IMG/VR virus record: IMGVR_UViG_3300005512_000093
Span: 1 to 40,793 of that record
DNA length: 40,793 nt
DNA from: a virus
Taxonomy: Duplodnaviria; Caudoviricetes
Reading direction: 5' to 3' (one strand)
Shown here: one piece after another, positions 1-40,793 of the stretch
Layout of the letters: the number at the start of each line of letters is the position of its first letter
Position numbering within the stretch: the first letter of the stretch is position 1
The notes under the pieces: generated by a model
Seen by the model: the letters and a program-made list of their open reading frames with translations, nothing else
What the model was told of the DNA's origin: nothing
Databases searched by the model: none
Program-made: the position numbers and the translations under genes

Positions 1-2
1 CG

Positions 3-77
3 CTCATCAGGGCGTGGGGACAGGAGTGGAAGGAGTTGGCTTTGTGGCTTATCAAACAACAGGAGGAGGAGAAATGA
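3..77 (+). CDS. C-terminal fragment of a hypothetical phage protein (truncated by window start)
   Basis: Reads LIRAWGQEWKELALWLIKQQEEEK*; its TGA overlaps the next ATG (ATGA at 74-77). Confidence 0.55.
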   Translation, partial: LIRAWGQEWKELALWLIKQQEEEK

Positions 78-205
78 AAACGATATGGGTAGTACAGTAC
101 AACGATTACATTGACGCTTTTGAAGTTCAGATGCGCATCACCGAGCTTGAGGCGCAGATGCCGATGGTCGTGGATCCCGCTTTTAACTGCGGTGATTCTG
201 GCTGA
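74..205 (+). CDS. Small hypothetical protein (43 aa)
   Basis: Strong SD (AGGAGGAGG) directly upstream; ATGA coupling with the upstream ORF. Confidence 0.5.
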   Translation: MKTIWVVQYNDYIDAFEVQMRITELEAQMPMVVDPAFNCGDSG

Positions 206-449
206 GGAAGCCGGTGAGGTCGTCAGGATCGCGTGCAAGTGCATGCGTTTCGGGATCGACGACTACCACCCTAAAAACGGCGCAGTCAACAGGGTTGCCT
301 TGGCACATGAGATCGGGCACTTGATGAGGATGGTGAGCTGCCTGACCGACCAAGGCACCATCTCATCGAAGGATGTGGCCGACGGAATCCTGCAGAAGAG
401 CGAGAGTTTGAAGGCATGGTATCGAGTGAAGGAGGCGACCAATGATTGA
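192..449 (+). CDS. MazG-like nucleotide pyrophosphohydrolase (start uncertain; GTG 192 or TTG 111)
   Basis: ILAEEAGEVVRIACKCMRFG...LAHEIGHL resembles the MazG-like EExxE...ExxD helices, with H in place of the last D. Confidence 0.6.
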   Translation: MILAEEAGEVVRIACKCMRFGIDDYHPKNGAVNRVALAHEIGHLMRMVSCLTDQGTISSKDVADGILQKSESLKAWYRVKEATND

Positions 450-882
450 GTTCTTTGTACCGGGCAAACCGGAGGCATTAAAGCGACACAGAACGTACCG
501 TTTCGGAAACAAAAACGTCAATGTTGACCCGAGTTCTGCGGCTAAAGATAGCTTCCTTGTAAGAGCTTGTTCGCATCGACCTAAGGAGCCGATCCGCGAG
601 GCACTCGCGGTGGCAATGGAGTTCAGGTTTCCGAGGCCGAAAAGCCACTACACAAGCAAGGGGCTTAGGTCTACAGCGCCAAAGTTCCATACCAGCAGGC
701 CCGACGCCGACAACCTGGCGAAGTTCGTCGCTGACGCTCTCAACGGCATTTTCTGGCATGACGACAGCTGCATAGCTCGACTGATTGTTGAGAAGCAATA
801 CAATGAAGTGCCTGGGGTTTTTGTGCGAATAATGCCAGCCAATAAAGAGCATTTCTTACCAAGAAACGTGAACCCTGTATAA
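442..882 (+). CDS. rusA: RusA family Holliday junction resolvase
   Basis: IEFFVPGKP N-terminus and RPDADNLAKFVADALNGIFWHDDSCI catalytic Asp/Lys motif. Confidence 0.9.
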   Translation: MIEFFVPGKPEALKRHRTYRFGNKNVNVDPSSAAKDSFLVRACSHRPKEPIREALAVAMEFRFPRPKSHYTSKGLRSTAPKFHTSRPDADNLAKFVADALNGIFWHDDSCIARLIVEKQYNEVPGVFVRIMPANKEHFLPRNVNPV

Positions 883-884
883 CG

Positions 885-1808
885 ATGGCTGACTATCGCA
901 CGATAAGTACCAGGATATGGACGAACCCATACATCGAGGAGCTCGGTCCGGAAGAGAAGCTTTTCTACATCTACCTCTTCAGCTGCCCGCACACGAATAA
1001 CGCCGGAATTCTGCACATCAGCCAACGGAAGATGCAGTTTGAAACCGGGATCAGAGATGTCGGACAGATCATCGAAAAGTTGAAGGTTGACGGGAAGCTC
1101 GTTGAGGTCGGAGGTGTCTTTTGGGTTGTAAACTTCATTGACCACCAGACAAGCCACAGCCCGAAAATCGTCCAGAGTATCGCCAAGGCGCTTGAGGATA
1201 TCCCATCGGAACTCGCTGATATGGTGTTGAAGCGCTACGAAGCGTTACCGATACCCTACCGATACCCTACCGATACCGTATCCATACCCTACGCTGAAAG
1301 GGAAGAGGAAGGGGAAAGGGAAAGGGAAAGGGAAGAGGAAATGGAAGAGGAACCTTTAAGAGAGAGGCCGGACATTTCCGGAAAGAACAATTCCTCTCCC
1401 CTCCCAAAGAGCTTTCTGGATTCTCCGTATAGAGAGGAGGCTGAGCGGTTTGCTGATTGGTTTGCTAAGAGCCTGAAGCCAGCGACACTCAAGGGGTCAA
1501 AGTCTGAGCGTGACCAGTGGGCGCTCGTGTGGTATCACCTGCGGTCGACGGATAAGCGCGACAATGCCACAGAGATGGCGCAAGCGATCGCTTGGGCACG
1601 AGGCGATCCGTTCTGGTCGAAGAACTTCATCAGCCCGACAAAGCTGCGGATCCGAGATAAGCAGGGGCAGATGTATATCGACCGCTTCATCGCGGAGCAC
1701 CATCAACACAAAACGGGAGGACGAAATGAAAACAAGCGCGGCATTACGCCTGATCAGCTCAGAGGGATCTTCGATTGGATCGACAACAACCCGGCAATTC
1801 CAGCCTGA
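885..1808 (+). CDS. Phage replication initiator / replisome organizer
   Basis: N-terminal YRTISTRIWT...EKLFYIYLFSCPHTNNAGI winged-helix-like segment, internal tandem repeats, (E/R)-rich linker, C-terminal DPFWSKNFISPTKLR. Confidence 0.8.
   Translation: MADYRTISTRIWTNPYIEELGPEEKLFYIYLFSCPHTNNAGILHISQRKMQFETGIRDVGQIIEKLKVDGKLVEVGGVFWVVNFIDHQTSHSPKIVQSIAKALEDIPSELADMVLKRYEALPIPYRYPTDTVSIPYAEREEEGEREREREEEMEEEPLRERPDISGKNNSSPLPKSFLDSPYREEAERFADWFAKSLKPATLKGSKSERDQWALVWYHLRSTDKRDNATEMAQAIAWARGDPFWSKNFISPTKLRIRDKQGQMYIDRFIAEHHQHKTGGRNENKRGITPDQLRGIFDWIDNNPAIPA
1246..1289 (+). repeat. Four tandem 11-bp iterons, candidate replication origin
   Basis: TACCGATACCC, TACCGATACCC, TACCGATACCG, TATCCATACCC inside the initiator gene, followed by an almost purely purine tract at ~1296-1352. 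Confidence 0.75.
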
Positions 1809-2265
1809 ATCGCAAGAGCTGCTTGTGTACCGTGACCGCCAGCTCGACAAATCGACCGGCAAAGAGCTGGCGACAAGGGTTGCAGTGGCCTTCCCCGAGA
1901 TGAGCCCGGCAAAAGCTATGATCCTGATCGAGATGATGATCGACGATTGTTTCACTGAGCAGAGAGCCCGGGACGCCGTCAAGCACGTGATCAAGCAGCA
2001 TATCGCCTGGGGCAAGGAGCCGCCGATCGGAGCTTTCATCCAGTACGACCGACGGGTGAAGTGCATCACGGCCGGAGAGCTCACAACTCTGCAGCAGGAC
2101 GGAAAGGCCCGCTGGAGCGATTACGCAATCGTCCGGGTCGAAGGCGTGAGTGCGTGCCGGAGTGCCGGTAACAAACCGGTCCTTTTTGCGCGCATCGCCG
2201 ACATCGAGCAGTACGGCCTCACAAGGCGAGACCCGAAACCATACGGGCAGGATTGGCCCGATTAA
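1726..2265 (+). CDS. Hypothetical protein, possible replication partner
   Basis: GGGAGG SD at 1715-1720 before ATG 1726; overlaps the 3' end of the initiator gene. Confidence 0.65.
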   Translation: MKTSAALRLISSEGSSIGSTTTRQFQPESQELLVYRDRQLDKSTGKELATRVAVAFPEMSPAKAMILIEMMIDDCFTEQRARDAVKHVIKQHIAWGKEPPIGAFIQYDRRVKCITAGELTTLQQDGKARWSDYAIVRVEGVSACRSAGNKPVLFARIADIEQYGLTRRDPKPYGQDWPD

Positions 2266-2283
2266 CCAACAAACACCACCAAA

Positions 2284-2592
2284 ATGCTCATCAGCTACCA
2301 CTTCGACACAGACAAGATCCAGATCGACGACCACTCTTTCGACTTGCGCGACCCGCTCTCACTCCTGGTACTACACCACCTCGTCGTCGATATGCTCGTC
2401 CAGGCGTCGATCGGTGCGGTGCCGAAGGAAGATCTCGCAGCTATGGCTGAGATGCTTGACACAGCCTCCGGGTGTATGCGCACTGTCACACGTGCAACAC
2501 AAATCCTCAGCGAGGCACCCAGCGTGGCGCAGGCTGAACGATCGTGGCTAAAACAGGTATGGAGTCGTTTGTCTGATTTTCTTCGCTTGTGA
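2284..2592 (+). CDS. Hypothetical protein
   Basis: 102-aa ORF with genome-typical codon usage, in operon orientation. Confidence 0.6.
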   Translation: MLISYHFDTDKIQIDDHSFDLRDPLSLLVLHHLVVDMLVQASIGAVPKEDLAAMAEMLDTASGCMRTVTRATQILSEAPSVAQAERSWLKQVWSRLSDFLRL

Positions 2593-2638
2593 GGCGTTTA
2601 CGGATGTTTTAACAAACCACCCAACCCTACCCCCTGGG

Positions 2639-2953
2639 ATGAAAAAAAACTGGCAGCACGAAAACTACACTGAGACTCACGATATCTTCGGGGAGCTCGT
2701 CTTTGTGAGCCGGGCGCAAGACATCGACGCCAACAAGGGACACCGGAAGCCTGCAGGGCCTTGGCAGGTGGTAGTGTCTGGTCTGCCACGGCTCTCTTTT
2801 AACTGCGAGACAAGGGAAGGTGCACTGTCAGAGATCAGGGAAAAGCTGCGAAGGAGGAAAGAGCTTGAGGAGCTCAAGGCTTACTGTCACAAGCGCAAGG
2901 TCGAGCGAATAGTCGCGGAGTTTTTGGCTGAGGCAAAAAAAAAGCCCGGATAA
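2639..2953 (+). CDS. Hypothetical protein
   Basis: 104-aa ORF with a basic helical C-terminus, immediately before the late region. Confidence 0.55.
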   Translation: MKKNWQHENYTETHDIFGELVFVSRAQDIDANKGHRKPAGPWQVVVSGLPRLSFNCETREGALSEIREKLRRRKELEELKAYCHKRKVERIVAEFLAEAKKKPG

Positions 2954-2968
2954 GATGACAAAAAAAGT

Positions 2969-3000
2969 CTGTTTGAAGCGCAGGATGCTGTCTGTAGCAT
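2969..3000 (+). promoter_or_regulatory. Putative late promoter 1 (CTGTTTGAA-N17-TAGCAT)
   Basis: Same motif and spacing as at 6865 and 26250; intergenic, upstream of terS. Confidence 0.6.
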
Positions 3001-3005
3001 GAGAC

Positions 3006-3470
3006 ATGGCAAAATCCCTCACACATAAGCTCACCCCGAAGCAGGAAATGTTCTGCCGTGAGTACCTGGTAGACCTTAACGCCACGCAGGCCGCCATTCG
3101 TGCTGGGTATAGCGCGAAGACAGCGGACAGGATCGGGGCTCAACTGCTTGGGAAAAGTTGGGTTGCGTCCAAAGTCCAGGAACTCAAAAACAAGCGGGCC
3201 GAAAAAGTAGATGTGACGGCGGACTATGTACTCAAGACGATCATCGAGACGGTGGAGCGATGCAAGCAGGCTGAGCCGGTACTTGACCACGAAGGGTTAC
3301 CGACTGGGGAGTTCAAGTTCGATTCTGGAGCTGTGCTCAAAGGGGCCGAACTACTCGGCAAGCATCTTGCGATGTGGACCGACCGCCAACGCATCGAGGA
3401 TCCCGACGGAAACGCCCTTCCTGTCCTCAAGCTTGTGGTGCAGAAGGGAGGCGATGGTGAGTCGGCCTGA
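3006..3470 (+). CDS. terS: Terminase small subunit
   Basis: LTPKQEMFCREYLVDLNATQAAIRAGYSAKTA signature; AELLGKHLAMW. Confidence 0.93.
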   Translation: MAKSLTHKLTPKQEMFCREYLVDLNATQAAIRAGYSAKTADRIGAQLLGKSWVASKVQELKNKRAEKVDVTADYVLKTIIETVERCKQAEPVLDHEGLPTGEFKFDSGAVLKGAELLGKHLAMWTDRQRIEDPDGNALPVLKLVVQKGGDGESA

Positions 3471-4767
3471 AATCCCTTTCACGACGATCCCGTCTTTCCT
3501 GCCGCTTTTCGATCGGGAGCACGAAGCCTACAAGAAGCGTTACAAGGTTTTCTATGGCGGACGGTACAGTGCCAAGAGCACGCAGGCGGCCCGAGGGCTG
3601 CTGGTCCGCGGATATGAGCAGCCGCTCCGAATCCTCTGTACTCGCGAGGTACAGAAGTCCATCACCGACTCAGTACACAAGTTGCTCAAGGATCAGATAC
3701 AGGAGCTTGGTCTCGGCGCTTTCTACAAGGTGCTCGAAAACAAGGTCGTCGGGCTGAACGGCACCGAGTTCTTCTTCCAGGGCTTGCAGCAGCACACAAT
3801 CACATCCATCAAGAGCTTCGAGGGCATCGACATCTGCTGGGTCGAAGAGGCCAATACGGTCCGTGGTGAGAGCTGGAAGATGCTCATTCCGACGATCCGA
3901 AAGGAGGGCTCGGAGATATGGGTCACGTTCAACCCCGATCAGGAGAGCGATTACTCTTACAGCCAGTTCGTCATGCACCGGCGCGACGATGCGTATGTCG
4001 TCAAGGTCAATTGGTACGACCTGCCTGACAGCTGGCTTACCAGCGCAATCAAGAGCGAGATCAGCGCTCTGCGCGAGACGTCCTACGAAGAGTACCTGCA
4101 CGTCTACGGCGGAGAGTGCCGGACTTTCAGCGACGAGCTTATCATCCAGCCGTCAGCACTTCGACGGGCTTTCGAGACGCAGCCTATCGACATCTACGAT
4201 GATACCCCCAAGACCTATGGCCTTGACCCTGCCCGACTCGGCGACAAGATCAAGCTGAGCTGCATGGAGGGTCGCAATGTCCGGTGGCTTGAGACGTTTC
4301 CTCCTGGGCGCATCGACGAGACGACGGCCCGCCTCATACGCAAGATCGAAAAGGAGGAGCCAGACAAGTGCTTCATCGACGCAGGCGGCCTTGGGGTTGG
4401 CGTCTACGACAACTGCGTCGGGCAGGGCTTTGTCGATGTAGTCGTCAAGGTAGACTTCGGTGGCCGGGCGCTCAATCCTGATCGGCACTACAACATGCGT
4501 GCGCAGATGTACGAGCTTTTCGCCGACTGGCTGGAAGATCAGCCGAGCAGCATCATGTGCGACAAGGCGACACAGGACCAACTCATCCTTGAGGCCACAT
4601 CGATCAAAAAGGTGTGGCGCAAGAACAGTGTCCTCGACCTCACTCCGAAGGACAAGATCAAAGAGGACTACGGGTTCAGCCCGGATAACCTCGACTCGCT
4701 GGTGCTCAACTTCGCGCAGCGAATCCGCAAGGCATCATCACGGATCGACCACTCAAAACAGTTCTGA
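3454..4767 (+). CDS. terL: Terminase large subunit (PBSX-like)
   Basis: Walker A GGRYSAKS, Walker B ICWVEEA, TFNP coupling motif, nuclease GLDPARLGD and SPDNLDSL; SD GGGAGG before ATG 3454. Confidence 0.92.
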   Translation: MVSRPEIPFTTIPSFLPLFDREHEAYKKRYKVFYGGRYSAKSTQAARGLLVRGYEQPLRILCTREVQKSITDSVHKLLKDQIQELGLGAFYKVLENKVVGLNGTEFFFQGLQQHTITSIKSFEGIDICWVEEANTVRGESWKMLIPTIRKEGSEIWVTFNPDQESDYSYSQFVMHRRDDAYVVKVNWYDLPDSWLTSAIKSEISALRETSYEEYLHVYGGECRTFSDELIIQPSALRRAFETQPIDIYDDTPKTYGLDPARLGDKIKLSCMEGRNVRWLETFPPGRIDETTARLIRKIEKEEPDKCFIDAGGLGVGVYDNCVGQGFVDVVVKVDFGGRALNPDRHYNMRAQMYELFADWLEDQPSSIMCDKATQDQLILEATSIKKVWRKNSVLDLTPKDKIKEDYGFSPDNLDSLVLNFAQRIRKASSRIDHSKQF

Positions 4768-4769
4768 CC

Positions 4770-6857
4770 ATGGCAATCAAGACCGATACCAGCGCCATGC
4801 GCGCACCAAACCACCCGATCAAGGGCGACAGCCCCGCCGAAGAGCAGGCTTTCTTGCAGCTTGCCCGCAAGCGGTTCGCTACTGGCGACACATGGTGGAC
4901 GCCCAACTTCGCTGCCGCCGACAAGGACATCGAATTTGCCTACGAGCAGCAATGGAGCCCCACGGACCGCGAGAAGCGCGAGGGATCGACCTGTATGGAA
5001 CTCAATCAGCTTCCGTCCTTCATCGACCAGGTTGTCGGCGACCAGCGGCAGAACCGACCTGGCATCCAGGTGCACCCGATCCGTCCTGATCTCGTCGTGA
5101 CGCCACAGAACACAGGCGGCCCCGGCGCGGGCGACCAGCCAAAGGTCCAGCCGCAGAAGTTCAGCAACCTTGCCGGCACTAAGGGCTACACTACCACAAA
5201 GGTGCGCGAGGGGCTCATCCGAGCCGTTGAGCAGCAGTGCAACGCCGAGACACACTACGACATCTCCTTCCAGCATGCAGTTGAGGCCGGAATCGGCTGG
5301 CTCCGTGTGCTCACTGAGTACAGCGACGACGACGTTTTCGAGCAGGACCTCGTTATCCGCTCGATCCGCAACCGTTTCTCTGTCCTGATCGATCCGCATG
5401 GCGCAGAGGATCCTGACTACGCAACGGCCAACTGGTGCTTCATCTCGGAGATGGTGCGCATGGAGGAGTTCCGCGAGCGCTGGCCCGAGGCTAACCCATC
5501 ATCCCTGGGCGAGTCAATCGGCGACTACGAGGGCTGGACGATCGATAACGCAGTACGTGTGGCCGAATACTACTGGCGCAAGCCGGTAACCCGAAAGCTC
5601 TTGCTTCTGAGCGACCGCCGCGTGGTGTATGAGGATGATGTGACGTCCGTGCTTGATGAGCTGACTGCCTCCGGCATCGTCGTGGTGCGAGAGCGCAAGG
5701 TAGAAACAACGAAGGTGTTCTGGGCGAAGATCACGGCGCACACAATCCTTGAAGGCCCCATAGAGGTGCCGTTCCGCTCGATCCCGGTGGTGCCGGTTCT
5801 CGGCAAGGAAGTGACACGCAATCGCTACACCGTGTATCGCGGTCTCACCCGCTACGCCAAGGACCCCGTGCGTATGCACAACATCATGATGAGCGAGGCC
5901 GTGGACCGCGTAGGACTGGCCCCTAAAGCGCCGTACGTCCTTGACGTGACGACCATCGAGGGGTTCGAAAACATGTGGTCACAGGCGAACCGGAAGAACT
6001 GGTCATACCTTCCGTACCGACACAAGCTCGATGTCCCGCCACCAAGGCGTGAGCAGCCGCCACCGATGCCTGCTGCTGAATTGCAGCTTGCAATGGCGGC
6101 CAAGGATGAGATCAAGGACATCATCGGCATTCACGACGCAAGCCTCGGTATCCAGAGCAATGAGACCTCCGGCAAGGCGATCCTTGCAAGACAGCGCCAG
6201 GGCGAAAGGGGCACTTTCGCCTTCATCGATAACCTCAAGCGAGCACAGCGCCGAGTCGGCAAGCTCCTGCTCGAAGGCATGTCGATCTACGACAGCGAGC
6301 GAGTCATCAGAATCATGGGCGAAGACGGCAGCGAGGATTGGGTGCTCATCAACCAGACTGTGCTGGACGAACAGACGCAAACCCCCGTCATCGTCAACGA
6401 CATCAGCGAGGGCAAGTACGACATCACCATATCGACCGGCCCAAGCTACCAGACGCAGCGCATGGAGGCCGGGGACAGCCTGCTTGCTTTTGTGCAGGCA
6501 GTACCGCAGGCTGGACCGCTCATTCAGGATCTTGTTGCCGAGTACCAAGACTGGCCGGGCGCCGACAAGCTGTCACGCAGGCTCAAGCACGGCGTTCCGC
6601 CCGGAGTCATGGACCCGCAGGAAATGGAAGAGGCGGGCATACAAGCTCCACAGCCAACTCCTGATCAGCAGGCTTTGATGGCGAAGGCCGAAGCGGACAC
6701 CGCTATGGCCCAGGCAAAGAAGGCCGAAGCCGAAGCCAAGATCATGGAGCTGCAGATGCAGCAGCAGGTGATGCAGACCGGCCTACCGGATGCGATCAAG
6801 GAGCTTGTCGCCGACTCCATCGCTGAGTTCATGTCGCAATCACAGGGGGGAAGATAA
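4770..6857 (+). CDS. Portal protein, P22 gp1-like
   Basis: 695 aa following TerL; NQLPSFIDQVVGDQRQNRP, SNETSGKAILARQRQG, GKYDITISTGPSYQTQR; Gln/Ala-rich barrel tail. Confidence 0.92.
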   Translation: MAIKTDTSAMRAPNHPIKGDSPAEEQAFLQLARKRFATGDTWWTPNFAAADKDIEFAYEQQWSPTDREKREGSTCMELNQLPSFIDQVVGDQRQNRPGIQVHPIRPDLVVTPQNTGGPGAGDQPKVQPQKFSNLAGTKGYTTTKVREGLIRAVEQQCNAETHYDISFQHAVEAGIGWLRVLTEYSDDDVFEQDLVIRSIRNRFSVLIDPHGAEDPDYATANWCFISEMVRMEEFRERWPEANPSSLGESIGDYEGWTIDNAVRVAEYYWRKPVTRKLLLLSDRRVVYEDDVTSVLDELTASGIVVVRERKVETTKVFWAKITAHTILEGPIEVPFRSIPVVPVLGKEVTRNRYTVYRGLTRYAKDPVRMHNIMMSEAVDRVGLAPKAPYVLDVTTIEGFENMWSQANRKNWSYLPYRHKLDVPPPRREQPPPMPAAELQLAMAAKDEIKDIIGIHDASLGIQSNETSGKAILARQRQGERGTFAFIDNLKRAQRRVGKLLLEGMSIYDSERVIRIMGEDGSEDWVLINQTVLDEQTQTPVIVNDISEGKYDITISTGPSYQTQRMEAGDSLLAFVQAVPQAGPLIQDLVAEYQDWPGADKLSRRLKHGVPPGVMDPQEMEEAGIQAPQPTPDQQALMAKAEADTAMAQAKKAEAEAKIMELQMQQQVMQTGLPDAIKELVADSIAEFMSQSQGGR

Positions 6858-6864
6858 AAATCGC

Positions 6865-6896
6865 CTGTTTGAACCGCGTAAGAACGCAAGCACCTT
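6865..6896 (+). promoter_or_regulatory. Putative late promoter 2 (CTGTTTGAA-N17-CACCTT)
   Basis: Second copy of the motif, intergenic, upstream of scaffold and coat. Confidence 0.55.
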
Positions 6897-6903
6897 TTTT
6901 GGA

Positions 6904-6928
6904 AAGCCTACGGGCGGCTTAATGCCCG
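6904..6928 (+). promoter_or_regulatory. Candidate H-type pseudoknot in scaffold mRNA leader
   Basis: AAGCC-TA-CGGGC-GGCTT-AAT-GCCCG: stem 1 AAGCC/GGCTT and stem 2 CGGGC/GCCCG, interleaved. Confidence 0.55.
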
Positions 6929-6960
6929 GCACAATATCCGCAACTAACGCGCAATGACAC

Positions 6961-7920
6961 ATGAGTGAGACGACACAGATCACCGCTCCTGCCGAACAGC
7001 AGGTAGCAACGCAGGATGTTCAGCAGCAGCAGCAACCGCAGCAGCAGGAATCAACTGCGCCGAAGTACACCATCACGCATAGCGATATGCCGCAGATGGC
7101 CAGAACGGATGCCGCCGCCAGCGATGACGCTGGCAAAACGGGCGACGAGCCCAAGCAACAGGAATCGGCCCCTGCCGCAACAACCACCGCTGACGATGCC
7201 AGCGCGGAACCGACCCAACTCAAACAGGGACGACTCCAGAAGCGTATCGATCGACTGACCAAAGAGAAGAACGACGCTCTCCGCCGGGTAAGCGAGCTTG
7301 AACAGAATAGTTCTGGCAAACCTACCGAAGGTGGTGATACCGGGGAGCCGGACGTTGCTGATTTTGACTCATACGACGACTACCTGAAGGCCCGCGACGA
7401 TTGGCGCGACAAGCAGAAAGCAGGAAAGCCGGATACGCAGCCGCAAGAAGGCATCGAGTCAACAGCAGAGTTCAAGGACGCCCTGGAGGATGTGCTCGAA
7501 TCGTTCGATGAGGTCAGGTCAAAGTTTACCGATTTCGATGCTGTCTGCATGAAGCAGCCGTCCGATGGTGGCCCGGTTATCACATCGAGCATGGTTATAG
7601 TGCTCGCTGATACCGACGCCCCTGGTGAAATCGCATATTACCTGGGCAAGCACGTCGAGGAGTCCATCGAGATTTCCAAGATGGCGCAGAAGGCTCAGAT
7701 AAGGGCAATCGCCAAGATCGAGGCTAGGCTTGCATCAGGCGCCGCACCGAAACCTGATGTTCAAAAGAAAACTTCCAGTGCTCCACCCCCGATCAATCCA
7801 TTGTCGGGAGCTGGTGCTGATGCGCCGAAGAAGCTTGGTGACGCCCGGTCTCATGCTGAGTACCGCGAACTACGCAAGCAGATGGGTGACTCGCACCCGG
7901 CAGGGGCTGGCTGGATCTAA
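6961..7920 (+). CDS. Scaffolding protein
   Basis: Lies between portal and coat; acidic/disordered N-terminus, QKRIDRLTKEK coiled coil, PDVADFDSYDDYLKA, IAYYLGKH, APPPINPL. Confidence 0.85.
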   Translation: MSETTQITAPAEQQVATQDVQQQQQPQQQESTAPKYTITHSDMPQMARTDAAASDDAGKTGDEPKQQESAPAATTTADDASAEPTQLKQGRLQKRIDRLTKEKNDALRRVSELEQNSSGKPTEGGDTGEPDVADFDSYDDYLKARDDWRDKQKAGKPDTQPQEGIESTAEFKDALEDVLESFDEVRSKFTDFDAVCMKQPSDGGPVITSSMVIVLADTDAPGEIAYYLGKHVEESIEISKMAQKAQIRAIAKIEARLASGAAPKPDVQKKTSSAPPPINPLSGAGADAPKKLGDARSHAEYRELRKQMGDSHPAGAGWI

Positions 7921-7938
7921 ACCAAAGGAGAAGAGACT

Positions 7939-9204
7939 ATGGCTGCTTATGGCGAGGACGGAAACGTCTTCCTTACCGACGATATCATCCTCCATGAGAT
8001 GATGGAGGAGCTTCTTAGCTCCGCTGTCGCCGTCAAGAGGGTGGACCGCAGGCTCGAAAAGAGCTTCAACAAAGTGGGCGACACCATTTCGGTCGAGCGC
8101 CCGTTCATGACCAAGACTGCCGAGGGCCGCACTCTGGTCAAACAGCCGATGACTGATCAGAAGGTTGCCTTCACGATCAACCGTCAGCGCAACTTCGGCC
8201 TTCAGTTCAACCAGCGTGACCGTACACTGCACATTCGCACGTTCAAAGAGCGCTACCTGAACTCCGGCATCCGCCAGCTCGGCAACGACATCGAGCAGAG
8301 TGTCCTGGAGTGCGCAGTTCAGAGCGCCTACAACAGCTACGGTGCTGCCGGCACCGCCTTGTCATCCGACGGGGTGCATGACATCTCCGGTCGCATGACC
8401 GAGGTCGCCATTCCCGAGGATGGTATGAGGTCTGGTATCATCAACACTCGTGACGGCAAAGTCATCGACAAAGAGATGGCCGGCAAGTACAACGAGGCAA
8501 TGGTCAAGGGTGCTATCCAGAATGGTTACATGGGTCCGATTGCGGACATGCAGCTCTATCGCTCCGCCATGGTGCCGGTGCACACTGTTGGTGACTACAG
8601 CGGTACGCCGCTGGTCAAGGGCAACCAGAAGGGTAGCTCGCTGCTCATCGACGGGTGTACCGGAAGCGTCACTAACTTCCTCAAGAAGGGCGACACCTTC
8701 ACGATTGCTGGAGTCTACGAGGTGCATCCGCAGACCAAGAAGAGCACTGGCGAGCTGCAGCGCTTTGTGGTGAAGGCGAACGTCGAGACGACTGCTGGCG
8801 GAGAGGCTACCCTCTCGATCAGTCCGGCCATCAACGACGGCACGCTGACCACTACCAACGCCGTTGGCGAGACAGTGAGCCTTGGTGCTTACCAGAACGT
8901 GACCTCGGCGGCGCTCGACAATGCCGCAATCACGGTGATTGGTCTGGCAAACACCTCGTACCGCAGCAACGTGTTCTTCCACAAGAACGCGATCACGCTG
9001 TGCATGGTGCAGAAGGAGCTGCCGGAGTCCGCAGTGGTCAAGGCTCGCGTCACTGACGACGAGACCGGCCTTTCGCTGGTGATGACGGCCGCTTACGACA
9101 TCAACGAGGACGAACAGATCTATCGCGTTGATGCCATCTGGGGTGTTGATTCGCTCCAGCCTGAGCTGGCTTTCAGGAACTACAGCTCTGCGGTTGCTGG
9201 CTAA
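7939..9204 (+). CDS. Major capsid protein, P22 gp5 family
   Basis: KVGDTISVERP, LKKGDTFTIAGVYEVHPQTK insertion domain, FFHKNAITL, RVDAIWGV; strong SD AAAGGA. Confidence 0.92.
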   Translation: MAAYGEDGNVFLTDDIILHEMMEELLSSAVAVKRVDRRLEKSFNKVGDTISVERPFMTKTAEGRTLVKQPMTDQKVAFTINRQRNFGLQFNQRDRTLHIRTFKERYLNSGIRQLGNDIEQSVLECAVQSAYNSYGAAGTALSSDGVHDISGRMTEVAIPEDGMRSGIINTRDGKVIDKEMAGKYNEAMVKGAIQNGYMGPIADMQLYRSAMVPVHTVGDYSGTPLVKGNQKGSSLLIDGCTGSVTNFLKKGDTFTIAGVYEVHPQTKKSTGELQRFVVKANVETTAGGEATLSISPAINDGTLTTTNAVGETVSLGAYQNVTSAALDNAAITVIGLANTSYRSNVFFHKNAITLCMVQKELPESAVVKARVTDDETGLSLVMTAAYDINEDEQIYRVDAIWGVDSLQPELAFRNYSSAVAG

Positions 9205-9209
9205 CCGAT

Positions 9210-9249
9210 GGGGTGGTGGCTTTGTGTGTGGGCTGCCACCCCTTTTTTT
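9210..9249 (+). terminator. Intrinsic terminator after the coat gene
   Basis: GGGGTGG...CCACCCC stem followed by T7, ending at the first base of the tRNA. Confidence 0.75.
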
Positions 9250-9325
9250 GCTTTCGTAGCTCAATTGGTAGAGCACCTCACTTGTAATGAGGATGTTCGG
9301 GGTTCGAGTCCCTGCGGAAGCTCCA
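9250..9325 (+). tRNA. tRNA-Thr(UGU)
   Basis: 76-nt cloverleaf: acceptor GCTTTCG/CGGAAGC, D-arm GCTC-AATTGGTA-GAGC, anticodon arm CCTCA-CT-TGT-AA-TGAGG, TTCGAGT T-loop, encoded CCA. Confidence 0.95.
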
Positions 9326-9349
9326 CTCTCAATCCAAAACAATCCCTCC

Positions 9350-9556
9350 ATGAAACTCTGGCTCTACCATAAGAACGACGGGGCGCAAGTATTCGATCTC
9401 GACGTATCCGACCAGGCGCAGCTCCACACCGACGGATGGCGTGACACTCCGGCGCACCCGGACTTCACTGCCACGCCTGAGCCGAAAGCGCCGCTACAGG
9501 CGATTGCTGATGGCATAACCACTAAAAAGCCCACACTCAGGAGGAAGAAGGCATGA
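9350..9556 (+). CDS. Small hypothetical protein after coat
   Basis: MKLWLYHK...GWRDTPA; stop overlaps the next start (ATGA). Confidence 0.7.
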   Translation: MKLWLYHKNDGAQVFDLDVSDQAQLHTDGWRDTPAHPDFTATPEPKAPLQAIADGITTKKPTLRRKKA

Positions 9557-10260
9557 CACTGAAGCGTATGATCGAGATGGCGCTGCAAACGATTGGGGTG
9601 CTCGGTGAGGACCGTGAGGCATCAGCAGGGCAGATCAGTGAAGCACTGGACTTTTTTAACGCCATGCTCGGAAGCTGGAGTATTGATGGCCTGCTTGTCC
9701 CCTACGTCAGCAGAACATCGTTTACCCTTCCGACAAAGCAGGTGGTTACGGTTGGCCCCAGCAAGGATCTCTCAATGTCTGCTGTTCCAGCAAGCGTCTC
9801 CGGCATCACAATCTACTATAACGGCGACACCTTTCATCCGGCCCTTACATCAATTCAGGATGTTGAGGTTTCGCAGGCAGCATCAGGCATTGTCCCGGAT
9901 CGGTACGCGTTGGCTTATGACCCGGGTGCTGTGCTGGTGATGTTTCCGTGCATCCCTCCGTCAGCTTGCACCATCACGGTGGATGCGCTGCTCCCCTTTG
10001 CTAATCTCAGATCCCTTACGGCAGATATAGAGCTCCCGTCAGAGTACGACCGGTTATGCTATCTGGCGCTCAGTATCGAGTTGTGCCCAAAGTACGGTAA
10101 ATCCGTCAGGAGTGATGTGGCGGCCCTTGCCGCTGATGCCTACAAAAGCATAAGGTACAAGCGAGCAACCGAGAGGGTTGTCCCTGAGCTTCAGATGCCC
10201 GCCGGGTACCCTGTCGCTCACAGGCCTTTATACAACATCGTTCTTGACGCGACATCATGA
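9553..10260 (+). CDS. Head-to-tail adaptor, P22 gp4-like
   Basis: ALQTIGVLG...ALDFFNAMLGSWS and LSIELCPKYG; position before the gp10-like gene. Confidence 0.75.
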   Translation: MTLKRMIEMALQTIGVLGEDREASAGQISEALDFFNAMLGSWSIDGLLVPYVSRTSFTLPTKQVVTVGPSKDLSMSAVPASVSGITIYYNGDTFHPALTSIQDVEVSQAASGIVPDRYALAYDPGAVLVMFPCIPPSACTITVDALLPFANLRSLTADIELPSEYDRLCYLALSIELCPKYGKSVRSDVAALAADAYKSIRYKRATERVVPELQMPAGYPVAHRPLYNIVLDATS

Positions 10261-11744
10261 AGCCGACACAGATAAATTTTGCGTTAGCGTCTCAGGATGG
10301 ACGGTTCAGGGCGGTCAACGGATCGCGCCTGGTGAACCTGTATCCAGAGATTCTGCCGCCGGACAGCAAGGTAAAGGTCGCCCTTTTTGGAACACCAGGC
10401 CAAGCGCTGTTTTGCTCACTGCCAACCGGTCCTGTTCAAGGCTTGTGCGTGATGGACGGCGAGCTCTACGCTGTGACAAAAAGCAAGTTCTACCATGTCA
10501 AGTGGAACGGTGAGTATGAAGAGCTTGGCAACTGCCTGTGTTCAAGCAGGGTAAGCATCGCCACCAACGGCATCCAGATGATATGGGTCAACGGCATTCG
10601 CGGTTACGCATACAGCATCACTGATGGCGTCTACGAGATGAAAGGTGATGGCTGGTATCCATCCAACACCGTTACGCACCAGGACGGCTTCTTCATCTTC
10701 AATCGGCAGAGTACTGGGCAGTTCTTCATATCGAAACTGCTTTCGACTGAGCTGGACGCTCTCGACTATGCTACAGCTGAGGCTTCGCCAGATGATACCT
10801 TGGCAATCATTTCCGACCAGCGGGCACTGTGGTTGATGGGAGCGGAGAGTATCGAGGTCTGGTACAACTCCGGAGGAGACTTCCCGTTCCAGCGAATGAG
10901 TGGAGCGTATATCGAGAAGGGTATTGGGGCGGCGCACTCTGCCGCAAAACTCGACAACGGAATCTTCTTCCTTGGCGCTGATGCCGGGGTGTATCGCACC
11001 AACGGCTATTCGATCCAGCGTAAGAGCACGCACGATATTGAAAGTGCGCTTCGCAATGTCAACCTGTCCGACGCCTACGCATGGTCTTATGTGGATGGTG
11101 GGCACTCGTTCTATACGCTGACTGTCCCGGCGCTCAATCGCACATTCTGCTATGATGTATCCTCCGACCTATGGCACGACCGTGCAAGAAGCGTGCATGG
11201 CCGGCACAATGCGCATTGCTACGCGAAATGCTACGACCGCCATTTCGTTGGTGACTTCCAGAGCGGCGATATCTACCTGCTCGACGAATGCGCCTACACC
11301 GACAACGGCGACAACATCGTTCGGGAGGCAGTCGCTCCTGTGCTGCATAACGGAAGGGACCGTATAAGCCTGTTCGGCGTGGAAGTAGACCTGTTCACAC
11401 CAGAAGACCAGCCAAGGGCCGAGTATGGTGCACCGATGTTCGAGTTCGAGGATGGGTCCGGCGGAATACTCATGGAGGATGGCAGCGTCCTGCAACTGGA
11501 GTGCGATGCCCCAAGAGATGAGGTGTTTTTTCGACCAACCGCCAGTCTCTCGTATTCGGACGACAATGGCGAGACGTGGACAGGAGGAATTGACACTGCG
11601 TTTGGTCGGTCAGGCAGCTCCATGTCGAGTGCAAAGTGGGGGCCGCTCGGGCAGTTCCGGCAGCGGCACCTGAAGCTCACCATCACTGACCCGGTTCCCG
11701 TGCGGATCGCCGGAGTATACGCGGAGATCGAAGCTGATGAGTGA
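10257..11744 (+). CDS. Packaged DNA stabilization / tail hub protein, P22 gp10-like
   Basis: RLVNLYPE, YATAEASPD, SIEVWYNSGGDFPFQR, LSYSDDNGETW, WGPLGQFRQR, ITDPVP. Confidence 0.85.
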   Translation: MKPTQINFALASQDGRFRAVNGSRLVNLYPEILPPDSKVKVALFGTPGQALFCSLPTGPVQGLCVMDGELYAVTKSKFYHVKWNGEYEELGNCLCSSRVSIATNGIQMIWVNGIRGYAYSITDGVYEMKGDGWYPSNTVTHQDGFFIFNRQSTGQFFISKLLSTELDALDYATAEASPDDTLAIISDQRALWLMGAESIEVWYNSGGDFPFQRMSGAYIEKGIGAAHSAAKLDNGIFFLGADAGVYRTNGYSIQRKSTHDIESALRNVNLSDAYAWSYVDGGHSFYTLTVPALNRTFCYDVSSDLWHDRARSVHGRHNAHCYAKCYDRHFVGDFQSGDIYLLDECAYTDNGDNIVREAVAPVLHNGRDRISLFGVEVDLFTPEDQPRAEYGAPMFEFEDGSGGILMEDGSVLQLECDAPRDEVFFRPTASLSYSDDNGETWTGGIDTAFGRSGSSMSSAKWGPLGQFRQRHLKLTITDPVPVRIAGVYAEIEADE

Positions 11745-12609
11745 GATTATCCAGGTAGTTCCGCCGCTGACGCAGGCTGTCATCGATACCAAGACCGGTT
11801 TGCCGACAAAGGCCATGGCGGACTTCATGCACCAGTTGTCCATGCTGGCTACTGTTCCCGACCCAGCTACAGCTCAGAAGATCAATGACATACTCGACCG
11901 GTTTGACGGCACGGACGAGTCGATCAGCGGATTGGTTTCTGATCTGCTTGCGCTTGCCGAAGATCTGAAGGCGAGCGTGCTGGAATGGAACGAAACCAGA
12001 CAGAACGACACAGAGAGTTTTGCTCGATCAGTCAAACTATTAACAGCAGCTCTCAATGAGAACCAGGCGGCCATAATTCGATCGCAAGAAGCGAAAGTAA
12101 TGGCCGACGAAGCACTTGCCAGCTACATATCCACACTCTCATCGACGGTTGGCGACAATGCAGCCGCAATAACCGATGAAGCCACGGCAAGAGCGACGGC
12201 CGACGAAGCGCTTGCCAGCGATATATCCACACTCTCATCGACGGTTGGCGACAATGCAGCCGCAATAACCGATGAAGCCACGGCAAGAGCGACGGCCGAC
12301 GAAGCGCTTGCCAGCGATATATCCACACTCTCATCGACGGTTGGCGAACACACCACAACACTTACCGAGTTTGCCGAAACGATTGATGGCATTACCGGTA
12401 CATGGGGGGTTCAGGTTGATGTAAACGGGTACGTGTCAGGAATTAAACTTATAGGCGAAAACGATACCAGTGAGTTTAATGTTTTGGCTGACAAGTTTTC
12501 TGTTATTTCTCCTGATGGAACAGAAGGAAAACTCATCATTCAGAATAACACACTCACGCTTTACGATCAAAATAATGTAGTTAGGGTCAAAATTGGAAAT
12601 CTTTCATGA
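11737..12609 (+). CDS. Tail needle / central spike with coiled-coil repeats and a lambda-J-like C-terminal segment
   Basis: gp26 position; EATARATADEALAS repeats; WGVQVDVNGYVSGI...SEFNVLADKF and YDQNNVVRVKIGNL C-terminus. Confidence 0.7.
   Translation: MSEIIQVVPPLTQAVIDTKTGLPTKAMADFMHQLSMLATVPDPATAQKINDILDRFDGTDESISGLVSDLLALAEDLKASVLEWNETRQNDTESFARSVKLLTAALNENQAAIIRSQEAKVMADEALASYISTLSSTVGDNAAAITDEATARATADEALASDISTLSSTVGDNAAAITDEATARATADEALASDISTLSSTVGEHTTTLTEFAETIDGITGTWGVQVDVNGYVSGIKLIGENDTSEFNVLADKFSVISPDGTEGKLIIQNNTLTLYDQNNVVRVKIGNLS
12102..12347 (+). repeat. 96-bp (32-aa) tandem repeat, ~2.5 near-identical copies
   Basis: GCCGACGAAGC unit starts at 12103, 12199 and 12295. Confidence 0.9.
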
Positions 12610-12908
12610 GTTATGGTGTAGAAATTTTTAATGAATTGGGAGTGAAGGTTCTTACATCAGACGGTAGATACGGTCGCTTGGTGTATACGGCTGCTGTTGC
12701 AAACTCCGGGGGCATAACGCTTCCCGCTTTGGAAGGAAAACTTAGTTATCAGTGGGTTCAAGATAATGGTGCGATTGGGATTGAATATACAGTAAGATAT
12801 GAAAGTTCCGGCATCAGAGAGTCTACGATATCACGATCAGGTAATACTATTACTTGGTACAGGAATAGCAATGTCACCGGAATTCTATTTGTCTACATTT
12901 ACTCATGA
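12606..12908 (+). CDS. Small tail-tip protein (AT-rich module)
   Basis: MSYGVEIFNELG start; ATGA-coupled to both neighbours. Confidence 0.65.
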   Translation: MSYGVEIFNELGVKVLTSDGRYGRLVYTAAVANSGGITLPALEGKLSYQWVQDNGAIGIEYTVRYESSGIRESTISRSGNTITWYRNSNVTGILFVYIYS

Positions 12909-13624
12909 GTTACGGAATAAAAATACATAATGAGAATGGTGATGTTCAGGTTGATGGGGAATATTCAAATTATATGTTGACGGGTACAGGGACGGTTACA
13001 CCTTTTTATAGTGATGCGTACCACGACGCAATGTTCTCATTTCCTGATTATGGGGATATCCCAATTATTGGTATAAAGCCTACCAGTAAGGGTGCAGCAA
13101 TTGCTACAACAAACTCAACTACCAGTGCCTTTTGTATTTCAAGTTCGAGCAACTACAACCTTGACTGCGCAAGGAATTTTTATACAACTCCTATCACGTA
13201 TGCAATTTTTAATAAAGCAAAACCAATCCCTTTGTCCGGAAAGTATGGGATCGCTATTTATAATTCAAGCGGGGATATTGTATTTGATAGTGAGCGCAAA
13301 TGGATGCGGATAATAAGTTCCAATACAGTACGATTGTATAGAGCACCAGTTTACGGCCCAACATCTGCCGTTTTAAATGTTGTGAATGCTGATGCAAACT
13401 ATTTTGCAATATCCCCAAACCTTGTAGGAATACTGTTTGAAAGACCTTCTTACGGGTTGTCGGCAATTACGCCATATAGGGTAATGATCTCTAAAAAAAA
13501 CTCAACGCAAATCGGCGTTTATTTTGGAGGCACATTTAGATCCCGATGTGATGGTGAGGGGCAAAATTATTACGTGGGTCATAAATACGGTGACATAACT
13601 GTTATTGAATTGAATTATACCTGA
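12905..13624 (+). CDS. Tail-tip / receptor-binding candidate (AT-rich module)
   Basis: Internally duplicated motif MSYGIKIHNENG / YGIAIYNSSGDIVFDS; rich in beta-strand-type residues. Confidence 0.65.
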   Translation: MSYGIKIHNENGDVQVDGEYSNYMLTGTGTVTPFYSDAYHDAMFSFPDYGDIPIIGIKPTSKGAAIATTNSTTSAFCISSSSNYNLDCARNFYTTPITYAIFNKAKPIPLSGKYGIAIYNSSGDIVFDSERKWMRIISSNTVRLYRAPVYGPTSAVLNVVNADANYFAISPNLVGILFERPSYGLSAITPYRVMISKKNSTQIGVYFGGTFRSRCDGEGQNYYVGHKYGDITVIELNYT

Positions 13625-13629
13625 TATTC

Positions 13630-14079
13630 ATGAGCGAAGATTTAACTCAATTCAGCCAGATATCATCATCCATGCAGCGCGAGAAGATTCTAGCATTCGA
13701 GGCTGAGGCCCGCAAGCTCCCACAGATCGAGATACCGGTTCGGCACTACTTCTCGAAGGGACTGTATGCCAGGGAAATAACCATTCCTGCCGGCGCAATC
13801 GTGACCGGGAAGATCCACTTGTTCGAGCACCTGAACATCATATCCTCGGGCATCGTCCGGATCGTCACAGAGGATTTCAACGAGGTTGTCGAAGCACCAA
13901 GAACACTGGTCGCCATGCCTGGCGTGAAGAAGGTTCTTTATGCCATAACAACAACTGTTTTTACTACAGTTCACGCGACAGATATTACGGATATCGATGA
14001 AATCGATCGGGTATTCGTTACCGAAGATTACGACGATCTTAAACTTGAAGGGCAAAAACCATGTCATTTGTTGCAGTAG
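13630..14079 (+). CDS. Cupin-like phage protein preceding the ejection genes
   Basis: HYFSKGLYAREITIPAGAIVTGKIH...H and TVHAT His pattern. Confidence 0.7.
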   Translation: MSEDLTQFSQISSSMQREKILAFEAEARKLPQIEIPVRHYFSKGLYAREITIPAGAIVTGKIHLFEHLNIISSGIVRIVTEDFNEVVEAPRTLVAMPGVKKVLYAITTTVFTTVHATDITDIDEIDRVFVTEDYDDLKLEGQKPCHLLQ

Positions 14080-14879
14080 CTATCGGGTCCGCAGTGGTTG
14101 GTGCCGGAGCATCGATTTACGGGGCCAGTCAGTCGTCGAAAGCCGCGTCCGCCGCAGCCGCGGCGCAGGTGCAGGCTAATAAGGACAATATTGAGTTCCA
14201 GAAGTGGCTGTATACTGACACCAAGGCGCAGTATGAGCCATGGTACAATGCCGGCACACAGGCGCTCACGCAGATGCAGAAGGGTATCGCTGACGGGTCC
14301 TTCGATATCGGGACATTCATGGCGTCTGACGTCTACGATCCGGGGATGTTTAAGTTTGATTCCAGTAAAGTCCAGATCGACCCCGGATACTCGTTTCGGT
14401 TAAACGAAGGCATCAACGCTCTTGACCGAAGTGCATCATCAAGAGGGATGGTGCAGTCTGGGGCGCAGCAGAAAGCGATCAGTCAGTACGGACAGGACCT
14501 TTCCAGCCAGGAGTACGGAGCAGCCTACGACCGAGCATACCAAAACCAATTGACCGAATACAATTCTGGCGTTGATCGGTATAGCCGAGAGTACAACGCT
14601 AAGCGTGACACCTATAATTCGAGTGTCGCCGACAAGCAGAACAGTTACAACATGCTGAACAACATGTCCTCAGGTGGCCAGAGCGCAGTATCTGGAACGC
14701 AGAGCGCCGCAAACAACCTCAGTTCGCAGGTCGGAGCCTCGACGATCAATACTGGCAACGCGATTGCGAACGGAGCCTTGAACAGCGCAGCCGCATGGAA
14801 CACCGGAATTACTGGCGCTGCTACTGCGGTCAATCAGGGCGCACAGAACTACCTTCTCGCAAACTACCTGAAAAAGTAA
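14061..14879 (+). CDS. DNA transfer / pilot ejection protein (P22 gp7-like)
   Basis: Hydrophobic Gly/Ala N-terminus; DPGYSFRLNEGINALDRSASSRG...SGAQQKAISQYGQ. Confidence 0.8.
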   Translation: MSFVAVAIGSAVVGAGASIYGASQSSKAASAAAAAQVQANKDNIEFQKWLYTDTKAQYEPWYNAGTQALTQMQKGIADGSFDIGTFMASDVYDPGMFKFDSSKVQIDPGYSFRLNEGINALDRSASSRGMVQSGAQQKAISQYGQDLSSQEYGAAYDRAYQNQLTEYNSGVDRYSREYNAKRDTYNSSVADKQNSYNMLNNMSSGGQSAVSGTQSAANNLSSQVGASTINTGNAIANGALNSAAAWNTGITGAATAVNQGAQNYLLANYLKK

Positions 14880-14881
14880 TC

Positions 14882-15772
14882 ATGGCAGCCAATCAGTTCG
14901 GAGTTGATCTTGGGGCCGCGTTCGCGCAGGCCGAGCAGATAAAGAAAGCGCAGGCGGACCGGCAGTTGTCGGAGCGCAAGAACGCGCTTGCTCAAAAGAG
15001 GGCCGACTACGCGGCAAATCCGCAGGACGAGTCACTTCGATCACAGCTGCTTATTGAGGATCCCGAGGGCATGAGAGCTACCGCCGAGGCGATCGGGAAG
15101 ATGGACGAAAACGACCGTAAAAGGACTGAGCTGGCGTCACTCAATCTTGCTCGATACGCGAAGGCTGCTATGGATAGTCAGGACCCAGCAGCGACGTGGG
15201 CGCAGACCAGGGAGTCGGCGCCGGCTGAGATACAGGCAAAGATGGGCGAGTACAGCCCGATCAAGGCCAAGCAGATGTTCTACAACAGCATGACAATCAG
15301 TGAGCTTACCAAGAACCCAGACGTGGTGAAGGCTGGCGGATACGATCAGGTGTACCAGCATGGCGAGGCTATCGGAAAGAAGACTCCGAGCGAGAGCATG
15401 CTAAAGATGAAGAACGACAACGAGCAGAGAGAGTTGGACCGGCAGAACACAAGAGGTAACGCGCTTATCAGGTCAAACGGTGGCGGCGGAAGCGGGAAGG
15501 TAAGTGCGGCGATGCTTGGAGAGCTTCGCCGGCTATCGGAAAATGTTGTTGGCGGCATACAGGTGACTGACCAGGATACAGGGAAAAGCACGGTCAGTAA
15601 GGGAAGGGCAGATCAGGCAAGTTGGGTGGCAGCGCGAGCTGAGAGGTATGTTGGTCAGGGAGTGCCGTTATTCCAGGCGGTAAACAGGGCAAAGAAGGAT
15701 ATGATGAATGCTCTTGAGCGAGAAGGAAAGACAGGGGCAGCGGAGCGCCCGAGCGCGAAAGGCATTTTCTAA
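14882..15772 (+). CDS. Ejection protein (gp20 position)
   Basis: Helical Ala/Gln-rich ORF between the pilot protein and the giant protein; ATG 3 nt after the upstream stop. Confidence 0.65.
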   Translation: MAANQFGVDLGAAFAQAEQIKKAQADRQLSERKNALAQKRADYAANPQDESLRSQLLIEDPEGMRATAEAIGKMDENDRKRTELASLNLARYAKAAMDSQDPAATWAQTRESAPAEIQAKMGEYSPIKAKQMFYNSMTISELTKNPDVVKAGGYDQVYQHGEAIGKKTPSESMLKMKNDNEQRELDRQNTRGNALIRSNGGGGSGKVSAAMLGELRRLSENVVGGIQVTDQDTGKSTVSKGRADQASWVAARAERYVGQGVPLFQAVNRAKKDMMNALEREGKTGAAERPSAKGIF

Positions 15773-15794
15773 CCACAAACACATCCATATCGAA

Positions 15795-18700
15795 ATGGCT
15801 CAGACCACTTCCGACCGGCTCTACGATTTCCTTGTCAAGAACGTTGATGATGTGCCGGATCGGCAGTCGTTCAATGCGTCCATGCAGGACAAGGGAAAGC
15901 GCGAGCAGCTTCACTCGTTCATGCAGCAGCATTTCGACGACATCCCTGACTTCGAGAAATTCGATACCTCCCTCGGGTCAAGGAATCGGACCATTCCAGA
16001 GAAGGTAGTTGACACGGCCAGCTCCGTTGGTGACTGGGGTCAGGGTGCCGCCGGAGGCGCAGTCAGTTCCGTCAAGAACCTTCCCAACACAGTCCGCAAG
16101 GGCTACGCCCAGGGCAAGTTCGCCACAGCCATCAACGAGGCAAATCCGAATCCCGACCAGGTATCGCAGGCTTACGCTGAGACGCAGCGCCTCAATACCG
16201 AACTCCCGAAAACGGACTCAGCCAAGATGCTTGAATCCGGAATGTCATCGTGGGACGTGTTCTCCAGAAACCCCGTTGGGTTCATTGTTGATGTTGGCGC
16301 TGAGTCCATAGCCGGCATGGCACCGGAAGCCATCAAGAGTGCGCCCGGAATTGTCGCAGGCAGTATGGCTACCGGGGCCGCAGCGGGAGCAGTCGGACTT
16401 GGTGCTCCAACAGGAGGTCTCGGAACCGCACCCGGTGCCGCGGGTGGTGCAGTTATTGGTGCTGAAGCATCCGTTCCTCTTATCGCCTACAATGCCTCGG
16501 CTGTGCAGAAGCAGGCAGAACTTTTCGTTCAGGAGCTGGCGTCACGCGGCGTCAACATGAATGATCCTAACGCCATCAAGACGGCGTTCTCGAATCCATC
16601 TCTCATCAGGGAGATCAAGGCGAAGGTCGCCCTCCCTTCATCGATCACCGGGTTTTTTGACGGCCTGTCGGCATTGGCTGGCGGCAGTATAGAGAGCGCC
16701 GTGAGCAGTGCTGCAGCTCGTCGCGGTGCCGGCAAGGCCGCAAGCCGGGCAGCCGGAGAGGTTGCTGACTTTGGGTTTCAGGCCAGCGCAGGCATGGCTG
16801 GCGAGGGTGGCGCACAGGTCGCTTACTCCGGGAAGATCACCAGCCCTGACGATATTATTGCTGAAGGTCTTGCTGAGACACCTGTTCTTGGTATGGCGTC
16901 GAGGGTAGCCAAGAAGGTGGCTTCGGGCGCAGCGCAGGGCACTGTATCTATGGCGGAGCGAGTGCAGCAGAAGCTCGCTGAGCGCAATGCCGCCCAAGGA
17001 CTGCAGTTTGGGGTGGCGCAGTCTGGCGTACCAGTTCAGCCGCAGGCGGTTATTGAGCAGCAACCGGCCGCAGTTACCACTCAGCCGCCGATCCAGCAGA
17101 AGCAGGCCAAGCCGGAACCGCAGGGCGTTGTGGCTCCCCCGCAAGTCACAACGCCGGTTGTGGCTCCTGATCCCATTGTTTCCGATACACAACCCGAGCC
17201 GACGACCGTCGAGCCGCAGGTGCCGCAAGGCGCAACTCCTGATCCAGTCCAGCCGGCGCAAACGCTCAAGGCTGAACCTGTTGCTCCACTGGTTCCGCAG
17301 GAGCCCGCCAAGCCCTCAGAGAGGCCGCAAGAGTCAGAAAACGGCTTCGCGTCATGGTGGGAGGGGATGAACGCCAAAGAGCAGGAGCAGGCGTTCCAGG
17401 CTGTAGGAGAGATCGGGACCGGAGGTGTTGCAACCAAGGCGAGCGATCTTCCAATCAATGGAATAACCAAAAAGATCGAGGGTTTGCATGATCAGGGATG
17501 GAGCCCCGCCAAGCAGCCAGAACCAGAGCAGGACGCCGTAACTCCCCCGAAGGCGAGCATTGCCCCGTCTCAGCAGGATGATGCTCCACAGCAGGCTAAG
17601 AAGGAACCGTGGGAAACAAGATCTCAGGACTGGTTTGACTACAAATTCGGGCAGTTAAGCAAAAAGGAGCAGGCGCAAGTTCTTGGCGGCGAAGAAGGTG
17701 TCGTTACCGTTGAACAATTAAGAGCGCAAACTGATGCAGAGCATCGTCAGGCTGTTGAGCGAGCACTCAGCGAAGGCAAGCATGTCCCACAGGAAGTGAT
17801 TGATGAGGACCCGTCGCTGAAGAAGCAGGCCGTGTTTGTCAAGGCGAAGCAGAAGAAGCTGCAGCAGAAGAAGGACGAACAGGCGCGAGACAAGAACGGG
17901 CACAGGATGCGCGACTGGTCTGAAACCAAGATTCCGAATCCCGACGAGACTGGTATTGACGCCGATGATGATGGCGGAAAGACGAAGCGAGATTTCCTCA
18001 GCGATGCAAGCAGGTACGCGAAGACTGTTGCCGATCTTCTCGCAGAGCGAGGCTTTGCTCCTGGGCTTGATCGAAATGGGAAGAAGAGCAAGTCCGTTCA
18101 CATCAATGAAGCCGGGCCCGCTTCGTCCGGCGACGTTTCCGTGACCGTTTACCATGAGGATGGACGCGGTATACACATGAACATCGGCACCACGTTGGCC
18201 GGGCCGAAGGGTGGTATTTCCATCATGGCCAGGGCGGCGCACAAGACCGACGATCCTTTCGGGGCCCGAAGCCAGAACAAATGGCTGCCGGTGGCTCTTC
18301 CTGCGGGCAAGATGGCGGATATGCTTGAGGAACTGTCCGGAACCCGAAAGCCTGCCGTTCCGCAGCAGGAGCCGAAGGAGGGCACCGGGGAAGTTGGCTC
18401 CAAATCGGAACCGACCACAGGGCAGAAACCGCATCCGTCAGCAACCGAAAGGAAGAGGCCTATCGAAGAGAAGCTCGTAGAGAAGCTGATCGACGGCGGC
18501 TTCTCCAGCATCACGGAGGCCCGGAAGTGGTACGAGACTGAAACTGGAAAGAAGATCGAGCCCGGATCGATAGAGGCCAAGGCGTTCGATGAGATGGTCG
18601 AGATTGCATCGGTGCAGGCGGCCAGGCAGCTTGTCGCCGACAACGATTTCTCCGGTGCTTACGACAAGCTTGTGGAGCTGTACAAAAATATGCCTCGCCT

Positions 18701-21700
18701 TGGCGTTAGAACATCGGAGTCCGTCGCGCAGCAAGCCTATTCGACACCGCTCCCTCTCGCCTATGCCGCGAGCCGTCTGGCTGGTATCGGAAGCCTGACT
18801 AAAGCATACGAGCCGACAGCAGGGAATGGTGTGCTGCTCATCGAGGCGTCTCCGAAGAACGCTGTGGTTAACGAGCTGAACGATTACCGGGCAAAGGCAC
18901 TTCAGGATCAGGGGTTCAAGGTCACAAAAAACGACGCATCAGAATATGTTACTGATGAGAAGGTTGACGTGGTGATTGCAAACCCGCCGTTTGGCAGGAT
19001 CAAGGATGATGACGGCCGCGTGCGTGAGTTTGAGGTCTCGGATGTGTACAGCACCAAGGAGATTGACCACGCTATCGCACTGAAGGCGCTGGACGCCATG
19101 AACGATGACGGAAAAGCGGTACTGATTCTTGGGGCCCCGAAGTCGGAGAATAAGGAGGCATTGTCCGAAGGGTACAACAGCAAGGCAAAGCGGGAGTTCT
19201 ACCTGTGGCTGCACCAGCACTACAATGTAGTTGATCACTTCATTATTTCTGGCGATCTTTATCAGAAGCAGGGAGCAGGTTGGCCCGTCGATGTCATCGC
19301 GATCAACGGCAGAGGGAAGTCTGAGATGGTTGTCCCGGCAGCGAACGTTCCGGAGATGATCAGCGATTGGGAAACCTTAAAAGAGAGGGTCAATGACCAT
19401 GCAGAAAACAACACATTTGGAACGGCTGGCGGAAGAGTACAGGGACAGGGCGGTGTTCGTTCTGCAAAAAGCAACTCCGGCCGAGAGAGCGGACACTCTG
19501 CGATGGATGGAGGAAAAGCTTCTGGACCAGGGGATCGACGTGGGGAATCTCAGCGAATCGAACCTATCGAAATCAATGAGCGCCCTGTTTCTCAATCCAC
19601 TAATACTGCACGGGAGACTGTCGAGCCAGCAGATAAAAAACCCGGAACAGATCAAAGAGCCAAGCGACCTACTGGAAGTGCTCGGAGTGTAAAACAAGGA
19701 AAGAGCCAGGTCGCCTACAAGCCTGCGAGCAAATCGAAAGCTGTCGGGACACTTCTGCCGATCAATATGGCCGATGCTGTTTCGTCGGCGCTCGACGATG
19801 TTTCGAACACCTACGGCGACATCGATACATGGGTGGCCTCTGAACTTGGGTACAAGAAGAGCGAACTTTCGAAATACCTCTCCGCAGAGCAGATCGACGC
19901 CATTGCTCTGGCAATCAACAACATCAAGAAGGGTGCGGGGTTCATCATCGGAGATCAGACTGGCGTCGGCAAAGGACGCTTTGTCGCCTCGGTTATTTGG
20001 TGGTCGATCAAGAACGGACACGTCCCTCTGTTTGTAACTGAAAAGCCCGATCTGTTTTCCGACATGTACCGTGACCTTTCCGACACCGGCATTCAGGAGA
20101 TGCTTGGGCGGGAACCAAAGATCCTCATCACCAACTCTGGACAAGACATCGATCTCGGTAACGGAAAAGCCAGGATCAAGACTGCCGACGGCAAAGCACA
20201 CGACGAAGTTCTCTGGAAGTTCGCGAGGGGGGAAGCTGATTACGACATGGTGTTCACCACCTACGCGCAGATGCAGACCGTCAAGAGTGATGAGACCGCA
20301 AGACGGCACGCCATCAACATGATTGCTCCGAGAGCTGTCGTGATTCTTGACGAATCTCACAATGCAGGCGGAACAAAGAAGGCGGGGAAGGCTGAGGTCA
20401 TGGACCGCGCTCAGTTCCTGAGGCACATATCCCGGTCCGCCGTTGCCACGATATTTTCGTCAGCGACCTACGCAAAAAGGCCGGACGTGATGGACCTCTA
20501 TGCATCTACCGATCTCGGCAAGGCCGTCGGGAATGTTGACGAACTCCCTGAACTCATCTCCAGCGGCGGCGTCCCGATGCAGCAGATTATCGCCTCGATG
20601 CTTTCGGAGTCCGGACAGTACATCCGGCGCGAGCGATCTTTCGTTGGCGTCGAATACAAGACCGATCGATCGTCCGTTGATCGAAAGCAGTACGACAAGG
20701 TTTCCGAGATTCTCTCCCTGATCAACCGGTTCAGCGAGTACGTTGCTGCTGCAACCAAGAAGATCGGAAATGACCTGAAGGCAGAAGGCATGCTGGCTAC
20801 CGGAAGCTCTGCTACCGGAGGAGCGGGAGCCGAATCGACCAACTTCACGTCGGTCATGCACAACGTCATAAATCAGATGCTGTTGTCGCTCAAGGCGGAT
20901 CATGCCGCGCAGCTCGCCATCGAGGCGATTAAGGCGGGAGAGAAACCGGTAATTACTGTGGCCGGAACACTTGAATCATTCCACAAGGAAGTCATCGAGG
21001 GTCTTGGTCTGAATGACGGAGACAAAATCAATCTCGGGTTTGGGGATCTCCTACTCCGTTACCTGGACAAATCCAGATGGATTTCGATGCGGAAACCCTT
21101 CATGAAGAAGGGAGAGGGCGCGGAGAAGAAGCGCCTTTCCGATGCAGAGCTTGGCGCAGAAGGAGTCATGCTTTCCAGAAAAATCGCAAAGATGATCAAT
21201 GACAGCGACTTCGGGAACATGCCGGTGTCGCCGATTGACTGGATTCGCTTCAGGATTTCCGAAGCCGGCCATACTGTGGCTGAGATCACCGGCAGGCAGT
21301 CCGTGTTCATGTACAGCAAGTCGGGTGACGCATACCTTGGAAAGCGCCCCCTCTCCGAGCGAGGCGTCAACGGGAATGAGCGTACCAAGACCGGGTTCAA
21401 TGATGGCGGAATCGATGCAGTCATTCTCAACCAGTCCGGTTCAACTGGTATCAGTCTGCACGCCAGCGAGAAGTTCGCCGACAAGCGGCCGCGAGTCATG
21501 ATCATCGCACAAGCGGAGTCAAATATCGACACTCACATGCAGATGCTTGGCCGCGTTCATCGGACCGGACAGGTCGTCGCCCCGAGATACGTGCAGCTCA
21601 TCGCCGATATCCCGGCAGAAATCAGGCCAGCGGCGATCCTTGCCAAGAAGATGGCCAGTCTGAACGCCAATACCACAGCCAGCACCAAGAGTCGGTTTAC

Positions 21701-24700
21701 CAGTGATGATGTCCCGGACCTAATCAACGTATACGGCGACGAGGCCGCCTACGAGCTTCTTATGGAAGAGCCGGACCTGTTACGCAAACTTGGTAGCGAT
21801 CTTATCAAGGAAGGCGACGAGACAAATGAGACGAGCGCGTTTCATGATGTTGCCAGGCGCATGACTGGGCGTATCCCAATGCTTCCCCTCAAGGAGCAGG
21901 AGCGCGTTTACGAACTCCTGATCGGAAAGTTCAACGGCATACTTGAGGACGCCAAGGCTCGCGGAGAGAATGCCCTTGAAGCCCAAACCATGCAGCTTGA
22001 CGCGGAGGTCTTGGAGTCAAAGCAGATTCAGGCGCAGACGGGAAGCAGCCCGTTTCAGGGGTCGGTGCTCATGGAGAAGGTAAGGGTGAATAACCTGAGC
22101 AAGCCGTTCACAACACAGGAGGTACTTTCTCAGGTTTCGGAATCGACCGGGATCAAGGTCGCCGGAGAACCGGTTGATGCTGTTAAGAAAATGCGTGAGG
22201 GCGCTCCGGCGGATTTTATCAAGAAGAAGATCGAGGAGTTCAAGGCGTATCGTGAGGAGTCCGTTTCCGACATCGAAGATTATGAGATCAGAAGAAAAGC
22301 CGAGGACCGCCTGGACGACATTGCGTCAAGGTGGAAGCGCCTTGCCGAATCACTCGTACCCGGTACCGCCGTAGAGCTTCAGGACGTGTTTGGCGTCATC
22401 TATAGCGGCATCGTTACCGAGGTCAAGCAGTCCGGAGACCCGAAGAACCCGCTGGCGCTTTCCACGTGGAGAATGAAGGTCGCGGTGGCCAGTTCCACAA
22501 GGCAGCTCACCATTCCATTCAGCAAGCTCTTTTCCTCAGGGATGAGTCTTGCTGAAAACACGTACTCCGTCCGCGAAATCACCAACGTTGATGGAGTTCC
22601 TGTTATCGATGCGTTTGACCGCCTGAGCGGACTCGACAAGGAAACACGGACCATGATCACTGGCAATATACCGTCAGGGTATGGCATTGCCGGAAAAGGG
22701 ACGATCATCAACTATACGACCTCAGAGGGCGATGTGAGGCGAGGGATTCTTCTCCCTCGCGGCTATAAGCTTGAAAATAAGGGAGTCTCGTTCCTTTCCG
22801 GAGCTCAGATTGTCGAGTTCTTGCGGCAAGGAGGGGTAGCAAAGTCTGCCGATAACGCCGTGAAAGGTGTTTCTGTAGGAAATGGGATGGTCAGGATTGA
22901 GGTTAAAGCCTCGAAAAAGTCCGGAGGTGATTATTTCCTCGACAAGCTACTCACCTCGATTACCGGTGTTTTTGTCAGCGTTGGTGGAGTAATGAGGGCC
23001 GAGGTGTCGGAGGCAAAGGCTGAACAGGCGTTTGACCGAATCCGGGCGCTTGGAGCTACGATCACGCCTGACGGCAAGGCTGATATCGCCAGAAAGATCG
23101 TTACCGGCGAAACTGAGGTCGCCAGCGAGGAAGAGAAAAGTGGTGTCGTAGGGTCGCCGGCCGCGTCCCCGAACAGAAAGCGCACGAAGCCACTGAGCAA
23201 GGACCGCGTATCCCAGGCGTCCGACGTGAACCCTGAGCAAGTTGTCAAGGCCATGGAGGATATTTCCGGGACTCCGATCAGGTACGGGCGAGGATGGTTC
23301 GCCCAGCGTCGTGATGCGGGCTGGTTCAACCTGAAGAATGACTTGATCCGGGTGAAGGTTGCCAATGCTATCGATACCGTGGCGCATGAGATCGGGCACT
23401 CGGTGCACGCCAAGATTGTCGGGTGGAATGTCAGGTTCCCTGCTGAGGTTAACCGAGGGCTCCTCAAGCTCGGCAAGGCCCTCTACGGAAGCCGAAAGCC
23501 GAATGGCGGGTATGCTCGGGAGGGGTTTGCCGAGTTCTTTGCCAAGAAGATTATGGGCGACGACACAGCCAAGAGCTTCCCGGCGATCGACAAGTGGTTC
23601 GAGGACGAGGTGCTTGCCAAGCATCCCGATATGGCGAAACGGTTCAAGGCGGCGCAGGATATGTACCGCCAATGGGATGAGCAGGGTGCCATCGGTCGTG
23701 TTGCGGCCATGGTCCAGAGAGTGCAGACTGGACCTATGGGAAAGCTCAAGACGGCTTACGAGGCTCTGAGCAAGCTGCTTACGAAGCGCATGTGGGTCAA
23801 TGACGCAGCGCAGCTCGAAAAGGTCGTAGACCAGCTTATGAAGGAAACTGGTGTCAGTCTTAACCCGACAGAGAACCCGGCAACCATGCGGGCGGCGCTG
23901 AAGATGAGTGCGCCCGGCACGGCACGGAGGTTCATTTACAACCATGCGCTGAACATCAAGGGCGATATTGTTGGCAAATCCCTGGTGGATTACCTCAAGC
24001 CGATCAAGGATCGCTTGGAGGACTTTACTGCCTATGCCATTGCCGCAAGAGCCATGGTGCTGCATGCACGCGGTATCAACCCAGGCATCTCCATCGAGGA
24101 CGCGGAATATACTGTCGGCCAGCTCAAATCGCCAGAGTTCGAGGATGCGCTCAAAGGCGTTACCGAGTGGTCGAACCACCTCATCGATTACGTGGTTGAG
24201 GCCGGCGGCCTGAGCCCGGACGCAGCTAAAGCAATGCGCGATCTCAACCCGATCTACGTGCCGTTCAAGAGGTTCTTCGATGAACGGTATCTGGGCGGAG
24301 CCAAGGGCGCATCGAGCAAGACACATGGGATCAAGCGCATGAAGGGGTCCGGCCGTCGTATCATGGACCCCATCGACATGATGATGCTTCAGGCAGAACA
24401 GATGATCCGGTTCGGTAACGAGCTGTTGGTTTCCAAGGCCATCATCAAGGCAACTGAGAAGATCGAAGGTGCCACAGGAAAGGGCGAGGTTGCCAGCGTC
24501 GGCTGGTTCGCCAACAAGGTGCAAGCCCCTATGGCAGCACAGTCGTTCTCGGCGGAGAGCATCCAGCGGCAGCTTGAGGAGATCGGCGCAAACCTTGAGG
24601 ACGCCGACATGAACCAGATGCTTCAGGTGTTCAGCACAGCCTATAAGCCCACAGGAAAGGATAATATTGTCGCGATCTGGCGCAACGGCAAGCGGGAGTT

Positions 24701-26243
24701 CTGGGAGGTTGATCCGGAGGTGTATCGTGTAGTCATGGAGATGGACAAAGATCACCTGCCATACTTCCTGACCGCAATGTTCGGGCCAGCAAAGCGGTTG
24801 GTGCAGCTCGGGGCTGTCGGCCTTAATGCGGCCTTTGGGGCAATCAAGAACCCGATCAGGGACACTGCCGAGCGGGCAGTTTACGGACAGGCAAAGAGTT
24901 CGCCGGTCGATACGTTCGTTCACGGTTTCTGGGAGGACTTGAAAAAGGGGGAGTCGGCTGAGTTGTGGAAGAACCTCGGTGGAGAGATCGCCACGCTCAT
25001 GGGTCAAGACAGGATTCAGGCACGCGGCTACCTCGAAGAAGGTCTTGCGGACACCACGAGCGAGAAGGCGAAGCAAATCGCTATGCACCCGATTGATGCT
25101 CTGCGGCGGCTGTTCGGCTTCTACGAATCATCTCCGAGGATTGCGGAGTTCAAGGCGGTGCTTGAAAAAGCGGAAGAAAAGTACGGTAAGGGGTCGATGG
25201 ATGCCCGCATTGAGGCGCTGCTTGCGTCGAAGGACGTGACTACGAACTTCACCAGGGGTGGGATAATCGCCACGGCGCTCAATGGAATGATACCGTTCTT
25301 CAATGCTTCAGTTCAGGGCACCAGCAAGTTCGCTCGGGCGTTCAGCGGGGCAAATGGGCAGAAGTACGCGGTCCGTGCGCTTGGACATGCAATTGCCTAC
25401 ATCACCGTCCCATCACTAATGCTGGCGTTCATCAATAAGGATGAGGACTGGTACGACGAGCTGCAGAAGTGGGAGCGCATGGCGTACTGGCATTTCTCGC
25501 TCGACGGAGGAAAGACCATCGTCCGCATTCCTAAACCATTCCAGCTCGGCTATGTGTTCGGATCGATACCGCAGGAACTGTTTGTATCGGCGTACAAGAA
25601 TCAGCCGGAGCTTGCGTCCGAGGCTTTGTGGGAAACGCTGAAAGGGTTCCTGCCGGCATCAAATCCTCTTGAGTTGCTTCCTGCTCTGGTTAAGCCATCG
25701 GTAGAGGCCTGGTCGAATTTTGACTCGTTCCGCGAAAAAAGCATCGTTCCGTTCTACGAAGAAAAGTACAAAATGCCGAAGGACCAGTACGGTCGGTACC
25801 AGACCGAGACAGCCAAGTGGATCGGAGAGATGTTGCACGTGTCGCCTCGAAAGGTTGAGCACGTCATTTCTGGCCAGACCGGAAACTACGGCATGAATGC
25901 AATCCGCCTCGCCGAATCTCTGGTCGGCATACGCAAGGAGCTTGGCCGTCAGGGCGGCGCAAACGAGATCCCTGTCATCGGAACACTGTTCTCTCGCAAC
26001 CCCTACTACAACGGCAGGTCGGTGGATAAGATGTACGAGATGAGGGACGAGCTGGCGCAGAAGAAGGGATCGAAGAGCTTGTCCGGAGAAGAGCGACACC
26101 AGCTTCACCGCCTTGAGTTCGCGGCAAAGCGGATCGGGAAGATCAGGGAGCGGATGTTCTCCGGGCAGATTGATGAGGATGAAGCCGCCAAGAGAATAAC
26201 CAGTATTGCAAGGCGGTCATTGGGAAAGCCGCCCGTAAAATAA
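15795..26243 (+). CDS. Giant polyvalent ejection protein (~3,482 aa): N6-adenine MTase + strawberry-notch-type SF2 helicase + HExxH metallopeptidase + LPD38-like C-terminus (DarB-like architecture)
   Basis: EPTAGNG (~18810) and NPPF (~18981); GDQTGVGKGR (~19950), DESH (~20349) and QMLGRVHR (~21540); HEIGH (~23385) followed by EGFAE; W..YWHF...IPKPFQLG near the C-terminus. Start chosen at the first ATG after the upstream stop. Confidence 0.85.
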   Translation: MAQTTSDRLYDFLVKNVDDVPDRQSFNASMQDKGKREQLHSFMQQHFDDIPDFEKFDTSLGSRNRTIPEKVVDTASSVGDWGQGAAGGAVSSVKNLPNTVRKGYAQGKFATAINEANPNPDQVSQAYAETQRLNTELPKTDSAKMLESGMSSWDVFSRNPVGFIVDVGAESIAGMAPEAIKSAPGIVAGSMATGAAAGAVGLGAPTGGLGTAPGAAGGAVIGAEASVPLIAYNASAVQKQAELFVQELASRGVNMNDPNAIKTAFSNPSLIREIKAKVALPSSITGFFDGLSALAGGSIESAVSSAAARRGAGKAASRAAGEVADFGFQASAGMAGEGGAQVAYSGKITSPDDIIAEGLAETPVLGMASRVAKKVASGAAQGTVSMAERVQQKLAERNAAQGLQFGVAQSGVPVQPQAVIEQQPAAVTTQPPIQQKQAKPEPQGVVAPPQVTTPVVAPDPIVSDTQPEPTTVEPQVPQGATPDPVQPAQTLKAEPVAPLVPQEPAKPSERPQESENGFASWWEGMNAKEQEQAFQAVGEIGTGGVATKASDLPINGITKKIEGLHDQGWSPAKQPEPEQDAVTPPKASIAPSQQDDAPQQAKKEPWETRSQDWFDYKFGQLSKKEQAQVLGGEEGVVTVEQLRAQTDAEHRQAVERALSEGKHVPQEVIDEDPSLKKQAVFVKAKQKKLQQKKDEQARDKNGHRMRDWSETKIPNPDETGIDADDDGGKTKRDFLSDASRYAKTVADLLAERGFAPGLDRNGKKSKSVHINEAGPASSGDVSVTVYHEDGRGIHMNIGTTLAGPKGGISIMARAAHKTDDPFGARSQNKWLPVALPAGKMADMLEELSGTRKPAVPQQEPKEGTGEVGSKSEPTTGQKPHPSATERKRPIEEKLVEKLIDGGFSSITEARKWYETETGKKIEPGSIEAKAFDEMVEIASVQAARQLVADNDFSGAYDKLVELYKNMPRLGVRTSESVAQQAYSTPLPLAYAASRLAGIGSLTKAYEPTAGNGVLLIEASPKNAVVNELNDYRAKALQDQGFKVTKNDASEYVTDEKVDVVIANPPFGRIKDDDGRVREFEVSDVYSTKEIDHAIALKALDAMNDDGKAVLILGAPKSENKEALSEGYNSKAKREFYLWLHQHYNVVDHFIISGDLYQKQGAGWPVDVIAINGRGKSEMVVPAANVPEMISDWETLKERVNDHAENNTFGTAGGRVQGQGGVRSAKSNSGRESGHSAMDGGKASGPGDRRGESQRIEPIEINERPVSQSTNTARETVEPADKKPGTDQRAKRPTGSARSVKQGKSQVAYKPASKSKAVGTLLPINMADAVSSALDDVSNTYGDIDTWVASELGYKKSELSKYLSAEQIDAIALAINNIKKGAGFIIGDQTGVGKGRFVASVIWWSIKNGHVPLFVTEKPDLFSDMYRDLSDTGIQEMLGREPKILITNSGQDIDLGNGKARIKTADGKAHDEVLWKFARGEADYDMVFTTYAQMQTVKSDETARRHAINMIAPRAVVILDESHNAGGTKKAGKAEVMDRAQFLRHISRSAVATIFSSATYAKRPDVMDLYASTDLGKAVGNVDELPELISSGGVPMQQIIASMLSESGQYIRRERSFVGVEYKTDRSSVDRKQYDKVSEILSLINRFSEYVAAATKKIGNDLKAEGMLATGSSATGGAGAESTNFTSVMHNVINQMLLSLKADHAAQLAIEAIKAGEKPVITVAGTLESFHKEVIEGLGLNDGDKINLGFGDLLLRYLDKSRWISMRKPFMKKGEGAEKKRLSDAELGAEGVMLSRKIAKMINDSDFGNMPVSPIDWIRFRISEAGHTVAEITGRQSVFMYSKSGDAYLGKRPLSERGVNGNERTKTGFNDGGIDAVILNQSGSTGISLHASEKFADKRPRVMIIAQAESNIDTHMQMLGRVHRTGQVVAPRYVQLIADIPAEIRPAAILAKKMASLNANTTASTKSRFTSDDVPDLINVYGDEAAYELLMEEPDLLRKLGSDLIKEGDETNETSAFHDVARRMTGRIPMLPLKEQERVYELLIGKFNGILEDAKARGENALEAQTMQLDAEVLESKQIQAQTGSSPFQGSVLMEKVRVNNLSKPFTTQEVLSQVSESTGIKVAGEPVDAVKKMREGAPADFIKKKIEEFKAYREESVSDIEDYEIRRKAEDRLDDIASRWKRLAESLVPGTAVELQDVFGVIYSGIVTEVKQSGDPKNPLALSTWRMKVAVASSTRQLTIPFSKLFSSGMSLAENTYSVREITNVDGVPVIDAFDRLSGLDKETRTMITGNIPSGYGIAGKGTIINYTTSEGDVRRGILLPRGYKLENKGVSFLSGAQIVEFLRQGGVAKSADNAVKGVSVGNGMVRIEVKASKKSGGDYFLDKLLTSITGVFVSVGGVMRAEVSEAKAEQAFDRIRALGATITPDGKADIARKIVTGETEVASEEEKSGVVGSPAASPNRKRTKPLSKDRVSQASDVNPEQVVKAMEDISGTPIRYGRGWFAQRRDAGWFNLKNDLIRVKVANAIDTVAHEIGHSVHAKIVGWNVRFPAEVNRGLLKLGKALYGSRKPNGGYAREGFAEFFAKKIMGDDTAKSFPAIDKWFEDEVLAKHPDMAKRFKAAQDMYRQWDEQGAIGRVAAMVQRVQTGPMGKLKTAYEALSKLLTKRMWVNDAAQLEKVVDQLMKETGVSLNPTENPATMRAALKMSAPGTARRFIYNHALNIKGDIVGKSLVDYLKPIKDRLEDFTAYAIAARAMVLHARGINPGISIEDAEYTVGQLKSPEFEDALKGVTEWSNHLIDYVVEAGGLSPDAAKAMRDLNPIYVPFKRFFDERYLGGAKGASSKTHGIKRMKGSGRRIMDPIDMMMLQAEQMIRFGNELLVSKAIIKATEKIEGATGKGEVASVGWFANKVQAPMAAQSFSAESIQRQLEEIGANLEDADMNQMLQVFSTAYKPTGKDNIVAIWRNGKREFWEVDPEVYRVVMEMDKDHLPYFLTAMFGPAKRLVQLGAVGLNAAFGAIKNPIRDTAERAVYGQAKSSPVDTFVHGFWEDLKKGESAELWKNLGGEIATLMGQDRIQARGYLEEGLADTTSEKAKQIAMHPIDALRRLFGFYESSPRIAEFKAVLEKAEEKYGKGSMDARIEALLASKDVTTNFTRGGIIATALNGMIPFFNASVQGTSKFARAFSGANGQKYAVRALGHAIAYITVPSLMLAFINKDEDWYDELQKWERMAYWHFSLDGGKTIVRIPKPFQLGYVFGSIPQELFVSAYKNQPELASEALWETLKGFLPASNPLELLPALVKPSVEAWSNFDSFREKSIVPFYEEKYKMPKDQYGRYQTETAKWIGEMLHVSPRKVEHVISGQTGNYGMNAIRLAESLVGIRKELGRQGGANEIPVIGTLFSRNPYYNGRSVDKMYEMRDELAQKKGSKSLSGEERHQLHRLEFAAKRIGKIRERMFSGQIDEDEAAKRITSIARRSLGKPPVK
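19393..19692 (+). CDS. Nested overlapping gene (+1 frame, 99 aa) inside the giant protein's linker
   Basis: SD-like AAGAGAGGG before ATG-ACC-ATG; amphipathic helical product; the host frame is low-complexity exactly over this interval. Confidence 0.65.
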   Translation: MTMQKTTHLERLAEEYRDRAVFVLQKATPAERADTLRWMEEKLLDQGIDVGNLSESNLSKSMSALFLNPLILHGRLSSQQIKNPEQIKEPSDLLEVLGV

Positions 26244-26249
26244 TTTCGT

Positions 26250-26281
26250 CTGTTTGAACTCCCTGTCGCAAGCGGTAAGAT
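26250..26281 (+). promoter_or_regulatory. Putative late promoter 3 (CTGTTTGAA-N17-TAAGAT)
   Basis: Third copy of the motif, intergenic, upstream of the tail fibre/DGR/lysis block. Confidence 0.6.
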
Positions 26282-26305
26282 TTCAAAAACCGAAACCTTA
26301 CCGCC

Positions 26306-27631
26306 ATGGCAACACCTCTTGTTTCTCCGATCTTCTATGCGTGGCACCCGGACACCGGCTTTCCGCTTGCCGCCGGCCAGGTGTTCACCTACATTTCTGG
26401 CACGACAACTCCGAAATCCAGCTATATGGACGTCGGTGCTGTTGTTGAAAACGCCAACCCGGTAGTTCTTAATGACGCAGGGTATGCCCCGATATTTCTT
26501 GAGGGGTCGTACCGAATTGTTATCAGGGATGCTGATGGCGTGCAGCTCTATGCTTTTGATGACGTGTCAGACTTGACTCCGAAGGTTGAAAGTGAATGGG
26601 TTCTTCCGACAAACGCCACCTACCTTTCCCCTACCTCATTCCGCGTTTCTGGCGATATGACGGCGACATTTACTGCGGGCAGGGCGCTTCGCCTGGTCGA
26701 TGTCGGCGCATTTGTTGCCTATGTTGAGTCCTCCTCGTATTCCGGAGGAGCGACGACGGTCTCCTTCTATGGGTCCGGCACTATCACAGCGGCACTGTCA
26801 ATCGTTTCTGTCGGCCTTATCAGCGTCGCTCCCCTTTCAACACTGAGTACAGGGATCGCTATTTGCGGCGGACGATCAACGGCGATCCGCGGTTCTGCTC
26901 TCTACGCCGTTAATGGCGCGATTGGCGGGACGCCAGACTATCTCGACGGAATTGATGGACTGACCGGTGGGCCTACAGTGAACGGACAGCCTACGCCACT
27001 GCAAACGGGAGATCTTGGTGTTGTTGCCGATCCTGATGGCGACTCAGTTACTGTGTTCGTCATGGATGCCGAGGATGGCGGTTCAGCTGACGGCGAAGAC
27101 GTTATTGCTCCGTCACTGAATGGAGGATTGAAGCGGTGGAAGCGGAAGGAGTCCTACTTCAATGAAGCTCGCGTGATGGACAACGTCTACCCTGTCGGCA
27201 GGATTATTTCAACCTACACGTCAACCAATCCTTCAGCGTCAAGAGATTCTGGCGGGATGGGGTACCCGGGGACATGGGAGCTTTGGGGTGTAGGGAGGAC
27301 ACCGATCTGCGTTGATTCCGCTGACGAACTGCTCAGCACAGCAGGCAACACAGGCGGAAGCAAGGACGCCGTGCTTGTAGAGCACACCCACACTGCGACA
27401 TCCGAAGTGACTGACCCCGGCCACTCCCATACTTACACCAGGACGCCGCGCGCTCAGAATTGTAACAATGAGAATGACGCGACCGGGACAGGATCAGAAT
27501 ACTCATCTGACACAGGCAAAGCGTTTACCGGCATCACTGTCGCAACAGCAAATGCGGCTGTTGGTGTGTCTGGAACGAACGCAAATCTTCAACCCTATAT
27601 CTGCGAGTATCGCTGGAGGAGGACCGCCTAA
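26306..27631 (+). CDS. Tail appendage protein (virion-binding N-terminus, T4 gp10-like C-terminal domain)
   Basis: GFPLAAGQVFTYISGTTTPK...NANPVVLNDAG; YPVGRI...GTWELWGVGR...GGSKDA...HTH...HSH...NLQPYICEYRWRRTA. Confidence 0.75.
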   Translation: MATPLVSPIFYAWHPDTGFPLAAGQVFTYISGTTTPKSSYMDVGAVVENANPVVLNDAGYAPIFLEGSYRIVIRDADGVQLYAFDDVSDLTPKVESEWVLPTNATYLSPTSFRVSGDMTATFTAGRALRLVDVGAFVAYVESSSYSGGATTVSFYGSGTITAALSIVSVGLISVAPLSTLSTGIAICGGRSTAIRGSALYAVNGAIGGTPDYLDGIDGLTGGPTVNGQPTPLQTGDLGVVADPDGDSVTVFVMDAEDGGSADGEDVIAPSLNGGLKRWKRKESYFNEARVMDNVYPVGRIISTYTSTNPSASRDSGGMGYPGTWELWGVGRTPICVDSADELLSTAGNTGGSKDAVLVEHTHTATSEVTDPGHSHTYTRTPRAQNCNNENDATGTGSEYSSDTGKAFTGITVATANAAVGVSGTNANLQPYICEYRWRRTA

Positions 27632-28977
27632 TGAGTTCACGACTGGACAAGAAGCTGTCTGATTGCGATGAGATGCTCGTCGGGCAAATGTCAGGACTCG
27701 ACATTATCCCGATTGTCGATGTCAGCGAGCCGGATGATGAGAAAAAGAACAAGAAAGCCACGCTTGATGCTTTCGCTGCGCAGTTCATCGGAGACGCTTT
27801 CGCTGCACAAGACAATGCGGTTGAGGCTGCGGCTGAATCCGCTTCGAGCGCCACGAATGCAGCCGCCAGTGAAGCGGCTGCATCTGCAAGCGCATCGGCA
27901 TCACAAACATCAAGGCTTGCTTCAGAGACCGCTATGGTGGCTTCCGAGTCGGCTCGGGACGCATCGGTTGTTGCTAATAATGCGTCCGTAGCCGCAAAGC
28001 AAAGTGCTGAGACTGCAAGGGACGCGGCGCAAACTGCACAAGCAACGGCGGAAGGTGCTCGTGATGATTCCCAGGACGCCCTTGCATCCACAGTGTCCAT
28101 CTATGGCAGCACGCAGGCTGTGGCGTCGGCTGTTGCCTCTACTGAATCAAACGCCGGGCGAGCAGAAACAGCAGCTACGATAGCCGTAGGCGCTGTTGGT
28201 CTTGCCGGAATGAGTGAGGACAGTGCGCTTGCGGCTGCGGCTGAATCCGCTTCGAGCGCCACGAATGCAGCCGCCAGTGAAGCGGCTGCATCTGCAAGCG
28301 CATCGGCATCACAAACATCAAGGCTTGCTTCAGAGACCGCTATGGTGGCTTCCGAGTCGGCTCGGGACGCATCGGTTGTTGCTAATAATGCGTCCGTAGC
28401 CGCAAAGCAAAGTGCTGAGACTGCAAGGGACGCGGCGCAAACTGCACAAGCAACGGCGGAAGGTGCTCGTGATGATTCCCAGGACGCCCTTGCATCCACA
28501 GTGTCCATCTATGGCAGCACGCAGGCTGTGGCGTCGGCTGTTGCCTCTACTGAATCAAACGCCGGGCGAGCAGAAACAGCAGCTACGATAGCCGTAGGCG
28601 CTGTTGGTCTTGCCGGAATGAGTGAGGACAGTGCGCTTGCGGCTGCGAAGGCAGCGAAGGTGTCCGAAGTTTCCGCTGCATCATCTGAAGCAGCAGCAAA
28701 TGTATCGATGCAGGCCTCCGCTATTGCTCGTGACGCTTCTGTGTCTGCAAAGCAAAGTGCTGAGACTGCAAGGGACGCGGCACTCGGCTATCGTAACACT
28801 GCGTCAGATCAAGCAACCACAGCGACGCAGCAAGCAACCAGCGCGACAAACAGTGCTGCTGCTGCGGCACAATCTAAGACGGCATCAGAGGCGGCCCGCG
28901 ACGGATCACAATCTATTTACAATAACTTTTCGGCACAGGTCGATACGTTGACCAAGCTCATTTACGCCACACTTTAA
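27631..28977 (+). CDS. Ala/Ser-rich tail fibre shaft (Stf-like)
   Basis: SATNAAASEAAA / SAETARDAA repeats; directly precedes the DGR target. Confidence 0.75.
   Translation: MSSRLDKKLSDCDEMLVGQMSGLDIIPIVDVSEPDDEKKNKKATLDAFAAQFIGDAFAAQDNAVEAAAESASSATNAAASEAAASASASASQTSRLASETAMVASESARDASVVANNASVAAKQSAETARDAAQTAQATAEGARDDSQDALASTVSIYGSTQAVASAVASTESNAGRAETAATIAVGAVGLAGMSEDSALAAAAESASSATNAAASEAAASASASASQTSRLASETAMVASESARDASVVANNASVAAKQSAETARDAAQTAQATAEGARDDSQDALASTVSIYGSTQAVASAVASTESNAGRAETAATIAVGAVGLAGMSEDSALAAAKAAKVSEVSAASSEAAANVSMQASAIARDASVSAKQSAETARDAALGYRNTASDQATTATQQATSATNSAAAAAQSKTASEAARDGSQSIYNNFSAQVDTLTKLIYATL
27825..28640 (+). repeat. 408-bp (136-aa) tandem duplication, two apparently identical copies
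   Basis: Copies at 27825-28232 and 28233-28640; no differences seen by eye. Confidence 0.9.
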
Positions 28978-28992
28978 ACGGAGTCAAGCATC

Positions 28993-30363
28993 ATGTCAAG
29001 TTCCAGTTTATCACAGTACCGCGAAACATTCATCCAGGCAGCAATCACCAAACTGCTCGCGAAAGATATTGCGGCATCTTCCGATGCGGACCTCCTGCTT
29101 CAGGGTGCGCTACTCAAGACCATGAGCGCGGTATCCGCCTCGTCCGACGATCCCATGGTTAATCTGTACGCCAATGATATTTCACGCCATTATGTTGGCG
29201 TGGCATACAACCGTCTGACCGACACGTTCATTAGGCTTGGCGCATCCCATGCTCAGCCCGTCGGACAGCTCATGGACATGACGCTCTCGCCAGTTTTCAG
29301 CCGACTACGCAGGGTTGTACTTGGAGACTCCGGAGCCGTCTACAAAGGCATCTCGTGGACCGACAAGACCAAATATGATGACGGTACATCCGTTGACCTG
29401 GAAGGCACGAATGGACAGATCATGGTCGAATATCTTCCTGCCTACATCAAGGTCGGCGAGTGGGGAGATTGGGCCTATATCCTCCTGTCTCACATGCCTC
29501 TCTCTGGCTTCTTACTGCACCCGCTGTTCAGCGGATACAGCTCGATCTATCGAGGAGCATACGAAGGCGCCATTTACGACAGTAAGCTTTGCTCCATCTC
29601 TTTATCTCCGGCAGACGGTTTTAGCCCGGTCTATCCAGTCACAACCCGCACAGGAGACTGGGGATACGGTAGCCTTACAACTCAGGCCACTGACACTCTT
29701 GCTCTTGCGCGTGGCGCTGGGTGGCAGCAGGAAGACCTCCTTACAGCCATCTACGAGCGGCAGCTGATGCTTGTCGGGTATGCATCTTTCGATATCCCAG
29801 GTATCGTTGGAGCTGGACGTATCAATCTTTCCTCAGGCTCATGGACAAATGGCAGTTACATCGGAAAGTGCGGTCTCGGTGACGGTGTAGCTGGCTATGC
29901 ATCAGCTGTGCAGAATGGCGGGACAGCAGGGTATGCTACTGATTACTCGCAGGTCCTTGGTATTGAGAACCCATGGGGCAACGTGTGGAAAAGGGTTGCT
30001 GCGCTTATTAACAGCGGAGCCCTGTACTACAAGTCAGCGCCTCCTTACAACTATGGAGCCATTACTGACTGGACGAGGCTTAAAGACGCGCTTGACAATG
30101 ACATTAGTCTCCCAATAGCTACTGGATGGGCAGGTACACCGCACAGCGGTATGGGCATGTGCTTCCCAAAAGACACTACGGGATCAAGCGCAACAAAGAT
30201 GCGTGATTACTACTACTACGCCAGTGGCCTTCGGGTTCCTCTGGTGGGCGGTGCTGCGAATCGCGGGGCGAGTGCGGGTCCGTTCTATTGGGATGCGAAT
30301 TATGCGGCTTCGGATGCGTATGCGGATGTCGGCGGGCGGCTCTGCTTTAAGAAGGCTGCGTAG
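28993..30363 (+). CDS. DGR target, Mtd-like receptor-binding protein with C-type-lectin-fold C-terminus
   Basis: GQIMVEY, YRGAYEG, GIENPWGNVWK, and C-terminal LVGGAANRGASAGPFYWDANYAASDAYADVGGRLCF encoded by the VR. Confidence 0.9.
   Translation: MSSSSLSQYRETFIQAAITKLLAKDIAASSDADLLLQGALLKTMSAVSASSDDPMVNLYANDISRHYVGVAYNRLTDTFIRLGASHAQPVGQLMDMTLSPVFSRLRRVVLGDSGAVYKGISWTDKTKYDDGTSVDLEGTNGQIMVEYLPAYIKVGEWGDWAYILLSHMPLSGFLLHPLFSGYSSIYRGAYEGAIYDSKLCSISLSPADGFSPVYPVTTRTGDWGYGSLTTQATDTLALARGAGWQQEDLLTAIYERQLMLVGYASFDIPGIVGAGRINLSSGSWTNGSYIGKCGLGDGVAGYASAVQNGGTAGYATDYSQVLGIENPWGNVWKRVAALINSGALYYKSAPPYNYGAITDWTRLKDALDNDISLPIATGWAGTPHSGMGMCFPKDTTGSSATKMRDYYYYASGLRVPLVGGAANRGASAGPFYWDANYAASDAYADVGGRLCFKKAA
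30224..30351 (+). repeat. DGR variable repeat (VR), 128 bp
   Basis: Ungapped match to 30421-30548 with 16 mismatches, all where TR has A. Confidence 0.97.
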
Positions 30364-30368
30364 CAGCC
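30354..30368 (+). promoter_or_regulatory. DGR target-recognition hairpin/cruciform
   Basis: GGCTGC-GTA-GCAGCC immediately 3' of VR, overlapping the stop codon; absent after TR. Confidence 0.75.
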
Positions 30369-30420
30369 CGTATGCGTAGGCATTTTTTTCTGTTCTTTCT
30401 GTGGGTGGTTTGGGTCGTTT

Positions 30421-30548
30421 GTGGCCTTCGGGTTCCTCTGGTAGGCAGTAATGCGAATAACGAGGCGAATGCGGGTCCGTTCTATTGGAATGCGAATAAT
30501 GCGGCTTCGAATACGAATGCGAATATCGGCGGGCAGCTCTGCTTTAAG
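30421..30548 (+). ncRNA. DGR template repeat (TR)
   Basis: Intergenic, AAT/AAC-rich copy of VR with 29 adenines, 100 nt upstream of the RT. Confidence 0.97.
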
Positions 30549-30648
30549 TAAGTACCCCCGAACCACCTTGCCTCTCGGCAAAACACAAGACGACCGACCA
30601 CTGTGCTGGTAAGGTGAAACTGAAAGCTCAACGGTCAAAAAGCAGCTT

Positions 30649-31692
30649 ATGAAGCGATACGGCGGATTGTGGGATCAGGTTTGTTCTTTGGAAAACATTG
30701 TGCTGGCTCACCGTAAGGCGAAGCGTGGAAAGGGTCACTATAAGGAAGTGCAGATGGTCGAAGATGATCCTGAACGGTACTTTTCGAAGATCAAACGCAT
30801 GCTTGAGGATCGGTCGTACACTGTAGCTCCGTATCGGGTGATGTTCCGGAAGGAAGGCCGGAAGGTACGCGAGATATGGAAGCTCCCGTATTATCCAGAC
30901 AGGATAATTCACCACTGCCTTATGAATGTGGTTGAACCGATCTGGAAGCGTGAGTTAATTCGTGATACCTATGCTGCAATAAGGGGGCGCGGCATTCATG
31001 ATGGAGTCCGTAGGATTCGAAAGGCGCTTGACGATGATCCTGATGGGACCGCGTATTGCTTGAAGATGGATGTGCGGAAGTTTTATCAGAACATAAGCCC
31101 TGAAGTTCAGAAAGTCGCATTTCGAAGGAAAATCAAGGATCACAATGTGCTATGGCTGTTGGACTGTATCGCTGACAGTGCTCCTGGCGTCCCGATCGGA
31201 AACTATCCGTCACAGCCTATCGGGAACCTGGTTCTTTCTCCGATTGATCACTGGGTGAAGGAGGTTCTCGGTGTGCGATACTATTACCGCTACTGCGATG
31301 ACATCGTAGTCTTTGGTGCTGATAAGGTAGTGTTGCATGCGATCAGGCGTGATGTGGATCTGGCGCTTATGAACATGGGCCTCACAATGAAGGGGAACTG
31401 GCAGGTGTTTCCGGTGGATGTTCGAGGTATTGATTTTCTCGGATATCGGTTCTTTCGCGATTACACTCTTGTCAGGAAGAGCATTGTTCAGGCGTTCAAA
31501 CGTAAGTACAGAAGGCGAAGCGAAAGTTCAATATCGGCATATAACGGGTGGTTCTGCTGGGCAGACACGCATAATCTTCGACAAAAATATAAATGGAGAA
31601 ATACTCATGGTAGGATACAGTTCATCGGAACCAGAGGTAATTGTTGCCCATCAGGGCGGCGTGCAGGTACGATACAACGTGCAGCAGGTTGA
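30649..31692 (+). CDS. DGR reverse transcriptase
   Basis: KVREIWKLPYYPDRIIHH, YCLKMDVRKFY, GVPIGNYPSQ (GxxxSQ), YRYCDD, GIDFLGY. Confidence 0.96.
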   Translation: MKRYGGLWDQVCSLENIVLAHRKAKRGKGHYKEVQMVEDDPERYFSKIKRMLEDRSYTVAPYRVMFRKEGRKVREIWKLPYYPDRIIHHCLMNVVEPIWKRELIRDTYAAIRGRGIHDGVRRIRKALDDDPDGTAYCLKMDVRKFYQNISPEVQKVAFRRKIKDHNVLWLLDCIADSAPGVPIGNYPSQPIGNLVLSPIDHWVKEVLGVRYYYRYCDDIVVFGADKVVLHAIRRDVDLALMNMGLTMKGNWQVFPVDVRGIDFLGYRFFRDYTLVRKSIVQAFKRKYRRRSESSISAYNGWFCWADTHNLRQKYKWRNTHGRIQFIGTRGNCCPSGRRAGTIQRAAG

Positions 31693-31915
31693 GCGCACGG
31701 TTTACGGAGAAGACCCTGTCACTGAGTGGCAGTTCGACTATATCAATGTTCCATCGCTTGATCGAGGTGTACTGATCGACGCGCTCATAACGGAAAAGTA
31801 CTCATATGCGTCACAGATCGGGAAGCTGGCGCTTGATCGCACAAGCGAAGAGTGGCTCGCGTATGACGCCTTCAGGCAGGGGTGCTATGCCGTCGCAAAT
31901 TCGGTCATATCGTGA
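31607..31915 (+). CDS. Small hypothetical protein downstream of the RT (102 aa)
   Basis: GGAG SD at 31595-31598; overlaps the RT 3' end by 86 nt; LITEKYS...EEWLAYDAFR. Confidence 0.7.
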   Translation: MVGYSSSEPEVIVAHQGGVQVRYNVQQVERTVYGEDPVTEWQFDYINVPSLDRGVLIDALITEKYSYASQIGKLALDRTSEEWLAYDAFRQGCYAVANSVIS

Positions 31916-31916
31916 G

Positions 31917-32216
31917 ATGGAACGATTCGCTGATTTTGCTTGCCCTGCTTCCATTATGGATGGTGAGAAGATCAGGATTGATAGGGCACTGACCCGTGAA
32001 CTAACGGTTATGGCGTACCGTATCGACAAGAGCAAGTTTGACGACAAAACAAGGCGTGGCCTGTGTATGACTATGCAGGTGGAGATCGATGGAGAAAAGC
32101 GCGTGATCTTTACAGCATCCGAGGTCTTAATGGACCAGCTCGAAGAACATAAGGATCGGCTCCCATTCCTTGCAACTCTTCAGAAGATCGATGGACGATT
32201 TTACACTTTAACATGA
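31917..32216 (+). CDS. Small protein, candidate DGR accessory factor (99 aa)
   Basis: MERFADF...FTASEVLMDQL...LPFLATL...FYTLT; starts 1 nt after the upstream stop. Confidence 0.65.
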   Translation: MERFADFACPASIMDGEKIRIDRALTRELTVMAYRIDKSKFDDKTRRGLCMTMQVEIDGEKRVIFTASEVLMDQLEEHKDRLPFLATLQKIDGRFYTLT

Positions 32217-32240
32217 ACCCATACTAAACGGCACACCCTC

Positions 32241-32489
32241 ATGCCCCACCGCCTCATCCCGACTATCGGCCACGCCCTCGACGGCACAGTTATTGCTGTC
32301 AGCCTTCTCGTTATCGGGGCTCAGAGTATCGGCGTCCATGTTGATGCATCGGCGATGATAGCCGCTTTCGCCGGCTTGCTTATTGCCATCGGGCGCCTCG
32401 CACTTTACCTCGCACAGGCTTTCAAAGTGTGGGCTGAGGGCAAGTCCCTGCTTAACTCTGGCCGAAACATAGACGAGGGTGAAGCATGA
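32241..32489 (+). CDS. Putative holin / small membrane protein
   Basis: Two hydrophobic segments; ATGA-coupled to the endolysin. Confidence 0.6.
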   Translation: MPHRLIPTIGHALDGTVIAVSLLVIGAQSIGVHVDASAMIAAFAGLLIAIGRLALYLAQAFKVWAEGKSLLNSGRNIDEGEA

Positions 32490-33100
32490 GGCCTTTAACA
32501 GTAATACTGGATAATGGGCACGGAAAAGACACGGCCGGAAAGCGGTCTCCCGTATGGGAAAATGGCACGCAACTCTTCGAGTGGGAGTTCAATCGGGATG
32601 TCGTGAAGCGGGTGCATGATAAGCTGACGAGGGCCGGTGTCGTGTCGTTGAGGCTCGTTCCGGAAACAGGCGACGTGAGTATCACGCATCGAATTATCCG
32701 GTGCAACCGGATCGTTGCGGCGGCGAACAGGGCCGGCGGCCAGTGCGTGCTTGTTTCGGTGCACGCAAATGCAGGCGGAGGGACAGGGTTTGAGGTGCTG
32801 ACGTCGATCGGGAAAACGCGATCCGACGACCTGGCGGAAATCTTCTGCGATCTGTCTCCGAAGTACCTTGTGGGGTTCCCTGTGCGAAAGGATATGGCGG
32901 ACGGTGACGGAGACAAAGAGACGAACGCGGTCTCGATCCTGCCGAAAACGAACTGTCCGGCGGTGCTGACGGAGAATCTGTTCATGGATCGCGAAAAAGA
33001 CTGCCGGTTCATTATGTCGGATGAAGGCCGGGAGGCCGTGGCGGACCTTCACGCCGAGGCGGTGCTGGCTTACGCAAGAAAATACGCGGGAGGCAAGTAA
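32486..33100 (+). CDS. Endolysin, N-acetylmuramoyl-L-alanine amidase (Amidase_3)
   Basis: ILDNGHG...GKRSP, EWEFNR, VSVHANA, PAVLTENLFMD zinc-binding and catalytic residues. Confidence 0.92.
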   Translation: MRPLTVILDNGHGKDTAGKRSPVWENGTQLFEWEFNRDVVKRVHDKLTRAGVVSLRLVPETGDVSITHRIIRCNRIVAAANRAGGQCVLVSVHANAGGGTGFEVLTSIGKTRSDDLAEIFCDLSPKYLVGFPVRKDMADGDGDKETNAVSILPKTNCPAVLTENLFMDREKDCRFIMSDEGREAVADLHAEAVLAYARKYAGGK

Positions 33101-33102
33101 TC

Positions 33103-33639
33103 ATGGCAATCACGCTGAAATCAATCTTAGGGACGATCGGCAGTGTCGCGCCGACCATCGCCAAAGCAATCGGAGGTCCGCTGGCCGGCACTGCTGTCGG
33201 TGCGCTGGCTTCAGCTTTGGGGCTCGGTGGCGATGCGACGGAGCAGGAAGTCGCGGCAGTTATTGCGAAGGCGACGCCTGAGCAGCTAATCGAAATCAAG
33301 AAGGCGGAACACGAGTTCGCATCGAAGATGAAGGAGCTCGACGTCGACCTTACGAAAGCCTTCATTGCGGATACTTCCGATGCGCGGCATACGTTCGGAA
33401 GTAACCAGAATGTGTTCTGGCTCGGGATCGTGATCCTCTGTTCGTTCGCCGCGACGGTTTACGCGGTCCTCGGCGGATACGTCCCCGGAACGGTTTCCGA
33501 GGTCCTGATCGGGACGATTATCGGCTATGTAGCAGCCAACAGCCAACAGGTCGTCGGGTACTTCTTCGGGAGCTCGCAGGGGTCGGCAGATAAAACTGAA
33601 GCGATGGCGAAAGCCGTCTCCGGAATCGGGAAAAAATGA
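33103..33639 (+). CDS. Holin-like membrane protein
   Basis: VAPTIAKAIGGPLAG N-terminus, D..DAR, two TM segments, YFFGSSQGS. Confidence 0.7.
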   Translation: MAITLKSILGTIGSVAPTIAKAIGGPLAGTAVGALASALGLGGDATEQEVAAVIAKATPEQLIEIKKAEHEFASKMKELDVDLTKAFIADTSDARHTFGSNQNVFWLGIVILCSFAATVYAVLGGYVPGTVSEVLIGTIIGYVAANSQQVVGYFFGSSQGSADKTEAMAKAVSGIGKK

Positions 33640-33706
33640 CAGGGTTTTCGTATACTGCACACTAAGCGCCAGGGTTTTCATTCGCACCGTTTTCCTTGGC
33701 TCTATC

Positions 33707-33737
33707 GGCCCTCGCTTCGTCGGGGGCCTTTTTTTTT
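33707..33737 (+). terminator. Intrinsic terminator ending the late operon
   Basis: GGCCCTCG-CTTCGT-CGGGGGCC followed by T9. Confidence 0.85.
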
Positions 33738-33739
33738 GG

Positions 33740-33974
33740 CACTTTCCGTCCCACCGCTGTCCCGCGATTTTCAGTGATGCCTGAAAAGGCGCACCAAATA
33801 AGGACCCCGCTAAGCGCCATCACTTTCTGCCATAAAGTACGACAAGTTCCAGACATTTCATAACTTATCAGCATTCATGGGCTTTTTCAGCCTTTTCTGT
33901 GAGGAAATATACCAGCAATTTCTTACCTTTTTGGTAGTATTTTGATCACTTTCCGTCCCATATCCGTCCCACGA
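33740..33974. other. Candidate attP with integrase arm-type direct repeats
   Basis: 28-bp imperfect direct repeat (23/28) at 33740-33767 and 33947-33974, each holding two CYGTCCCR units; non-coding AT-richer interior; abuts int. Confidence 0.7.
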
Positions 33975-33976
33975 AA

Positions 33977-35080
33977 ATGAACGTAAGTATCATCCAGCGG
34001 AAAATCTCGGGCGGTCGAGTCTCCCTCTATCTCGACTACAGTCTCGGCGGATCCCGCCGTGTCAAAGTATCTCTTGGCATGGCCGTCCCGGAGAGACCAA
34101 GAAGCGCAACGGAGCGCGACGAGAAAGCGCAGGTCATGCAGATAGCTGAGGCCCGGAGATCTGCGGCGTACATCGATCTTCTTAAGGGAGTGCTGCCCAC
34201 GAAAAGAGATGTAGACCGTACCGTGGGAGACTACGCCGTGGAACTGATGGAGCGAAGGAAGAAACCGAAAACCCGGGGAAACTGGGAGCAGCTCATCCGC
34301 TACATCATCTCTGCTGGCATCGACAGGACTCCCCTACCAAGGATCACCGTCCGCGATGCTGTCGCTTTTCGCCTGCACCTGGAGTCATCATCGCTTGCGT
34401 CGTCGTCGGCGTCGGTGTTCTTCGGGCACTTCCGAAGCCTTTTGCGATCGGCGTCCCAAGAGGGCTATATGCCGGAGGATATAACCGGCAAGATCGGGAC
34501 GATCAAGGCGGTACATGCGCAGATCGTCTTCCTTGAACAGCACGAGCTCAACAGGCTCCTTGCTACGCCGATAAAAAACAAGTCCGTCCGATCAGCATTC
34601 GCTCTCTCCTGCTTGACTGGGTTGCGATGGAGCGACATCGTGACTCTCAAGTGGGACCAGGTCCACGACACTCCGAGCGGGCTTGAGATCCGCGTCCGAC
34701 AAAGCAAGACCTCGAAGCTCCTATCGATCCCGCTACATGCCGACACGATCCGATGGATGGGCTCAAGGAGGCCGGACGGACTCGTCTTCCCGCAGATGCT
34801 GCAGTCAGCTCAGGCGAACAACGTCATCAAGCGATGGGCTTCTGCCGCCGGCATCACAAAGCGCGTCCACTTCCACGTCGGCCGACACACCTATGCCACC
34901 CTTGCGCTTGCCTCCGGCATCGATCTCAAAACCGTCAGCCGGATGCTCGGCCACAGCACAATCCGCTCGACAGAGATCTACGCCGAAGTCCTCGGCTCCA
35001 CTCTCCGGCACGCAGCTGGCGCAGTCAAGACCGATGCTCACCCGGATGCGCCAGACCTGCGCATCGTCAAGGGTGTGTGA
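33977..35080 (+). CDS. int: Tyrosine integrase
   Basis: GRVSLYLDY arm-binding N-terminus; TGLRWSD, K, HFHVGRHT, LGHS and TEIYA catalytic set. Confidence 0.95.
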   Translation: MNVSIIQRKISGGRVSLYLDYSLGGSRRVKVSLGMAVPERPRSATERDEKAQVMQIAEARRSAAYIDLLKGVLPTKRDVDRTVGDYAVELMERRKKPKTRGNWEQLIRYIISAGIDRTPLPRITVRDAVAFRLHLESSSLASSSASVFFGHFRSLLRSASQEGYMPEDITGKIGTIKAVHAQIVFLEQHELNRLLATPIKNKSVRSAFALSCLTGLRWSDIVTLKWDQVHDTPSGLEIRVRQSKTSKLLSIPLHADTIRWMGSRRPDGLVFPQMLQSAQANNVIKRWASAAGITKRVHFHVGRHTYATLALASGIDLKTVSRMLGHSTIRSTEIYAEVLGSTLRHAAGAVKTDAHPDAPDLRIVKGV

Positions 35081-35097
35081 CAGGTCGAACCATATTA

Positions 35098-35487
35098 CTA
35101 TAAGCCCGGCTCACCGTCGGGCTTTTTCAGCCCCTCCCCGCATATCGGACAGGATTCACCGTACAGCTCCCGCAGTAAAGCGTCAAGCATCCGCCCGACC
35201 CTCTCGTACTTAAGCGCCTCCTCATCCCTGCCGGTAACGTCCTTAAGGTACATCGGACCAGAACCGGTCAGAAGCCAATCTCGGTTCACACCGAGCCGAT
35301 TAGACATTTTGTCTGCAAGTGTGACGACATTCCGCTTCGGCTTCTCAGCAGGTCGAAAGTATTGCCCCAGGGCATTCTGCGCCCCAATCTCCCTGTCAAG
35401 AGCAGACATCGACTGAAAACCCCGGTCAATCCTGACTGCTTCGACCCGAAGAAATATTTCTTCGAGGTTGTACGATTTGTCTTGCAT
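35098..35487 (-). CDS. CI-like HTH repressor (no peptidase domain)
   Basis: Only convincing minus-strand gene; HTH-like N-terminus ending LGVNRDWLLTGSGPM; divergent from the cro-like gene. Confidence 0.8.
   Translation of the reverse strand: MQDKSYNLEEIFLRVEAVRIDRGFQSMSALDREIGAQNALGQYFRPAEKPKRNVVTLADKMSNRLGVNRDWLLTGSGPMYLKDVTGRDEEALKYERVGRMLDALLRELYGESCPICGEGLKKPDGEPGL
35102..35127 (+). terminator. Terminator between convergent int and repressor genes
   Basis: AAGCCCGGC-TCACC-GTCGGGCTT followed by further Ts. Confidence 0.65.
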
Positions 35488-35510
35488 GATAAAGTCACTT
35501 TGCCTAAATT
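35482..35510 (+). promoter_or_regulatory. Putative early rightward promoter with palindrome in spacer
   Basis: TTGCAT-17-TAAATT; AAAGT-C-ACTTT at 35491-35501. Confidence 0.45.
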
Positions 35511-35530
35511 AATAACGATTCATTCACGGA

Positions 35531-35559
35531 ATGATAGTACCGAGCAAACGGCGAATCAA
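35531..35559 (-). promoter_or_regulatory. Putative leftward (repressor) promoter
   Basis: TTGATT-17-TATCAT on the minus strand. Confidence 0.5.
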
Positions 35560-35593
35560 GCGAAATAGTTCAGCACAAACCGAGCCAAAAACT

Positions 35594-35842
35594 ATGAGAA
35601 AAAGAAAAGTATATCGCGGAGGCTGGCGCGACATCACTGAAGCATATCGGAAGCGGTTTCCGGAGGAGTCTGGTGTAACGAAGAGTGCGCTGCAGATGAG
35701 AAGCCAGCGAGATGACGTGAAGGTGATGCGCGTCATCTTAGACGTTTTGTCTCGATTTGACGCACAGGTGTCTGCCCGGGCGCGGGAAGTATCGCGCATC
35801 AAGACCGCGATCAATAACCGATCGAAGGAGGTTCAGACATGA
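35594..35842 (+). CDS. Cro-like regulator
   Basis: Small basic ORF, first gene divergent from the repressor. Confidence 0.55.
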   Translation: MRKRKVYRGGWRDITEAYRKRFPEESGVTKSALQMRSQRDDVKVMRVILDVLSRFDAQVSARAREVSRIKTAINNRSKEVQT

Positions 35843-36132
35843 CGATGGAGGAGCAGATCGCACAGGCAGTACTCTGCCGAGTTGAGCCGCATTTCGAACG
35901 GCTTATGACCGAGATAGAGATACTCCGGCGCCGAATTGCCGAGATGCAGGACCGGTCTCTATCGATGAGCGAAGTCTGCGAGATCCTTGGCAAGAGCAGC
36001 AAGACCGTCGTCAAGCTCTTCCGAGAGGGATCAATACTTGGCCGCCAGATCAACGGCGTCTACTACTTCCGCAAGGCGGATGTAGATGACTTCATGCGGT
36101 CACCTCGGGATGCAAGACGGAAAGCAGTTTAA
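35839..36132 (+). CDS. Excisionase-like HTH protein
   Basis: LSMSEVCEILGKSSKTVVKLFREG...YYFRKADVDDF, a MerR/Xis-type HTH. Confidence 0.8.
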   Translation: MTMEEQIAQAVLCRVEPHFERLMTEIEILRRRIAEMQDRSLSMSEVCEILGKSSKTVVKLFREGSILGRQINGVYYFRKADVDDFMRSPRDARRKAV

Positions 36133-36156
36133 ACAACCAAAAAAACGGAGCGAACA

Positions 36157-36309
36157 ATGAGAAGAATAATGCACGCGATCGGAACGGCTGCCCACTGCCT
36201 TTTTGGCGGCAAGACTCGCCACTACGAGATAGGCGGATACCTGCACAGCGGTTCAGCTATCGTCTATGATGGGCACATGCCAGCAATCTATAACCAGGAG
36301 GAAGCATGA
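36157..36309 (+). CDS. Small hypothetical protein (50 aa; not in the ORF track)
   Basis: Preceded by AAAACGGAGCGAAC; ends in an ATGA overlap with the next gene. Confidence 0.6.
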   Translation: MRRIMHAIGTAAHCLFGGKTRHYEIGGYLHSGSAIVYDGHMPAIYNQEEA

Positions 36310-36515
36310 GCAAGCCCATCGAGTGTGAGAGCGCCATAGAGTTGATGGCGGTGATCGGCGGCAGCTTCGTCCGGTCACTGATCGTCACCTACAAGCTGGC
36401 CGACCCCGAGAACAGAGCTCGGATCAAGGCGGCTTTTGCGCGGGAGTTCCAGCAGTACCAGGACATCTACGAAGACATCCGAAATGAAGCAAAGAGAAAG
36501 GAGTGCGCAGCATGA
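36306..36515 (+). CDS. Small phage protein
   Basis: GGSFVRSL...ADPENRARIKAAF; SD AGGAGG; coupled at both ends. Confidence 0.75.
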   Translation: MSKPIECESAIELMAVIGGSFVRSLIVTYKLADPENRARIKAAFAREFQQYQDIYEDIRNEAKRKECAA

Positions 36516-36667
36516 GACATCTCGCAATCATATCAACCATCATCTGCTTCGGCGGTGTCTATGAGACCGCCGTCAACGGCAGTGATACTGCGCTCATCGC
36601 GATAGCGGCCGGCATCGGACTGCTCGCGTGCGCTATAGCTGTAGTAGCACAGCAACTCAACTCTTAA
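36512..36667 (+). CDS. Small two-TM membrane protein (51 aa; not in the ORF track)
   Basis: MRHLAIISTIICFGGVYETAVNGSDTALIAIAAGIGLLACAIAVVAQQLNS; SD AAGGAG; ATGA overlap. Confidence 0.65.
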   Translation: MRHLAIISTIICFGGVYETAVNGSDTALIAIAAGIGLLACAIAVVAQQLNS

Positions 36668-36701
36668 AACGGCAGTACCCCCATGAAAAACGGAGCGAAC
36701 C

Positions 36702-36947
36702 ATGCCCCACAGCATCGAGATTCTGGCAGGACTCGCAAGAGCCCTGTCGGATCGTATCAGTGCGGGAGAGACGGGCCCTGACATCGAGCACGACATCGAG
36801 ATGTATCAGGCGGCGGCAGCTGAGGCGGACGAGTGGTGCCGGCATACGGCAGTCAGCCTCGGGAATTTCTTATCAGAACTCATAACTCAAAAACGGAGCG
36901 AAAGCGATGGACATCAAGCTACTGAGCCTCAGGCTCAAGAATTTTAA
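36702..36947 (+). CDS. Hypothetical protein
   Basis: Preceded by the AAAACGGAGCGAAC motif. Confidence 0.6.
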   Translation: MPHSIEILAGLARALSDRISAGETGPDIEHDIEMYQAAAAEADEWCRHTAVSLGNFLSELITQKRSESDGHQATEPQAQEF

Positions 36948-38847
36948 GGGGGTGGAGAGCTTCGAGCTCGACATCGACGGGCAGAACGCGACTGTCACAG
37001 GGCGAAACGGTGCTGGCAAGAGCACCCTGGCGGATGGGTTGGTGTGGTTGCTCTTCGACAAAAACGCAGCAGGTGAATCGAAATTCGGGGTCAAACCGAC
37101 CGGTTCCGACGGGCAGGAGCTGCACAACCTTGAGCACGAGGTAGAGGCGGCGCTCAGGATCATTGGCAGCTCTCCTGAGTCAGAGGGTACGATATACAGT
37201 CAAGATTCGACGCTCACCCTCAAGAAGACGCTCGTGGAGAAGTGGGTCAAGAAGCGTGGTCAGAGCGCGCAGGAGTTCGCCGGGCATGAGACGGCGTACA
37301 CGATCGACGGAGTTCCGAAAAGCAAGAAAGAGTACGACGAGGTCATCAGCGGCATCGCGCCGGAGCAGATTTTCCGCATGCTGACCAGCACCACATTTTT
37401 CAATGCCATGAAATGGCAGGACCGCAGGACGGTACTGCTTGATGTGGCCGGCGATGTGACGGACGAGGATGTTTTCGCCGGCCACCCGAAACTGCTTCCA
37501 CTGCAACTATCAATCCCTTCCGGCCGAACACTGATCGACCACATCAAGGTGCTCAAGGCCGACCGCAAGAGGGTTGGGGCGGAAGTGGACGGCATCACGC
37601 CCCGCATCGACGAAGTGAGCCGCACGGTGCCGGAAGCAAGCGAGATGGTGCCGCCGAAAACGGCTCGGTCGTATGGAGAGCTGCAGGGCGACCTGAAGAA
37701 AGCTCAGCAGGAACGGGCCGCGCTACTTGCCGGCGACACTACCGACGCACGGGAGCAGGTGCTGAGGCTGAAGGAGAAGATGTCAAAAGAAGACCAGGTA
37801 TATCACGAGTCGGTACGGAAGGCACAGGCTGAACGGGCGAATGGGATGGCTCGCGTCGAACAGTTCGGCGTCAGCCTCAAGCGAATCGAGGGAATCATCA
37901 CCCAGTGCCATGCGCAGATAAGCGTTTTGGAGCAGACGAACGCAAGGCTTAGGTCCGACTGGGCCGAGCGGGACTCTTGGACGGCTCCGGAAGCTATATG
38001 CGTAACCTGCGGCCAAGACCTTCCGGTGGACCAAGCCGAAGAGATCCGGGCAAAATTCATGGAGCGGAAGGCCGAAGAGATGAAAAAGATACAGGAGACC
38101 GGAACTGCCAACAAAGCTGAGATCGAGAAGCTGAAGGCCGAGATCGTACTGCGAGAGGCTGAGCACGCTGGAATCGTCGATGAGCAGGAGGAAGCGCAGG
38201 AGGCTGCAGACGCCATTGTTATGCCTGAAGCGCCAGATCACGAGATGATACAGGACCTCATCGCCGGCATCGAGGACGACATCGCAAAGATGGTCACGAC
38301 TGACAGCAGCAAGGTAGACGCGCAGATCGCTGAGATCGAGGCAAGTATCAAGCAGTACGACGCAGTTGCAGAGCGGCAGAAAGTTGCGGCCGCAGCCGAG
38401 AAGCGCATCACGGAGCTCAAGGCGGACCAGAAGCGGCTCGGCGCCGAGCTGGACAAGATCGACAAAGAGATCATGCTGGCCGAGGAGTTTACTCGGGCAA
38501 AAGTGTCGATGCTGACTGATGCGGTCAACGCTAAGTTTGCTCCCCTGTCGTTCAAGCTGTTCGCTGAGCAGATCAACGGTGGTCTGGCAGAGACCTGCGA
38601 AGTCCTGCGTGATGGCGTGCCATACGGCGACTTATCGCGCGGCCAGAAGGCGGTTGCGGGTCTGCAGATCATCAAGGTATTGAGTGGACACTACGGTATC
38701 ACGGCGCCAGTCTTCGTCGACGATGCCGAGGGCATCACGCTTGACCTGCCGACGGTAGACGGAGGGCAGTACATCCGCCTGGTTGCCGCTGATGGGCACG
38801 ACGGGCTTACGGTCGAGATCGAGCAGGCGGAAGAAGCGACGGCATAA
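36907..38847 (+). CDS. Rad50/SbcC-like AAA ATPase
   Basis: LKNFKG, Walker A GRNGAGKST, coiled coil with CVTC zinc hook, LSRGQK signature, VFVDDAE Walker B. Confidence 0.88.
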   Translation: MDIKLLSLRLKNFKGVESFELDIDGQNATVTGRNGAGKSTLADGLVWLLFDKNAAGESKFGVKPTGSDGQELHNLEHEVEAALRIIGSSPESEGTIYSQDSTLTLKKTLVEKWVKKRGQSAQEFAGHETAYTIDGVPKSKKEYDEVISGIAPEQIFRMLTSTTFFNAMKWQDRRTVLLDVAGDVTDEDVFAGHPKLLPLQLSIPSGRTLIDHIKVLKADRKRVGAEVDGITPRIDEVSRTVPEASEMVPPKTARSYGELQGDLKKAQQERAALLAGDTTDAREQVLRLKEKMSKEDQVYHESVRKAQAERANGMARVEQFGVSLKRIEGIITQCHAQISVLEQTNARLRSDWAERDSWTAPEAICVTCGQDLPVDQAEEIRAKFMERKAEEMKKIQETGTANKAEIEKLKAEIVLREAEHAGIVDEQEEAQEAADAIVMPEAPDHEMIQDLIAGIEDDIAKMVTTDSSKVDAQIAEIEASIKQYDAVAERQKVAAAAEKRITELKADQKRLGAELDKIDKEIMLAEEFTRAKVSMLTDAVNAKFAPLSFKLFAEQINGGLAETCEVLRDGVPYGDLSRGQKAVAGLQIIKVLSGHYGITAPVFVDDAEGITLDLPTVDGGQYIRLVAADGHDGLTVEIEQAEEATA

Positions 38848-38868
38848 CAACAAAACGGAGCAACAGTA

Positions 38869-39711
38869 ATGGCACAAGAAATGACAACGCAGAGCTCAAA
38901 GCAGCTCTCACCGGCCGGCCGGATGAAAAACATCCTAAGCTCGGCGGCAATGCAGGACCTGATCAAAAGAACGCTCAAGGACAAGGCGGAGCTGTTTACC
39001 GCCTCCATCCTTGAGGTCTTCAGTGCGGACAGTTACCTGCAGCAATGCGACCCGGCGGCGGTTGCAAAGGAGTGCATGAAGGCGGCGACGCTGAACCTAC
39101 CACTGAGCAAGGCCCTTGGCTTTGCATGGGTGGTGCCCTTCAAGGGGGTTCCGACCTTCCAGATCGGGTGGAAGGGGTATGTGCAGCTGGCACAGCGGAC
39201 CGGCGCATACAGGTTCATCAACGCCGGGCCGGTATTCGAGGGCGAGCTGCGCAAGGTCTCCAAGCTGACTGGCGAGGTCGATATCGAGGGTGATGCCACC
39301 AGCGACACGGTGATCGGTTTCTTCGCCTACATCGAGCTGACGAATGGCTACAGCAAGAGCCTGTACTGGACGGTCGAGAAGATGCAGGCTCACGCAATCA
39401 AGTACAACCAGCAGTGCAAGCGGGCAGGAAAACTGCAGGGCGTATGGTCCTCAGATTTTGAGGCGATGGGCACGAAGACGGTGCTCTCGACGCTGATCCG
39501 TCGCTACGGCATCATGTCCACCGAGATGCTTGGGGCTGTCAGTGAAGAGTATGACGCAGAGGAGGCGGCGAAGATAGAGATCGCCGGCCACGCCAACGCC
39601 GAAGAGATCAGCTCCGAAGAAGCGCAGGTACCGGCGAACGTGGACCCTGCGACCGGTGAAGTGAAGACCGGCGAGGCAACTGGCCCGGATGTATCGGGCC
39701 CTGGATTCTGA
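38869..39711 (+). CDS. recT: RecT-family single-strand annealing recombinase
   Basis: AATLNLPLSKALGFAWVVPF, FQIGWKGYVQLAQRTG, WSSDFEAMGTKTVL. Confidence 0.92.
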   Translation: MAQEMTTQSSKQLSPAGRMKNILSSAAMQDLIKRTLKDKAELFTASILEVFSADSYLQQCDPAAVAKECMKAATLNLPLSKALGFAWVVPFKGVPTFQIGWKGYVQLAQRTGAYRFINAGPVFEGELRKVSKLTGEVDIEGDATSDTVIGFFAYIELTNGYSKSLYWTVEKMQAHAIKYNQQCKRAGKLQGVWSSDFEAMGTKTVLSTLIRRYGIMSTEMLGAVSEEYDAEEAAKIEIAGHANAEEISSEEAQVPANVDPATGEVKTGEATGPDVSGPGF

Positions 39712-39716
39712 CGAGT

Positions 39717-39787
39717 ATGGGCCGCCAAATTTCACAATTGGGGAATCGTGAAGGGAGCGCATAGTGCGCTGGTGGCCCATTTTTTTT
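39717..39787 (+). terminator. Three-way-junction hairpin followed by a U-tract
   Basis: Outer stem ATGGGCCGCCA/TGGTGGCCCAT enclosing TTCAC/GTGAA and AGCGCA-TAG-TGCGCT hairpins, then a T run. Confidence 0.6.
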
Positions 39788-39818
39788 GCCGGCGTTAGTG
39801 TGTTGGCGCTGGCTGGTT

Positions 39819-39920
39819 CAGAGGGTGGCGGAATTGGTAGACGCTGGTGAAACGTGCCACCATGAGAGATGTGCACACGTTCAAGAACTCTCAATGCAGG
39901 TTCGAATCCTGCCTCTCTGA
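39819..39920 (+). ncRNA. tRNA-like RNA / pseudo-tRNA with non-canonical anticodon and variable arms
   Basis: Acceptor CAGAGGG/CTCTCTG, D-arm GCGGAATTGGTAGACGC, T-arm GCAGG-TTCGAAT-CCTGC; 8-nt anticodon-position loop; 31-nt variable arm; CAA instead of CCA. Confidence 0.75.
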
Positions 39921-39946
39921 CAAAATCAACTTATAAGTTAAGTGCC

Positions 39947-40606
39947 ATGCAATTCACTGCCTACGCCTCCGGATCGACCGGGAACCTCTACACGCTGGAT
40001 GACGGCCAGACAAGCCTCATCGTCGAATGCGGCCTGCCGTACAAGGAGATCCAGCGTCTGCTGCCGAAATCGCCAAGCGAGTACTACGGGTGCTTCTACT
40101 CTCACAGCCATGGCGACCACTTCAATCGAGACGCCGCAGAAGAGCTCGCTCGGCGAGGGATTCCTCCGCAGGGCGGTTTGATGTTTCATCGCGAGGAGCC
40201 GGTCGGTACGATGACTGTCAAGAGCTTCGAGGTCCCGCATGACACACTGACTCACGGATACGTCTTCCAGGGCGCATGCAAAGAGACCTGCGTCTTCATG
40301 ATCGACTGCTTCTACTCTCCGGTCAAGTTCGGCTTCAGCCCGACAATTGTTGCCATCGAAGCCAACTACGCAAAAGACCTGATGAATCCGGGCGACAGCA
40401 TCAACGACCGACTTTTTTCCACCCATATGAGCATCGATCAGTGCATCGAGACGCTGAGGGCATGGGATCTCTCGAAGACGCGTGAGATACACTTGCTGCA
40501 CCTGTCCGACAGCCGGAGCGACGAGGCCCGGTTCGTCCGGGAGGTACAGGAGGCCACCGGCATCCCGACGTATGCCGCACCGGCTTACAGGAGGGCGGGA
40601 AGATGA
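39947..40606 (+). CDS. MBL-fold metallo-hydrolase (phage exonuclease candidate)
   Basis: ASGSTGN, SHSHGDH, VPHD, IEANY, HMS, LLHLS; typical partner of AAA+RecT. Confidence 0.88.
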   Translation: MQFTAYASGSTGNLYTLDDGQTSLIVECGLPYKEIQRLLPKSPSEYYGCFYSHSHGDHFNRDAAEELARRGIPPQGGLMFHREEPVGTMTVKSFEVPHDTLTHGYVFQGACKETCVFMIDCFYSPVKFGFSPTIVAIEANYAKDLMNPGDSINDRLFSTHMSIDQCIETLRAWDLSKTREIHLLHLSDSRSDEARFVREVQEATGIPTYAAPAYRRAGR

Positions 40607-40793
40607 TAACTATCCCCCACTACCAGACCGGAGACCGGATCGTCTACCGAGGGGTTTATTTCCGTAAAGCTAAGAAGCATTGCATCGACATTATCGGTGA
40701 GCCTGTGAGCTTCTCTGGGGTCTCCAAAGCGGATGTAGAGGGTAAGGTAGCTATATGGGTTGAGTCCGTTATTGACCAACAACAAAATCAGGA
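40603..40793 (+). CDS. Hypothetical protein, open to window end
   Basis: ATGA-coupled to the MBL gene; MITIPHYQTGDRIVYRGVYF... with no stop before 40793. Confidence 0.6.
   Translation, partial: MITIPHYQTGDRIVYRGVYFRKAKKHCIDIIGEPVSFSGVSKADVEGKVAIWVESVIDQQQNQ

What the first reader, a model, noticed from the sequence alone, without database searches (positions are those of the whole stretch)
19393..19692. Hidden gene nested in the +1 frame, exactly filling the MTase-helicase linker of the giant protein
Seen: the ORF MTMQKTTHLERLAEEYRDRAVFVLQKATPAERADTLRWMEEKLLDQGIDVG...PSDLLEVLGV has an SD-like AAGAGAGGG and reads like a folded helical protein. It starts where the MTase domain ends (ISDWETLKERVND) and stops ~15 nt before the helicase module begins (QVAYKPASK). 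Over the same interval the giant frame is Gly/Arg/Ser-rich, like a shadow frame. Inference: a dual-coding module, either a small gene absorbed when the MTase and helicase fused or an overprinted partner (inhibitor, chaperone or antitoxin) that keeps the enzyme off in the producer cell and is left behind on injection. Gene callers would miss it. This is my best candidate for an undescribed system.
Basis: partly seen in the sequence, partly recalled or inferred. Interest (0 to 1): 0.85.

Follow-up and report, generated by a model that had tools for sequence, protein, structure and literature searches.

The report
Hidden gene inside giant phage enzyme
A small gene is written in a second reading frame inside the spacer of a giant phage DNA-methylase/helicase gene and is kept under selection in most related genes examined; it likely makes a folded protein that would bind and restrain the giant enzyme until that enzyme, likely carried in the phage particle, reaches a new host cell.

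Summary
Confirmed. ORF 19393-19692 (99 aa) lies in the +1 frame of a 3511-aa methyltransferase/Strawberry-notch-helicase gene of a P22-like temperate podophage. It spans the predicted disordered linker. The window alone is only suggestive; homologues decide it. 140 of 143 non-redundant homologous loci carry an 86-233-aa +1 ORF starting at the methyltransferase end, and 11 of 13 divergent loci set aside lack one. The ribosome-binding site exceeds what the giant's protein sequence requires (78 of 88). In 25 of 25 close pairs selection acts on +1 (dN/dS 0.32) rather than the giant frame (1.37). A profile of 47 other nested proteins picks this ORF out of 570 six-frame segments (E 1e-6). It folds confidently (pLDDT 90), all-helical, with no family or fold match. 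Translation is not shown. Function is inferred: likely a dedicated binding partner (inhibitor or chaperone) of the giant; the complex predictor was unavailable and co-evolution names no partner. A free-standing paralogue and occasional helicase restarts suggest the giant arose by read-through across an older small gene. This scan found the same arrangement before on other DNA (13 notes, at least 12 genomes); nine literature searches listed no description.

The parts
15708..26243 (+). Giant polyvalent protein gene (3511 aa), host frame of the nested gene; lies right after ejection-protein genes in a P22-like morphogenesis operon
18675..19409 (+). N6-adenine (gamma-class, NPPF) methyltransferase domain of the giant, about aa 990-1234; its last helix holds the SD and ATG of the nested gene
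19381..19389 (+). Shine-Dalgarno-like site AAGAGAGGG
19393..19692 (+). Nested +1-frame gene, 99 aa (97 aa if started at the ATG at 19399); predicted all-alpha, mildly acidic, new family
19413..19688 (+). Giant-frame linker (aa 1236-1327): predicted disordered, G/R/S-rich, not under purifying selection in homologues
19707..21971 (+). Strawberry-notch-type SF2 (SWI2/SNF2-like) ATPase of the giant, from QVAY to the end of Helicase_C_4
25443..25934 (+). LPD38 domain of the giant
14061..14879 (+). DNA-ejection protein gene two genes upstream (context for virion packaging of the giant)
   Evidence: phrog_598, E 3e-32

Best explanation
A conserved 99-codon gene lies in the +1 frame of the spacer of a giant methyltransferase-helicase gene; it is likely translated from its own ribosome-binding site into a protein predicted to be small and helical, which would bind the giant enzyme and keep it inactive or packaging-competent in the cell that makes it. 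SHOWN by sequence and comparison: the ORF, its fixed position, selection on its start, SD, open frame and amino-acid sequence, and the absence of such selection on the giant's frame over the same bases. INFERRED (about 0.95): it is translated as a separate protein from the same mRNA, so partner and enzyme are always made together and cannot be separated by recombination. INFERRED (about 0.6): today's layout arose when an MTase gene read through an older small gene into the helicase gene, turning the small gene's off-frame into a tether. INFERRED (about 0.6): the product is a dedicated binding partner of the giant. INFERRED (about 0.4): its effect is negative or chaperone-like, and is relieved when the giant is ejected into a new host to methylate or translocate on incoming DNA in the manner proposed for DarB-like proteins.
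For: Presence: 140 of 143 non-redundant loci (134 ATG, 3 GTG, 3 TTG; 111 of 140 start 10 or 13 nt after the MTase model end). Same-length windows elsewhere in the giants are open in +1 in 3.8% of cases (3.4 of 88 expected); synonymous recoding would leave 32 of 88 open and 37 of 88 with a start codon. SD energy -7.2 against -4.7 after recoding, stronger in 78 of 88 (Wilcoxon p 1e-13); other +1 ATGs average -1.9. dN/dS 0.32 in +1 against 1.37 in the giant frame, the reverse in both flanks (0.13), 25 of 25 disjoint pairs. Distant pairs align better in +1 in 137 of 150 sampled. Leave-out profile ranks the window ORF first of 570 segments, E 1.2e-6. A close soil strain shows 5 of 7 listed changes silent in +1 and non-silent in the giant. 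AlphaFold pLDDT 90.4, pTM 0.79; giant-frame linker pLDDT <50. Searching 301 cyanobacterial genomes with the nested profile alone matched 6; 9 of 9 loci checked lie between MTase and helicase, which points to a dedicated link. 97% of 140 members are net acidic, median -8, as would suit binding a DNA-binding enzyme. Free-standing paralogue at L104 2238-2756 (-), 30.9 bits, other frames closed. Precedents: M.EcoHK31I beta chain nested in and binding its own MTase (PMC2836561); P1 Ulx aids DarB localisation (PMC9024508, table).
Against: No translation or binding data exist here. Co-evolution does not single out a partner: rank partial correlation 0.17 with the helicase, 0.06 with the MTase, and mutual-information peaks are near the shuffled maxima. 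Related MTase-helicases exist without the family: 11 of 13 divergent loci set aside, L147, L159 and L163, and 4 of 7 plasmid records fetched, so the partner is not universally required. The window's own protein is only net -3 and diverged from the family (24 of 34 comparisons better in +1; 23% identity to its nearest relative). The nested gene also occurs on cyanobacterial plasmids that have no virion, so 'left behind at injection' cannot be the whole story. No intact MTase/small gene/helicase operon with a clear family member was found; the tree is unrooted.
Confidence: 0.42

Rival explanations
1. The nested protein is an obligatory activating or structural subunit of the methyltransferase-helicase, as the nested beta chain is for M.EcoHK31I, and travels with the giant.
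For: Direct precedent of a nested subunit in a DNA MTase gene (PMC2836561, passages). The MTase model ends after the catalytic core with a disordered linker where other gamma-class enzymes have further domains (the comparison of domain order is from my own knowledge). The start is fixed to the MTase end whatever the linker length.
Against: Homologous MTase-helicases without the family exist. Members share only about 18% median identity against 47-50% for the enzymes. No resemblance to an MTase motif or subunit was found.
Confidence: 0.22
2. The nested protein works on a host target, for example as an acidic anti-restriction or DNA-mimic protein, and is nested only for co-expression and linkage.
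For: Net acidic in 97% of 140 members; a free-standing copy exists 3 kb from the giant on one element; comS inside srfAB is a precedent for a nested gene acting elsewhere (PMC12915044, passages).
Against: All other profile hits checked lie inside the MTase-helicase linker. It is encoded in a late, morphogenesis operon. The window's copy is only net -3 and conserved acidic positions are few.
Confidence: 0.17
3. The ORF matters mainly as a translational device: its termination couples to an in-frame restart that makes a helicase-only protein.
For: Frame-0 start with SD close behind the nested stop in 11 of 88 loci; ATG overlapping the nested stop in 5 of 140 and in the Gloeobacter and Thalassospira plasmids; RefSeq annotates the Gloeobacter locus that way.
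Against: 77 of 88 loci, the window included, have no such restart; strong selection on the amino-acid sequence and a confident fold are not needed for coupling.
Confidence: 0.08
4. The +1 frame is entered by ribosomal frameshifting to give an MTase-only product with a helical tail, or left by a -1 shift to give a small-protein/helicase fusion.
For: The start sits at the MTase end; the window has one A-AAA-AAC heptamer 18 codons before the nested stop.
Against: A +1 stop lies within 5 codons upstream of the start in 51 of 88 loci and immediately before it in 13; slippery heptamers occur in 3 of 88 and in the last 30 codons only in the window; ATG/GTG/TTG interchange and a selected SD mark initiation.
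Confidence: 0.06
5. The ORF is a by-product of a low-complexity linker and is not a gene.
For: In the window alone the open frame and the SD are not beyond a recoding null; no single-sequence homologue was found.
Confidence: 0.03

Closest known systems
M.EcoHK31I beta chain
   Same: A second polypeptide encoded entirely in another frame inside a DNA methyltransferase gene.
   Different: That is a C5-cytosine MTase whose nested chain supplies motif IX and is needed for activity. Here the host is an N6-adenine MTase fused to a helicase, the nested product has no known family, and it sits in an unconstrained inter-domain linker.
Embedded spanin genes Rz/Rz1 (PMC9144972 passage; Bcep22 annotation)
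   Same: A phage gene wholly embedded out of frame in another; the two products working together is the textbook case (recalled).
   Different: Membrane lysis proteins; no sequence or fold relation; here the host gene is 35 times longer and its frame is the unconstrained one.
comS inside srfAB of Bacillus subtilis (PMC12915044, passages)
   Same: A small gene in a distinct frame inside a very large gene.
   Different: ComS acts on MecA/ClpCP, unrelated to its host protein; the present ORF is tied to one site across many phage and plasmid lineages.
Methylase-helicase dyad of large polyvalent proteins, archetype P1 DarB (PMC5512222, section 14 and passages)
   Same: The giant is a member: gamma-class adenine MTase, Strawberry-notch SWI2/SNF2 ATPase, LPD38.
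   Different: The main text has no hit for 'overlap' or 'frameshift' and 'nested' only for a hairpin; P1 darB itself shows no comparable nested ORF. The paper's supplementary files were not seen.
TnpV-like ORF nested ahead of the MTase in SNF2-type DarB-like giants (Bcep22 gp75; also earlier notes)
   Same: Small helical +1-frame ORF with strong SD in a disordered-looking linker of a methylase-helicase giant, unannotated.
   Different: Upstream of the MTase, not between MTase and helicase; no detectable similarity to this family (hhalign E 0.75).
P1 Ulx (PMC9024508, table and passages)
   Same: Small protein encoded next to darB that aids DarB localisation to the head.
   Different: A separate gene; similarity to the nested family was not tested directly, and Ulx has no Pfam family.

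Membership tests
Embedded (nested) out-of-frame gene | ORF wholly inside another gene whose own frame stays open | tested here: met
   Window; 141 of 143 loci have an intact giant frame and 140 the nested ORF
Embedded (nested) out-of-frame gene | Own start codon and ribosome-binding site under selection | tested here: met
   SD stronger than recoding null in 78 of 88; start retained where 37 of 88 expected; not significant for the window alone
Embedded (nested) out-of-frame gene | Purifying selection on the inner frame | tested here: met
   dN/dS 0.32 against 1.37, 25 of 25 pairs; 5 of 7 listed changes in a close strain
Embedded (nested) out-of-frame gene | Protein actually made | not testable with these tools
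   No RNA or proteome data for this phage
Polyvalent protein with methylase-helicase dyad (giant) | Gamma-class adenine MTase with TP and NPP(Y/F) motifs | tested here: met
   STP and NPPF in the sequence; model matches type I and gamma MTases
Polyvalent protein with methylase-helicase dyad (giant) | C-terminally fused SWI2/SNF2-type ATPase and LPD domains | tested here: met
   AAA_34, Helicase_C_4, LPD38; SNF2 structural matches
Polyvalent protein with methylase-helicase dyad (giant) | Packaged in the virion and protects DNA in cis | not testable with these tools
   Only gene context next to ejection genes
M.EcoHK31I-type split methyltransferase | C5-cytosine MTase whose nested chain carries motif IX | tested here: not met
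   Host is an N6-adenine MTase; nested protein has no MTase match
M.EcoHK31I-type split methyltransferase | Nested chain binds the host enzyme and is needed for activity | not testable with these tools
   Complex predictor not available; co-evolution inconclusive
TnpV (PF14198) | Match to the TnpV profile | tested here: not met
   0 of 136 members match at E 0.05; no similarity to the Bcep22 TnpV-like ORF
Ocr/ArdA-like DNA mimics | Strongly acidic surface and matching fold | tested here: inconclusive
   Family acidic (median -8) but window -3; not listed in fold searches, which does not exclude it
Toxin-antitoxin pair | Large product toxic unless the small one is present | not testable with these tools
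   Needs expression tests

The most novel reading that the evidence does not exclude
Giant transferred methylase-helicases carry their own off-switch inside their gene: fusion by read-through swallowed a partner gene and turned its off-frame into the tether, so enzyme and inhibitor are inseparable as DNA but separable as proteins, and transfer to a new cell switches the enzyme on. Two unrelated small helical families (this one and a TnpV-like one) would have reached the same layout in the two helicase classes, making 'disordered linkers' of polyvalent proteins a general hiding place for genes.
Probability: 0.3. Interest if true: 0.9.

Novelty: new variant of a known kind. Interest (0 to 1): 0.76.

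Why it matters
It is a widespread, ancient, almost wholly unannotated protein family with no known fold, found in phage, prophage and plasmid loci from many bacterial phyla. It is an unusually clean case of prokaryotic dual coding, in which the annotated frame is the unconstrained one. It offers a testable route to gene fusion across an intervening gene. It may supply the missing control element for DarB-like anti-restriction giants: how a DNA methylase-translocase is kept quiet in the producer and active after transfer is an open question. It also warns that low-complexity linkers in polyvalent proteins may be second genes, which matters for deletion and domain-mapping experiments.

Tried and rejected
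Single-sequence searches with the 99-aa protein found nothing. Family scans of 136 members gave only scattered weak hits in Pfam, PHROGs and NCBIfam; PADLOC none for 5 nested proteins. PDB sequence searches gave nothing credible; the RecA hit is summed repeats. Fold searches: no Foldseek match at E 0.001 in PDB or BFVD, best VIA Z 3.9 at rmsd 4.0 over 81 residues; this does not prove a new fold. ESM Atlas hits for a relative were all under 0.9. The complex predictor was not available, so binding is open. Mirror-tree signal for the helicase (Pearson partial 0.62) shrank to 0.17 with ranks, and mutual information was near the shuffled level: rejected as evidence. The +2 frame control (0 of 143 ORFs of 60 aa or more) is weak, since a +2 start needs a Cys or Trp codon in the giant; I rely instead. 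Programmed frameshifting rejected. No internal sigma-70 promoter or terminator in 18900-19800. No RNA holder listed. The 165-aa ORF between the split MTase and helicase genes of L163 scores only 5 bits against the family profile: not accepted as a homologue. The helicase tree is the quick version, unrooted, with losses clustered in plasmid-type Bacteroidota and proteobacterial rows; it gives no order of events. The second hit in L209 is part of an inverted assembly of the same locus type. Literature searches listed no paper describing this gene; most subscription papers are outside the library.

Full report
Setting. The window is a complete 40.8-kb virus record: a P22-like temperate podophage with terminase, portal, coat, head-closure and ejection genes, integrase, RecT and a reverse transcriptase. 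ORF 15708-26243 encodes 3511 aa with an N6-adenine methyltransferase (about aa 990-1234), a Strawberry-notch SF2 ATPase (AAA_34, Helicase_C_4) and LPD38. It follows the ejection-protein genes, so virion packaging is inferred, not shown.

Observation. ORF 19393-19692 is present as described. Its start lies in the last MTase helix and its stop 14 nt before QVAY. AlphaFold gives the giant's aa 1236-1327 pLDDT under 50. GC3 of the giant frame is lowest here. Among 17 out-of-frame ORFs of 60 aa or more in the giant, only this one scores better than the giant frame on a codon model, and it has the best SD. Against this, in the window alone the open frame (P 0.60) and SD (p 0.39) are not beyond a synonymous-recoding null, and the protein has no single-sequence homologue.

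Homologues. I fetched 243 loci. With the window, 226 of 244 had both MTase-end and helicase-start profile hits. 13 were set aside for partial profile coverage; 213 remained, 143 non-redundant at 90% and 91 at 70% flank identity. In 141 of 143 the giant frame is intact. 140 of 143 carry a +1 ORF of 86-233 aa starting at the MTase end (134 ATG, 3 GTG, 3 TTG); they come from 58 viral, 51 genome, 29 metagenome loci, the window and one isolated phage. Of the 13 set aside, 2 show such an ORF by eye and 11 do not. Of 7 plasmid records fetched out of 798 matched, 3 have the family and 4 do not. The nearest relative (L001, MTase 82% identical) has a 102-aa ORF with the same SD and end but 23% protein identity. 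120 giant proteins show linkers of median 108 aa.

Selection. For the 88 of 91 representatives that have the ORF, 3.4 would be open in +1 by the rate elsewhere in the same genes, 32 under synonymous recoding, and 37 would keep a start codon. The SD is stronger than the recoding expectation in 78 of 88 (p 1e-13). In 25 disjoint pairs, drawn from 124 equal-length pairs at 70-99% identity, substitutions fall at +1 codon positions 276/253/537; dN/dS is 0.32 in +1 and 1.37 in the giant frame, while both flanks give 0.13 in the giant frame. None of these pairs includes the window. For its own lineage, a soil contig shows 7 listed differences in the ORF, 5 silent in +1 and non-silent in the giant, 1 non-silent in both, 1 the reverse (the table was cut, so the list may be incomplete). 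A profile from 47 short members, window and L001 left out, ranks the window ORF first among 570 six-frame segments (E 1.2e-6); L001 scores only E 0.6, and 58 of 91 long members reach E 0.05. Distant pairs align better in +1 in 137 of 150 sampled from 595.

The protein. AlphaFold on a 48-row alignment gives pLDDT 90.4, pTM 0.79, five helices. Conservation is a hydrophobic pattern plus G47, N68-P69 and D/E92. There is a short class (about 86-113 aa) and a long class with an N-terminal extension. No family or fold match was found. A profile search of 5.8 billion proteins returned 11 called members, unnamed or hypothetical. RefSeq annotates one, WP_230844304.1 of Gloeobacter morelensis, and restarts the helicase behind it although the giant frame is open.

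How it is made. Separate initiation fits best: ATG/GTG/TTG interchange, selected SD, and a +1 stop within five codons upstream in 51 of 88 loci. Slippery heptamers occur in 3 of 88. No internal promoter was seen, so it would be read from the giant's mRNA.

Origin. The giant frame over the ORF is unconstrained and disordered, so the small gene looks older than the linker (inference). A free-standing paralogue with closed alternative frames lies on the Coleofasciculus element L104. In-frame helicase restarts follow the nested stop in 11 of 88 loci. Read-through fusion across an older gene explains all three. No intact three-gene operon with a clear member was found, split Bacteroidota versions lack the family, and the tree is unrooted, so this stays at about 0.6.

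Function. A search by the nested profile alone hit 6 of 301 cyanobacterial genomes; 9 of 9 loci checked lie in MTase-helicase linkers. With the fixed position, the acidity (97% of 140) and the precedents of M.EcoHK31I and Ulx, this makes a dedicated partner of the giant the best reading. The sign of its effect and the domain bound are unknown: the complex predictor was not available and co-evolution was inconclusive. I commit to inhibitor or chaperone (0.42), ahead of activating subunit (0.22) and independent host-directed protein (0.17). Plasmid-borne copies show that the role is not confined to virions.

What is known. PMC5512222 (section 14 and passages; supplements not seen, and they may bear on this) describes the dyad without a nested gene. 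PMC2836561 (abstract, passages), PMC12915044 (passages), PMC9144972 (passages) and PMC9024508 (passages, table) give the precedents. Nine searches listed no description. This scan had already noted the same arrangement 13 times in at least 12 other genomes and nothing in this genome; those notes are leads, not evidence, and my first reading was written before I saw them.

Side finding. Phage Bcep22 gp75, an SNF2-type DarB-like giant, has a different 107-aa +1 ORF ahead of the MTase, with a strong SD, the gene's lowest GC3 and a weak TnpV match (E 0.045); tblastn finds it in 41 Burkholderia and Ralstonia phage records, the 40 listed all under the giant's annotation (reading frames in those records not checked). 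Earlier notes report this too. P1 darB shows no comparable ORF.

Verdict. Real nested gene (about 0.95-0.97), new protein family, new variant of the embedded-gene kind, mechanism inferred. Interest 0.76.

Noticed in passing
window 28993-31692: Diversity-generating retroelement: 128-nt repeat pair (30224-30351 in the 3' end of tail gene 28993-30363, and 30421-30548; 88% identical) ahead of a reverse transcriptase gene 30649-31692.
   Followed up: partly
L256 17338-17658 (Bcep22, AY349011 52337-52660): Unannotated 107-aa TnpV-like ORF nested in +1 ahead of the MTase of gp75, strong SD, lowest GC3 of the gene; similar sequence in 41 phage records; unrelated to the family studied here.
   Followed up: partly
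L104 2238-2756 (-): Free-standing paralogue of the nested family on a Coleofasciculus element, with an ATGA overlap to its upstream gene.
   Followed up: partly
L257 3713-4162: RefSeq calls the nested ORF (WP_230844304.1) and a restarted helicase in Gloeobacter morelensis pGMOR1; no MTase CDS is listed although the giant frame is open.
   Followed up: yes
L163 about 6800-7300: Split MTase and helicase genes in a Saprospiraceae genome with a 165-aa acidic ORF between them; only 5 bits against the family profile.
   Followed up: partly
L256, gp75 aa about 3300-3500: Second GC3 dip (0.60-0.62) in the Bcep22 giant; might hide another ORF.
   Followed up: no
window 27811-28518: 300-nt direct repeat, 99% identical, spaced 408 nt, inside gene 27631-28977; a recent internal duplication in a likely tail or fibre gene.
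   Followed up: no
window 12001-14000: Low-GC stretch (0.43-0.45 against about 0.55) holding small genes including 12905-13624.
   Followed up: no
window 33733-33974: 35-nt imperfect direct repeat just upstream of the integrase gene 33977-35080; possible attachment or arm sites.
   Followed up: no
L209 4487-5998: MTase, nested ORF and helicase start lie on the opposite strand from the rest of the helicase; an inversion or assembly artefact.
   Followed up: no
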